From Piedraia hortae CBS 480.64 (taxonomy: Eukaryota): DNA of 64,000 nucleotides. The notes under the pieces are model-generated. The model was not told where the DNA came from. It saw nothing but the letters and a program-made list of their open reading frames with translations, and did not search any database. This document shows positions 1-64,000 of this stretch, piece by piece. Location: NCBI GenBank assembly GCA_010093745.1, contig MU005957.1:1-64000 (forward strand), read 5' to 3'. Positions within the stretch are counted from its first letter, which is position 1. Each line of letters starts with the position of its first letter. Both the position numbers and the translations under genes were made by a program.

Positions 1-1235
1 ATTAGTAACCGTCGCTCGGCTCTCGACTTCACGCGTCAACTAGTTTTCCGTAGAGATTTGTATGCAGGTACACATCTGCTCACAATTATAATAGAAACCC
101 TATCGCTAAAGCGGAACTGCACTACCAATATGGACGCCTCGTTACACCGTCGCGTCGTAACCTGCGGTGCCGTATATGCTCCTCGCCGTCGGTGCCAGCA
201 ATCCGTCTACACACCCATGGGGAGCATGAAGCGATCGAGGCTCAATGCGTCCGCGGTGAGGGTATGACATCCCTTTCCCCTATCCACTGTTAGCAACCCG
301 GCATAGATACAATCTTGCGGCGAAACTCACATAACACGAAACGTCGCCGGGGCAGTTATGCTGCTACTTTCAGCCTGCAAAGCCCTGTCAGAGTTAGTTT
401 AAGTTATTGCAGACGATCAAGGTTCAAACTTACGCTGTGCCAAGCCCCAATCCCACTTCTTTGTAGCGGTGCTTGCAGATTTTACACTTGTCGGAGGACT
501 CGGTTTTGTTGATCGCTCCGCAAGGGAGAGTCCCATGGTACGCGGAATTGCATGGGCCAGTGCGTGCAGACTTGGTAACAGAGATGGATACTTGCTTGAG
601 GTCAGGTTGCTTCGCAACACGGCAGGGAGGGGGCATTAGAAGTATTTCATCCGATTTGGATGCTAACCCTGGGATTTCGGTCTTGGTGGACATCACGATG
701 GCCGGAAGGATGGTCGATTCGCGAGCAGTGGCTGGGTTGGAGGGCTCGCCTTGGGCCCCCGGCTTGGCTGATTGCTTCCGATCGTTGATGGGATCAGCGC
801 CGACAGGTTCAGCCGGATGCATTTGTAGGTCTGTTATGTATGTGGTCGACATTTTTCGTGGGAGTTAGAACTGTGGGTTGTCGTGCACGCGTGTGCACAT
901 GGCCGTTGAGAGAAGAGAGCAGGACATGTCACTTGGATGTGGATGAGCTGTGAGAATAGAGAGGGGTGAGGAGATTAGGATGGTGTACATGTCACTGGTA
1001 GAGTTTGTGTAACGCGGGATGGGATATTGGTCAGTGGTGCTGGTGGTATCCCGCTCCATGAGGAGCTCAATAGATGAATGTGGGAAGAAGAGACGGTGAG
1101 ACGAATGAGAGGATGACGTGATGAACAGATGTCAACCAATGTCTTCCCCAGTGGGAGTAATCCCTCTATATCTAAGCAGGCATTAGTCTAAGGCCCGGTA
1201 AAACAACATCAGAAAACCAAACCCAACACAAAACC

Positions 1236-2100
1236 TCAAAGCATGCCATACATGTCAAGTACACAGGCAGCCAGACACACAACCCGCGTCACAATTGGAA
1301 CGTTTGTAAGTCCTCGACGAGATGGCTTTAAGATAGGTGGAATATATGTCACGTTAGTGGATGTGGGTGCCTTGGTATCGGCTTGCCCCTTGTGGATTTT
1401 TCCTACCACGTTGGATAGGGAATTGGTGATGGTGCAGAGCGTGGAGTACACATCGATTTGTGTCTGCGGTGCCGTAGCAAGATGTGAGGACAGGGTGACC
1501 AGCTGGGCGTGGATCTTGTTTGCCTCCGTGATCCATAATCATAGCTCCATGCGTGCGAAGGTGCTGGGATCGAAATGGGCTCGCCATGCATTTTCGACCG
1601 CCCGTAGGGCTAGAGGGAGATCGGCCTTCATTGCATGGAAGATTCGGGCAAGATTTAGCTCCAGCGAGCATGGCCATTTTCCTTCGGAGACCCGTTGGAG
1701 AACATCGGGTGACATGCTGCCGATGACACCCATGTTGACTTGGTCCGCTCGTCCCTCCAGTCATCCGTGCTTCACCTTGTCCGAGGTGTACTTGGTCATG
1801 ACGGCGTTTTATGCCCTGGTTTCCACGTCATAAATGGTGATAGACAGGCCCTCGGTGCCATTGGGCCGTGGTGCCTCTGGTTCGGCGAGCGGGGAAAAGG
1901 AGTCCTTTATGCCGGCCTTGGGGTCCACGTAATGCCAGATGTCGAACTTGACGACATTTCGGCTCGATCCTAGGCTGCACGTTGTCGCGATCAATGAAGA
2001 TAAGATTCTAGGGAAATGATAGTGATGGGGGAATGAATTTGGAAGATCGATCCAACATCGATGGTAGTTCAGCAGACACGAGGGCTCATAACTGTTGAGC
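1236..2100 (-). mobile_element. Degenerate Ty1/copia LTR-retrotransposon 5' relic (LTR end, primer-binding site, disrupted gag)
   Basis: The minus strand reads ...GCTCAACA|GTTATGAGCCCT at 2100-2081: an LTR-type CAACA end followed by a copia-type half-tRNAiMet PBS (consensus GGTTATGRGCCC). ORFs 1809-2144, 1539-1733 and 1236-1451 share one frame separated by stops and contain 'FDIWHYVDP...LAEPEAP', typical of fungal copia Gag N-termini. No pol found. Confidence 0.65.
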
Positions 2101-2639
2101 TCTATGGATGGTGACGACACCCATCTCACCGTCCACAATTCCAAAGTTGTATGGTATAACTGTCTTGCTTTGATTTTGGAGAGGTGCTGTCACCTCCCTA
2201 TCAGTACCAGTCCGATGCACTTGAAACGTCATTCGACAAGATTTAGCCGGAAAAACGCCTGGAAATGAGATCTTGTGACATGGGAATATTCAGTAGAGAA
2301 GATGGGTAATACCTATGCACATCGGCAGGCACACTCAGTCACAAGTTTCCGCGCACCCCTCACCTTCCCTCCTCCATGGAAAAAAACAAATTAATCCAAA
2401 GAGTATGTGTTAGACTGTGAGACGAGGTACTAGATACCGCGACCATGGACATAAGTTCGAGTCAAATACCATATTTAATAGGGGTGTGGCTATGCGCAAC
2501 TTCCTTCCCCTTACACTGGAGACAACTTCGGGGTATAATTCGCGTTACGGATTCGAATGAAGCCGAAACTCTCGAAATATCGTCTAGTAGCTTTTAGTTT
2601 GTTCCCTACGTCGTTCTTCTCTTATCAGACGTAGTAGGG

Positions 2640-3300
2640 AGGATGATCCCTTACGTCGTTTTTGGCCAACCAGCCCAGACCACAAGCATGAAAGCTGTCA
2701 AGGATGATACAGAGGAGAAGCACTCCCCATTCTCTCAATCTCAGCCCAAGCTTTCCATTTGTTTGGCTGCGTCAAGACACGGGACACCTCCCTATCGTGT
2801 GTTTAAACCAAACCCGCCTTTGATGCTAATCTGCAAATGCGATGATCAAACCGCCCGGCCAAGACGGCCAAGTATTAGCTCCTCTGAAAGGTCTTTGCAA
2901 TCTTCACGTTTTAAGGAGACTTGGAAGATAATCTGTGTTCATGTTCAAACCACGCGACCAAACCGGCCAAATGTTGGATGGTAAATGCATCCAGAAAAGA
3001 ATCCTTTGTGAGATCCTCGCGAGTTTTTCCCGTACGAGGAGGGAGATCTGCTCCGAATATATGTCATCCGGCAACTTCGGAGTTTATATTTCATTTCCAT
3101 TTGGTTGCATGCAAACACCGCACACACACCATTATAGACGCCTATTGAACTAGAGGCAGGCCATATGCGTGAGTGACAGCCTCATCAGGTTCGCGGATCT
3201 TCCTCTGGGAACGGTACCCCCCTTGAGTTGAAGTTTTTGTTCGCCTCTGAGGAAAGCAGCGAATTTTCCTTCCGTCTGTAATTAAATCATCCTGGGGTTG
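2640..3300. repeat. Degenerate local repeat family, copy A
   Basis: Colinear blocks shared with 4400-4850 and 5085-6000: CCAACCAGCCC..AAAGCTGTC..GGCTGCGTCAAGACA..AAACCAAACC, GCGAGTTTT..CCGTACGAG and TTCGGAGTTTATAT. Confidence 0.8.
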
Positions 3301-4399
3301 TATTCCGTGTTGTTGGCACAAGAAAGCCGCAGATTGGATAAATCACCTGAACAGTCCACACCATTACGAGAAAGGCAAAATTCCTGCTTTGCTTTTATGT
3401 CTCGGCCACCAAAGGAGCGTTGTAAACATCAGGCAATCTCACTCGCCCTGCTTCTTGGTTCAACCATTGCGTTCCTTGGCTGAATGTACACCATTCGTGT
3501 TCCATGGTCTTGAGATGATGGTTTGTCCCAACAAGGCGGGATAGCTCTGATGATGCAGGAACCAATCAGGTAGCCATTAGTCATGCTTTCCAGCGCCGAA
3601 GTACTGATCGTAGGGAAGCTTAGATTCATCAACTTTTGGGTGGCTCACCGGCCCGGCTTCTGCTTGAGCAATTCAGACGCAGGACAGCCTCTTTTTTGGT
3701 TGTTTACTGATCCGAATTCCTTTCGAGCACGCAGGCCAGCTATTAAGGAGGCGGTGCATCCATCCCGAAATACTCCTTTACCTTTTTATATGGAGTCATG
3801 ATATCTTCGGTATTGAGTCGAAGCTCAGCAAGGCCAGCATATGAAAGCTGAGTGTGCAACAATCGGAGAATCGATTCTTTGCTTTCATCCATGACATCCT
3901 CGGTAGGAAAGAGCCGGCACCAAGGCGACCAGCCTAGTAAAAATTACTACTCCAGAAGGTCTTCCCAGCTTAGGATGCTGTGCGTGCAGTACTAGGGAAC
4001 AAAGTGGTTAGTCTTTCCACGTAACATTTCTCCTCTGAGTTGATGGCTGAGAAAGGACGTCAGGAAGTCGACTACTCCAAAGTCGTCCCAGTGAGTTTTG
4101 CCGTTCCATTTCCAAGACGACCTGGATCGGATTGCTTGCCTTGAAACCAGAAAGTCGAACGCGAGGAGAAGTTGGCATGCTTACATGCATAACATTCTCT
4201 GGAATGATCCCAAATTCTGAGATATTTGGCAATGTAGGCCAAGACCCAGGGCAAGAGAACAGCTCTATATTCCCTTTCAAATGCCAATTCCAATACGACA
4301 TGTACTTGTCCGTCCATTGGAGGTCGAACCAGTCTGGGCCGAAGCGTGACATTAGGTTGGCTGCATTAGAAAAGTGGAAACTCTCTACTGTCTTCCAGA

Positions 4400-4850
4400 A
4401 CCCAATGTCGAGATGGAATCGATTCGTCTGGCCATAAGAGACAGGGGCGTCTGTATTTTCGTTCCTGATGATCCAGTCCAGTCCAGAAATGTATGGTTCG
4501 TCTGATCTTTTGAAACGAAGAAGAGACTCTGTATCATTAGTCTGGACCCAACCCGGGCCTGGGTTGGGTAAGTGATGTATGGCTCATGAGGTATTCGCCT
4601 GGGAAAGGAAAGAATCTCAATTTTCTTCCAAGCCAATGCAAATCTGCAAAGCTGACGATCAGACCACCCGGTCAAGACTGCTATATATTGGGTGGCATAT
4701 ATGACCAGAACGGGCTCTATTGCGAGACCTCTGCGAGTTTTCTCCGTACGAGGATGGATATTCTGCTCCGAACCAATTTGATCCGGGAAGTTCGGAGTTT
4801 ATATGTCATCTTCATTTGGTGCAAGCACACGCCCTCACACACGATTTTGG
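4400..4850. repeat. Degenerate local repeat family, copy B
   Basis: GAGATGGAATCGATTCGTCTGGCCAT (~4410) matches ~5086. GACGATCAGACCACCCGG and GCGAGTTTTCTCCGTACGAG..TTCGGAGTTTATATGTCATCTTCATTTG match copies A and C. Confidence 0.8.
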
Positions 4851-5084
4851 AGGAGTTTGCTGAGGTCGCTTTGACAGAGACGCCCAGATATTGTGATGGC
4901 TTATGCAGAACGATTTTTTCCGCACAATTAATCATCTGAAAAATCTTTGCGTTTCTTCCCCGTTCGTGGAACATCTCCCAGCCATGTCATACTCCCATCC
5001 AAGTGTTAACGGGAACGACATTTGGCTTCGGCATGGTAAGCCAAGATGCACAAAGGCTCTCTGATTACTTCAAGAGTCGGATCT

Positions 5085-6000
5085 CGAGATGGAATGGATT
5101 CGTCTGGCCATTAGAGGGAGGATGACATCTCGCTTCGTTATTTACCAACCAGCCCTGGTAAAAAGCATAAAGCTGTCGAGGATGACCGAGGACGGAGGCA
5201 CTTCCATCATCTCAGCCTCGATTCAAGCTTTCCATCTGCTTGGCTGCGTCAAGACAGGAGACATCTCTCTATTGTCTTCTAAACCAAACCTGATCTCGAT
5301 CCAAATCTGCCAATGTGACGATCAAGCCACCCAGCCAAGTTGGCCGCATATCGAGTAGCATATGCGTCCAGAAAGGGAACAGTTGCGAGGCCGTTGCGAG
5401 TTTTCCCCGTACGAGAAGGGAGATTCCACCGTCTGGAACAACCCCATCTGGAAATTTCGGAGTTTATATGTCATCTTCATTTGATGCAAGCAAACACCTC
5501 CATGCACAGTTTTGGAGTTATCTGTTGAGGTCGTTTTGGCTGAGACGCGGAACCATCTTTCTTTGGGGGGTTTGGCCACAGCATGTTTTCTTCAATAAAC
5601 TGCAGGCAAACGCCACACATACGGCATTGGTCTGTTATGGCTGCAACTCGAGGCGCCATATGTATGAGCGGCAGACACAACCTCCTTTCTCAATGGGATC
5701 GCAGACACAATATGTCTTCTTCGATAAGCTGCAGGAAAACGCCGCACACAGCATTAGAGTAGGGTTTTGAACTCTTGGCGGAGGCAGACAATTCTTGGAT
5801 GACAATGCACAACTCTCTTTCTGTGGAAGGGGCTTATCTTGCGCACATCTGCATTTTCCGGAAAAAAATCCTCTCCGAATCGGTTTTGAAAACGACATGT
5901 CTCAGCTTCATCGGGCTTGCAGATCTTCCTTGAGGATGTTATCCCATTGGGTTGAAGTTTTCCCACAATGATGGGAAAGGCGAGTTTTGTCTTTTGCTCT
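5085..6000. repeat. Degenerate local repeat family, copy C, with an internal ~50-bp duplication
   Basis: Matches copies A and B. Internal direct repeat TTCTTCAATAAACTGCAGGCAAACGCC (~5588) / TTCTTCGATAAGCTGCAGGAAAACGCC (~5717). Confidence 0.8.
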
Positions 6001-6651
6001 TGTACGGGTGGTTTTTGGTTCCCAAGGCAGTGAGACGCAGTCTGTTGAGACAAGGCTACGGATAATCGGCCATCTGGAGGCTGAGGTATGTTTCCAGAGG
6101 CATTGAGTTGTCTTCTCTTGAGATCAGGCCGCTAATTTCATCTTTTCGGTATATTTTGGAAAGCTAAATCGAATCGACTTCTCTAGTATCGTCCAACAGC
6201 CAATGAAGGGACGAAGCTGCCAGGAGATATTTAAGGATAAACCCAATGTTAGTCGATCCCCAGGTTCCTCTGTTTCTCCAGAACACACTGGAGTGGAAGG
6301 GAAGAAGAGTAGGGGAGGGAGGGGTATCTATACCCCTTGAGGAGCAGCTGTTAATGGGGGTGGGTTCGTGTGAAGGTACTCTTGATACATATGACAGAGA
6401 ATGTTTGTGCGTACACCGAGCAGCATGCTCGCACAAAGGGGATAGATGATCCCATGAACAGAACTGATTTCCTGTGACCATAACCTTCATACACGGTGAT
6501 TCTCGTGGGCATCATATGCACACGCGTAAAAGTGTCATCGAATTACAAAGTCCGCTTCCATCAGCATGAAGTACATCCCGTATTCATCCACACACGTACC
6601 CCATCCGAGAAGAAAAAGAAAATGAAGCAAAATGCATACATACACATTTCA

Positions 6652-6696
6652 NNNNNNNNNNNNNNNNNNNNNNNNNNNNNNNNNNNNNNNNNNNNN
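6652..6696. other. Assembly gap (45 N)
   Basis: Run of N that hides the CDC45 stop codon. Confidence 1.
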
Positions 6697-9063
6697 AACA
6701 GCCCTCAAAGCCAACCCTTCCAAGAACCCCGCAAAATCCTCCTTCTTAACCTCAACAACACAGTGCTCGAACGAATCAATCCTGACCCTCGCATTCGTCT
6801 CTTCAACAACACTCTGGAAGGCATTTCCGAAGCAATTCCCTTTCTGTCGTGTAGGGGCATCCTCATGGGAGGGCAGCCTGTCATCCTCACTTTCACTTTC
6901 GTCAGAAGTCTCGCTCTCCTCACTCTCACTCCCTTCCTCATCGTCACTCTCAAAAACCCCAACCGCCTCCCTCCTCTCCCTTTGCTTGATCCGTTCCCTC
7001 TCCTTTTCCAGTTTCCTCTCAGCTTTTTTCCTCTCCCTCTCTTCCTGCTTCTTTCTTCTAGCCTCCTCCCTTTTTTTCCTCTCAGCTTTACTCGTACCTT
7101 TCACCCCCTCCCTACTCAGCCCCACAACGAGATAAACCCCCCGTTCCTCCACCAGCGCGCCTAGTACAACCGCTTGACCCTCTCCACCCTCCCTCCCAGC
7201 CTCCCCCTCGGCAGCCGTGATAGCCTCTGCAATCCACCCCCCCAACCTGACCAACGCCCCGGGATGGCTGAATAGCCCCAAATCCGGCCCATCCCTCAAC
7301 ACCGCCATTCTGAACGATCGTAGGTGTCTTATCTGCTTTTTCGCGAGGAGGGCAGATCCCGTCCTCAGCACCGCACGCGCGAGGGTTTGTGTTAGATTTA
7401 TTGACGATTGGAGGGTCGGCAAGCCCCGGCGGGAGAGCGCATCATAAGCGGCGAAGAAGCGTTTCGTCGTGAAATCTTGTGTGGAAGGGGGGGAGGATGT
7501 GGGTGGTGTGGGTAACGAGGAAAGGAGGCGGGTGGAGTAGCTCTGCTCTTGGGGGATGCCTCCACTCCCACCGCCGCCCGATGCGCTTGGTATGCTTGGT
7601 ATATTCGCCCCACTCACCCCACAAAAGGGTTCTTCCGAATTTTCCGCCCCAACTTCAAGGATAGAGGACACGACGAGTGCGACATCAACAGCCGAAAACG
7701 TAGCCGCCCATCCCCACGACCTCACGAACCCCCATTCGTCTTTTGACGAGGGGACGAGCCCGTGGAGGTTATATTGCTCCGCGAACTTTTCCAGCCTCTG
7801 GTTCAACGACTTTTTCAAATCCAAAGGGAGATGGAGATACCCCTGCGCGGCCTCGGCGAGGGAGATTCCCATTTTGGCCAAAAGTTTATTCAACCTCTTC
7901 CTCCCCTGCTCGTTCCAGACATGCAGGCGGGTAGAGAGATAAGTACTATGCAGCATACTATCGTATAAACTCCAGTGACGGATGAGGATGAATGCCGGTT
8001 CCGGGGAGAGACGGATCGAGGTATCGGTTGGAGAGCGGGCGGATGTAGTTGGGTATTCCACTGGGCGGGAGTCAATTGGGGGGTTCATTCTTCGGACTTC
8101 GTCGCGGAGGAGGGATTTGATTAAGGAAAGCTTGTTGCGGCCGGGGAGGGAGTTGGTGAATGGGGATAAGGAACATGATTCGACTCCGACAATGGCGAGC
8201 CAGAGGAGCTCGTTATCTGCTCGGCCGAGGTCGGAGGCGAGGCTGAAGAAGAGGGATGAGGAGGGCTCGGAGGTCCAGCTTCCGGAGGTGTAGTGGTTTT
8301 CTACAGCGGTTTCATATTTATTTTTCAGTCGGATGAACTCCCGTTTTTGTTGTTGCAGGACCTCGCCGGGAGAGGGCGGCGGAGACGCTTCATCCTCAAG
8401 CTGCGACGACGGAGGCGGCTCCGAACCCTTCCTCCTCTGTCTCGGCCTCTCGTCCTCAGCATCACTCCAACTCCCCTTTCTCTTCCTTTTACCATCCACA
8501 AGATCCTCGTCCTCCACACCATCCATCTCCCTCAGCGCAAGAAAGGCCTCAATCTCTCCCTGCAGATGCGCCTCCACATCGCCATCATCCCACACCACCA
8601 CCCCCGCGCTCGGCAGAAACGAAGTGTGCACCCTCCCCATCTTGACCCCCGGGGTGGGAGCCTCTCCGGGCACAGCAATCAAATTCTCCAAATTCCACGG
8701 CCGTCGTGGATCAACAACCCACACCACCACGCCGTCCCCCTCCACCAACTCCCCCGCAAGAAACTCAGTCAAATGCACCCCGCCCCCACATCCAATGAGA
8801 ACAACAAGTCCCCCTTCCCCCCCCAACGAAATCCTGCGGGGTTTGACAAGCCTCTCCCCGGCATCCTGCAACTCCGCGTAGCCAGAGACGGGGACGACGG
8901 TATGCGGGATGAAGTCGCCTTTGAGGAGGGATGTAAAGATCTGTACCGCGCAGAGGGCATCAACCGTCAGGGCAGTAATGACAACCACGGGCGGGGAGGA
9001 GGGCGAACTCGTGCGCAAAAGGTGGGTGTATATCCGCGCGAGTTGCGTGCGGGGGAGGTACAT
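6697..9063 (-). CDS. CDC45: DNA replication initiation factor Cdc45 (3' end runs into the gap)
   Basis: ~790-aa intronless ORF with Cdc45 hallmarks: 'VDALCA..I...LLK.DFIPH', 'VDPRRPWNLEN', 'F.LIRHWSLYDSMLHS', 'KLLAKMGISL', 'N.FGNAFQ.V...ARVRIDSFE'. Confidence 0.97.
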
Positions 9064-9119
9064 TTCTGAGAAGAGTAGGGCGTGTGAGTTAGGGGTGGGG
9101 GAGATATTCGTTCGATTAG

Positions 9120-9265
9120 GGAGGCGGCGCGTCAGCGTTGGATTACAGTCGCGACGGCAGTTAGCAGCGCGTCAGATCAATTACAGATGTCGCGCACGCG
9201 CCGCCCCACTTTGACGGATCTACCCATACTTCGGATCTACCCACTGCAATGCGGATCTACCCTCT
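9120..9265. promoter_or_regulatory. Divergent CDC45/GRH1 promoter with five CGCG (MCB-like) cores and three CGGATCTACCC copies
   Basis: GCGCGTCAG twice, TCGCGA and TCGCGCACGCGC within 9127-9201. CGGATCTACCC at 9215, 9232 and 9252. Confidence 0.55.
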
Positions 9266-9313
9266 AGCCGAAAGAGGAATTTAACATCACCCATTCAAGC
9301 TGTATGGGAGGAC

Positions 9314-10261
9314 ATGGCGTCCGTCTTCGCAACGCTGAACCGTCTAATCGGTGCTCTCGACTCTGAGCCCTTCAACAATGACGAGTGGGGATTCCAGGTT
9401 CTCTCTTCCCAAACCCCCCTCCTCGACCCATACTTCGACTTCCTAACAACCCTCAACGCCCGCCGGATCACCGACGGTAGCATTCCCCCCTTCCTAGCCG
9501 AAATCTCAACAACAGCCTCCCGAACCGGAGGCGTCAACCTCGGGGTTTACTCCACCAAAACCCACCGAACACGCGACCTCTATCTCCCCTTCGATGGGGA
9601 TGGAAAACTAAACCTCACCCTCCAGTGGTGTCCCCTCGGGGTAGTGGAAAAAAGCACATGGCATGTTCTCGACATCGCCCCCAACTCTCCCGCCGAGAAG
9701 GCAGAGCTACTCCCGTATAGTGATTATATCATCGGCTCCCCAGAGGGGCTGTTGTTCGGCGAGGCCTCGCTCGCGAATCTAGTGGAGGGTTTTTTGGAAA
9801 GGGAGTGCAGATTTTGGGTTTATAATTTTGAGTTTGATGTGGTGAGGTTGGTGAGGATTACGCCGTCGAGGGGGTGGGGGGGCGAGGGCGCGTTGGGGTG
9901 TATGTTGGGTTTTGGGGCGCTGCATAGGATTCCCACCCCGTTGGAGGAGGGGCCTGTACAGGAGGAGGGGGAGATGTTGTTTGATGTTAATGGGAGGGGG
10001 GGGTCGGTGTATGAGGCGGGGGTGGGGGATGCTGCGCAGAAGCAGGTGGAGATGGTGAGTGCGGCACAGACACAGAGACAGATGGCTGTGACTGCGCAGA
10101 CGAAAGGGGGGAAGAAACAGAGTAAAGCGACGGCAGGGCTGGATGAGTATTTTAAAGAGGGAGAGGAGAAGTCAAGACAGATCGATAGGCCTTCGTCGGC
10201 GAAACCGGCTGATTTGCCGCCTCCGCCGAAGAGGAAGACGAAGGGGGAGGATGAAGAGTAA
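9314..10261 (+). CDS. GRH1: Golgi reassembly-stacking protein (GRASP55/65 family)
   Basis: 'WHVLDIAPNSPA..A.LLPYSDYIIGSPEG' and 'P.RGWGGEGALGC.LGFGALHRIP' mark the GRASP PDZ tandem. Amphipathic N-terminus 'FATLNRLIGALD'. Confidence 0.95.
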   Translation: MASVFATLNRLIGALDSEPFNNDEWGFQVLSSQTPLLDPYFDFLTTLNARRITDGSIPPFLAEISTTASRTGGVNLGVYSTKTHRTRDLYLPFDGDGKLNLTLQWCPLGVVEKSTWHVLDIAPNSPAEKAELLPYSDYIIGSPEGLLFGEASLANLVEGFLERECRFWVYNFEFDVVRLVRITPSRGWGGEGALGCMLGFGALHRIPTPLEEGPVQEEGEMLFDVNGRGGSVYEAGVGDAAQKQVEMVSAAQTQRQMAVTAQTKGGKKQSKATAGLDEYFKEGEEKSRQIDRPSSAKPADLPPPPKRKTKGEDEE

Positions 10262-10446
10262 CGTAATCCATGTATCCCCAAGTTCGTGTTGCGATAATCA
10301 CCCATCCACTGATGACGGGACAATAAGTCATGAATGCCTCCCTACCAGCCAGCAACCACCAACCCTCGCAATTGAAAACATAACAATGCATCATTAATGC
10401 TCATCTACCGCAATGCTCTAGCCATCCCACCTCCCAACACTGCCTC

Positions 10447-13400
10447 CTACTCAGCATGAAACCTCCACCCACCTTCCTTAACCACCCTCTCCCGCATCTG
10501 CATATCCTTCCTCTTCTCCGCACTGGTGACCGCGTCTCCTGTCTCAACCCAAAGCGCACTACTCCCCCTCTGTCTGAATCTCTTCAACCTCTCCTGATTA
10601 GTCCCATTACGGAAAACCTCCTCCATCTTCAATGGAGCAATAGGTCCAAAGACCGTCTCGGGATCAATCAACTGCTGCTGCAAGAGCAAATTACGTAGGG
10701 CAGGTGAAGCAGCCCACGAGGGGGCGCGGAAACCACCGTTTCCTCCGACTTCGTCTTCTTCCGAGTCTTCCTCCTCGGAGTCGGTTAGGATATCGGGGAG
10801 TTCGATGTTTTCGCCCTGGGGGTAGGCGGGTGAGGATTTTAGGGGTTTCATAGATTTGACTGTTTGAGCCGGACGGGCGGGTGTCTTGTATTTCGTGCTC
10901 TCGTGGCCGGGGGCGGGTTGGAGGAGTGTGTTCCCCCCGTTGACGCTCTCGGCAAAGGGGATGCGTGCGGTAGACATCTGCACCGTCTGGCTGGGATGAA
11001 CCGGCGCCTTGCCCTGTTTAGCTACGTGATGGGCTGCCGGTGGAGGGGCGTGGGGCGGGAATTTGCTAAGCGTGCTCTCCTGCGACCGCTGGGTTAAATT
11101 CTTGGGAGTTTTCTTCTCGATGGGCGTGCTGCTTACCATGCGTGGATTGTTAGACGGCCGCATAGGCGGCTTGTTAATGTGCCGTTCGTCCTCCTCGTTG
11201 GTACGACGACGTTTGCCGTCGGCCTGTTGGTAAGCAGAAATACCGTGATGAGTGCCAGTCTTCACGACCGTCTCATCGTCTTCGTCTTGATGCACACGCT
11301 TGACAGGCTTCACCGGGTTCGGCTGCACGCCTTTGCCGATGCTCCTCAGCGTGCCTCCACGGCCCGTCTGCTCGCGCTTGATGCTCTCAACTACATCTAG
11401 GGCGTTCTTGACCCTCTGGTTCTCTTCGAGCTGCTTCTGATGCTGCAACTCCCTCTTGCGGGCTTCGGCTGCCATCTGCTCGGCCTTGCGTTGGGCAGCC
11501 AGCTTGGCCTCTTGGATGCGTTGCTGCTCCGCTGCCTTGCGTTCTTCTTCCACACGACGCTCTTCCTCGGCTTTGGCTGCGGCCCTCTTGGCTTCGAGAG
11601 CCCGCTTCTGCTCCAACTTCTTCTGTGCGGCACGTTCATCTGCTTCCTTCTTGCGTGCAGCCGCCTCGAGAGCCTTGACGCGTGCGTTGCCCGGGGCCTT
11701 TGCATTTCCCTGGGCAGATGCCACTCGCGGGCCATTCTTAGCGGCAGCCTGCGGGACAGACGTGGGGATTCCAGGCACGCGCGACGCCTGCGATGCCACT
11801 TTGACGTTGACCGGACGCTTGGCCGCCGGCTTCTTCAACTTCGCCGGAGCCCTCAGCTTGCCGCCTTGTACCGACGATTTCGGCTGCGGGGGCGGCGGCA
11901 TCTCGTCTTCAGCAGCTTCTTCCTCGGGCTCACCACTCTTCCTACGTTTCTTATCCGAATCGGGCTCCTCTGGCTCCTCTCTCTCACGCTTCTTGGAGCT
12001 TGCATTCGAAGACGCCGTTTGCGGGCGCTCCGGGCCTTGCATGGGCTCGTCTACAGCCGCCACAGACTCTTCTCCAAACCGCTGCATGACAGGAGTATTG
12101 GCAGCTTCCATCTTGGCTGCGGCACTAACGTTGGCCGAGGAAGCGAAAATGCTCTTGGCCGACTTGAACGCCGACCAGAGCTTGCTCTTTGATGCGCTCA
12201 GAGGCCCGTCGTGGATCCTTCTGGCCATGGGTGAGCCGGCCGGTGTGGTAGACTCTACGGGAGTGAAGCTGGCCTTGACCGGCGACTGCTGCGTGGTTAC
12301 CGACTGCGGCTTAGCTGGCGATTGCAATGCAGTCGGCGTCTGCACTTTGGCCGGCGTCTGCGGCTTGGGCGGGCTGGCCGAAGGCTCTCTCGCCTTCTGC
12401 ACCTTCAACGGCGGAGTCGTGGGACGCGCTGGTTGCACAGCTGCCCTGGACCGCAACGTCTTGGAAGGCGCAATCCATTCGTCGTCGTCTTCAATATCAA
12501 ATGCATAAGTCTGGGCTGCCAGAGCTGGAGCCGTAGTCTTTGGAGCCTCCGTGTCGACTAAATGCAACTGAGGATAAGCCGCCTGAGCTCCGAAAATGCT
12601 CTGGGCAATGCTCTTGGACTGTCTGGACTCTCCGAGCATCTTGATGCGTTCGTGCAGGGACTGTGTCGTCCGCTTGCTGCGCACCTGAGCGTCTTCCGAG
12701 TTCTCGACCTCCTCTCTGGCTATATTCTCTTGAACACGCGGGCCCATGCTGTGCTCGCGGGCAGGAAGCGCGGAGAAAGCGATGCTACTCTTACGCTGCA
12801 CCGTCTTTTCCGGGCTGGACTCCGCTCCTTCCGAGTCTTCAATCGTCGTAACCGCATCTCCCATGACTTCGTCTTTGTCAACCTCTCCGTCAACCTCCAT
12901 CTGATCTTCGTAAATCTGTACATCAGCCGGCTCTACCGACTGCACGACAACCATCTCGGCGTCCTTGTGCGAAGCGCGGCGACTGCTAGCAACCTCTTTG
13001 GCCGATAGGAACGACTCCTCGAGAATGCCATCAGTCGTAGCCGTGCGGGGACGGTCCGACATACTCTGCGTCGCCTGATCCGAAGCCGTAGACTGCTGCG
13101 GCTTGTCTACATCCATCTCGTCCTCTGTGTGCATACCATGGTAGCCAGAGTCGGTATACGGCGCCGGGGCTGTGCGACGCGGGCTCCTGTTCGGCGGAGG
13201 CGGCGCAAGCTGACGCACCGGCACAATATTCTCCGCATTCTCCGCCATCTGCACGCGCGCAATCTTCCCCGAGAACTTGCTGGGCTCTTCCAAGACCGGC
13301 TGGACCGTCGGGGCGGCAAAGACATCGGTTAGCGGTTGGCGCTGGCGGTATGCCGTGCGCGGCGTCTTGCCCAGGAACCGTCCGGGCGTCTTCAACATGT

Positions 13401-13640
13401 CTGCAAATTTGCTGCCACGCATTAGCCTGGTGCAGTACACTTACTCTGAACAACATACACTCCATCCTGATTCAACGCTTGGATAATCTTCTCGTTCAAC
13501 CATTCCAGCTCGAACCGTACGCCGTACTTGAAATCCTCGATGTCTTGTTCGATAAACTGCTCGTGCTGCGTGAGCTCGTCCTGCACCCACTGCGTCGAGC
13601 CGATGGTGGCACGCGCCCTCTTGGGCTTGCCGGTCGCCAT
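10447..13640 (-). CDS. Inner centromere protein (INCENP/Sli15/Pic1-like), chromosomal passenger complex
   Basis: C-terminal IN-box 'IELPDILTDSE...PSWAASP.LR..L.QQ..DPETVFGPIAPLKMEEVF...R.R.SSA.W' and a central coiled coil. Exon 1 13640-13459; intron 13458-13412 (GTATGT..GCTAAT..CAG); probable second in-frame intron 11136-11080. Confidence 0.92.
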
Positions 13641-14302
13641 TGCGCGTGTTGGGTGTGACAATACGAGGTGCTGTGGAAGAGGTTAGTAGGGCATGTCGCG
13701 CTGGCCGTGCGTGTCGCGTTAAAAGTCGCAATGTTTTGGCGCCGCCGAGCTGGTCCCGCGCTAGTGACGCTTGGACCACGGCGCGTCGCCACGTGATGTA
13801 ATCCGTTCGGAAATGGTACACGTGGGAGAAGAGGTACATGTATATGGAGATGAGATACGATGCAATGGTCGCACTGGTACGATGCAACATCGCACCAACA
13901 CGATGTAACTATAAGGCTGGTACGTATACTGATTACATTGGCGCATGTAATGATGACATTGGTACGATGTAACGATTATGCGGTACAAGTAATAAACAAT
14001 ACTAGCACGCTTGTTTTTTACGCTAAAGTACATAAAGTCACATCAAGTACGTTCTTTTCGCAGTGAAGTACACGGTACCATATACAGTACACTTTTTTTT
14101 TTTTTTTTTGAGGGGTACTCAAAGTGCGGTTCCGAACCGAGCTCGGTTTGGAATGGTCCAACCGTACACCCTACCAAAAATCAGCCCAGAAACACAACCC
14201 TTCCGAAAGCATATCCAGGGTAACATCAAAAAAATCATACCACTCCAAGCGGAGAGAATTCCATATCATAGACCCATGTAGTTACATCCATTGACAAGAC
14301 TG

Positions 14303-16060
14303 TTAATCACTAAACCCTTCAAACACCTCCTCGCTCGCCTGATTCCTCGCCCTCTCAATCAACTCCTCCAACCTTCGATCCCTCCCTTTAGCCCTCCTAA
14401 GCACCTCCTTCTTCTCCCTCCTCGCAGCTTTTACAGCCTTCCTCTCCTTCTGTGCACTCCAAGCTTTCTCCTTCCTCCTCAACGCATCCCCCTTCTTACC
14501 AATCACAACCTTTCCCTCCCCACCCTTCAACTTCTCAACATCAATACCCTCCGGCACATCCAATCCATACCCCCTATCTCCCCCTGCAGGGGGGCAGTAC
14601 CTTCTAACCTCCGGCATCTTCGGCCAGCACAGCAGTCCCCACGCCCTTCCCAGCTCAACCCAATCCAACTCCCCCAAATCAAAACACTCCCCCGGCACAG
14701 TCTTACTATAAGCCTGAACCCAACTCACAAACGCCCTCTGACACCTTTCGTAACACCCCCTCTTATCCACCAAAACCCCCCTAATCTGCTCCCTAACCTC
14801 CCCCTCCACCCTCCCATCCAATTCCGGTAGCGGCCAAGGTTCCACCCTAGTCCCCTGCAATGCCAGATAAGGAATATAATCCCTCTCATTCTCATGCAAA
14901 AACACAATCGCCATTCCCCTCCGTCCCGCCCGTCCAGACCGTCCACAGCGATGAATAAAATCCTTTGGCTGCGTCGGCGGGTCGAGATGCACCACGAGAT
15001 CAATATCAGGTAAATCAATTCCCCTAGCTAAGACATCTGTGGTAAGGAGGATAGCTGGATCGAGGGTATCCCTAAAGCGCGCTAAATTTTTTGCGCGAAG
15101 GGCGTCGCGGTAGCCTCCATGTTTTGGAATCACGGGAATGGAAAGGAGGGAAGGGAGGACGTCTTTCCAAAAGTCGACGCTGGCGCGGGTAGAGACGAAG
15201 ATTATAGTTTTCTTGGGGCGGATGGCAGCCAGGATGGTTTTTAAGTAGGGGAGCTTTCCGGTTGGTGCGCAGGTTAGGTAGTAGAGTTGAAGGGTATCGG
15301 GCGTCTTTTTGTCGACAGCACCAGATTTGCTCCGCACCTTTGCAGAAATCTTGAATGGATGTCTCAATCCAACCCTCACAAATTCACTAACGGCATCAGA
15401 CACGCTGGCGGAATATAACCCCGTCCTCCTCTCTTTAGGAATCATCTCCAAAATCCTCCCCATCTCAGCCTGAAAATTCGGATCAAGTAGTCTATCGGCC
15501 TCATCCAGCACCAACAAATCAAAATGATGTCTCTTCAACACCACCCTCGACGACTGCAGGACCTCAACTAATCTCCTCGGCGTAGCAACCAATACATTCG
15601 GACTTATCCGCGTAAAAGTCGTCAAGTCTTCGACCAACTTGGTCCGTCCGCCAACCAACAACTGCGGAATGATTTTCGCTCCCGGCGGAGCATCCCCACC
15701 CCCCTGGGCATGCATGGCAACAGCACTCCCCTCATGAAAACCCAACAAATGTATCAACACCCCAAAAATCTGCGTAGCAAGTTCCTTCGTTGGCGCGACG
15801 ACAATGCTCTTCACCGCGCCTTTGACGTTCGCATCCTCTGCCTTCAATATCCTTGAAACAAGCGGGATGAGAAAACTAAGCGTCTTCCCACTTCCTGTGA
15901 CTGCCTCCACCACAAGATCCTTATTCCCTAGTAATTCGGGAATAGCGAGGGCTTGGATGGGGGTTGTTCGTTCAAAACCCATGGAGCGGGTGTAATCCAG
16001 AATCCACTCTGCTAAAGGGGGGGTGATTGCATCGAAAGTCTTCGTTCGCTTCTCTGCCAT
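14303..16060 (-). CDS. SPB4: ATP-dependent rRNA DEAD-box helicase Spb4
   Basis: Motifs AVTGSGKT, PTKELA, ATPRRL, DEAD, SAS, ARGIDLP, HRCGRSGRAG. Spb4-type C-terminus 'RAFVSWVQAYSK...W.ELGRAWGLL.WPKMPE'. Confidence 0.95.
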   Translation of the reverse strand: MAEKRTKTFDAITPPLAEWILDYTRSMGFERTTPIQALAIPELLGNKDLVVEAVTGSGKTLSFLIPLVSRILKAEDANVKGAVKSIVVAPTKELATQIFGVLIHLLGFHEGSAVAMHAQGGGDAPPGAKIIPQLLVGGRTKLVEDLTTFTRISPNVLVATPRRLVEVLQSSRVVLKRHHFDLLVLDEADRLLDPNFQAEMGRILEMIPKERRTGLYSASVSDAVSEFVRVGLRHPFKISAKVRSKSGAVDKKTPDTLQLYYLTCAPTGKLPYLKTILAAIRPKKTIIFVSTRASVDFWKDVLPSLLSIPVIPKHGGYRDALRAKNLARFRDTLDPAILLTTDVLARGIDLPDIDLVVHLDPPTQPKDFIHRCGRSGRAGRRGMAIVFLHENERDYIPYLALQGTRVEPWPLPELDGRVEGEVREQIRGVLVDKRGCYERCQRAFVSWVQAYSKTVPGECFDLGELDWVELGRAWGLLCWPKMPEVRRYCPPAGGDRGYGLDVPEGIDVEKLKGGEGKVVIGKKGDALRRKEKAWSAQKERKAVKAARREKKEVLRRAKGRDRRLEELIERARNQASEEVFEGFSD

Positions 16061-16252
16061 TGCAAATTTATCTGGTCGTCAAAAAAATGTCGTCAAAAAT
16101 CCGGTGGTTCTATGTAAACTTTGGCTGCTCGTCGAATTTTTGGTACTTCGACCGTTGACTGCGGAACACATCCGCTGTCACTCGCGGAACAATTTCCGCC
16201 TTGACCCCGCCGACGTAACGGCCACCCCACCATCAAACACAATTTTCCTCCC

Positions 16253-16912
16253 ATGGCCGGCAAAAAAGCAGCGACCGAAAACTCGAAGAAGGCAGCAGGT
16301 GCCGCGCGCAAAGCGGAGGCGGCGTCCCGGAAATCCGCCGCCGCCGCCTCCGCAGCCGAAGCCGCCGAAGCCGCAGCGTGGCAGCAAGGCGCAAAGGACA
16401 CGCGCAAAGCCGACGCCGCCGCATCCAAAGCCGCTGAAGCCGCACGAAAAAAGGCCGAGAAAGAGGCTTTGCTCAAAGAAGAGGAGGCTTCGCTGCCGAC
16501 CAAGGGCGGGAAGGGGAAAGTTCCCCCCACGAAGAAAGCTAAAGGGTTGGATCTTTCAGGGCTGGATACGCCCTCCTCCTCGGCGGCCCTCAACGCCTCG
16601 GGGATTGACAACGCGCTTGATGCGCTGGCATTAACTGCCGGCCAAGAGGAGAAGGTAGAACGACATCCCGAGCGGAGGTTCGCAGCGGCGTATAAACCTT
16701 ATGAGGAGAGGAGGTTGGAGGAGTTAAAAGAGGAGAAGGGACTAAGAAGGCAACAGAAGATTGAGATGATCAAGAAGGAGTTTGAGAAATCTCCTGATAA
16801 TCCGTTCAATCAGGTTACGGCGAGGTATGATACGTCGAAGGAGGAGGTGAGGGAGATGAGGGAGGGGGTGAGGAGATGGAAGGAGGAGTTGCTTACGCAG
16901 GGGGGGAAGTAG
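16253..16912 (+). CDS. CCDC124/Lso2/Oxs1-like (DUF1014) coiled-coil ribosome-associated protein
   Basis: 'ENSKKAAG.ARKAE', 'ASGIDNALDAL' and 'ERHPERRF.AAY..YEERRL.ELKEEKGLR..Q...I.KEFEKSPDNPFNQ'. Confidence 0.93.
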   Translation: MAGKKAATENSKKAAGAARKAEAASRKSAAAASAAEAAEAAAWQQGAKDTRKADAAASKAAEAARKKAEKEALLKEEEASLPTKGGKGKVPPTKKAKGLDLSGLDTPSSSAALNASGIDNALDALALTAGQEEKVERHPERRFAAAYKPYEERRLEELKEEKGLRRQQKIEMIKKEFEKSPDNPFNQVTARYDTSKEEVREMREGVRRWKEELLTQGGK

Positions 16913-17001
16913 AGTTGGGAGTAGGGATGCTGACGCTGCTGTGGGAGTGGCCACCTAATGATTACCCTCCGGGAAACATGCAGTAAAAACCCGGATGGCT
17001 A

Positions 17002-17515
17002 CTACCTGTCAGGAACTAAACCTTCGATATCATACAAACACGTAAATACCTCATCACCGTCCAAGACCGGTTTGAGGAACTTTTCATCTTCCCATAACGT
17101 CCTCGACGATGTGTCGGCAGGGGCTGTTCCCCCTGCGGTAGAGCGGAGGTAGTTGATGAACCGCACGATGCCATAGAAATCCAGCTCTGGCTTATCAGAT
17201 GTAGGAATGAGATGTGCAGATAGACGTACCGTGGCGTTTACATTCGCCTTCGAAATCGAACGCGTGGGTTTTTTTCATATGGGTGGTGAGGTTTGGGAAG
17301 GTGGGGAATGTGTCACTGCAGAAGAAACATTTGAGGGTTAGGTTTTCGATGTCGGGTTCGATGTCCTCCCATCCGGGGGAGTCGGGGCGGAGGTCTTCTG
17401 CTGTGAGGCCTTCCACAGAAATATCTCCCTCGTCGAAAGAGTCGTCGTGTTTTGGCGTGGAAAAGGCCCCGTCAGAATTAAGCACGCGCCAGCCGGCGGG
17501 GAGGATGAGTGGCAT
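17002..17515 (-). CDS. Stand-alone PRMT3/Rmt3-type N-terminal C2H2 zinc-finger protein (156 aa, no methyltransferase domain)
   Basis: Exon 1 17515-17230, 43-nt intron 17229-17187 (GTACGT..CAG), exon 2 17186-17002. Spliced product: 'CFFCSDTF...HMKKTHAFDF...ELDFYGIVRFINYLRS...WEDEKFLKPVLDGDEVF..LYDIE', followed by TAG TAG. Confidence 0.8.
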
Positions 17516-17546
17516 AACAATATCGATAGTGGTGTGTGGGTGCTGC

Positions 17547-17559
17547 TTTTTTTTTTTTT

Positions 17560-17602
<43 letters not shown>
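17547..17602. repeat. Adjacent homopolymers T23-G33
   Basis: Direct reading; lies in the ~185-bp divergent intergenic space. Confidence 0.95.
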
Positions 17603-17699
17603 CTGTCACGTTCACCACAGTCGAGGGTGGATAGCAAGCTATCTAATGGTGGAAAAGTGAGTTGCGTGCGCCAAGGCCCGCTCCGTGACATCATCTTCC

Positions 17700-19674
17700 A
17701 TGGCAACATCAGATGATGAAGAGCCCCTGGGCCAGGAACCAGACCCATCGTTTCTCGCTCGCCGATCGCAACAGCCGCAGTTCACTCTACGGGCCCTCCT
17801 CGTCGGACTGGCAGTCGGCATCGTCATCGCATTCAGCAATACCTACTTCGGGCTGCAGACGGGATGGATAAGTGGCATGGCGATGCCGAGCGCACTAATT
17901 GGCTTCGCCTACTTCCGAATCATCCGCGGACTTACGGGGAGTGTCTTCGGACAAAACTTTTCCGAAGTGGAAAACGTCCTCGTGCAGACCGTTGCAGGGA
18001 GTGTAGGGACGATGCCTCTGGGCTGCGGCTTCGTGGGAGTCATCCCCGCGCTGGAGTTTTTGTTACAGAAAGATGAGACGCCGCAGAGCGGGTTGAACAT
18101 GTCCCTCGGTCGGCTGACTTTGTGGGCTTTGGGGCTGTGTTTCTTCGGTGTTGCTTTCGCCGTTCCGTTGAGGAAGGAGGTTATCATACGAGAAAAGTTG
18201 AGGTTTCCATCTGGAACGGCGACGGCGCTGATGATTAGTGTGCTACATGGTGGGGAGAAGGCTGGTGTTCCTGTGGGGGAGGAGGGAGAGGCACTCATTG
18301 AAAATATCTCCGAGCAGGATCCTGCGAGGGAATGGATCAAACAATTGCGGCTTCTAATCTACTCGTTTGCTGGGAGTGGGATATATGTATGTGTTCACAA
18401 AGTCCCAATGACATCCCCGCTGATATCGCCAGACGTTGGTGAGTTACTTTGTCCCGGCTCTGCATGCTCTTCCCATCTTCGGAGCCCGACTCGCAAGAGA
18501 CTGGCTATGGAGGTTAAACCCCAGTCCCGCGTACGTCGGTCAGGGAATCATCATGGGTCCAGAAACAACAATGCACATGCTCTTCGGCTGTATCCTAGGC
18601 TGGGCAGTCCTCTCCCCCATGGCCAAACACCGTGGCTGGGCTCCTGGAGACGTTGCAGACTGGAACACCGGCTCCAAAGGCTGGATCGTCTGGGTTTCAC
18701 TAGCAATCATGCTCGCCGATTCCCTCGTCAACCTCGCCTGGCTTGCCACAAAACCCGCACTGAAATACCTCCGAAACACCACCCCACCAAGGGGCTTCTC
18801 CTTCGTCGAAGCATCCCAACCCATGGAAGAAACAGAAGCCGACTCCCCGCCCGACCACCTCATCCCCCCCCACGTAATCCTGCCCCTCCTCCTCCTCTCC
18901 CTTCTCTTCTGCGTCGTGGCCATCAACCTCACCTTCCCGCACACCATCCCCTGGGGCCTAACCCTCCTCTCCCTCCCCCTAGCCCTCCTCCTAAGCCTCA
19001 TCGGCGTCCGCGCGCAAGGCGAAACAGACCTCAACCCCGTCTCCGGAATCTCAAAACTAACCCAACTTTTGATCGCCTTGGTCACTCCCCCATCCCCAGC
19101 CTCAATCCCCACAAATCTAATCGCAGGCGCAATAAGCGAAGCGGGGGCGCTACAGGCAGGTGACCTCCTCCAAGACCTCAAAACGGGACATCTACTCGGC
19201 GCGTCGCCGAAAGCGCAGTTCTACGGCCAGATGATTGGCTCGGCGGTCGGGGCGTGTGTTTCAGCTGCGGTTTATAAACTTTACACGCATGTGTATGAGG
19301 TTCCGGGGGGAGTGTTCCAAACGCCGACGGCGTATGTGTGGGTTTTTACTGCGAGACTGGTTACGGGTAAGGGTTTGCCGGAGGGGGTGGGACAAGTCGC
19401 TGCAGTCGCGGGGATGGTTTGGGCAGGAGTTACGGTTATAAGGATCTGGGGGGGTGGGAGGCGTTGGGTGAGGTGCCTCCCCGGAGGGGTCGCGGTTGCG
19501 GTGGGGATGTACAACCCCCCCTCGTTTACGCTGGCGCGCGCGGTGGGGGGACTGGGGGCGTGGTGGTGCGGGAAAGGGGAGGAGATGGGACTTGTGGTGT
19601 TGGCGAGTGGGTTGATTATGGGGGAGGGAGTAATAAGTATTCTTACATTGGGGCTGAGGGCTATGGGGGGTTGA
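17700..19674 (+). CDS. OPT-superfamily oligopeptide/metal-chelate transporter (YSL-like, YGL114W-type)
   Basis: 'N.YFGLQTGW', 'ENVLVQT', 'E.LRFPSGTATA', 'SPAYVGQGIIMG', 'GETDLNPVSG', 'DLLQDLKTGHL'. Intron 18387-18432 joins ORFs 17685 and 18436. Confidence 0.95.
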
Positions 19675-20720
19675 GGGTGCTGTTGGGACCTAGAAAATTT
19701 TTTGAGTATGCTTGTGAGAATGCATAAATGATTTTTCTGGGATGGTATTATAATGAGGTCGGGTGGGAAGAATGGGATATGCTGCATTAACTTCAACAGT
19801 CCCCAAGTCAAACCCGCTGTTCCCACTCCCGAAAGATACCGCCTGAAATTCTCGAAGCGGATAGATCTACTCGTGAACCCATCTCCCAAACGAACGAACA
19901 GATAGAAGCCCATTAGAACACTATATCGACGGAGTCCTCCACGACACACCCATTCAGCGAAAAAAAAAAAACATCTTGGTGTTAAACACCCACCTCATCC
20001 CTCACCCATTAATTAGGTGCACAAAGAAAATAAAACCACATCCAACTGGCTCGGTTCCCGCAGGAGCCAAATAATCACTCGTGCTAGCAGTGCAGCAGTC
20101 ACGAATTGGGCTCAAGTTTAAGTTGAATGTGGGGTTTGAACTGGTCAACCCATACAAAGACCCACGAGGGAAAGAAAATCTCATCAGCAAGTCATACGTA
20201 GGAAACAATTCATCCGAAAAAAGCAAAAAGCTCTAGACAGGCAGACAGAAACAGAAACTTTAGCAGCCAGTTCACTCATCCTCGATTGGAGGGATTAACT
20301 ACTCAGCTACGGAAAGGAGTACGAGTATGCAACTATGTCGATGAATGGAATCCCCATCCCATCGGAAGGGAATATTTCAGTTTGTTTGGAAAAGGGCATG
20401 ATCTCGGAGAGAATTAGATGGTCGGTCTTTCACACAATCGACATCCTACACATCATAACCGAGAGATATGGTCTCCATCATGTAAAAGATACGAGTGTGT
20501 ACACACACTGTAGGTATTAGAGAGAGAGGAGAACATATCAAGCTCAAAGTGCACTCGTCCATGTGAACAGTACAACTCTTCACAAATAGTATAATCCAAA
20601 GCTTCATGGTCCTACATCCCCACACCAAGCTCCACTGAACAAACTTCAAATCCAACGACACATCCCACAATCCATCTCAGGGAAAATCTAAAGTGATACC
20701 TACACCCACCACGCTCTCAC

Positions 20721-21746
20721 CTAATCAAGCATATACAACCCCACCGCCAACTCCGCCGCAATAACCGCGACAGCCGACAAGATAACGCCCATCTTGGCAT
20801 AGAGTTTAACAAGCCTCTTGCGGGCTGGACCATCAAACGACCTCCACGCCTGAACAAAGATTTGGCGCGGAGCGAGGTTCTCGCCCAAAACAGCCTCACG
20901 GTCAAACGGCACAATAGTCTCTTCAGGAAGCAAAGCAGCCTCGATGCGTGTTAGGGTAACAGACGCAGGGAGGAGGATTGCCAAAGCGACGGTAAGAGCC
21001 GTTGCTGGGACGGCGAGGAAACGCAGTACAATGAGGATAATGTCCATGGGATCAGACATTATAACGTCATCAACTTCGATTTCGTGGAGGCCCGTGAGAA
21101 AGGCGACTGCGATGGGGAGGATAAATGTCGCTTGCTCGGCCGTGGCCATGACCAGAGATGGGATGACAAGAGGACGACATTCCGAGGCCGGGACGAAGCG
21201 GCGGAACCAGACTTTCTTCGGCGGGTGGGAGATCATGCTGTGCGTCCAGAGCACGTGCAGTCTAGCAAGACCGACAGAAACGAAGATGTACATGAATGCG
21301 TAACCCAGGATGCCCATGTCCAGGAAGACGGCAAGCATGTTGGATAGGAAGGCATGGGCGGAGTGGTAGAGGATGCTAAGACCTAGACCCCTCCAGCGGG
21401 CGGTGAAACCTCCGATGGAGTGGAGATGTCGGATTGCGGTGTGGATCTGGGCAGTTACGGGCGCGGTGTTGGCTCCTTCGACATCGATTTCGTCGTTGTG
21501 CGACTCTGCCCTCTCTTTTTCAGAGACGAGTGGCTCGGAATCGCCGATTTTGATCGGCCCAGGAGACTCAATCATTGCCAGGGATGCCACGACGGAGCCC
21601 AGGGTGTACTTGATTGAGAAGAGAAGTAGGCCGGCCACGGCGAGGACGACAATCGACGCAATGGGCGCATCGGAATCCTCAACGACGGGATGGCAGTGTC
21701 GGTATACGGCCTCGACGCCGCGCCGGGCAAGAGTGAGATCAGGCAT
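20721..21746 (-). CDS. Conserved fungal multi-pass membrane protein of unknown function
   Basis: Several hydrophobic segments and family motifs 'YTLG.V..LAMIESP', 'GG..ARWRG', 'LTRIEA.LLP..TIVPFDR', 'AWRSFD'. Start at MPDLTL (21746) assumed. Confidence 0.8.
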   Translation of the reverse strand: MPDLTLARRGVEAVYRHCHPVVEDSDAPIASIVVLAVAGLLLFSIKYTLGSVVASLAMIESPGPIKIGDSEPLVSEKERAESHNDEIDVEGANTAPVTAQIHTAIRHLHSIGGFTARWRGLGLSILYHSAHAFLSNMLAVFLDMGILGYAFMYIFVSVGLARLHVLWTHSMISHPPKKVWFRRFVPASECRPLVIPSLVMATAEQATFILPIAVAFLTGLHEIEVDDVIMSDPMDIILIVLRFLAVPATALTVALAILLPASVTLTRIEAALLPEETIVPFDREAVLGENLAPRQIFVQAWRSFDGPARKRLVKLYAKMGVILSAVAVIAAELAVGLYMLD

Positions 21747-21961
21747 GGTTGTTGAACGAGGGAAACCAAGTTGGACGTTGGGGGGTGACGCGGCTCCGCC
21801 ACAGCTGTTCTTTATGACAGGATACAGTCTATTTTTAGACTGACGAAACGTCACAGCGGGGCTAGACCGAGCCCACGAGTTGGACATCTGTCTACGACAC
21901 GATTAGATTAGCACAGACTTATCATAGCTCAAGATAGAACACCTGACATGTACTGTCTGCC

Positions 21962-26899
<4,938 letters not shown>

Positions 26900-27329
26900 T
26901 CAAGAGGGATGGATTGCAAGGTTACGATACGGCCATTTGTCCAAACACGAAAGTCAGCACAGAAGCTCAGCTTCGTCACTCCTCCGACGAAAACTGTTTT
27001 CATCCATAAATGGATCTGCAAGGGTTCACCGGAACGTGCCGTGACAGGGTACATCCGACCACATGTGTTGATGAAAGTCACGCAGCCTAAATAGTCGGCC
27101 ACTGTCCGGTGCAAGACTCCTACCCTTGTTGCCGTCATTTTCACATTCGTGCAATACATCCCCTCCATCGCGACAGTATACACTCTGAAGATAGCCGTAG
27201 TTCTCTCTCTACCAACCCCATAGACTGCTCTTCCAACACTGATGGATCTGCTCCACGAATCCCCAGTCCAAAAAGTTACTCTTCCGGGAGCAGGTCAGTG
27301 AACTCGCATTATACAGCAGTTTCTATCAA

Positions 27330-27330
<1 letters not shown>

Positions 27331-27370
<40 letters not shown>
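27331..27370. repeat. Poly(A)40 tract
   Basis: Direct reading; ~55 bp downstream of the tRNA. Confidence 0.95.
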
Positions 27371-27372
<2 letters not shown>

Positions 27373-27426
27373 AAGACACCACACAATCTGATCCCTCTGC
27401 AATAAAAAAAGATATAGAAAAAAAGA

Positions 27427-27526
27427 AGGTCCTACCCGGAATCGAACCGGGGTTACCGGAATACCAATTTTGGGTCGCCCCACAATCAATCAGAATCCGA
27501 TGTGCTGACCGCTACACTATAGAACC
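27427..27526 (-). tRNA. tRNA-Gln(CTG) with ~28-nt intron
   Basis: Minus strand GGTTCTATAGTGTAGCGGTCAGCACATCGGATT-CTG-A[intron]TTCCGGTAACCCCGGTTCGATTCCGGGTAGGACCT. The acceptor stem GGTTCTA/TAGGACC pairs, A and B boxes are present, and a T7 Pol III terminator lies just downstream. Confidence 0.95.
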
Positions 27527-27713
27527 CATTTCATATTACAATGAGCAAACAAATTAAATATAACCCTTTCAATCTATCTTTCGTCCCACCCGACCAAACA
27601 TCACCACACTTCTGATAACAATCACCCTACCCACCAACAACATCTCAACCAAACCATAGTCAATTTCCAATGTTAATACACCTGCCTAGGTCACGCATCC
27701 AAAACAAAAATGA

Positions 27714-30700
27714 TTACTTCAACCCAAACCCCTCACTCTCCTCCACCGCTCTCCACAACTTTTCCTCTAATATCCCCTCCGACTCATACCTCCACAATAC
27801 AAGGGTATTAAAACAAGTTCTCGCTACAGGGAATCGTTGGAGTTCTTCTTTCCCCCCTCCCCCCCATCCATCTCCTCCACAGGATATCCTTAAGACTAGA
27901 GACGTCGCGCCCATGGCGGGTATACGGTCTGAGCCTGTGATGAAAGTTAGGAGTTGGCGTTGGCGGACGGGGGTTGAGTTGGTGAAGATGTTCCAGAACC
28001 AGGTTATTACGGGGACGGTTTCGGAGGGGTTGGGGACGGTGGGGTGCGGTGGGGTGGGTGATTTCCAGTTTTCGTAGACGGCAACGGCTTTGAGAGTGTT
28101 GATGTCTAGGGCTTCGTCGGAGCCACGTATTAGGAGCTCGATTTCGTCGGCGCGAAAGAGAGAGAGGGCGTTGCCGGCACAGACGGTGAAGAAACCGCGC
28201 TTAAAGGGTTCGAATTGGCGGGCGACGCTTGTGTCGAGAAGGTAGCGCACGTAGGCGTCTACGAATTCGACTCGGTTTGAGTTTGTTACGGGTATGTTTT
28301 CGCCGTCGGGTTTGAGAGGGTGGTTTGTTATGCTGCCGTATTGTTCTATGGGTGCGACGAAGTCCCAGGCATAAGTTTCTTGCACGTCGCCGTCAAAGTC
28401 GAGGAGTTGTTGGAGCCCTGCGGCGAGAGATGGGCGGAATTCGGCTAGGTCGGAGAGGGTGTAGGTCATGTGTCCCCTGCCGATGACGGGTGCGATGGCT
28501 GCTGGCGCTGATGAGGTTGTAGGTGCCGCTGCCAGGAGTTTGCGAAAGGCAAATGGCGGGAATGCAACATCCAGGATGGTGGAATTGTAGATGGCCAAGC
28601 CGAGCAACGCTCCTACGAGATAGTACTGATCACTCGTCTCGAAGCTATGCGGGTTAAAGTAGCACGTGTGCGACTCGTTGTCGTACACAAACATGCCGTG
28701 ATTGGGATCGAAGATGTCACGCACCAGCATCAAAAACCATTCTTTTCTTGGACCGCCCGCATCGACGCCTTCTTCGCCCTCAAAATGCACTCGTAGGCCC
28801 TTCTTCAACTCTTCCTGGCCTGTGCCGACCGCTTCAGAGATCTGCCTCAAGCTATCATCGACCATGCACTCCCTTCTAACGCGCAAGTGGAAATGGCTGT
28901 TGTGTGCTGACTGATGCCATACTGTGTCAAACCAGGCCTGGCGTGCTTTGATTTGCATCTGTCTGTGTGCATCGTATTCCAATATTTTGATTTTTGCCCC
29001 CATAGAGAGAATGAACGGGTACTGACAAAACGAAAACTTTTCCCTTCGCAATTCCCACACTCTGAAATCAGCCACCGGATTTTGGTAGTCTAGAAGGGTG
29101 TTGTAAAACTGGCTATAATGCAATAGTCTGCCATTCTTCCTCCCTCGAAGCTTCTCCATGCCTGGATTTGCAGTGGTCGGACGACGGCCTTGCCACATGT
29201 TGTTAGCCGTAAAGAGCAAAGACAGGACTCTGGTGGCAGCCTTGATTTGCCAATCATTGGCCCAGGGCGTGTCATCTGATGATTCATCTTTGCGTGGAGC
29301 GACAGGTCCTACTGCACCGCCGCTGCTGCTCAATCCCCTGGCGGTGTGCAGTTGAGCCAAAGTATTAGCCGCCGAGTTTGAAAAGTCAGGAATGAGCCCG
29401 CTGTCCTGAACCGCATTCTTGCTAAGAGGACGGCTGGAGGCACGGGAGATTCTGTGGGTAAGAAACCCGTTTACCAAGTCCATCAGCCGCTCAAACTGGT
29501 CGGCTTCGTAGCGCGAGAACCATCCCACTAAACTTCGATGACAAGTTTCAGACGAGTTAGCCAAAAGCCCCAGAACGCGCTTAACGATTCCCATATGGGG
29601 CGGACCATCGGCCCTTGCAGGCTGAGCAGACGCCTGAGGATTGGGATGTGTCGTGGATCCGCTTGTATGCCGTGAAGGTACCCTTCCTGGTCGAAGTAAA
29701 GGGGCACCTGAAGCTGTCCGTCTCCGTCTCGTGGTACTAGGATTAAGCGACGGATTCGCAAGGACAAAAAGCAAGAAACGAATGTGTTCTGGCTCAGTCA
29801 AAGGCTGTGTCGGCCGCTTGAGCAGGTTTTCTGTGGTCTTCAGAAGAGCCTTGATAGCATGATCACGCGCTTCGGCCAAGTCTTCTTCAATCTCACGCAC
29901 ATTCGATGCACCTTCGAGACTAGCAGTAGAAGGGACGCCCGAAGACACCATCCGAGCGATATATGTCCTCCAATTTTTGCCGGCCGAGTACACCAAATCG
30001 TACCATTGGCGAAGACTGACCCAATCAATGTTTGGTGACCTTGATGATACAGGTCTCGGAAGACCATCTTCGGGTCTCTTCCGCTGTGATTTTCCCAGGT
30101 AGCGACTGTCAAGTTTCCCTGTCCACCACGAGCTGTTCTCACCCAAGTCTCCAACCAAGAGCATCTTAGCATCAAGGTCTGAAGAGCCCTCAAACGGCTT
30201 GGGGGATGTCGTGTCCACACGATCGGGCGTGGACTGAATGCTGCTCTCACTTAAGGCCCGTGTATGCGGCAGCAGTCTGATGGTGCTGAAAGCGCGGTTG
30301 ACACATCTGTAATCGCCAAAGCTATCGTTCATATAGTCTTCGAGCGGTTTGAAGATGACCTTAACCCTCTCGTATCGTTGTTTGTGCCACGATTCTGCAG
30401 ACACTTGTCTTGAACCGGGCGTTGAGTGTGATGGAGGTCTAGGATTAGGGGAAGGAATGCTAGTAGGATGAGGGCTATTAGAAGGAGATGGCAGGACAGG
30501 GCCATTAGCCGCAATAACAGGTGGTGGAGGCGGGCCCCTCGTAGGCTTAGGAGGAAGAGACATTGAAGGGACTCTTTCCACTGGCAGTTCCGGTCCGTGA
30601 GCTATCGAAGACGATAGACGAGGCGAGGGAGCTGCAGTGAGGAACATGGCCATGTCATCCAATTCGGTAAAGTCTCGAATTGTAGCTGATAAGGCTGGAG

Positions 30701-31529
30701 CGACATCCGTATCTGGGGCATCTGGTGGTGAGGTCGACAGGGGAGCATCGACCAACGTTCTGCCGACTGGCTCCGGCGCCTGAGATGGTGAACCGGGCCG
30801 CATTTGGGGCGATGGCATTGGCTCGTTCCGTATAGGTAATGGTGTTGCTTGTCCCTGCGCTGTAGGCGGTGGCGGTTGGTGCTCATGACGCCGACATCTC
30901 GATTGTAGGTAGTTTACTATGCAGTTGTCAATAATCGCTCTTGTTCGCTCCAAAGTCAGAGGCGCAGCTCGCCGAGGAATGCCGCTGGTTCCCGATGCAG
31001 CCTTCGCCTTGCCGTCCCCCTTTCCACCGTGTTCCGGCACTTGCTCATGCAACGGTTTCAGGTCACACACTGTCAGGCAGCCAATGCAACGGAAGTTATC
31101 CAGATGGCGAGGCACCATGACTCTGCTGCCGCAACATATGCATTTCCTCGACACTCGATTTTCGCCGTCCCTGGTCCCGCCACCTGTGCCGCTTGTGCTC
31201 CGGTTTGGGCCCTTTGGCGACGCTGGGTCGCGTAGCACTGGCTCCAGTTCATCGTCCAGGGGTACGTCGGCGTCATTGTAGGTGGCAGCGGTGATGGCAT
31301 CTTTGGCGCTCCTTCTGCGGCCAAAAACCCTGGGAAATGTATGGCTCGCCGATCGCGGCGCGGTGCGGTCGCCATTCAGCGCCGGTGAGTGATCGAGTCC
31401 GGGCTGGGCAGACCTCGAGGTCGAGAGCTTGCGCTCACGGCTCCCAGAGAGGTTGATGAACGAGTTGCGATTGGTGCCGCTGTTGCCGGACGAGCTGCTG
31501 AGGAAACGACTGGACCACGACGGGGCCAT
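27714..31529 (-). CDS. HUL4: HECT-type E3 ubiquitin ligase (Hul4-like)
   Basis: 'FSFCQYPFILS.G.K', 'LKK.LRV.F.GEEGVDAGGPRKEWF', 'LL.FITGSDRIP', catalytic 'P.ARTCFN.L' and C-terminal 'EGFGLK'. Confidence 0.93.
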   Translation of the reverse strand: MAPSWSSRFLSSSSGNSGTNRNSFINLSGSRERKLSTSRSAQPGLDHSPALNGDRTAPRSASHTFPRVFGRRRSAKDAITAATYNDADVPLDDELEPVLRDPASPKGPNRSTSGTGGGTRDGENRVSRKCICCGSRVMVPRHLDNFRCIGCLTVCDLKPLHEQVPEHGGKGDGKAKAASGTSGIPRRAAPLTLERTRAIIDNCIVNYLQSRCRRHEHQPPPPTAQGQATPLPIRNEPMPSPQMRPGSPSQAPEPVGRTLVDAPLSTSPPDAPDTDVAPALSATIRDFTELDDMAMFLTAAPSPRLSSSIAHGPELPVERVPSMSLPPKPTRGPPPPPVIAANGPVLPSPSNSPHPTSIPSPNPRPPSHSTPGSRQVSAESWHKQRYERVKVIFKPLEDYMNDSFGDYRCVNRAFSTIRLLPHTRALSESSIQSTPDRVDTTSPKPFEGSSDLDAKMLLVGDLGENSSWWTGKLDSRYLGKSQRKRPEDGLPRPVSSRSPNIDWVSLRQWYDLVYSAGKNWRTYIARMVSSGVPSTASLEGASNVREIEEDLAEARDHAIKALLKTTENLLKRPTQPLTEPEHIRFLLFVLANPSLNPSTTRRRRTASGAPLLRPGRVPSRHTSGSTTHPNPQASAQPARADGPPHMGIVKRVLGLLANSSETCHRSLVGWFSRYEADQFERLMDLVNGFLTHRISRASSRPLSKNAVQDSGLIPDFSNSAANTLAQLHTARGLSSSGGAVGPVAPRKDESSDDTPWANDWQIKAATRVLSLLFTANNMWQGRRPTTANPGMEKLRGRKNGRLLHYSQFYNTLLDYQNPVADFRVWELRREKFSFCQYPFILSMGAKIKILEYDAHRQMQIKARQAWFDTVWHQSAHNSHFHLRVRRECMVDDSLRQISEAVGTGQEELKKGLRVHFEGEEGVDAGGPRKEWFLMLVRDIFDPNHGMFVYDNESHTCYFNPHSFETSDQYYLVGALLGLAIYNSTILDVAFPPFAFRKLLAAAPTTSSAPAAIAPVIGRGHMTYTLSDLAEFRPSLAAGLQQLLDFDGDVQETYAWDFVAPIEQYGSITNHPLKPDGENIPVTNSNRVEFVDAYVRYLLDTSVARQFEPFKRGFFTVCAGNALSLFRADEIELLIRGSDEALDINTLKAVAVYENWKSPTPPHPTVPNPSETVPVITWFWNIFTNSTPVRQRQLLTFITGSDRIPAMGATSLVLRISCGGDGWGGGGKEELQRFPVARTCFNTLVLWRYESEGILEEKLWRAVEESEGFGLK

Positions 31530-31899
31530 CTGCCTGGGCCTACATTTATCGGCCTGAACTATAGCGGTGACGTTGTGAGTACGAGTAATGGATGGGCGGG
31601 TCTACGGTGCCACTCTGGGGCACGATGTCAAATACGACCTAGGGCAGAGACGCCACGCAAGGTGGCTACGCCGGCCTTAAATAGACCAGGCAAGGTAGCC
31701 CGAAGTAGATGCAGTCGAGCTGAAGCAATAGATCACAGTAAGAACGAGGGGGCATGACGTTGATGACTAGCCTCACCTGGGCCCCGGTCGCTTCTGGTTG
31801 GATGCCCCACCCCGACAGACAGGGACCGAAATTTGAACGGTCAGACATGCTTCTACGTACGAGCTAGCAAGACCCCATTCCACGCGATTCATAACCTGC

Positions 31900-32642
31900 T
31901 TATCTATAGCGCCACAGCGACAACGTGTTCTGTCGCTTCCACGTATGGCGACGTCCAGCACGAGTATGATTGTACCTGTGACCCTTGTTGAGACCGCGAC
32001 TCTTCTTGCCGATCGAAGTCAACCCACGCATCTCACGGTGCTTGTGCACAGGGTTGACGATCCAGTTGATGCGCGGGTCACGCCTAATGGCCTTATGCAT
32101 GGGGTCGACCAGGATGACTTCGAAGTACTTGTAGGTACTGTCCTGATTGATCCAGTACGAGTTCAGGACGCGAAGATTGGCGCAGCGGCGGCCAACGCGC
32201 TCCTCGGCCGTCGAGCGGAGCGATTTCTGGTACTTAAGCTGGTTGACTCCGTGATTCGTAGGCTTGCCGTACGTCGCACCCTTGGGAACGGGCCTCTTCC
32301 TTCCACCGCGACGAACACGGACACGGTAGATGACGTAGCCTTGCTTAGCCTTGTAACCCATGCGGCGGGCCTTGTCGGGGCGCGAGGGGCGCGAGGCGCG
32401 GTGGATCACGTTCAACTGACGGAGCTATATGATGTACTCTCAGCAAAGCGTTCAACGAGTACGATCAAGGCACAAGCAGATGCGTCTGGAACCTTGCCAG
32501 CATTTAGGCCAGCAGATCCAGCACATCGCCATATACCGCTCAGGTTTTGTCATACCTCCCAGCAACGAACACGCAGAAGAAAGCGCATAACATCGCTCTG
32601 CTTCTTCTTCTGAAGCTCTTCGAGATATTTGTGCGCACCCAT
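31900..32642 (-). CDS. RPL15: 60S ribosomal protein L15 (eL15)
   Basis: Exon 1 32642-32556 ([29 protein letters not shown]), intron 32555-32425, exon 2 '[27 protein letters not shown]...SLWRYR'. Probable 5'-UTR intron 32685-32643. Confidence 0.98.
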
Positions 32643-32908
32643 CTTGAAACGTCAGCTTTGTTTTCAGTCTGCATATGATGCTTACCTTGACTGTTGGCGC
32701 AGCGGCTGTTGGAAGTGGTGTTGAAGCGTGCGAGTGTGCGAGGAATTTGGGACTGCCAAGAGGCGGGGCGGCCCGGAGCTAAGTGCGGATTTACGTTTTT
32801 CCGAACGGCACAAAAGATGTGACAGCACGTCGACGGTCACGCCTATCGTGAATGTCACACTGGGTAAAATAACGATTGGTCTAAGATTCACACAGTACAG
32901 CCTATTGC

Positions 32909-33682
32909 CTACACACGAGTGAAGCGCAAATAGGGCTTCTCTTCCCGCACATTCCCAAACTTCTTCCGGGCATCCTCCGTTGTAACGGACGGTGGAACAA
33001 TGACATCCTCACCAGATTTCCAGTCAATAGGTGTTGCAATGCCTTTCTTGTCTGCCAGCTGCAAAGCATCGATGACACGGAGCACCTCGGCCGAGTTTCG
33101 GCCTGTACTCGCTGGGTAGATCATCATGAGACGAATCATCTTCTGTGGATCGATAATGAAGACGCTCCGAATGGTAAAAGCAATGCCTCCCTCTCGAGCC
33201 AGCCTTTCAACATCATCTTGCGAGATCATATCGTACAGCGAGGCAACTTTGCGGTCGGCATCCGCAATAATCGGGAATTGTAAGTTGGTGCGAGACAACT
33301 CATTGATGTCGTCAATCCATTTCTCATGAGAGCCAAGGTCATTGGCTGAAAGGCCCATCATCTTGACGCCACGCCTGTCAAACTCATCCTTCATGCGGGC
33401 AAAAGCCCCGAGTTCAGTCGTGCACACGGGGGTGAAATCTGCTGGGTGAGAGAAGAGAATCGCCCACTTGTCACCGATCCAGTTGTGAAAGTCAACGTCC
33501 CCATGAGTAGTCTTGGCTTTGAAGTTGGGAGCTACGGAACCAAGACGAAGACGGGGTTGCTCGGCCGCAGTGTTGATGCGACGCACAATGTTTGAGGTTG
33601 GCTTGAAGGCCTGGCGCGTATTGGCCACGGAGCGTGTGGAAACGCTTGATGCTACGCGAGCACTACGAACGAAAGAAGCCAT
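32909..33682 (-). CDS. PRX1: Mitochondrial 1-Cys peroxiredoxin
   Basis: 'FSHPADFTPVCTTELG' Prx6 motif and an Arg/Ser-rich presequence (MASFVRSARVASS...). Confidence 0.96.
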   Translation of the reverse strand: MASFVRSARVASSVSTRSVANTRQAFKPTSNIVRRINTAAEQPRLRLGSVAPNFKAKTTHGDVDFHNWIGDKWAILFSHPADFTPVCTTELGAFARMKDEFDRRGVKMMGLSANDLGSHEKWIDDINELSRTNLQFPIIADADRKVASLYDMISQDDVERLAREGGIAFTIRSVFIIDPQKMIRLMMIYPASTGRNSAEVLRVIDALQLADKKGIATPIDWKSGEDVIVPPSVTTEDARKKFGNVREEKPYLRFTRV

Positions 33683-33738
33683 GGCGTTGGTGTGTCTTGT
33701 GTCACAATTTTGTGACACACGGATGACACCTGCAACAT

Positions 33739-33763
33739 GATGACGTCATCGTCGGATCTACCC
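33739..33763. promoter_or_regulatory. CRE/ATF palindrome GATGACGTCATC plus CGGATCTACCC motif upstream of PRX1
   Basis: Perfect 12-bp palindrome at 33739-33750 and the motif at 33753-33763, ~60-80 bp upstream of the ATG. Confidence 0.55.
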
Positions 33764-33843
33764 GCTGAGTTTTAACGAGTGTGCAAGTGTAGCGCAGGGA
33801 TGTGCCAGCTTGAACATTAACATTAATTCATGCGTTCATACGT

Positions 33844-36375
33844 TTATAGGCTAAGTAGGCTTTGTTCCTTTGTTTGTTTTGGCCACGTCCAGTTGGTATA
33901 GTCCTCCGGATCCAGCCCCGTTTCGAATGCGTGATTCATCGATCGTGTGCGTCGGTTCAACAGCATCTCCCGTACAGCCGCACCTTTGTTGCCCAGCGTC
34001 TCAGACAGATTGTCGATGGCCAGCATTGCGATGCTGAAGCGGTCAATCTCATTGCGAATTGCGAGCACACCGGGTGTGTCCACGTTTCCGTGCTCCTTGT
34101 AGCCTCTGACGTGCATCTTTTCCTGACCCGCACGGCCATAAGTGAGTCTATGAATCAGCCAGGGGTAGGAGTGGAAGTTCATGACAACGGGCTTGTTCTT
34201 AGTGAAGATTTGAGCATATTCGTTAGCATCAAGCCCGTGCGGATGATATTGATGCGGTATGAGCTTGAAAAGGTCGACAACGTTGACGAAGCGGATCTTG
34301 AGCTGCGGTAGATGCTCGCGTAAGAGCGCGGTGGCAGCCAAGGATTCCTGCGTGGTCACATCTCCGCAACAAGCCATCACGAGATCTGGTTCCTCATTTG
34401 CATCGTTGGAGGCCCAGTCCCAAATGCCTATGCCTTTTTCGCAGTGAAGGGCGGCATCTTCCATGTTCAGGTACTGCAAGTGGGACTGCTTGTCAGCTAC
34501 GACAACATTGACGTAGTTGGAGGAGCGAAGGCAATGATCCATGACTGATAGCAGACAATTGCCATCTGGTGGCAAGTAGATGCGCACGACCTCGGGCGAT
34601 TTGTTGGCAATGACATCGAGAAAGCCGGGATCCTGATGAGTAAACCCATTGTGGTCTTGGCGCCAGACAGTGCTGGAAAGTAAAATGTTGAGCGAGGACA
34701 AGGTAGAGCGCCATGATACCTCATTGCACTTTTCAAGCCACTTGGCGTGTTGGTTGACCATGGAGGAGATGATGTGGACAAAGGACTTGTGGGATATCAG
34801 GTCAACATGTCAGAGAACTGCGGCTGTGAAACTTACCTCGTACGAGTTCAACATTCCATGTCGACCACTGAGAAGATAGCCTTCCAGCCAGCCTTCAACG
34901 TTGTGCTCAGAGAGCATTTCCATGACGCGACCTGCAGGGGCCAAGTTGCCGCCATCGTCATCCTCTGGCAGGTAACCATTTACCCAGACTTTTTTCGTTA
35001 CTTCATAGACGGTATCCAGTTTGTTGGAGGTTGTTTCATCAGGCCCCAGGAGACGAAAGTTGGTGGGATTATCCCGCATCACATCACGCAAAAAGCGAGC
35101 AAAATTTGCCATGCTGCCGTAATTCAAAGTTCCATGGGTGGACACATCAATTGCATAATCACGGAAATTCACCATCTTCAAGGGTTTCAATAGCTGTCCG
35201 CCATTAGTGATTGGATTGGCCGACATGCGTAGAGTGCCCTTGGGAGGAAGCTCTCTAAGCTCCGGGATGAGCTTGCCATCAGAATCAAAGAGCTCTTCGG
35301 GTTTATAGCTGCGCATCCATTTCTCTAGCATGTCCAATTGCTCAGGGTCTCCAACTGGATTGGTCAGCGGGACCTGATGGGCACGCCAAAATCCCTCCAC
35401 AAAATGTCCCTCAACCTTTCGCGGCGCAGTCCAGCCCTTGGCGGTACGAAGGATGATCATGGGCCAGTTGGGCCGGAATGGTTTCCTGGAATCACGAGCC
35501 TGTTTCTGGTAGGTGCGAATCTCCGTGACGCAGCGTTCAACAGTCGCAGCCATGGCCTGGTGCAGCTCGTCCAGATTGTGGCCCGAGACGATATAAGGCT
35601 TCCATCCGTAGCCCTGCATGAGCATGATGAGTTCCTTTTCAGGAATACGGGCTAAAACGGTTGGATTATTGATCTTGTAACCATTGAGATGCAGCACTGG
35701 AAGCACAGCCCCATCAGTAATGGGGTTGAGAAACTTGTTACTGTGCCAGCTCGTTGCTAACGGACCAGTCTCGCTCTCGCCATCACCGACAATGGTCAAG
35801 GCGATGGTGTTTGGGTGGTCAAAAACAGCACCAAAAGAGTGGGACAGGGAGTAGCCGAGCTCACCGCCTTCATGCAAGGATCCTGGGGCTTCAGGTGTCA
35901 TATGGGAACCGATGCCGCCGGGATAGGAGAATTGATGGAAGAACTTTTGCAAACCTTCGATATTTTCAGTCTTGTCAGGATAGACCTCGCTGTAAGTTCC
36001 CTCCAGGTAGAAGTTGCTCAAGAGCCCGGGAGCACCATGGCCAGGCCCACTGACAACGAACGCATCGAGATTATACTTCTTCACCATGCGGTTAAAGTGG
36101 ATATAGGTGAAGCTCTGTCCAGGATCACTGCCCCAGTGGCCAAGCAGACGAGGCTTGAGATGGTCTTTTTTGAGAGGCTCACGAAGCAAAGGGTTCTTCT
36201 TGAGGTAAATCATGCCAAGACAGATGTACATGGTAGCGTTGAAGTAGCGCGTCAGCTTGTTGCATTCTTCTTCACTGAGCGGTTCTTGATTAAGAGTGGC
36301 TTCTGTTTGGCGGTAAACAGACCACTTATCTTGGTCCTCCGTAAATGTCGAGGGGGGTTTTCCGGAATCGGCCAT
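33844..36375 (-). CDS. Xylulose-5-phosphate/fructose-6-phosphate phosphoketolase
   Basis: 'RLLGHWG', 'GPGHG', 'HEGGELGYSL', TPP motif 'GDGESETG..LHLNGYKI', 'E.LSEH..EGWLEGY.L.GRHG', 'WRQDHNGFTHQDPG'. A 51-nt intron 34836-34786 joins the two ORFs in frame. Confidence 0.97.
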
Positions 36376-37738
36376 GGTTGAAAGTCGACAACTTGTGAAG
36401 AGAGCGTGTAGAAGGGTCAAGGCTCAGTCGAGACGCTGGCTAAGGAATGATATATGCATGATGTAAGCAACAGTGCGTCATGTCGTTCCACCCACAGGTA
36501 GACCGACGTCATCAACTCGCGCATTGCACTATTATAACAGCTCATTATCTCTAGCTGACATGAAATGGAATGCCCAATGGCACGTTGATATATTACAGCT
36601 TTCCCGTGTCAAGACTCTCGAGTGCTTGTCAATGGCCAATGTCGTCCAATACAAGCTGTATCGCATGGGCTATCTTAATCCAATGCTGCACGTATTTACA
36701 GTGGTGGCTTCTCCTTAGAAGGCGGTTTACCAACGGAGCCACATCCAGATGGCTAAACTGAAGGAAGGCTGTTCATCAGCCTCGGCCTTCTAGTAAGGCG
36801 GTGGATTGAATCAAGCGATTTTACATAAGCAGGCAATTAGCGCCGATTATCAAACAAGCAGATGCATTGAGGCTTCCAGAAGATGTCATATGTTGGTAAG
36901 GATTGCCGGGCCTGTTTGGTGGGTTCGTGCTTGCCGGTGTCATGAATTGAGTGAAGTATGATGCTACATTAAGCAAGCTTTGCACCTTCAGGGACTGGAA
37001 AAGCAGTGAATTTGTGGAGGTATGACGGCTGCCAATTTGACATGTGTCCAGGCTATTTACGCTACAAGCTTGGAACGCCCAAGTGCAGGTATATGTGTAG
37101 CAATCTCGAAGTAACCCTGCCTGTCTCTCGCATTTGACATGTTACGCTAAACGAGGCACATGCGCGACCAAAGGATGGGGGCAGAGTCAGGGTTGCTGTC
37201 GCTAAGCTGGCTCGCATGGATCGAGGCGTTCGCCCGGTGAGCCGGGACGAGTCATGGCTTCAGACATCGTATAGGCTAGAATAGTTGGACATCCAGGGAG
37301 GTGATATGTCGACCCCTGTCACGCCAACCTGTCTTGGGTGGACAAGAAGGTTGAAACACTACCGACCGGTCGGCAGTCGTATTCGGGTTTCGGCCCCATC
37401 TGCAACCGTACGACATGGCTACCCACGACAAGGCCCGCGTGACTGGGGACAGGTAAACGCAGTGGCTCAACGTCACAACGGGTGAAGAATGACAAACGAC
37501 GCGTAAGGGACGCAACGGGCTCCAGGGAGATGCATGAATTACCCAATGAGAGGCTTCGGGATCGACGGTGGCTCACCCGCGCCTCGACCCCTGGGACAGA
37601 AGCGCTAAACATAGCCGAGCAACCGGCTAAAGATAATAACAACATTGGGAATCCGCTTGCACGCAGCTCGCGGATAACCTTGACTTGGCTGCACCCTTTG
37701 TCCCTCCAACCCACTCTCTCCACCCGCACATTCTTGCA

Positions 37739-39871
37739 ATGCCGCAAAAGAGCAGCTGGGTGCGCTGGTGGACAACTCGCGTAGTCGCACTCGCCCTGTT
37801 TTCTGCCAGCGCATGTTCATTTGAACTCACAAACGAGACGTCGCCCACGCATCAATTCAAATCGGTGCGTTGGCGCAACGCTACAGATGAGGCGCAAGGC
37901 TGACAGTCGCAGCGACCAGATCTTCATGCCCCCATAATACAATTTGACATTCTCAAACCAGAGCTTGTAACGCCTGGCTACCTCTTCCTAGCGCCCTACC
38001 GAAATCTCGACCCTGGACCATACATCTATGACAATGCGGGCGAGCTTGTGTGGTCGGGCGCAGGCGCCAGCGGTCCCAAAACGGCGCATACACCTCGCGT
38101 ATGCAGGTACCACAGCACAGACCACCTTTGCTTCTTCCAGGGAGAACAGCACCAGGGCTTTGCTCGAGGACATGGAGTCATCATGGACCAGAACTACCGC
38201 ATTGTGCGGACCGTTGAGAGCCTGGGCGCAGGTGCCAGTAGCGATATGCACGAGTTCAAAATTACCCCGTATTCGAACGGCACCACCGCACTCCTGACTG
38301 TTTACCAGCCTCGACAATACGATCTCTCCAAGAACCCGAGGTTCAACGTCCGAGGTGGGATGGGCTGGGTGGTTGAGGGCGTCTTTCAGGAGGTGGATAT
38401 CGATTCGGGCCGCCTCGTCTTTGAATGGCGGTCGCTGGACCACGTTGACCCCGGTCTCAGCTGGACTCTTCCGGGCACAACAGATACCAGTGGTGATGGT
38501 CTCACGGAACAGACTCCTTGGGACTACTTCCACCTGAATTCTATCGACAAAAATGTCGAGGGAGACTACCTTATTTCGGCGCGTCACGTCAGTGCCATTT
38601 ACAAAGTGTCAGGCAAGGACGGGCACATTATGTGGCAGATGGGCGGCAATGCGGCGACACTGAAAACCACAAACTTTGTGTTTTCTTACCAACATCATGC
38701 TCGTTGGATGTCCGAGAATGCAACCCATACCCTCTTGTCATTTTACGACAACGCTAGTAATACGTTCAACTCCAGTGACAAATTCTCCCACGGCTACATC
38801 GTTTCCATAGATCACGGTGCAGGCACAGCCACCATGATCAAGGGCTGGGGTGCGCCTGAACCCGAGGGAGGTCTCTTGTCGGGCTCACAGGGGAATATGC
38901 AGCTTCTCCCAAACGGCGGCTGCCATATAGGCTGGGGGGAGCACGCATACTTTAGTGAACACGCTGCCGATGGGACAACGGTGCAGTACGGCAAGTTGGC
39001 GCAAAGGGAATCCAACGTTATGATCTACCGATCCAACAAGTACAATTGGACCGCCCAGCCCCTTACGAAGCCAGCATTATGGACGTACAGTCGCAGCCAG
39101 CAACGCATGGCTGGGTGGGTGTCGTGGAACGGTGCTACCGAGGTTGCAAGCTGGCGTTTCTACAGAGCAGACACCGCTAACGGCCCTTGGAAACTAACCA
39201 GCGAGCACCCAAAGAATGGTTTCGAGACCGAGGTACAGTGGGAGGACGCAGCCCCCTGGACGTACGTCGTAGCGCTTGATCGTGAGGGAAAAATCCTGGA
39301 AAGCAGCGCTGCAGTCAGGACCTATGTGCCGAGCGAGGCAATGCGCGATAGCTGTGACGACCGTGGGTGCAACACATCTGAAGCGGTGGAAGAAGAGAAG
39401 AAAACGGCCTACGAGGACGGGTTCCAACCAGCACCCCAAGACCTGTCAACTCAGCGAGGATACAATACTGGCCATTACTTCATCGAACTTGTCAACGGAA
39501 CCATGGCAACCTTCCATCCGTCAGCAGCACATACTGGGCTCGATTCCCTCGGCGCACCCGATCCAGCCACGTACGCGCCTCCCAGACGCGTCAGCAGTTG
39601 GAAAGACACCATACCGCTGATCTTTGGCCTCTTAGGCGGCATTGTGGGCTCCATGCTTGGTTGTTTCTTTTACAACCGCGGCCGGCCACGCTTTGAGCCT
39701 TGGGCAGACTCGCTTGGCTCGGATGCATCCAAGCGTCTGGGCAAGTACATATCATTAAGGGAAAAGGATGATAGACTAGAGGCGGGGCGAACAGAAAGGC
39801 TAGGATCTGACGCTGGCGCAAGCTCCAGCGGAAGTCACATCGACATGTGCGATTATCGACACAAGCGGTAA
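37739..39871 (+). CDS. Arylsulfotransferase (ASST)-like protein 1 with signal peptide and C-terminal transmembrane helix
   Basis: Exon 1 37739-37864, intron 37865-37912, exon 2 in frame with ORF 38048. Motifs 'SRPDL', 'DMHEF', 'WDYFHLNSIDK', 'ISARH', 'YQHHAR', 'SQGNMQ.LPNG', 'VSWNGATEV', 'GFET'. TM segment 'IPLIFGLLGGIVGSMLGCFFY'. Confidence 0.9.
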
Positions 39872-40135
39872 GGATACCATTTAATTTGCATTGTACGGTA
39901 ACACGATGGCGTTTGGAGGTCAGGGAAAGGGTGCATAGAGCGGAATTGCGATGCTAGTTTCTATTTCAGCTCGTTCTGTGTCTGTATATACTGTATGTGT
40001 GTGTAAGGGGGTGTGTTTGTGCGCGTGCTTGGCAGTTTGGTTACCGCGCATTAGCCCGTGCGGCAAGTTCCGTCTCCACCTGTTTACAATTGGACGTTGG
40101 CGGCGTCTTCGTATGGACCCTAATCTCAGGAAGGC

Positions 40136-41902
40136 ATGGTGCATGACCGGCGAGATTCCCGCAATCTACGCAATCGCCACGGTTCGCTGGCATCACGGCC
40201 TGGAGATGAGGTCGGAGCCGAACTTCTCCCTACCGTAGAAGACGATGGCAATATGGAGTGCCTCCCGCCTCCCTCATCACCACCACCCCCTCCTCCGTTC
40301 ACAGTGACTCCAACATGGACCAATATGCCCGCTAAGGGGCAGCTGGCTATCCTTTGTCTCTCGCGTTTTGTGGATTTTTTCCAAATGGCAGCCATACAAA
40401 CGTTTATGGTGCACCAGCTTAGGAGCTTTGATCCGGAGCTCTCTGACGTGACCCTCTCGCACCAAGCAGGTGTGTTGCAGGGCGCCTTTACCGCTGCCCA
40501 GATAGTCACCAGCATACTCTGGGGTCGTGCAGCGGATAGGCCTACCGTTGGTCGGAAAACGGTGCTCATGGTTGGTCTTGCAGGGACCGGCCTGGGCTGC
40601 ATCGGAGTGGCATTCAGCAGTACGTTCAGTCAGGCTGTTTTCTGGCGGCTGGTCAGCGGAGCTGTTAATGGCACCGTGGGCGCCGCTCGTACAATGGTAG
40701 CAGAATGCACGCCTAAGCCTTGGCATGCACGAGCATTCCTCTTGCTCCCCGCCGCGTTCAACGTGGCTAATGTCTGTGGTCCCATCCTTGCAGGCCTCCT
40801 TGCTGACCCGGTGGAAAACCTTTCCACTCTATTTGGCCCGAACAGCACCTTTGGCGGCTCTTATGGAGTAAGGTGGATGCGTACATATCCCTATGCCTTG
40901 CCCAATCTTCTCAGTGCAGCTCTCCTTTTCCTTGAAACGGCATTGGTTCACCACGCACTCCGCGAAACTCTTCCTGGGAAAAGGCCTCTTAATCTTTCGC
41001 GTTTATGGAACACATCGCTCCTTCGCAGCAGGATATCCCAGGCAGAGGCAAGTCAGACCTTGTTGTCCGACACAGACCGCAACTCGATAGAACTTTCGTC
41101 TCTCGAGGACGGCCCTGGCACCCCGGTCGCCCAATCCCCAAGGTCTCCAGCTATCAGACCCGCAATCTCACGCCTACCCTTCACTCGCATCTGGACACCC
41201 AATGTGTGCTGGACACTGACCACCATCTCAATCTTTGACTTCCACATGGGCGCCTTTGCAAACCTCTGGATCTTATTCCTCGCCACACCCCGAATCTACG
41301 CTCCAACAGGAAAGGGCCGTGGTCCTTTTAAATTCTCATCCGGCCTTGCATTCCCCCCTCCCACTATCGGGTTTGCGATGGCCATTATAGGCTTCATCGG
41401 AGTAGCCCTCCAGTTCGCTCTCTACCCCCACGCAAACGCAAAATATGGGCTGATGAAGTGCTTCCGCGCATCGCTCTTTCTATTTCCAGTTGCTTATGCA
41501 CTCGCACCTTATATTGCATTATTACCCTCGGCATCCCCGCCGCCTGACCCCGCGAGTGGAGGTGCTGTATGGGCTGGCATTGGACTGGTGTTATTCCTTC
41601 AAGTCGCAGCGCGTACTTTTGCGCTTCCGGCTTCGATTATCCTACTGAACAACTCCTCGCCCCACCCTAGTGTACTTGCTACAGTGCATGGCCTGGGACA
41701 GGCTTGCTCTGCCTCATTCCGTACGCTAGGACCCATACTTGCAGGGTGGTGGTATGGCGTTTGGACAGAGAGAGGTGTAGTTGGCATGGCATGGTGGTTT
41801 GTTGCCATTATATCTGCCATAGGGTCTATCGTTGCTTTCAAAGTCCGCAACGGGACCGGCCACGAGATATTGCTCCCCGGGGAAGTCCGAGGGACGCCTT
41901 AG
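40136..41902 (+). CDS. MFS transporter (YCR023C/ZIFL-like branch)
   Basis: About 12 hydrophobic segments; motif A 'WGRAADRPTVGRK', 'R..SGAVNG.VG..RTMVAE', 'YPYALPNL', 'LATVHGLGQ..S...R..GP'. Confidence 0.92.
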   Translation: MVHDRRDSRNLRNRHGSLASRPGDEVGAELLPTVEDDGNMECLPPPSSPPPPPPFTVTPTWTNMPAKGQLAILCLSRFVDFFQMAAIQTFMVHQLRSFDPELSDVTLSHQAGVLQGAFTAAQIVTSILWGRAADRPTVGRKTVLMVGLAGTGLGCIGVAFSSTFSQAVFWRLVSGAVNGTVGAARTMVAECTPKPWHARAFLLLPAAFNVANVCGPILAGLLADPVENLSTLFGPNSTFGGSYGVRWMRTYPYALPNLLSAALLFLETALVHHALRETLPGKRPLNLSRLWNTSLLRSRISQAEASQTLLSDTDRNSIELSSLEDGPGTPVAQSPRSPAIRPAISRLPFTRIWTPNVCWTLTTISIFDFHMGAFANLWILFLATPRIYAPTGKGRGPFKFSSGLAFPPPTIGFAMAIIGFIGVALQFALYPHANAKYGLMKCFRASLFLFPVAYALAPYIALLPSASPPPDPASGGAVWAGIGLVLFLQVAARTFALPASIILLNNSSPHPSVLATVHGLGQACSASFRTLGPILAGWWYGVWTERGVVGMAWWFVAIISAIGSIVAFKVRNGTGHEILLPGEVRGTP

Positions 41903-42687
41903 ATTAGGGAGCCAGAGAGTCCTCCCGAATACTACGAGCTACGTGTAGAGTACATGTATCATCACATTTATCATCATCACCACCGGTAATGCAGCTTGTA
42001 TGGATAGCGCATGGGTTTATGTAATTCACATCATCTTTAAGAGGTTATACAACTTCGAAGATAGTGCAGTGTCATGTGTGTTGCATGCCTCGTATTGCCC
42101 GGCGGACTTCGGATGCCACTCGTCCCGATCATTGTGGCTACATACCGTGGCTTGAAAGGCACCGTAAACACCTGTCTTACGATATTTGCATGTGACTGGA
42201 CGCGCGTACAAGCAGAACACAAAGAGGGATGACTGACGATGTCCGAAGTCGGCTGGCAGGCATACGTTCTCCTGCGCATGTCCGCATCAGCCGAAAGCGC
42301 ATAGTGCTATCAGATGCGTCACTGATTACGCAAGGTGGGTAGACATGATGTGGCGGGGTGAGGTGGCGGTTTCCATGTGTTTAGCAGATGTCAAACAAAC
42401 GGCCGACTAGCTGGGGCTCGTGATGATTGCAAAGCCACAACCCCGGCTTGGTTTGCAGCCCCGCGCCCGAATCCAGGGGCAGCTTTGTAAGGAAATAAAG
42501 CGGCCGCGCGTCACTGGGCAGGCTGAATGATCGTCCTTGCGGGATCCCGACGAGCCGAACGCCACCAAAAAAAGACAAACATTGACGTGTGTGCACTTTG
42601 CCCGATTTCTGACCTTTGCACCCGCGTTCTGTCTTGAGGTGTCTACCGTTTCGTTGTTCAATGCCACCCCTAATCTGCTAATCACCC

Positions 42688-44577
42688 ATGCTTGCTTCGC
42701 TGCTTGTGTCATGTCTCCTCTCCCTAGCTCTTGCAAACCCTGTCCCCGGGTCTCCCCCTCATTACAACGCTGCTTTCGACAATGGCTCCTACGGGTACTA
42801 TCCTGTTAGATCCTATACAACTGATGATCTAATCTCTCCTCGAACTAATTTCCGACAATGGGATCCCCGATGCGACGACGGTCGCATGTACTTTATATCC
42901 CCGCGGGGGTGGAGCTTAAGTCTTCCCGGTCCCATGATTCTGGACTCACGCGGAGACTTGGTTTGGAGTCACCACTACGAGAACGAGTTTGGCGGCCAGG
43001 CTTACAATTTCATGGTGCAAGAGTACAAAGGAGAGAACTACCTGACATTCTGGCTGGGAGATGATCGAGTCAGAGGCCATGGTTCGGGGTCATATTACAT
43101 GCTCAACGCGTCGTATGATGTTGTGCATCGGGTTTCTGCTGCGAATGGTCTCACAGCTGACTTGCACGAGTTCCTCATCACTCCGGAAGGCACTGCGCTA
43201 ATGACCATGTACGAGATTGTTCCCTATGATGTCACTACTCTTCGAGAGTTCGCGCCGAACGAGGAGGACCCCAATTACATCTGGGACTGCCTCTTTCAAG
43301 AGATCCGGATCGGCACGGGCGAGTTGTTGTTCGAATGGCGGGCTAGTGAGCATGTCGACGTCACCGAGACGTATCACAACATTGGCGAAGGTGGGACAAA
43401 GTCGGATCCCTTTGACTGGTTCCATATCAACAGTGTCGAGAAAGATGCTCTCGGAAACTACCTAATCAGCGCTCGCTATACGCACAACGTCATGTACATT
43501 GACGGCCGCGATGGCCATCTTATCTGGCAGTTGGGCGGCAAGAACAATTACTTCATGGACATGAGCAACGGATATGGGCTCAACTTTGCTTGGCAACATC
43601 ATGCACAATTCGTGTCGCCACAAATCTTTCCAAACATGTACACGCCACCCGCCAAGGAACCAGGCGTGACTACGCAGCTGCTTTCGCTCTTTGATAATGC
43701 TGCCGAAGATAACAACTATGAATACGGTTTGACGTACTCGCGGGGTTTGTTGCTGGAGCTGACCTACCCTGATGATGCAAATTACACTGCCCTTGAAGAT
43801 TTGGCGCAGCAGTCAAGTTCGCAAATCAAAGGCAACTACTCTGATCCAGAGCTTAACATTGCCAAAATCCTAGCCATCAATGGCAGCGATCCGAATTACC
43901 AAGTACGGGTAATCCAGAGCTATGAGAATCCTGAGCGAGTACGTTCTTCGTCGCAAGGCTCCATGCAGCTGATCCCCCGAGACGGCCAGGACGCACAAGT
44001 TTTGGTTGGTTTCGGGCTAAACGCGGTGTGGACCGAATTTCAAGCGGATGGAAATGTACTGTGCGATGCGCATTTTGCAGCAGCAACCTCGTGGGAGAGG
44101 GGTGACGTATCGAGCTACCGTGTCTACAAATTCATATGGAAAGGGAAGCCACAGACGAAGCCACGGATGGAAATTAGCGACGACGAGGCAGAAGTGTACG
44201 TCAGCTGGAATGGGGCAACGGATGTGGCAGAATGGGTATTGCAGAGTGCAGATGCTGCCCCAACGTCGGAACGTTCATGGGCAGATGTCGCGCGTAAGCA
44301 CCGACAAGGCTTTGAAACAACCATTTCAATTCCCCGCGGGGGTGTCAGTCGAGCGCGCTTCCTACGCATGATTGCCCTCGGACGACAGGGCCAGAGACTT
44401 AATTACGGCAGCAGCGAAATAATTGACAGAAAGTCTTCACCGACAGAAGTCATGGGTCAGTTGCACGCACGTATAGAGCCTCTGGGCCCGGTACGGATGT
44501 TGTTCCTACTAGTTGCTATGAGCGGAGGCATCATTGTCGTCTGGAGTTTGTTCAGCATTTGTTGTGATTTGCGTTGA
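42688..44577 (+). CDS. Arylsulfotransferase (ASST)-like protein 2 with signal peptide and C-terminal transmembrane helix
   Basis: Signal 'MLASLLVSCLLSLALA'. Motifs 'GPMILD..G.LVW', 'DLHEF', 'FDWFHINSVEK', 'ISARY', 'WQHHAQ', 'SQGSMQ', 'YVSWNGAT.V', 'GFET'. Hydrophobic C-terminus. Confidence 0.92.
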   Translation: MLASLLVSCLLSLALANPVPGSPPHYNAAFDNGSYGYYPVRSYTTDDLISPRTNFRQWDPRCDDGRMYFISPRGWSLSLPGPMILDSRGDLVWSHHYENEFGGQAYNFMVQEYKGENYLTFWLGDDRVRGHGSGSYYMLNASYDVVHRVSAANGLTADLHEFLITPEGTALMTMYEIVPYDVTTLREFAPNEEDPNYIWDCLFQEIRIGTGELLFEWRASEHVDVTETYHNIGEGGTKSDPFDWFHINSVEKDALGNYLISARYTHNVMYIDGRDGHLIWQLGGKNNYFMDMSNGYGLNFAWQHHAQFVSPQIFPNMYTPPAKEPGVTTQLLSLFDNAAEDNNYEYGLTYSRGLLLELTYPDDANYTALEDLAQQSSSQIKGNYSDPELNIAKILAINGSDPNYQVRVIQSYENPERVRSSSQGSMQLIPRDGQDAQVLVGFGLNAVWTEFQADGNVLCDAHFAAATSWERGDVSSYRVYKFIWKGKPQTKPRMEISDDEAEVYVSWNGATDVAEWVLQSADAAPTSERSWADVARKHRQGFETTISIPRGGVSRARFLRMIALGRQGQRLNYGSSEIIDRKSSPTEVMGQLHARIEPLGPVRMLFLLVAMSGGIIVVWSLFSICCDLR

Positions 44578-45623
44578 AGCGATTCGTTTTCTGTCGACGA
44601 TGGCGGCATTTTGCGATGGAGTTTTGGGCGAGCAAAGGGCATAGCATTCGGGTTCATGTTTTCGATTAGAACTTGCTGCATCGGGGAGGTTTAGACGCTT
44701 CGTGATAAAGAGGTAGATACCCACAGGCAACTGATATTTCGCAAAAGGTGCGCCCCTGCTTCCCAACGATCTTAACGGGCGATGGCGGTGTACACACTCG
44801 CAACTTCTGGAAGGGCAAGCCATATTTGCATCCTCTTAAACTAGGCGAGAGGCATTTTGCTATATTGATCATCTGCTGTCCTCTGTGTTAAATGGCGGAG
44901 AAGCTGGACTTCCTTGATCCGGTACTCCTACCTTTTATCATATGTGATACGCACCGTTATCTCAAACCCAATCACGGCAATGGTACAGTACAATGGCATG
45001 TTGAATTATCAGGCCTGCGGATACTAACTCACTGAACCGAAGAAATCTGTTGGCATGAAGTCTCGTTGCTATTAGTGTACGATACCGCTGCGCAACGCCT
45101 CTTACACCAGCAGCTGCACCTTAGATTTCGTCCTCACCGAGGTTTCCCTCAGGGTCATGTCGCATGCGACATTGTGAATGCGCCCTGCTACTGTTTGAGG
45201 TAAGTCATTGAGTAAGACTGCATGCTGACGGTCTTACTGCATGTATGACCACTTGCTTACGGTCATACAATTGATGACTCCCAATATGAGGCTACGCACT
45301 GGCCTTCAGGCCCAGAGTATATTCTCTGATGTTCCCCTCGTAGGTCCACGTGTATTCACTTGTACACACACCTCTACTCTCCATCTATCGTTCTCACTCG
45401 CACCTACCATCTGATTCCAAATCTTCAAATATTCGAGACGCTGTGGAGACGCTGCTCCCTAGTGATGATAAGGATAACAGTGGGCGTGAGAGATGAGAGT
45501 GTTGTTTGATTCATTCCATTGCTACAGTGCCAGCTCCCATTTCCTACGCATTCCTACTTGGGCATGATGATGTGATAATATCACTGTTGACCTCGACGAA
45601 TATACTGTAGAAGAGATGAGGTT

Positions 45624-45870
45624 TGTCAGGACTCAGGGCCTACGTCATACGGAAGGATCCGGTCCGTCCGCGGCCCGAGTCTAGTGGCCCCACTCTGCGG
45701 CACACACTCAGGCGGCACTGACTCTTCTCTTCTCTTCTTCATGCGTTGTTCTCTGCCTACATAGGATCTAAGTAGTTCTCTCATTCATAGACCATTGCTT
45801 TGAGCCTCTTGCCCCTGTCTCTCATCGATCCCTCGGCCCCGGCCCTCGTCCTTAGCCTTGCGTCGTGACA
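45624..45870. mobile_element. Solo LTR (247 bp) with 5-bp target-site duplication
   Basis: Termini TGTCAGGA...TCGTGACA (TG..CA, inverted repeat 7/8), flanked by AGGTT at 45619-45623 and 45871-45875. Confidence 0.85.
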
Positions 45871-46029
45871 AGGTTGCCCGTCACTTTCACCTTACTGGGA
45901 TAGGTACCCACAGTCGATTAGTTCAATAAAAAAAGAAATTTGGACCCCCACTTCTTAATCCCACACACTCACAGCCACTGAAACGGCAGACCTTTTCTCC
46001 GTCCCTTCAAGCTCAGCGAGAGGCTAAGC

Positions 46030-47353
46030 CTGCAATAATCACCAACAGCATTGGCCAGGAAGCCAGGTTTTCTCGACCTATTACCCCTCATCTCCTACCA
46101 CATGTATTGACCTTTATGGATATCCACACCGTTCAGGCCTTCCAACTGGCCGTCAGCGGCCCTGGAATGTGGCTATATCTCAGCATCAAGCATTACTTCA
46201 GCAAAAGACTCTCTGTGGTGGATTATCTCGACAAAACCTTGGCAACGGCGTACAGCTACTCGAAACAATGTCGAAGTCGTATGTTTATCTTTCGGGGCCC
46301 AGATCCTTGGAGTATTTCGTCCCTGGAAGCAGTTCTGAGGACTCCGATTGGGACTTCTACGTGCCCCACAGCCCGGAGCATAAAGGAGAACTCATTCTGG
46401 CTTTACAAGGGCTTGGGGTCCATTGGCTTGGTCGAAAGGACGAAATTCTGGCGGTAGCCTTGGGCGAGGATGGAGGAACTATGAAGATCGAATATGAGAG
46501 CCTTGTATATCCTCGCAGAAACGGTTCTTTAAATTATATAACCCAGTTGACTGGACTACAATTCACATGGGCAGCCTCCGAGCTTGCTCGGGACTGCAAG
46601 GTGCTACTGTCTGTTGAGAAGATTGGCGACGAATTGTGGGTTAGCAAAAGTGACAGATGCGATTACTACAGCGGTCTCGACCTGTTTTATCTCCTTCGCG
46701 GGAGTCTTACGTATAGGAAGAAGACGATGCCTGTACAACTCATGATTGACAACCGTATTAACAAGGCGACGTACCGCGTACCGCTCAAATTGCACTCGAG
46801 CTGTGTGCAGAGTTTTATCGGCGCGCATTGCGCGTGCTATATGTACGATGAGCTGGCATCACGCTGCGAGTCATACGCATGGGTTGACCATGAGAATAAC
46901 GCCGACACAAAGCTTGAGCGGAGTGGTTTATTGCTAGGTTGGGTTCCAGACCCCGTTCAAAGCATGTATAAGAAACAATGGTACTTGGGGTGGTTCAAAT
47001 ATCGGACTGGTGGATACAAATGTGTCGAAGCGGAGGAAGCAGACAAAAGAGAACCAAGAAATTGTGGAGACGCCGCTTCCACCTGGGTGGAGTATCTAGA
47101 TCCCGTACCCAGTGCACCACAAAGTGTATTTTCTTACTACATCCGTGCAAACCAACAGCTAGCCTGGGATGATGAAAATTTGGTCAGGACAATCCAAACA
47201 AACCTAGACGGGCAGATCGATAAGCCGTTAGGCATACCAGAGTTAGATGAATGGCTCAAGAGGACGGACAGACGCGAAGCGGAGAGGTTACTAGACCACT
47301 ATGTGCCCATACGGCGAAACTTAAGCCCATGGTCGTATAGACAAATACACTAG
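46030..47353 (+). pseudogene. F-box-like + nucleotidyltransferase-like gene, tandem copy 1 (frameshifted)
   Basis: Paralogous to 47667-48994. The start codon is lost and there are 1-nt deletions near 46090 and 46235 relative to copy 2. It retains 'YLSGPRSLEYFVPGS...SDWDFYVP' and 'KYRTGGY'. Confidence 0.7.
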
Positions 47354-47666
47354 CACAAAAAAGTTTTTCCTTGCCCAAAGCAACCGTCATTTGTGGCGGT
47401 TTGTGCTGAAGTGTTCCTTTTCTGCCGGCCATGACGAAATTTTACAGTGGAGTTAGCGGCGAACAGAGGGCATAGCATTCAGCATCGTGAGCTTAATGCA
47501 TCGATGAATTTCGACGCATAGTGGTACAGAATTCGATGCCCAGAATTTCCACAAAAAGGGAAGGTGGGGCCCCACAAAAATTTCAACAGGCTTGGTCCCT
47601 GCAGATTCGCCCACAGCAGGCCTTCTCTCCATTCTTACAAATTTCAGCGAGAGGTACTTTGCCACG

Positions 47667-48994
47667 ATGAATCGTCTTCCACGTTCGCATTGCTCATCGA
47701 CAGGAACACTTAAGAAGCCGGACTTCCCTGATGTGTTACCCCTAGACCTTCTACCACATGTGTTGACTTTTATGGATATCCGGACCGTTCAGGCATTCAA
47801 AACGGCTATCAGTAACCGCGGTCTGCAGCGATACCACGGCATCATGCACTACTTCGACAAGAAAGTATCTGTGGTGGATTACCTGGATAAAAACTTTGGC
47901 AATGGCGTACGGCTTCTAGAAGCGATGTCGAAATCGTATGCTTTTCTTTCGGGTTCAACGATCGCTAGAGTAACTCTGTGCCGGGAAGTATCACAGAAGA
48001 TTCTGATTGGGACTTTTACGTTCCCAATGATCCGGAGCATACCGGAGCATTCATGATGGCTCTACAGAAGCTTGGGGTTTTATGGCGGAGCCATGAAGAG
48101 GAGATTATGGCGGTGGCTAGCGGTGAAGAGGGAGGTAGTATGCAACTTGAATATGATTGTCTCATATATCTTGACAAAAGCGGTTGTCTGGATAGGATAG
48201 CCCAGTGGCCTGGGCTACCCTTCGAATGGGCAGACCACGACCACGGTGTGCACGATGGCAAACCATGGTTGATTGAGAAGATTGACAACATACTGCTGAT
48301 AGACGAGTGTTATTCATACGCTCATTACAGCGAAGTCGACGTGTTTTACGTTATCCGCGGGACGATCACGCGCAGAGGGAGGACGATGCCTGTACATCTC
48401 ATGCGCGACGCTCGCCTTATCGAGGCAATGTTCTACGTACCGCTCAATTTTCACTTGAGTTGCGTTCAAAGTTTCCTAGGCCCGCACTGCGTTTGCCACA
48501 TGTATGGCGCGTTGGCATCACGCCGTGAATCTTACGCCTAGGTCAGCCTTAGAAAAAGACGTGATCCGGCACAGGACGAGATGAGAGGTCACTTGCTGAG
48601 CCGGAACCCAGGCCGCATTCAACTCATCCCGGGTAAAAGATGGTATGGATAATTAAAGTATCACGCCCGCGGATACAAAATTTTCATGCCGAGTATATCA
48701 TACTCAAAAAATGCTACGATGTGGAGACGCCGTTTCCACCTGGGTGGAGTACCCAGATGCCATACCCAATGCGCCACAGTGTATCCTCCTATTACATCCA
48801 GGCGAGTCCGTCTAACGGAATGGGACCGTTTCCCGCAGCCGAAGCATGTACAACGGAACCCACACAGACGATTCAAGAAGTCGGTGGGCACCACAGAGCT
48901 AGAAGAATGATTCAAGGTCTCGGACAATTGCGAAGCAGAGAGGTTTCTAAACCACTACGTGCCAGGCCTCATGTAGTCCATACAGACACACTAG
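47667..48994 (+). pseudogene. F-box-like + nucleotidyltransferase-like gene, tandem copy 2 (frameshifts and stops)
   Basis: 'DVLPLDLLPHVLTFMD' (F-box-like), then 'FLSGS' with extra bases near 47958 and 47973, and 'EDSDWDFYVP'. TAG at 48539 where copy 1 has TGG; homology continues to ~48994. Confidence 0.75.
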
Positions 48995-49061
48995 CACGAA
49001 TGAATCTTTCTCCCGAACAATCGTCACCTGATTAGCCGAACCTCTTCCTAAACCACACAAT

Positions 49062-49098
49062 CACAAACTTCCACAAACTTCCACAAACTTCCACAAAC
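49062..49098 (+). repeat. 10-bp tandem repeat (CACAAACTTC) x3.7 in the 5' leader
   Basis: Direct reading; ends 6 nt before ATG 49105. Confidence 0.9.
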
Positions 49099-49104
49099 CC
49101 AACA

Positions 49105-50256
49105 ATGAACGCCTACGAAAAGCAACGCGCCGAGCGCATCAAATCCAACCGCGAACTCCTCATCTCTCTAAACCTCGCGCCCGAACCTGAACCCGACGCG
49201 CCTAAACGCACCGCATCAACCACCAAACCCAAACTCAAACCAAAAGAAAAAGCGCAACCCCAACGCACCTCCGCGCGTCTCGCCACCACTGAGAAAATCA
49301 ACTACGCTGAGCGACCGCAAAAGCAGAAACGAAAATCATCCCCAAACAGCGGAACGACCACCGAGGAGAATGATGAAGAGGAGGGAGAGGGAGATGAAGT
49401 TCTAAAGCCGTCGCGCGCATCAGCAAGGCTTTCAAATACAGCGCGGCCGAAGTATAGAGGCCTCGCGCGGTTATCGACGGATAGTTCTGAGGATGTGATG
49501 AGAGAGAGGAAGAGGAAGAGGGGACGGGGGAGGGATTCTATTGATAAAGTCGACGATGGGGGGGAAGAGGTCGTGGGGGATGCCTCGCCTGGCTCGTCCC
49601 GCTCGCTCCCGCCCTCCCTCGCGTTGGCGTACAAGAATAATTGGTCCTGGATCGCAACTGCACCACCTCCCACACGAAGCGAATCTACCGCACAGTTTCA
49701 CTTTGAATCGCACCCGGAGTTCACGCCGAATAAATCCCCCAAGGAGATTCTCAGACAGGGCAGCTTTGGGGGTTCATTTTTCCGTCCCTTGACGCCCAGG
49801 TCTCTAGGCGGTAAGGTTACGATTTCGGATGATTGGATGGAGTTACCGACTTCGTGGACCGTGGGATTGGATGTGGAGAGGTATTTGACGAGCAGTGTAT
49901 ATGACCCCAGTGTGAATAGGTATGGGGTTGCGTGTGGACAGTCGATTGAGGAGTGGGAGGCTGCGGGGTGGATTAATGCTGAGTTTGATGTTAGGGGATG
50001 GTTTCAGTGGTATTGTCGTTTCTTTATGGGGAGGAGGTGTGAGGATGATGAGAGACAGGTTGGAAGGTGGGCTAGGTGTGTTGGACCGAGAGGGAGGTGG
50101 AGGAAGGCGTTGTTCAAGAAGTATGTGGAGAAGGGGGTAAGGGTTATTACGGATGAGGAGGGGGACGGGGAGGATGTTTCCCCTGTGATCCATCAGACGT
50201 GTCTTCATTGGGCGTTTGAGCCGAGACAGGAGGATTTGGATGAGTTATGGGGGTGA
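49105..50256 (+). CDS. Conserved hypothetical protein (basic N-terminus, Trp-rich C-terminal domain of unknown function)
   Basis: 383-aa ORF. Ordered C-terminal domain 'F.PNKSPKEIL.QGSFGG.FFR...CGQSIEEWE..GWI...RGWFQWYCRF..GRRC.DD.RQ..RW...SPVI.QT.LHWA'; NLS-like 'RERKRKRGR'. Confidence 0.85.
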   Translation: MNAYEKQRAERIKSNRELLISLNLAPEPEPDAPKRTASTTKPKLKPKEKAQPQRTSARLATTEKINYAERPQKQKRKSSPNSGTTTEENDEEEGEGDEVLKPSRASARLSNTARPKYRGLARLSTDSSEDVMRERKRKRGRGRDSIDKVDDGGEEVVGDASPGSSRSLPPSLALAYKNNWSWIATAPPPTRSESTAQFHFESHPEFTPNKSPKEILRQGSFGGSFFRPLTPRSLGGKVTISDDWMELPTSWTVGLDVERYLTSSVYDPSVNRYGVACGQSIEEWEAAGWINAEFDVRGWFQWYCRFFMGRRCEDDERQVGRWARCVGPRGRWRKALFKKYVEKGVRVITDEEGDGEDVSPVIHQTCLHWAFEPRQEDLDELWG

Positions 50257-50665
50257 GATGGGGGAAGGCTGCACTGTGGTGTTCTGAGGGATGGATGGGG
50301 TGGGATAGAACAGTAGCGTGTACGATTATGTATCTATTAAACCTGATGAAGGGAATTTTATTCTCAGTTGAAAGAAATTGAGACTTTAATTTTTTTCCGG
50401 TCGTATTAGTCTCTGGAATGTGCTGCTCCCTTTGCTTGCGTATGCACATCAATCGTATACTCCTAACTTCAATGCTCGTGCATGCGTCTCCGTCGCGGCT
50501 TCGGGTATCGTGGTGTGCTGCTTCTTGAAGCGGTAAATTATTGGACCCCTCTGCTAAGCCAATTGATCTTTTTTTTTCGAAATATCCTTGCAAGAGGCCG
50601 CCTCTTCTGCTGATGTTATTATTTATGTTCTTTGGTATGGATACTCCCGGTAAAATCAGATCACA

Positions 50666-51820
50666 TCATCGACACCGCTGGATGGCAAAGACGCTGACTT
50701 CGACACCGCCCGGCACAAAGCCAGCAGGATACTGTTTCGTATCGAGATGCTGAATCAGTTTCATCACAAGCTCGGCAGCATGCATGGGCGGATCCTGGTG
50801 ATAGTGTCTATGGCGACGAGTAGACTCGATGTAGTGTTGGGCTACATCTCGTATGCGGGAACGCTCCTGCTTGGCCCACCAACCTACCCAGCGTTCTTTG
50901 GACAGATTCCGTTCACCACAACCGGCATATACGACCTCAAAGCGTGCCGGATGTCGGTAAACCTGACGCATGCGATCGCACAGCTTGCGGACTTTACTCT
51001 CAAGCTCTTCATGCTCGTCCAGCTGCTCCACTGCTTGCATGGCTCCTAGCTTGCGGCTCAGCTCTAACGGCAGATCGTAGACAACGGATGTTGACCTCAA
51101 GATTGGATCCCACACAGGCCCGAGGTGCTCGCGCATAAACGTCCGCGCTCCGGTCCGCGTAGGATACACGAACAACAGACAGCCATTTTGCGGCGAAAGC
51201 TCCACCAACCGATCGACAAGGATCGACGGCCCGTTGAGGTTAAACATGTTGGCAAATTCGGCGGCTGAAGGTGGCGGGATGAACCGCTCTACAACAGCCA
51301 CATCGATCGATGCCGGCGGTACGACCGGGTGCGGTGAGCGCGGAAGGGTGGAGAGGTCTTGCGAATAGTCCGAAACGGGTACGGCACTGTCAAAAACCTT
51401 TTGTGCAAAGTAGTCGTCGGTTCCCGCGAGGATCGGCGTCGCAGGCGGCGAAGTAGGAAGATCAGACAGGGTGAAGCGGCCAGACAAGGCATGGAAGACG
51501 TTGGTGCAGGGCAGCGATGCACTCTGCATAGCATCAATAACAACTGGCAGAATGTTGCCATTAAGCGACGGGTTCGGGCAGGGCAAGGCGTGGGACAACA
51601 GGCGCAGTGGATACCCCGGTGGCGCAGCTCGCTCGCTCATGCACCGCCGCAACACCTTCAGCGCATCTTCAAGGGCATCCGGGCCGCCCTCAGCCATGGA
51701 AGATGACCCCTTGGGCGTCAGCGAGACGGCCGACACAGAGTCCAGAGAGGGCGTGGGCGTTGTGATGCCAAGAGAGTCAAACGAGGGTAAGCGAATCTCC
51801 AGCGACCCTGAGCGCGGCAT
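50666..51820 (-). CDS. Conserved fungal hypothetical protein
   Basis: 384-aa ORF with motif-like segments 'LSHALPC', 'DYF..KVFDSAV', 'ERFIPP', 'SILVDRL.ELS...G.LLF.YPT.TGA.TF', 'W..QE..RIR', 'GVEVSVF.I.R'. Confidence 0.8.
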   Translation of the reverse strand: MPRSGSLEIRLPSFDSLGITTPTPSLDSVSAVSLTPKGSSSMAEGGPDALEDALKVLRRCMSERAAPPGYPLRLLSHALPCPNPSLNGNILPVVIDAMQSASLPCTNVFHALSGRFTLSDLPTSPPATPILAGTDDYFAQKVFDSAVPVSDYSQDLSTLPRSPHPVVPPASIDVAVVERFIPPPSAAEFANMFNLNGPSILVDRLVELSPQNGCLLFVYPTRTGARTFMREHLGPVWDPILRSTSVVYDLPLELSRKLGAMQAVEQLDEHEELESKVRKLCDRMRQVYRHPARFEVVYAGCGERNLSKERWVGWWAKQERSRIRDVAQHYIESTRRHRHYHQDPPMHAAELVMKLIQHLDTKQYPAGFVPGGVEVSVFAIQRCR

Positions 51821-52615
51821 CGCGGGCGAGGGTTGGGGTATTTGGAGGCCGGCGGAGAAGAGTCCAAAGAAAGAGTTATCTAAACTTAACCTTCACATTT
51901 AATTCTTGATTACAGCTGCTGCTGCTGCTTTCTGTAGACAAAAAGCGGGTGGCTGTGCGAGGTGGGACCGGGATCTCGCCGTGGAGACGGTCTGGAGCGG
52001 TCTTGACACTGCCGTTAAGGTAACAGCCCTCAGCCTGAACCGGCCTGGGGACCGTTTTCTGTGCGTTTGAGTTTTGCGTTCCAGGCCTTTTTTTTACCTA
52101 TATCCTCGTCTATCTCCGTCTGAGAGGGCAGGTGCAGCCGCGTAAGGTTGCACAACAGGTGATAAAACACGCGTGGTTCGAAAAGGGGCCGTTTCGTTAA
52201 CAACGTCCCTGCTGCACTCCCCCCTGTTTGTGTTGGCAGCTTACGAAATGCCTACGGGGTCCAGATTCTGGAAGAATGCCATCCCAAACGTTGTGGATCA
52301 CGTGGGCGTTCACACGGGTGAACTGTGGATGATCACCCAGCCTGGACTTTACCCAATACAGCTCTAATTTACTTCATTTACCCTGGCTTTACCAAACGTA
52401 ACCACCCCCGGGTCTGTATGTCATCCCACACCTGTCAAGTGTGCTCCACCTCAGTCCTTGCTGCTTCTACTCGCATCGCTGCACATCATTTTGTAATCCT
52501 CTACCGTGGTTTAGTAGTTAATTTAATGTAATTCACTTGCATTCACCATGACTCAAAGTAGAAGGCCCAGCAGTTGGAACTAAGCCGAGGTATCAAAAAT
52601 CGAACAACCAACGCC

Positions 52616-53940
52616 ATGTTGTCTCGACGTATGGCTTCTCAACGCCTCGCTTCCCTCCACCGTCAGATATCATCTACTGCGGCACGGCCTAAGGAGATTC
52701 AGGAAGCTTACATCTTGTCTGCTGTGCGAACCCCTTGTGGTGTTTTCAATGGCTCCTTTACCCAAGTCTCGGCACCTCAGCTCGGTGCAGTAGCTATCAA
52801 AGAGGCCGTGGCACGATCCGATGTGCCCAAAGACCGTTTCACTCATGTCTACATGGGCAACGTTCTCCAGGCCTCAGTCGGCCAAGCTCCTGCGCGTCAG
52901 GCAGCCATCTTTGCCGGTCTAGACCCAACGGTAGAGGCAACCACAGTCAACAAAGTCTGTTCCAGTGGCATGAAATCTGTTAGCATAGCTGCACAACAAA
53001 TTCAGCTGGGCCAGGAAGATGCCGTGGTTGCTGGTGGAATGGAGAACATGACCCGTGTGCCCTCGTATCTCCCACGTGCCAGCCAGCAGCCAGCCTTTGG
53101 TGATGTGAAGCTGGAAGACGGGCTCATCAAAGATGGCCTTTGGGATGTCTACAATCAGATCCACATGGGCAACTGCGCCGAGAACACAGCCAAGAAGTAC
53201 TCGATTGGAAGGGAGGAACAGGATGAATTCGCCATCTTGAGCTATAAACGCGCTCAAGAGGCTTGGAAGCAAGGGCTGTTTAAGGATGAAATCGTGCCGG
53301 TCACGGTTAAAAGCAAGAAAGGCGATCAGATTGTTTCTGAAGACGAGGGGTACAACAAGCTGAAGCTGGACAAAGTACCTACATTGAAGCCTGCCTTTGA
53401 CCGGTCTGGCTCCGGTACGGTCACTGCTGCCAATAGCTCTTCATTCAACGACGGTGCCTCGGCATTGGTCCTCGTCAACAGGGAACTTGCCAAGCAGCAT
53501 GGGAAGGGAAAACGGGTTCTAGCCCGCATCTGTGCCTATGCCGATGCAGCTGTTGACCCTATCGACTTCCCAGTTGCCCCAGCAAAGGTTGTGCCTTTGG
53601 TGTTGGAACGAGCCGGCATCACTCCCGATCAGGTCAAGGTCTGGGAGTTCAATGAGGCCTTTGCCGCCGTCATCAAAGCCAATGCAAAGGTGAGTTAACA
53701 TATAACGATACTGTACATTGCCACTAACGGAATCAGATATTGAAGCTTGGAGTGGATAACGTGAATCCTCGCGGAGGAGCGATTGCATTGGGACATGCAT
53801 TGGGTAGTTCTGGGTCTCGCATCCTGGTGACACTGTTGCACCAGCTAAAGAAGGGCGAATATGGCTGTGCTGCCATCTGCAATGGCGGAGGAGCAGCAAG
53901 CGGGATGGTTGTACAGATGGTGGATGCCGATGATTTGTAG
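52616..53940 (+). CDS. ERG10: Acetyl-CoA C-acetyltransferase (thiolase II), probably mitochondrial
   Basis: 'NKVCSSGMK', 'GGMENM', 'NEAF', 'GHALGSSG', 'ICNGGG'; presequence-like N-terminus; intron 53690-53736. Confidence 0.93.
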
Positions 53941-54184
53941 ACACGTGATCAGGCGTTCAGACGCGATGTTAGAAACAGGGCTCGGGACGTCCCGACGCGA
54001 CCACTACCGTGACACAGGGATGATTCCGTATACACCATCCCAAGCGCCTGCGGCCCTGGACTTTCACACTCGTGGCCTACCGAGCAAAAGCCGCACCGTC
54101 GCTCGTCCACGTCATCTGGCATTGGGCCAGCGGCGGTTCCGATCTTGAAATTATCTCCTGTCTAACTCCAAAGAGAGCCACATC

Positions 54185-56885
54185 ATGTCCAGCACAATCA
54201 AGGTCGTCGCTCGATTTCGGCCACAGAACCGCACCGAACTCGCGACCGGCAGCAGCCAAATTGTAGAATTCAACGGGCCCGATAGCTGCACGGTAACGGG
54301 CAAGGAAGCGTCGGGCGCCTTTACTTTTGACCGCGTCTTTCCCACCACAACTAGGCAGCAGGATGTCTTTGACTACTCGATCCGCAGCACCGTAGATGAT
54401 GTACTGGCTGGCTACAATGGTACCGTCTTTGCCTACGGGCAGACGGGCTCCGGCAAGACATACACAATGATGGGCGCCAATATCGCCGATGAGGACCATA
54501 AGGGCATCATCCCGCGCATTTCAGAGCAGATATTCGATAGCATCGCCCGCGCCGACAGCAATATTGAGTTTGTCGTCAAGGTTAGCTACATGGAGATCTA
54601 CATGGAGAAAATCCGCGATCTCCTCGTACCGCAAAACGACAACCTGCCGGTGCATGAGGACAAGCAGCGCGGCGTCTACGTCAAGGGACTCCAGGAGTTT
54701 TACGTTGGCTCCGTCGGCGAGGTCTACGAGGTGCTGGATCGTGGTGGCCAGGCGCGTGTAGTAGCGGCAACCAACATGAACCAGGAGTCGTCGCGCTCAC
54801 ACTCCATCTTCCTCATTGAGGTCATGCAGAAGAACATTGAGACTGGTGCAGCCCGTTCCGGACGACTCTTCCTGGTCGATTTGGCTGGTTCGGAAAAGGT
54901 CGGCAAGACAGGGGCGTCGGGCCAGACGTTGGAAGAAGCCAAGAAGATTAACAAGTCGTTGTCGGCGCTGGGCATGGTCATCAACGCCCTCGCCGACGGC
55001 CGAAGCTCCCATATCCCTTATCGTGACAGTAAACTCACACGCATCCTGCAGGAGTCTCTGGGCGGCAACTCGCGCACTACGCTCATCATCAACTGCTCAC
55101 CCAGCAGCTACAACGATGCCGAAACTATTTCAACGCTGCGGTTCGGTGAGAGGGCCAAGACGATCAAGCAAAAGGCAAAGATTAACGAGGAGCTCTCCCC
55201 AGCCCAGCTCAAGGCCTTGCTGAAGCAGGCGCAGACACAGGTCGTCAGCTTTGAGCAATATATTCATTCGCTAGAGGGCGAGGTGCAGACGTGGCGTAAG
55301 GGCGAGCAGGTTCCCAAGGAGCTGTGGGTGCCGGCCAGAAAAGGCGCAAGCAGCGCTCCAACCCGCCCGACCTCGTTACCGCCTCCACCGAGGCCTGCCA
55401 CGCCAAGCAGTCGCCTACGCTCTATGGGTCCGGATGGACCTTCCACGCCGCGGCCTGATAGCCGGCTAGAGCTGGAGCGGGCGGCAACGCCCAGCTTGAT
55501 GACGTTGGAGAAGGACGAGAGAGAAGAGTTTCTCAAGCGCGAAAACGAGCTGCAGGATCAGCTGGCGGAGAAGGAGTCAGCCCTCGCCGCAGCCGAACAG
55601 TCGCTAACGCAGGCACGCAGCGAGCTGCGGGATGTTAGAGAGGCGGCCTCGAAGCATGGGCGGGAAAAGGACGAGATGCAAAACGAAGCTGCAAACCTCC
55701 GCATGCAGCTGGAGAAGGTGCGATTTGAGACCGACGAGGCGAGCATCACCATGGAGTCTCTCAAAGAAGCCAACGCGGAGCTCACGGCAGAGCTGGATGA
55801 GGTCAAGCAACAGTTGCTTGAAGCCAGAACAGCAGCACAAGAGTCGTCTGCTCAGCTGGATGAGAAGGCGCGGCTCAAAAAGGAGCGCATGGCGCAGATG
55901 ATGGCCGGCTTTGATCTAGGCGACGGGCTTATGAGCACGCCCGAGATGCGGTTGAACGAGATGGTGACGCAGGTGGACAGCCTGCGTGAGATTGCGGGGC
56001 ATGGCGAAGCGGTGGCGCCGGGCGAACTGCACGTGCTAAAGGAGAGGCTGCTCGAGCTGCAAGACGTGGTTCGACATTTGGCCGGGCCAAATGGAAATGG
56101 CACAGATACCGCGGCCGGAGCCGAGGGATCGGATCTCGCACGACAGCAGGAAGAAACTGCAAGGCTGCGGCGAGAGCTTGAGACGCTCCGACGCAACAGC
56201 CCAGCCAACGGTGGATCGAAGCCGATGGCTGACTTCGATGCCGTTAAGAAATCGCTGATGCGCGACCTGCAGAACCGGTGCGAACGGGTGGTGGAGCTGG
56301 AGATTAGCCTTGACAGCACGCGGGAGCAATATAATTCCATCCTAAGATCCAGCAACAGCAAGCAGCAGCAGAAGAAGCTAGCCTTTCTCGAAAGGAACCT
56401 GGAACAGCTGACGCTGGTGCAGAAGCAGCTAATGGAGCAAAACTCGCAATTGAAAAAGGAAGTTGCGATTGCAGAGCGAAAGCTAATAGCACGTGGCGAG
56501 CGCATCCGAGGGCTTGAGGGTATGGTTGCCGAGAGCCAAGAGAAGCTGATGGTTGCCAATCACAAGTACGTTGTCTCATCTCAAAACCGCCATCATATCT
56601 CCTCATGCTGACACTTTTGATTCCAGATTCGAAAGTCAATTACTGGCGGTCAAGGAGCGTTTGGAAGCCGCAAAGTCTGGTTCGACGCAGGGCCTAGGAT
56701 CCGGCAACGGAGCTGGTGGTCCCGTGCCTCTGGGAAACAACCCTTTTTCACGCATCGCCAAGCCCCTCCGTGGCGGCCGCGGGGCGTCTGGAGCGGGGGA
56801 GGGTCCAATGGTACCTACTTTTGCCGGACTACAGAACCAGCAACAGCAAACGGAAACGAAGCGGGCATCTTGGTTTTTCAACTGA
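54185..56885 (+). CDS. kinA: Kinesin-1 heavy chain (conventional kinesin)
   Basis: Motor motifs 'YGQTGSGKT', 'NQESSRSH', 'LVDLAGSE', 'HIPYRDSKLT'; stalk 'MRDLQNRCERVVELE'; tail 'RIAKPLRGG'. Intron 56566-56626. Confidence 0.97.
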
Positions 56886-57072
56886 TTGCCCTCGTTCGTT
56901 TTGCATCTTTGTATGGACTTGACGTGTACCGTATCACCAATGTACATTATTGGGGGAAAGCAAATTTTGACGGGTGGGAAAAAAAGGAAGATCAATGTCT
57001 CGGCTGAACATTGGATGAATAATGATAGAGGGTGGTTTTCCAAATCGTGGAGACCATGTGGGAATGAAGCCT

Positions 57073-57075
<3 letters not shown>

Positions 57076-57104
<29 letters not shown>
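57076..57104. repeat. (GT)n microsatellite
   Basis: Direct reading. Confidence 0.95.
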
Positions 57105-57109
<5 letters not shown>

Positions 57110-59104
57110 TACATCTTAGCTGTAGGCAGCAGCTTAGTTTAGAGACTCTCCACCAATGAAGTCTTTCACACGTCTGGTGGTGGCTTTGTCTTTTTTCCAT
57201 CACAGTTGCCTGTCTGTTCGAGTGATATCTCACTCGTGGTGGCAGGATAATATCGGACACACTCATCTCACCTAATATCAAATTTCACGACCCTAGTCTT
57301 TCATCGTTTCACAACTCGTTGTTGGCCAGAGTGCTAGGATCAATATGCATTACTCTTTCTCACAAGACCTCTCTAGGCCATTGATAATTTCCCTCGTGCT
57401 CAAAATGTGCTCGCATAAAATTCACCACCCGGCAATCCTATCAATTGTTTCCTGTGAACCTGTTACGTAAAAGAAATTCCGATTCAGGTCATATAACAAA
57501 TGTTTCTTTCGTCGTCGATCGTATAGCTGTAAAAGATCAGGCCGGGCTTTATGGATCTAGATTGTTCCGAGTTGGTCGAATAGGTGTTTGAGATGATTGT
57601 GTACAGATGGATATGCACTTTGATAGACGGTTTTTGGGATGCGGTAATGTATCATGTTGGGTGGGGGAAGGGGAAAGGAAGATGAGGTGCGGTGCAGTGG
57701 ATGGGGTGTCTTGTTATCTTGCTGGTCGACAAGACCAGCATAGCAGTTGTGTGGTGGGGTTTGAGAGGGCGCTGGTTAAGTGGTTAGGTCTTATGTTGAA
57801 TCAAGGCCGGAAAGGAAAGGCTGTTGTCGGTGCTAAGATGTTTTGATATTGGCTCCTCTATGTATTAGTGTCGGCAGAGGATTCTTTTGTCAAGTGCTGA
57901 ACGCCTCCCTGACATAACCTCCCGGTAGCGGTCTCATTTGTTTTGTCTTCAGATCGAACCTGGCGGCTATGACATCTTCAAGCGGGATGGCATTTGTCTT
58001 CGGTAGGCTGGCAGTGAATAATCCGTCTAGAGGATTTCTTGATGTTTTGGTGGGTCCGACCCAGATGCTTTGGTGGTTTGCCAAAGCCTGAAGTTGTGCA
58101 ATCTCCGCATATATTGGACTTTCAAGTAGTGCGTTTTGAGTTTCTTATCATACGAGCACTGGGGCTAAGCAAAACCACGACCTCTGAAGATGGTGGTAAT
58201 CAGACTGGGCTGTTTACCATTCACCGTACAGCAAGCGGTATAACGAACTGGCCTACACATTAGTCCTATAGAACAGAAGCATTAATCTACGACCGTTGGA
58301 GGCGGTAGAGTTTAAATGTGTCAGCCGATTCGATCACGCTGGGATGTTCTGCGTCCCCACCGGCATCTCTTGCTTTACTGCAGAAGGCAACCAGGCGGAC
58401 ATGCAGCCTATCCAGCCAAAAGTAGTACTTACAAGGAGGTGAACTAATTTTGGGGCATGTCAGAGCACATGGGGTTGTGTTTAATGCCTGTCCTTGTTGA
58501 TCACCGCCCGTTTGTGCCACTTCCGCCCGATTGATAGCTACGCAGACGGTGAGCAGCTGAAATTCTCCGATAGCACTAGCGCCTCGACGCTGAATCCTGG
58601 GAGGGCTGCAAGGATTTTGACTGTTATCTAACACCACTCGTTCCTTCCCTGTTCGGTCTAGTCTTATCCACATGGCTATAGCAGGCGGGAGAAGCACAAA
58701 AGCAGCACGGGACGGACACGACGGCTCGCCAGCCTTGCACGGCTCGGGGGTGGTCTGGGAGGTCCCGTGGCGCGCCTTGTGCCACACGGCCTGCCGCCGC
58801 CACGTTTCTTTGCTTTTCGAGCCTGTTTCCTCTTCTTCTCCCTTGACCAGCAAACGCGCTGGGAACGGCACGCGCTTTAAACTTCGGCTTCCCCACACTC
58901 ACTCCACAGTACATGAGCTCTTCGTTGTGAGACGCCGCATGCAGGGTAAGGGTATGGGCCTATTCGCTCTCTCGGCAACCCCTTCAAACGACTGGCACCA
59001 GCAGCCTGGGGGACATGTAGCAAGGTAGGCCCGGTTGTGGAGCGTGAGAGAGCCTGCCCTGACTCATCCCCAGGCCCTAGATATAAGAATAAACTACATT
59101 GACC

Positions 59105-61045
59105 ATGGCTGTAAGTTTAATCCCCGCCCTGTCATAATGGCATCGCGCGCTCATGCGTAAGCCTGTCGGTCGAGCAACTCCAGACTCGGAAGCCGTCGCG
59201 TCTGAAGACGAACGTCCGTGGCCGACGCGCCCCTCGTTCGGCAGCCTGCCGAGGCGTGAGATGAGCGTGCCCGGCCTTCCCGGAGACATTTGGACTGCCC
59301 AGCGTCGGGACAGCTTTCGCATGGCCGAATCGCGCAAGCCGCCGCTGGCCTCGCCCGGCAGCTGGCGGCCTACCCAGTCGCCGTCGCCGCCCTCTAGCGA
59401 CGGCGCCGCTCCACTGCCCATTGCCATTCCGCCGCAGCCAATGCCGAAGCCGCATCGATCCCTGTCGCATTCGCTAGGTCAGCGCGACGCCTCGCAGGCT
59501 ACCATGTCTCCCGCACCATGGTCACTCGGTCTGCTGACCGAAGAGGCTGACGACGACCGCTTGGGTGCGCCGCTTTTTCAGACGGTCTCAAACCCCCTTG
59601 CGACGCTGCACCGCGACTCAACCACATCGGCCACCCATGATATCCTGCCTGGCCTCGGCATGAGTCCCACAACATCCCGACTGGACCCTAGGCTCGAGGC
59701 CGGACTCGCAGGCCTCACGTTCGACCGCCCGCCGCGACGGTCACAGTGGCAGTCGCACCTTGGCTGGGACGGTGTTCCCACCATAAACGGCTCCCGTCGC
59801 CACTCCCTGGCTGATATCCCTACCAGACGCGGCTCGCTGACGGCCGAGGACGGAGGCATGCGACTCGCTCGAGACACGGTCGGCGACTATGAAGAAGTGC
59901 GGATCCCACCATCATATAGAGTCCCACACGTCAAGCTTCGGCCGGAAGAGAGTGGCGAGCAGCCACCGCGCATCAGCGACGGTCGGCCGCGAAAACTCCT
60001 CTACATTGTCAGCTTCAAATGCTCGCGCGTCGAGATCTTTTATCTCCTCGATAACACCGGGCTGAACATTCGCGAGGGCGACGTTGTTATAGTAGAGGCT
60101 GACCGGGGCCAGGACCTGGGAACTGTACAGCATGTTAATGTCACTCCCGAACAAGCCCGTCTACTCAAGCGCAAGTACGCCGAGGAGCAGTACAAGTGGC
60201 TAATGATGTTTTCACGAAGCAACCAGCCGGGCAGCGTGAATCCCAATCCCGGCTCAAACAACAGAAGCCCTCTACTGGCTAATGCGCCGGCTACGATTCA
60301 GGGAATGCCGCGTGATAACTACAACGCGTTGAAGCCCAAGGCCATCAAACGATTAGCCAATGCGCATGAGATTAAAATGTTGGCGGACAAAGAGGGTAAC
60401 GAAGCAAAGGCTAAGCGCACATGTCAGCAAAAGGTGCAATATTTGCATTTAGAGATGGAGATATTGGATGCCGAATGGCAATGGTAGGCCATGATTACGT
60501 TTTTGGCAGACGCTTTTCTCACACTCAGCAGGGATTTTCAGAAGCTCATCTTTTACTACTACGCCGACCATTACATCAACTTTAAAGACCTCATCACCGA
60601 TCTATACCGCATCTACAAAATTCGAATCTGGATGTCAGCCGTCAATCCAGCATCATTCTCACAACAGGCGCTCGGCCAGCCTCCGTCCGGCATCGGACCG
60701 GGCGCGGTGGCCAATGCCGGGCCGGTGAGCAACATGAACGACCTCAGTCATACATATACAATGGCGTACGGACCCGATCCGGACCCATATGGTGCTGTGC
60801 CTCCATATCGCATTGGGCCGCCGATGGCTATGCCTCAAGCCGCCGCACGGCCGGGGGCGCCTATGCCGGCCTTTTACGATGCCCTGGCGGCCACATCACC
60901 TAGTCCTCCAATGTATCCACCCCATTACACCCCCCTACCACCGCCGCCAGGCCCGTTTTACGGTGTTCCCCAAACAGCAACTGGTTTTGCACCATGGATG
61001 ATTCCGGGCACAAGACAACACGACAGACGAGTATGGCATGGATGA
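59105..61045 (+). CDS. PSP1 C-terminal domain protein
   Basis: 'LYIVSFKCSR..IFY', 'GD.VIVEADRGQDLG', 'MEILDAEWQ|WDFQKL.FYY.A..YI.FKDL..DL...YK.RIWM'; intron 60484-60531. Start uncertain: ATG 59105 with intron 59111-59161, or ATG 59153. Confidence 0.88.
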
Positions 61046-61208
61046 AAACAAGTACCTATTCTCTTTTTCTTTTCCCCTTAAAAAACCCCTCCCCCCCGCC
61101 GCCAGATATGATTGATAATTTACATTCGGGTGCAGAGTATTATTTCTTTATAATCTTTAGAACAAAATGGTGGGCATGCGAATGCTTTTCTTCTACACCA
61201 TCCCAAAC

Positions 61209-62363
61209 TCATCCCTCAAGCACATCCCTCAACTCCTTGACCAACCATTTATTCTCCTCCTCCGTCCCAACTGTAGCCCTCAAACAACCCTCACACCCAT
61301 ACTCCTCTCCCCTAAACCTTATCACAACCCCCCGTTGCGCAAGCGTAGCATAAACCCTTTTCGCAAACTCATTACTCCTCCCCTGCTTATCACAAACTTC
61401 AAACAGAACAAAATTCGCATCCTTCCCACCTCTAATCCTACCCACCCCTTTAATCCCCGGGAGTACATCCATCAAAACGCCTTTTTGCTGTAAAATATCA
61501 TCCCTATTCCTCCGCATATTTTCCAACGCGGCGGGCTGGAGTGCTTTGATCGCTGCGCGAGATGCTAAACTCGAGACGTTATACGGTGCTTTGAGGCCGT
61601 TTAACATCGCGGCAATGTTCTTTGGTGCGAAACCTATCCCCATCCTTATCCCCGCGAGACCGAAGGCTTTGGAGAGGGTTTGGAGAACGATTAGGTTCGG
61701 GTATGAGGGGACGAGGGGTGCCAAAGAGGGGGTTGAGGTGGAGAAGTCGATGTACGCTTCGTCGATGATGATGAGGCCGTTGAAGGGGGTAGAGAGCAGG
61801 GTCTTGATGGATGAGGGAGGGATGCAGACGCCCGTCGGGTTGCCCGGGGAGCAGAGGAATACGAGCTTTACTCTGCCCTTCTCGCTCTCGCTCGGGGGTG
61901 GGTTGGTTATTGTGGAGATGATTTTCTCGGTTTGGAGGGAAAAGTCGTCACCCTCGAGAGGGATGGTTAGGACTTCCACGTCGTTGATCTTCGCGGCGAC
62001 GGAATACATCCCGTATGTGGGTGGTGTGGTTATGATTTTGTCTTTTCCTGGGACGCAGAAGGCGCGCATAAGGGCGTCGATGAGCTCGTCGCTGCCGACG
62101 CCGAGGAAGAGGTTTTCTTCTGTGAGTGGATTTGTGGGGTTTTCGTTTCGGAGGGCGCAGATGGCTTGTTTGAGCTCGTTTTGGTGGGGGTCTGGGTAGC
62201 GGTTTAGGGGACCTTCGGAGGGGGAGAGGGAGTGTCCGTGTGTGTTCTCGTTGGCGTCCAGGAGGATCTGGCCTGGTGCTTCTTTGTAGTCATCGCGTGC
62301 GCAACGGTATGGGGTTAGAGAGAGGATGTTGGGACGCGCGCAGGTGGAGAGGTTGAATGCCAT
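61209..62363 (-). CDS. HIS5: Histidinol-phosphate aminotransferase
   Basis: 'LLDANEN', 'NRYPDP', 'GVGSDE', 'CSPGNPTG', 'DEAYIDF', PLP-lysine motif 'TLSKAFGLAGIR', 'LR.TVGT'. Confidence 0.97.
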   Translation of the reverse strand: MAFNLSTCARPNILSLTPYRCARDDYKEAPGQILLDANENTHGHSLSPSEGPLNRYPDPHQNELKQAICALRNENPTNPLTEENLFLGVGSDELIDALMRAFCVPGKDKIITTPPTYGMYSVAAKINDVEVLTIPLEGDDFSLQTEKIISTITNPPPSESEKGRVKLVFLCSPGNPTGVCIPPSSIKTLLSTPFNGLIIIDEAYIDFSTSTPSLAPLVPSYPNLIVLQTLSKAFGLAGIRMGIGFAPKNIAAMLNGLKAPYNVSSLASRAAIKALQPAALENMRRNRDDILQQKGVLMDVLPGIKGVGRIRGGKDANFVLFEVCDKQGRSNEFAKRVYATLAQRGVVIRFRGEEYGCEGCLRATVGTEEENKWLVKELRDVLEG

Positions 62364-62761
62364 TTATGGGGATGTTGGTTGTTGTGCGTGGTGGGAGATT
62401 TGGTTGGTGGGTGACGTTATCGTTGACTTCTTTTTGGGTGCGTCTAAAGGGCGATTTTTTTCACGTTCGCTCAATGGTGGCCCTTCACTCGTACCCATTT
62501 TCACCACACCTATAGCATTCTGAATGGCTTCCAATCCTCTCACTAAACGTGCATATCTCACTCGTCAACTATATTGACTCTCATCCTTCAGTGGTCCTGT
62601 ACAGTCTCCGTTGTGAGGCACTGTATGCTGAAGAAGAAGAGGTTTGGGAGGAAGATAAAACAGTCTTCCTCAATGCCATTACATCCAATATGACGCCTAG
62701 CCACCCTCGCCAATAAGGACATATTTGGGATCAGCATGTTGGCTAAATTAGCGTTGGCCAG

Positions 62762-63760
62762 TTCAAGCATATGTTCCGTCTCACCCGTGAAAACCTTTCG
62801 CCTTTTACTGGATTCGACCTCTCGTCATCTCGACAAAACTCCCAGGCATTAAATACCTCTAAAGTCCTAGCGGTGGGCATTTATCGCATCAAGGAAGGCC
62901 GGATAAGTGCAAAGAAACTCTTTCAGGAATCACTGAATGCAATCTGATTTGGCTATCACGGGCCTGGGCCCAATTTCCAGATTGGAAAGAGCACAGCGCA
63001 GAAGTGCTCGGTCAAGGCATCAATAGGCGCCTGTCACACCTGCTCAGCTTTTCTGTGGAAGGCGAGCAGTGAGATGCCGTGGCTGCTGGGTTTTCTCATA
63101 AATACCATGATCCTTTCAACGGGTGTTTGGGGACCATTGATGGATCACACATCCCAATTCCCGGCCCAAGCTTTCTAGTTGATCCTTGGCGGACGTACTA
63201 CAATCGCAAGCACTTCCATTCCATCAACATGCTTGCGATTGTTGATGCGGACTCACGATTTCTGTGAGCTGACGCCTGATGGCCCGGGTCGACACACGAC
63301 TCACGTGTGTTGAATGTCGACTTCGCGGATGCGGCCGAAGGACAGTTTCTCCCTCTCGGCGGTTACGTTCTCGGTGACTCTGGGTTCGCGCTGAAGTCCT
63401 AGCTGCTGACACCGTACCTGGAGAGCACGGCGCAAGCAAACCCCCGTTGTAGACGATCCAAAATTGTCCACTCTTCTACGAGAATTGGTTGTGAAGCGCG
63501 CCTTCGGCACGCTGAAATCAAGGTGGAGGATTCTCCTCCATCAAGTCTCTGCCAAACCGCAGTTGTGCGAGGCCACAATCTTGGACTGTCTCGTTCAGCA
63601 CAATATTTGTCTGTCATGTGACGATGATTTCCTGCCGAAGTGGAGAGTTGAGGAGTTCGATTGGGTCGCTTTCAGCTCGCCACCGAGAGTAGAGACTCGG
63701 TATAGGAAGGAGACGAGACTGAATGCATGGCGCAATCGCCTGAGGGACTCATTACAGTAA
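62762..63760 (+). mobile_element. PIF/Harbinger (HARBI1-like DDE) transposase pseudogene
   Basis: Fragments in order across frames: 'FKHMFRLTRE', 'GCLGTIDGSHIPI', 'YYNRKHFHSIN...VD', 'WPGSTHDSRV', 'LGDSGF', 'LLTPY', 'VKRAFG.LKSRWRIL', 'HNIC'; multiple stops and frameshifts. Confidence 0.9.
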
Positions 63761-64000
63761 GCGTTGTACGTGGATGAAAATCTATGCCGATCTATCCAAA
63801 AGTTGATGCAGACTATCTTGTATATCCAATTGAGCCTTTGCTAGTTCATCTCGGCGCTATATCACTGTTTTTAGACCCTCCTGTAGCCCTCCTATGTCTT
63901 TCAAGTGTCTATTCTCCATAGCTCTGACAGAACTTGACAGCATGTTCGTGGATTGCATTTAGGCAACCCTGGCTTTGTCCAAGGCTTTCCATTTCGCTTG

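Follow-up and report, generated by a model that had tools for sequence, protein, structure and literature searches.

The gene order that is stably conserved around the arylsulfotransferase-like gene ASST1 of the black fungus Piedraia hortae is a co-oriented series found elsewhere as PF17784 sulfotransferase, ASST1 and MFS transporter, of which the window (the whole 64-kb stretch of DNA analysed) is without the first gene. A second arylsulfotransferase-like gene, ASST2, lies downstream of the MFS gene in the window, but the stable linkage of the MFS gene is limited to ASST1 and does not include ASST2. From sequence comparisons, we give about even chances to the idea that the conserved genes encode a relay that takes sulfate over a membrane in two steps, consisting of a cytosolic sulfotransferase, an MFS exporter and an ASST1 acting as an ectoenzyme. 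The features of the window are as follows.

37739..37864 joined to 37913..39871, + strand: ASST1, 694 aa
37739..37864, + strand: ASST1 exon 1, 42 codons, with start codon and signal-peptide-like N-terminal segment, from the ORF and its translation
37865..37912, + strand: ASST1 intron of 48 nt (GTGCGT...CAG) that contains an in-frame stop, read from the sequence
37913..39871, + strand: ASST1 exon 2, encoding propeller, beta-sandwich, linker, TM and tail
38243..38257: ASST1 DMHEF, residues 153-157
38531..38542: ASST1 HLNS, residues 249-252
38573..38584: ASST1 ISAR, residues 263-266
38690..38698: ASST1 QHH, residues 302-304
39746..39757: ASST1 YISL, in the predicted cytosolic tail
39872..40135, + strand: ASST1-MFS spacer, 264 bp
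40136..41902, + strand: MFS, 588 aa, DHA1-like, drug/H+-antiporter-like transporter
40520..40558: MFS motif-A-like WGRAADRPTVGRK
40769..40801: MFS GP-containing TM5 segment NVCGPILAGLL
41903..42687: MFS-ASST2 gap, 785 bp
42688..44577, + strand: ASST2, single exon, 629 aa
43159..43173: ASST2 DLHEF, residues 158-162
43423..43434: ASST2 HINS, residues 246-249
43465..43476: ASST2 ISAR, residues 260-263
43594..43602: ASST2 QHH, residues 303-305

The coordinates, the common + strand and the gaps of 264 and 785 bp that the sequence-only reading had given were all reproduced. All three genes are covered by contigs of RNA run X1, one of which is spliced: it traverses ASST1 exon 1, skips exactly the 48-nt GT..AG intron and continues from 37913 onward. 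The same junction is present in the deposited partial protein P0241, which is without the first 28 residues of ASST1. Another X1 contig (38063-41970) runs with no joint through ASST1 exon 2, the unbroken spacer and the whole MFS gene, which is to be read as coverage and is no proof of a single transcript or of co-regulation. ASST2, identical to deposited model P0001, is likewise covered with no joint by an X1 contig (42009-45168). For the MFS gene, whose deposited model P0121 begins at Met40, the alignment consensus favours the start at 40136.

Homology and residue conservation support ASST1 and ASST2 as predicted ASST-type beta-propeller enzymes that have kept the catalytic residues of E. coli AssT. 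An HMM check confirmed the Arylsulfotran_2/ASST domains in both enzymes, with PF14269 (Arylsulfotran_2) matching ASST1 exon 2 at E 7.4e-46 and ASST2 at 1.4e-46, PF05935 at 1.8e-18 and 1.3e-11, respectively, and MFS_1 matching the transporter at 3.8e-21; all Pfam matches of the three proteins exceed the curated cut-offs. With phmmer, both enzymes retrieved PDB entry 9kf4 (E 1.7e-59 for ASST1 and 3.2e-55 for ASST2), 9kf6 being matched as well, and a profile built from 24 fungal sequences gave E 2.5e-106 against 9kf4 and E 0.0042, with 16% identity, against E. coli AssT (3elq). An AF2 model of ASST1 (pLDDT 75.7) was aligned by Foldseek to 9kf4, titled Streptomyces Cpz4 (E 3.4e-43, target TM 0.88, 33% identity), and to E. 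coli ASST entries (E 1e-10 to 9e-9, TM 0.47-0.48). According to the accessible text of PMC13426309, the active site of E. coli AssT includes His356, Asn358, Arg374 and the sulfo-histidine His436; the comparison was made for these four residues, the equivalents of His252 and Thr501 being left unaligned. In the profile alignment the H356-V-N358 column corresponds to the fungal HxNS, R374 to the Arg of ISAR, and H436 to the first His of QHH, a column in which the H436N mutant chain 4p04 carries N. HxNS, [IVF]S[AS]R and QH[HD] are retained in all 24 aligned fungal sequences and DxHE[FL] in 23, with a gap in the 24th. Thus the sequence-only reading was right to call both genes arylsulfotransferase-like, on the grounds of PF14269, Cpz4 homology and the catalytic residues, and right in placing the four motifs DxHEF, HxNS, ISAR and QHH in both.

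Both enzymes also appear, with support from hydropathy and visual reading, to be type I membrane proteins in layout, their catalytic domain lying on the non-cytosolic side. The N-terminus of ASST1 resembles a signal peptide by eye (basic residues, then VVALALFSASA), residues about 43-512 form the Cpz4-like beta-propeller and C-terminal beta-sandwich, and a low-confidence linker leads to a TM segment at about 608-629 (609-629 = nt 39611-39673; Kyte-Doolittle scan) followed by a 65-residue tail. In ASST2 the hydrophobic stretch 1-20 found by the same type of scan is taken as a signal peptide, and the Cpz4-like ectodomain after it ends in a TM at about 598-628 by hydropathy (604-626 = nt 44497-44565) with only 3 residues behind it, the cytosolic tail conserved in its orthologues having been lost. 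These assignments agree with the earlier claim of a signal peptide and C-terminal TM helix in both enzymes, and the signal-like N-terminal segment and single C-terminal TM recur throughout the 24 aligned fungal sequences. Among 35 ASST1 orthologues, cysteines C64/C73 and C481/C486 are invariant, and a Y-x-x-hydrophobic plus acidic tail motif is present in 31.

Linkage between ASST1 and the MFS gene was followed in 28 metagenome loci containing a relative of the latter, 16 of which are too short upstream to judge. Wherever at least 4 kb is available upstream of the MFS gene, which is the case in ten loci, an ASST1 orthologue (58-71% identity) precedes it in the same orientation, and two shorter loci hold the 3′ part of ASST1 there; that is, the arrangement is found in 12 of 12 judgeable loci from 10 distinct lineages, at nucleotide identities down to about 68%. 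In the available flanks of the borderline loci L018 (2.3 kb upstream) and L023 (2.5 kb), ASST1 is absent. The two genes bear consecutive locus tags in seven named Dothideomycete genomes from several orders (LTR08_006337/6336, LTR53_008829/8828, LTR77_000765/766, LTR86_003187/88, B9Z65_9208/9209, M8818_001361/60 and M1820_006298/99). The spacer measures about 0.8-2.5 kb in nine related loci versus 264 bp in the window, and the flanks beyond the conserved block vary. Across Dothideomycetes the MFS orthologues are 53-69% identical; among solved structures the transporter comes closest to the exporter NorA (E 3.8e-7) and the organic-anion carrier MFSD10 (E 3e-4). The earlier suggestion that the MFS protein is a donor or product carrier gains real support from this linkage.

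A third gene belongs to the unit in related fungi. In all eight loci with at least 3 kb upstream of ASST1, from seven lineages, tblastn located a PF17784 (Sulfotransfer_4) gene upstream of it on the same strand; ORFs from related loci match the family at E 2e-61, 2.5e-42 and 4.8e-43, and in a deposited Pleomassaria siparia protein both families are joined, with PF17784 at 33-216 and PF14269 at 273-558. The Sulfotransfer_4 protein retrieves 9kf1/9kf2 at E 1.3e-24, 9kf1 being titled Streptomyces Cpz8 in the Foldseek listing, so that by sequence homology this neighbour is a predicted Cpz8-type, PAPS-using sulfotransferase; its structure model is poor (pLDDT 45). It has no signal peptide and a C-terminal hydrophobic segment. 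In the 64-kb window tblastn gave no Sulfotransfer_4 gene at E<=1e-3, the best match at E<=50 (0.46) being noise, and the relay of P. hortae may for this reason lack a part or proceed in another way. Since the conserved unit contains a PF17784 sulfotransferase, the term PAPS-independent, applied earlier to the system as a whole, is right for the ASST step alone, and PAPS is probably where the whole system of the relatives starts. No PKS/NRPS domain occurs among the 28 large ORFs scanned in the window, which upholds the view that this is no classical secondary-metabolite cluster, and no enzyme that could make a donor, for example a type III PKS like Cpz6, was seen in the window or among the ORFs of at least 150 aa scanned in four related loci.

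The sequence-only reading had taken ASST1, MFS and ASST2 as one unit. A dedicated module of these three parts, with a transporter on which both enzymes rely, would fit their placement on one strand within 6.8 kb under X1 contigs, and a few locus tags are also all that separates the orthologues of the two enzymes in Fulvia fulva (CLAFUW4_05084 / 05087), Dothistroma septosporum (70386 / 70388) and Meristemomyces frigidus LTR85 (011382 / 011389). However, an ASST2 orthologue is found in none of the six related loci with at least 5 kb downstream of the MFS gene, it is 264 locus tags from the MFS/ASST1 pair in Saxophila tyrrhenica and on a different contig in M. frigidus LTR08, and the tail that its orthologues conserve is missing from the window's copy. 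Moreover, the enzymes, earlier described as divergent, are indeed only 30% identical over 560 columns and fall in separate clades (support 100/100); they are ancient paralogues. We regard the three-part module as improbable, and the synteny survey upholds the ASST-MFS link for ASST1 and not for ASST2.

Coupling of ASST1 itself to the transporter may also be questioned. The ASSTs could be stand-alone surface or secretory enzymes acting on environmental aryl sulfates, in phenolic detoxification or sulfate-ester reuse, next to a general efflux pump and in an order that is inherited microsynteny. Source labels of the MFS orthologues are generic ('multidrug transporter mfsB'), the window gets by without an adjacent Sulfotransfer_4 gene, and bacterial ASSTs are promiscuous toward simple aryl sulfates (PMC13426309, accessible text). 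Because HECT and peroxiredoxin genes recur close to the block in several loci, ordinary microsynteny among related fungi could account for part of the linkage. Nevertheless, ASST1 and MFS keep their order and strand in every judgeable locus while both flanks change, they are also neighbours in named genomes that span several orders, and their third conserved neighbour is of the sulfotransferase type that makes ASST donors in Streptomyces, and we hold the absence of coupling to be rather unlikely. More doubtful still, and very improbable in our judgement, is a fold kept for a surface sensor or receptor or for another group transfer, with no sulfate transfer in vivo. This is hinted at by Cryptococcus BWC3 (CNJ01160, arylsulfotransferase domain), whose mutants lose light sensing and which is tabulated under 'light sensing defect' in the accessible part of PMC3744442; a layout of stalk, TM and sorting motif would suit a receptor too, and the literature searched contained no fungal ASST with a measured activity, no assay of a fungal protein of either enzyme family in such an arrangement, and no printed description of such a system. 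But every E. coli AssT residue compared that binds or carries the sulfuryl group is conserved in 24 of 24 fungal sequences, which is not expected of a non-catalytic scaffold, and the conserved neighbour is itself a sulfotransferase.

The closest known counterpart of the proposed relay is the two-step sulfation pair Cpz4/Cpz8 of caprazamycin biosynthesis in Streptomyces sp. MK730-62F2 (PDB 9kf4/9kf6 and 9kf1/9kf2), in which the PAPS-dependent Cpz8 makes phenolic sulfate esters that are the donors for Cpz4 (PMC4257720, accessible text). ASST1 and ASST2 are full-length Cpz4 homologues, propeller and C-terminal beta-sandwich included (E 1e-55 to 1e-59), and the same sequence of PAPS-dependent enzyme, phenolic sulfate and ASST donor (PMC4257720, PMC13426309, as far as accessible) is proposed for the fungal loci. 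The fungal ASSTs differ from Cpz4 in their signal peptide, stalk, TM helix and cytosolic sorting tail, and the fungal loci differ in that no type III PKS (Cpz6) or antibiotic cluster lies near them (window and related loci scanned) and, in P. hortae, no Cpz8-like gene lies in the window. E. coli CFT073 AssT (PDB 3elq, 3ets, 3ett, 4p04-4p07; PF05935) shares the propeller fold, the extracytoplasmic location and the four catalytic residues, but is distant from the fungal ASSTs, which fit PF14269 better than PF05935, and is a soluble, periplasmic, DsbL/DsbI-dependent protein whereas they are membrane-anchored. By Pfam family alone, the neighbour of ASST1 can be placed alongside the fungal proteins LdrG and LdrH of Aspergillus oryzae, Sulfotransfer_4 (PF17784) proteins on the cytosolic face of lipid droplets, a location that fits the C-terminal hydrophobic segment of the Cpz8-like protein; their reported role is in lipid-droplet biogenesis, and an ASST/MFS gene link is unmentioned in the accessible part of that report (bioRxiv 10.1101/2022.11.24.517872).

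Given the features of the Cpz8-like partner and of ASST1, the two would be expected to work on opposite sides of a membrane, which suggests the conserved MFS protein as the third partner. Under the sulfate relay, of which ASST1 and MFS would be two retained members of the Dothideomycete three-gene module, the Sulfotransfer_4 enzyme would sulfate a small phenolic carrier with PAPS on the cytosolic side, and the anionic aryl sulfate would cross the plasma membrane, or that of a secretory or endosomal compartment, via the MFS protein. His303 of the tethered ASST1 ectodomain would then take up the sulfuryl group and hand it on to a non-cytosolic acceptor; with Cpz4 as the model, this may be a phenolic, a glycan or a hydroxyl of a glycoconjugate. 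In both enzymes the extracytoplasmic domain would be a Cpz4/AssT-type, PAPS-independent sulfotransferase with a sulfo-histidine (ping-pong) mechanism, ASST2 probably using the same or a similar donor pool while being no fixed module member. The scheme builds on homology, conserved catalytic residues, features of topology, the linkage of the genes and the RNA contigs that lie over them; from these we infer each step of its biochemistry, which way the transporter works, and what serves as donor and acceptor.

Animal Golgi sulfation combines a PAPS transporter with lumenal PAPS-dependent sulfotransferases. The relay proposed here would resemble it in that a transporter supplies activated sulfate and sulfate esters arise on the non-cytosolic side, but it would send a small aryl sulfate over the membrane in place of PAPS, use an MFS protein as carrier where animals have a transporter of the nucleotide-sugar type, and employ an ASST propeller in the lumen instead of a P-loop sulfotransferase. 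If this is true, sulfate would be carried over a membrane without the usual cofactor.

The three genes lie on the + strand as listed below, and the spacers of 264 and 785 bp that the sequence-only reading had reported between them were measured here at the same values.

join(37739..37864, 37913..39871), + strand: ASST1, arylsulfotransferase-like protein, 694 aa
40136..41902, + strand: MFS, major-facilitator transporter, 588 aa
42688..44577, + strand: ASST2, arylsulfotransferase-like protein, 629 aa

The ASST1 intron, as read from the sequence, is 48 nt long (GTGCGT...CAG) and holds an in-frame stop; it is skipped exactly by one contig of X1, a sequencing run presumed to be RNA, and the inferred splice junction is identical to that of the deposited ASST1 model P0241. 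That deposited protein, labelled 'partial' and 539 aa long, is missing the first 28 and the last ~127 residues of ASST1, so that the public model is without signal peptide, TM helix and tail. The deposited MFS model (P0121, 549 aa) begins at Met40, and the consensus of 20 orthologues favours an upstream start. Both deposited models disagree with the sequence and the X1 contigs (37739-39871 and 40136-41902). Run X1 has no RNA label on record; it was mapped as contigs, and its depth was left out of any gene ranking. The contigs cover ASST1, MFS and ASST2, and a single one extends unbroken from ASST1 exon 2 across the spacer to the end of MFS. The ASST1-MFS spacer is represented in run X1, and the contig alone amounts to neither a joint transcript nor co-regulation.

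The surroundings of the locus carry housekeeping genes, namely CDC45, GRASP, INCENP, an SPB4-type helicase, OPT and the pentafunctional AROM protein on one flank, where a HECT ligase, a peroxiredoxin and a phosphoketolase are also found, and a thiolase, a kinesin, PSP1 and an aminotransferase on the other. The CDC45 reading frame contains a run of 45 N (6652-6696). The phosphoketolase frame (33844-36423, minus strand) is broken by one in-frame stop (34810-34812) that separates two same-frame ORFs with abutting Pfam XFP matches (profile positions 3-91 and 87-177), and this stop most likely reflects a short intron. When seven unassigned ORFs around the locus were searched against Pfam at E≤1, nothing was obtained save a weak match to Fn3_arc (E 0.23); three long ORFs downstream of ASST2 in 45930-51892 (46028-47350, 49036-50253 and 50669-51892, minus strand) have no Pfam match at this threshold.

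With PF14269, whose cut-off is 27 bits, the two arylsulfotransferase-like proteins score 157.3 and 159.7 bits (E ~1e-46); their scores with PF05935 are lower, 67.1 and 44.6 bits, yet above its cut-off of 24.2. The closest solved structures are 9kf4/9kf6 (phmmer E 1.7e-59 for ASST1 and 3.2e-55 for ASST2), the titles of which name the Streptomyces sulfotransferase Cpz4 of caprazamycin synthesis and its reaction intermediate. An AlphaFold model computed for ASST1 exon 2 only (pLDDT 75.7, pTM 0.70) shows a propeller with a beta-sandwich C-terminal to it, the two reaching to about residue 470 of the exon and followed, in exon-2 numbering, by a low-confidence linker (496-563), a helix (566-588) and a mostly disordered tail. 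With Foldseek, this model matched Cpz4 at E 3.4e-43 (target TM 0.88, 33% identity) and E. coli ASST entries at TM 0.47-0.48 (E 1e-10 to 9e-9). The fold comparison concerns ASST1, and ASST2 is likened to Cpz4 by sequence. ASST1 belongs to a large family, with 6,658 representative clusters at E≤0.001 in a full HMMER scan, 1,136 of them at E≤1e-30.

In E. coli AssT, according to the review PMC13426309, His436 is transiently sulfated and the active site comprises His252, His356, Asn358, Arg374 and Thr501. A profile of 24 fungal sequences matched AssT (E 0.0042), aligning His356-x-Asn358 with the fungal HxNS motif, Arg374 with the Arg of ISAR, and the sulfo-histidine His436 with the first His of QHH, which is His303 in ASST1 and His304 in ASST2; the register of this alignment is fixed, since the chain of the H436N mutant has an Asn in the His436 column. 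The four motifs named in the sequence-only reading were recovered in ASST1 and ASST2 alike, and among the 24 aligned fungal sequences HxNS, the Arg motif and QH[HD] are present in all, and DxHE[FL] in 23, with one gap. The His of DxHEF is common to Cpz4 (DLHDM), and the AssT alignment, which spanned 354-517 only, gave no clear match for Thr501. With these catalytic residues kept, both fungal proteins would have what an ASST needs, and both are placed among the ASSTs by domain match, sulfo-histidine and sulfuryl-binding residues, ASST1 also by fold.

ASST1, ASST2 and all 24 aligned sequences begin with a signal-like segment and have a single TM helix toward the C-terminus, and four cysteines (C64, C73, C481 and C486, exon-2 numbering) are invariant in 35 ASST1 orthologues. 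On this predicted topology, the catalytic domains should lie on the lumenal or outer side of the membrane, and no PAPS would be expected there. Motifs of the Tyr-x-x-hydrophobic type sort type I membrane proteins among surface, endosomes and Golgi. Such a motif, followed by acidic residues, occurs in the predicted cytosolic tail of 31 of the 35 ASST1 orthologues (YISL at residues 654-657 in the window, nt 39746-39757), 26-42 residues past the TM helix in 30 of the 31 and 6 residues past it in the short-tailed protein P0294. ASST2 orthologues (n=10) carry an extra cytosolic tail of 14-33 residues (29-30 residues in six of them), with the pattern YRRYL...GPLRW...YRLLGD in 7 of the 10; ASST2 orthologues have a YRLL of their own near the C-terminus. 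Members of either clade resemble membrane proteins that are actively sorted. In the window, ASST2 stops 3 residues past its TM helix (44497-44577); the tail is encoded in none of the three frames downstream, and no intron is seen at this place in the X1 contig. The sorting tail appears to have been lost from ASST2 in P. hortae. A hydrophobic stretch ending 3 residues from the C-terminus could also be taken for the signal of a GPI anchor, a reading that was set aside because the orthologues have an equal TM helix followed by the 14-33 residue tail.

ASST1 was found next to the transporter in other genomes. In protein searches, seven named genomes have consecutive locus tags for the two genes, and the tags of Coniosporium apollinis (H2201_003881 and 003879) differ by two.

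Consecutive locus tags of ASST1 and MFS in seven genomes
Meristemomyces frigidus: ASST1 LTR08_006337, MFS LTR08_006336
Teratosphaeriaceae sp. CCFEE 6253: ASST1 LTR53_008829, MFS LTR53_008828
Saxophila tyrrhenica: ASST1 LTR77_000765, MFS LTR77_000766
Recurvomyces mirabilis: ASST1 LTR86_003187, MFS LTR86_003188
Elsinoe australis: ASST1 B9Z65_9208, MFS B9Z65_9209
Zalaria obscura: ASST1 M8818_001361, MFS M8818_001360
Bogoriella megaspora: ASST1 M1820_006298, MFS M1820_006299

Indirect support comes from a hand count in which 37 of 119 non-window ASST1 relatives lie on a contig equal in length to that of an MFS relative, many of these contigs being 7-46 kb long. An MFS alignment of 20 sequences was also scanned against a metagenome collection, yielding 28 loci that were then compared with the window proteins by tblastn. 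An ASST1 orthologue (58-71% identity) lies upstream of MFS on the same strand in all ten loci with at least 4 kb upstream (L002-L006, L011-L013, L022 and L024), and two shorter loci (L010 and L014) hold the 3' part of ASST1 only. This judgeable set leaves out 16 loci with 0-2.5 kb upstream, where there was no ASST1 match; L018 and L023 are borderline. L002 is identical in sequence to L003 and L011 nearly so to L012, every other pair showing at most 83% nucleotide identity; the 12 positive loci therefore represent 10 lineages. The spacer between ASST1 and MFS is ~0.8-2.5 kb in the related loci, compared with 264 bp in the window.

The transporter itself, which is DHA1-like, scores 75.8 bits with MFS_1 (cut-off 33.4), its profile has the exporter NorA (E 3.8e-7) and the organic-anion carrier MFSD10 (E 3e-4) as the nearest solved structures, and its structural neighbours in the Atlas are MFS clusters throughout. 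It contains WGRAADRPTVGRK and NVCGPILAGLL, which we take to be motif A and motif C (with GP in TM5), respectively, presumably signatures of antiporters; residues G130, R131, D134, G139, R140, K141 and P216 are invariant in the 20 sequences. The accessible literature on mfsB / AFUA_1G15490 yielded neither a substrate nor gene neighbours.

The second arylsulfotransferase behaves differently from the first. ASST1 and ASST2 share 30% identity, and in a tree of 24 sequences (771 of 911 columns and all rows kept) they fall into clades that stand apart with 100/100 support, each comprising many genera. A recent tandem duplication is ruled out by this low identity together with the separate clades, and the two genes are, by these measures, old paralogues. 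The matches that ASST2 gave by tblastn in the 28 loci are all paralogous matches, at 30-32%, on the ASST1 gene, and an ASST2 orthologue was detected by tblastn in none of the six loci with at least 5 kb downstream of MFS. In Saxophila, ASST2 (LTR77_001030) is 264 tags away from the ASST1-MFS pair, and in M. frigidus LTR08 it is on a different contig. The tags of the two paralogues are close in Fulvia fulva (CLAFUW4_05084 and 05087), Dothistroma septosporum (70386 and 70388) and M. frigidus LTR85 (011382 and 011389), so that part of the order does have the triad. ASST2 is outside the conserved unit.

On the other side of ASST1, the related loci carry a third gene. Of 27 flanking ORFs taken from four loci and scanned with Pfam, one upstream of ASST1 in each of L011, L013 and L024 carries the Sulfotransfer_4 domain (PF17784; E 2e-61, 2.5e-42 and 4.8e-43, respectively), and tblastn located an intron-split Sulfotransfer_4 gene on the same strand in all eight loci with at least 3 kb upstream of ASST1 (L003, L004, L005, L006, L011, L012, L013 and L024, representing 7 lineages); the four remaining ASST1-bearing loci, with at most 1.2 kb upstream, were excluded from this count. 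In a deposited protein of Pleomassaria siparia (807 aa), PF17784 (33-216) precedes PF14269 (273-558), and its model probably fuses two genes that are neighbours. The Sulfotransfer_4 protein has no signal peptide, a conserved C-terminal hydrophobic stretch between basic residues, and an LGLGRTGT segment, which we take to be of the PAPS-binding kind. Its sequence matches include 8y9p SgdX2 (E 5.7e-25), 9kf1/9kf2 (E 1.3e-24) and schistosome sulfotransferases (E ~1e-20), and the title of 9kf1 names the Streptomyces sulfotransferase Cpz8 of caprazamycin synthesis. Its structural model was poor (pLDDT 45) and gave no Foldseek match at E≤0.001, so the homology to Cpz8 is one of sequence only.

No Sulfotransfer_4 gene was found in the window by tblastn with three of the proteins: none matched at E≤1e-3, and the best match obtained at E≤50 had an E-value of 0.46, which is noise. 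In P. hortae the gene may have been lost or may lie elsewhere in the genome. The slot upstream of ASST1 is occupied there by the phosphoketolase gene, on the opposite strand. Phosphoketolase was found in none of the 28 related loci and stands beside the block in the window only, and its position upstream of ASST1 suggests a rearrangement breakpoint at that place. One spliced X1 contig reaches 1,156 nt upstream of the ASST1 start codon (36583-37863), crossing the entire space toward the divergent phosphoketolase gene; this extension may represent a long 5' leader, divergent transcripts that overlap, or sequences merged in assembly. The same interval is where the relatives have the Sulfotransfer_4 gene, and a tblastn search for a remnant found none.

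The genes flanking the three-gene block differ between loci. L004 and L005 have HECT on one side and peroxiredoxin on the other; L006 has HECT upstream and a HET-domain gene and a GH64 glucanase downstream; L011 has a C1 peptidase before the block and IBR, SHMT and GST after it; L013 has peroxiredoxin and a Na/H exchanger before it; and L024 has an HBS1-like GTPase after it. This variation argues that the block has been kept by selection, and falls short of proof because HECT and peroxiredoxin recur too. These two genes (window 27717-36423) are found near the block in L004-L006, L008, L013 and L015, in varying order and orientation, peroxiredoxin lying downstream of MFS in L004, L005, L008 and L015 and upstream in L013 and the window.

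The block of the relatives encodes homologues of both enzymes of the Cpz8/Cpz4 pair. In caprazamycin sulfation, as described in PMC4257720, the PAPS-dependent Cpz8 sulfates triketide pyrones, and phenolic sulfate esters then serve as donors for the PAPS-independent Cpz4, which prefers a sugar hydroxyl according to PMC13426309. Unlike Cpz8 and Cpz4, the fungal homologues are predicted to lie on opposite sides of a membrane, and an MFS transporter is added. The feature that defines the pair, a Cpz8-like gene, was found in eight of eight judgeable related loci and not in the window. The sequence-only reading had noted no PKS or NRPS in the window, and this held in the Pfam scan, neither domain occurring in any of the 28 large ORFs (at least 110 aa). 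As to a maker of the carrier like the type III PKS Cpz6, no PKS domain was found in these ORFs or in the 27 ORFs (at least 150 aa) of the four loci, a scan that intron-rich genes could escape.

The simplest reading of the block, each biochemical step of which we infer, is a three-step relay. A cytosolic sulfotransferase would put sulfate on a small phenolic, the MFS transporter would export the sulfated phenolic, and the tethered ASST1 would move the sulfate to an acceptor outside. Dothideomycetes, and possibly other fungi, might in this way sulfate outside the cytosol without PAPS crossing a membrane, from a Cpz8-like enzyme via a phenolic shuttle and a dedicated MFS to a Cpz4-like ecto-enzyme acting on cell-wall, secreted or host-derived acceptors, a proposal that we regard as tentative and to which we would give rather less than an even chance. 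If true, it would represent a eukaryotic, membrane-spanning form of the actinomycete two-step sulfation, and a hitherto unrecognised way for fungi to sulfate surface glycans or phenolics, among them the melanin precursors of these black fungi.

Our literature search, with subscription journals and supplements outside its scope, found no biochemical account of a fungal ASST-type enzyme or of the three-gene block. A table entry in PMC3744442 lists a Cryptococcus 'arylsulfotransferase' gene, BWC3, the mutants of which have lost light sensing. BWC3 is the sole hint of function for fungal ASST-type genes in the literature found, and orthology to ASST1 or ASST2 is not implied.

Sulfation beyond the cytosol normally requires import of PAPS into the secretory pathway. 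Ascomycota seem, from a fungal PF00685 survey (PMC11677658), to be without carbohydrate sulfotransferases of that family. A block of PAPS-type sulfotransferase, anchored ASST and MFS transporter would offer fungi an alternative sulfation route, and would widen what has been a Streptomyces curiosity, the Cpz8/Cpz4 pair, into a broader principle. As ASSTs are wanted as cofactor-free sulfation catalysts (PMC13426309), a large untapped eukaryotic branch of the family would also be of practical interest. Finally, the block would be a pointer to unknown sulfated surface products of melanised, stress-tolerant, plant- or hair-colonising fungi.
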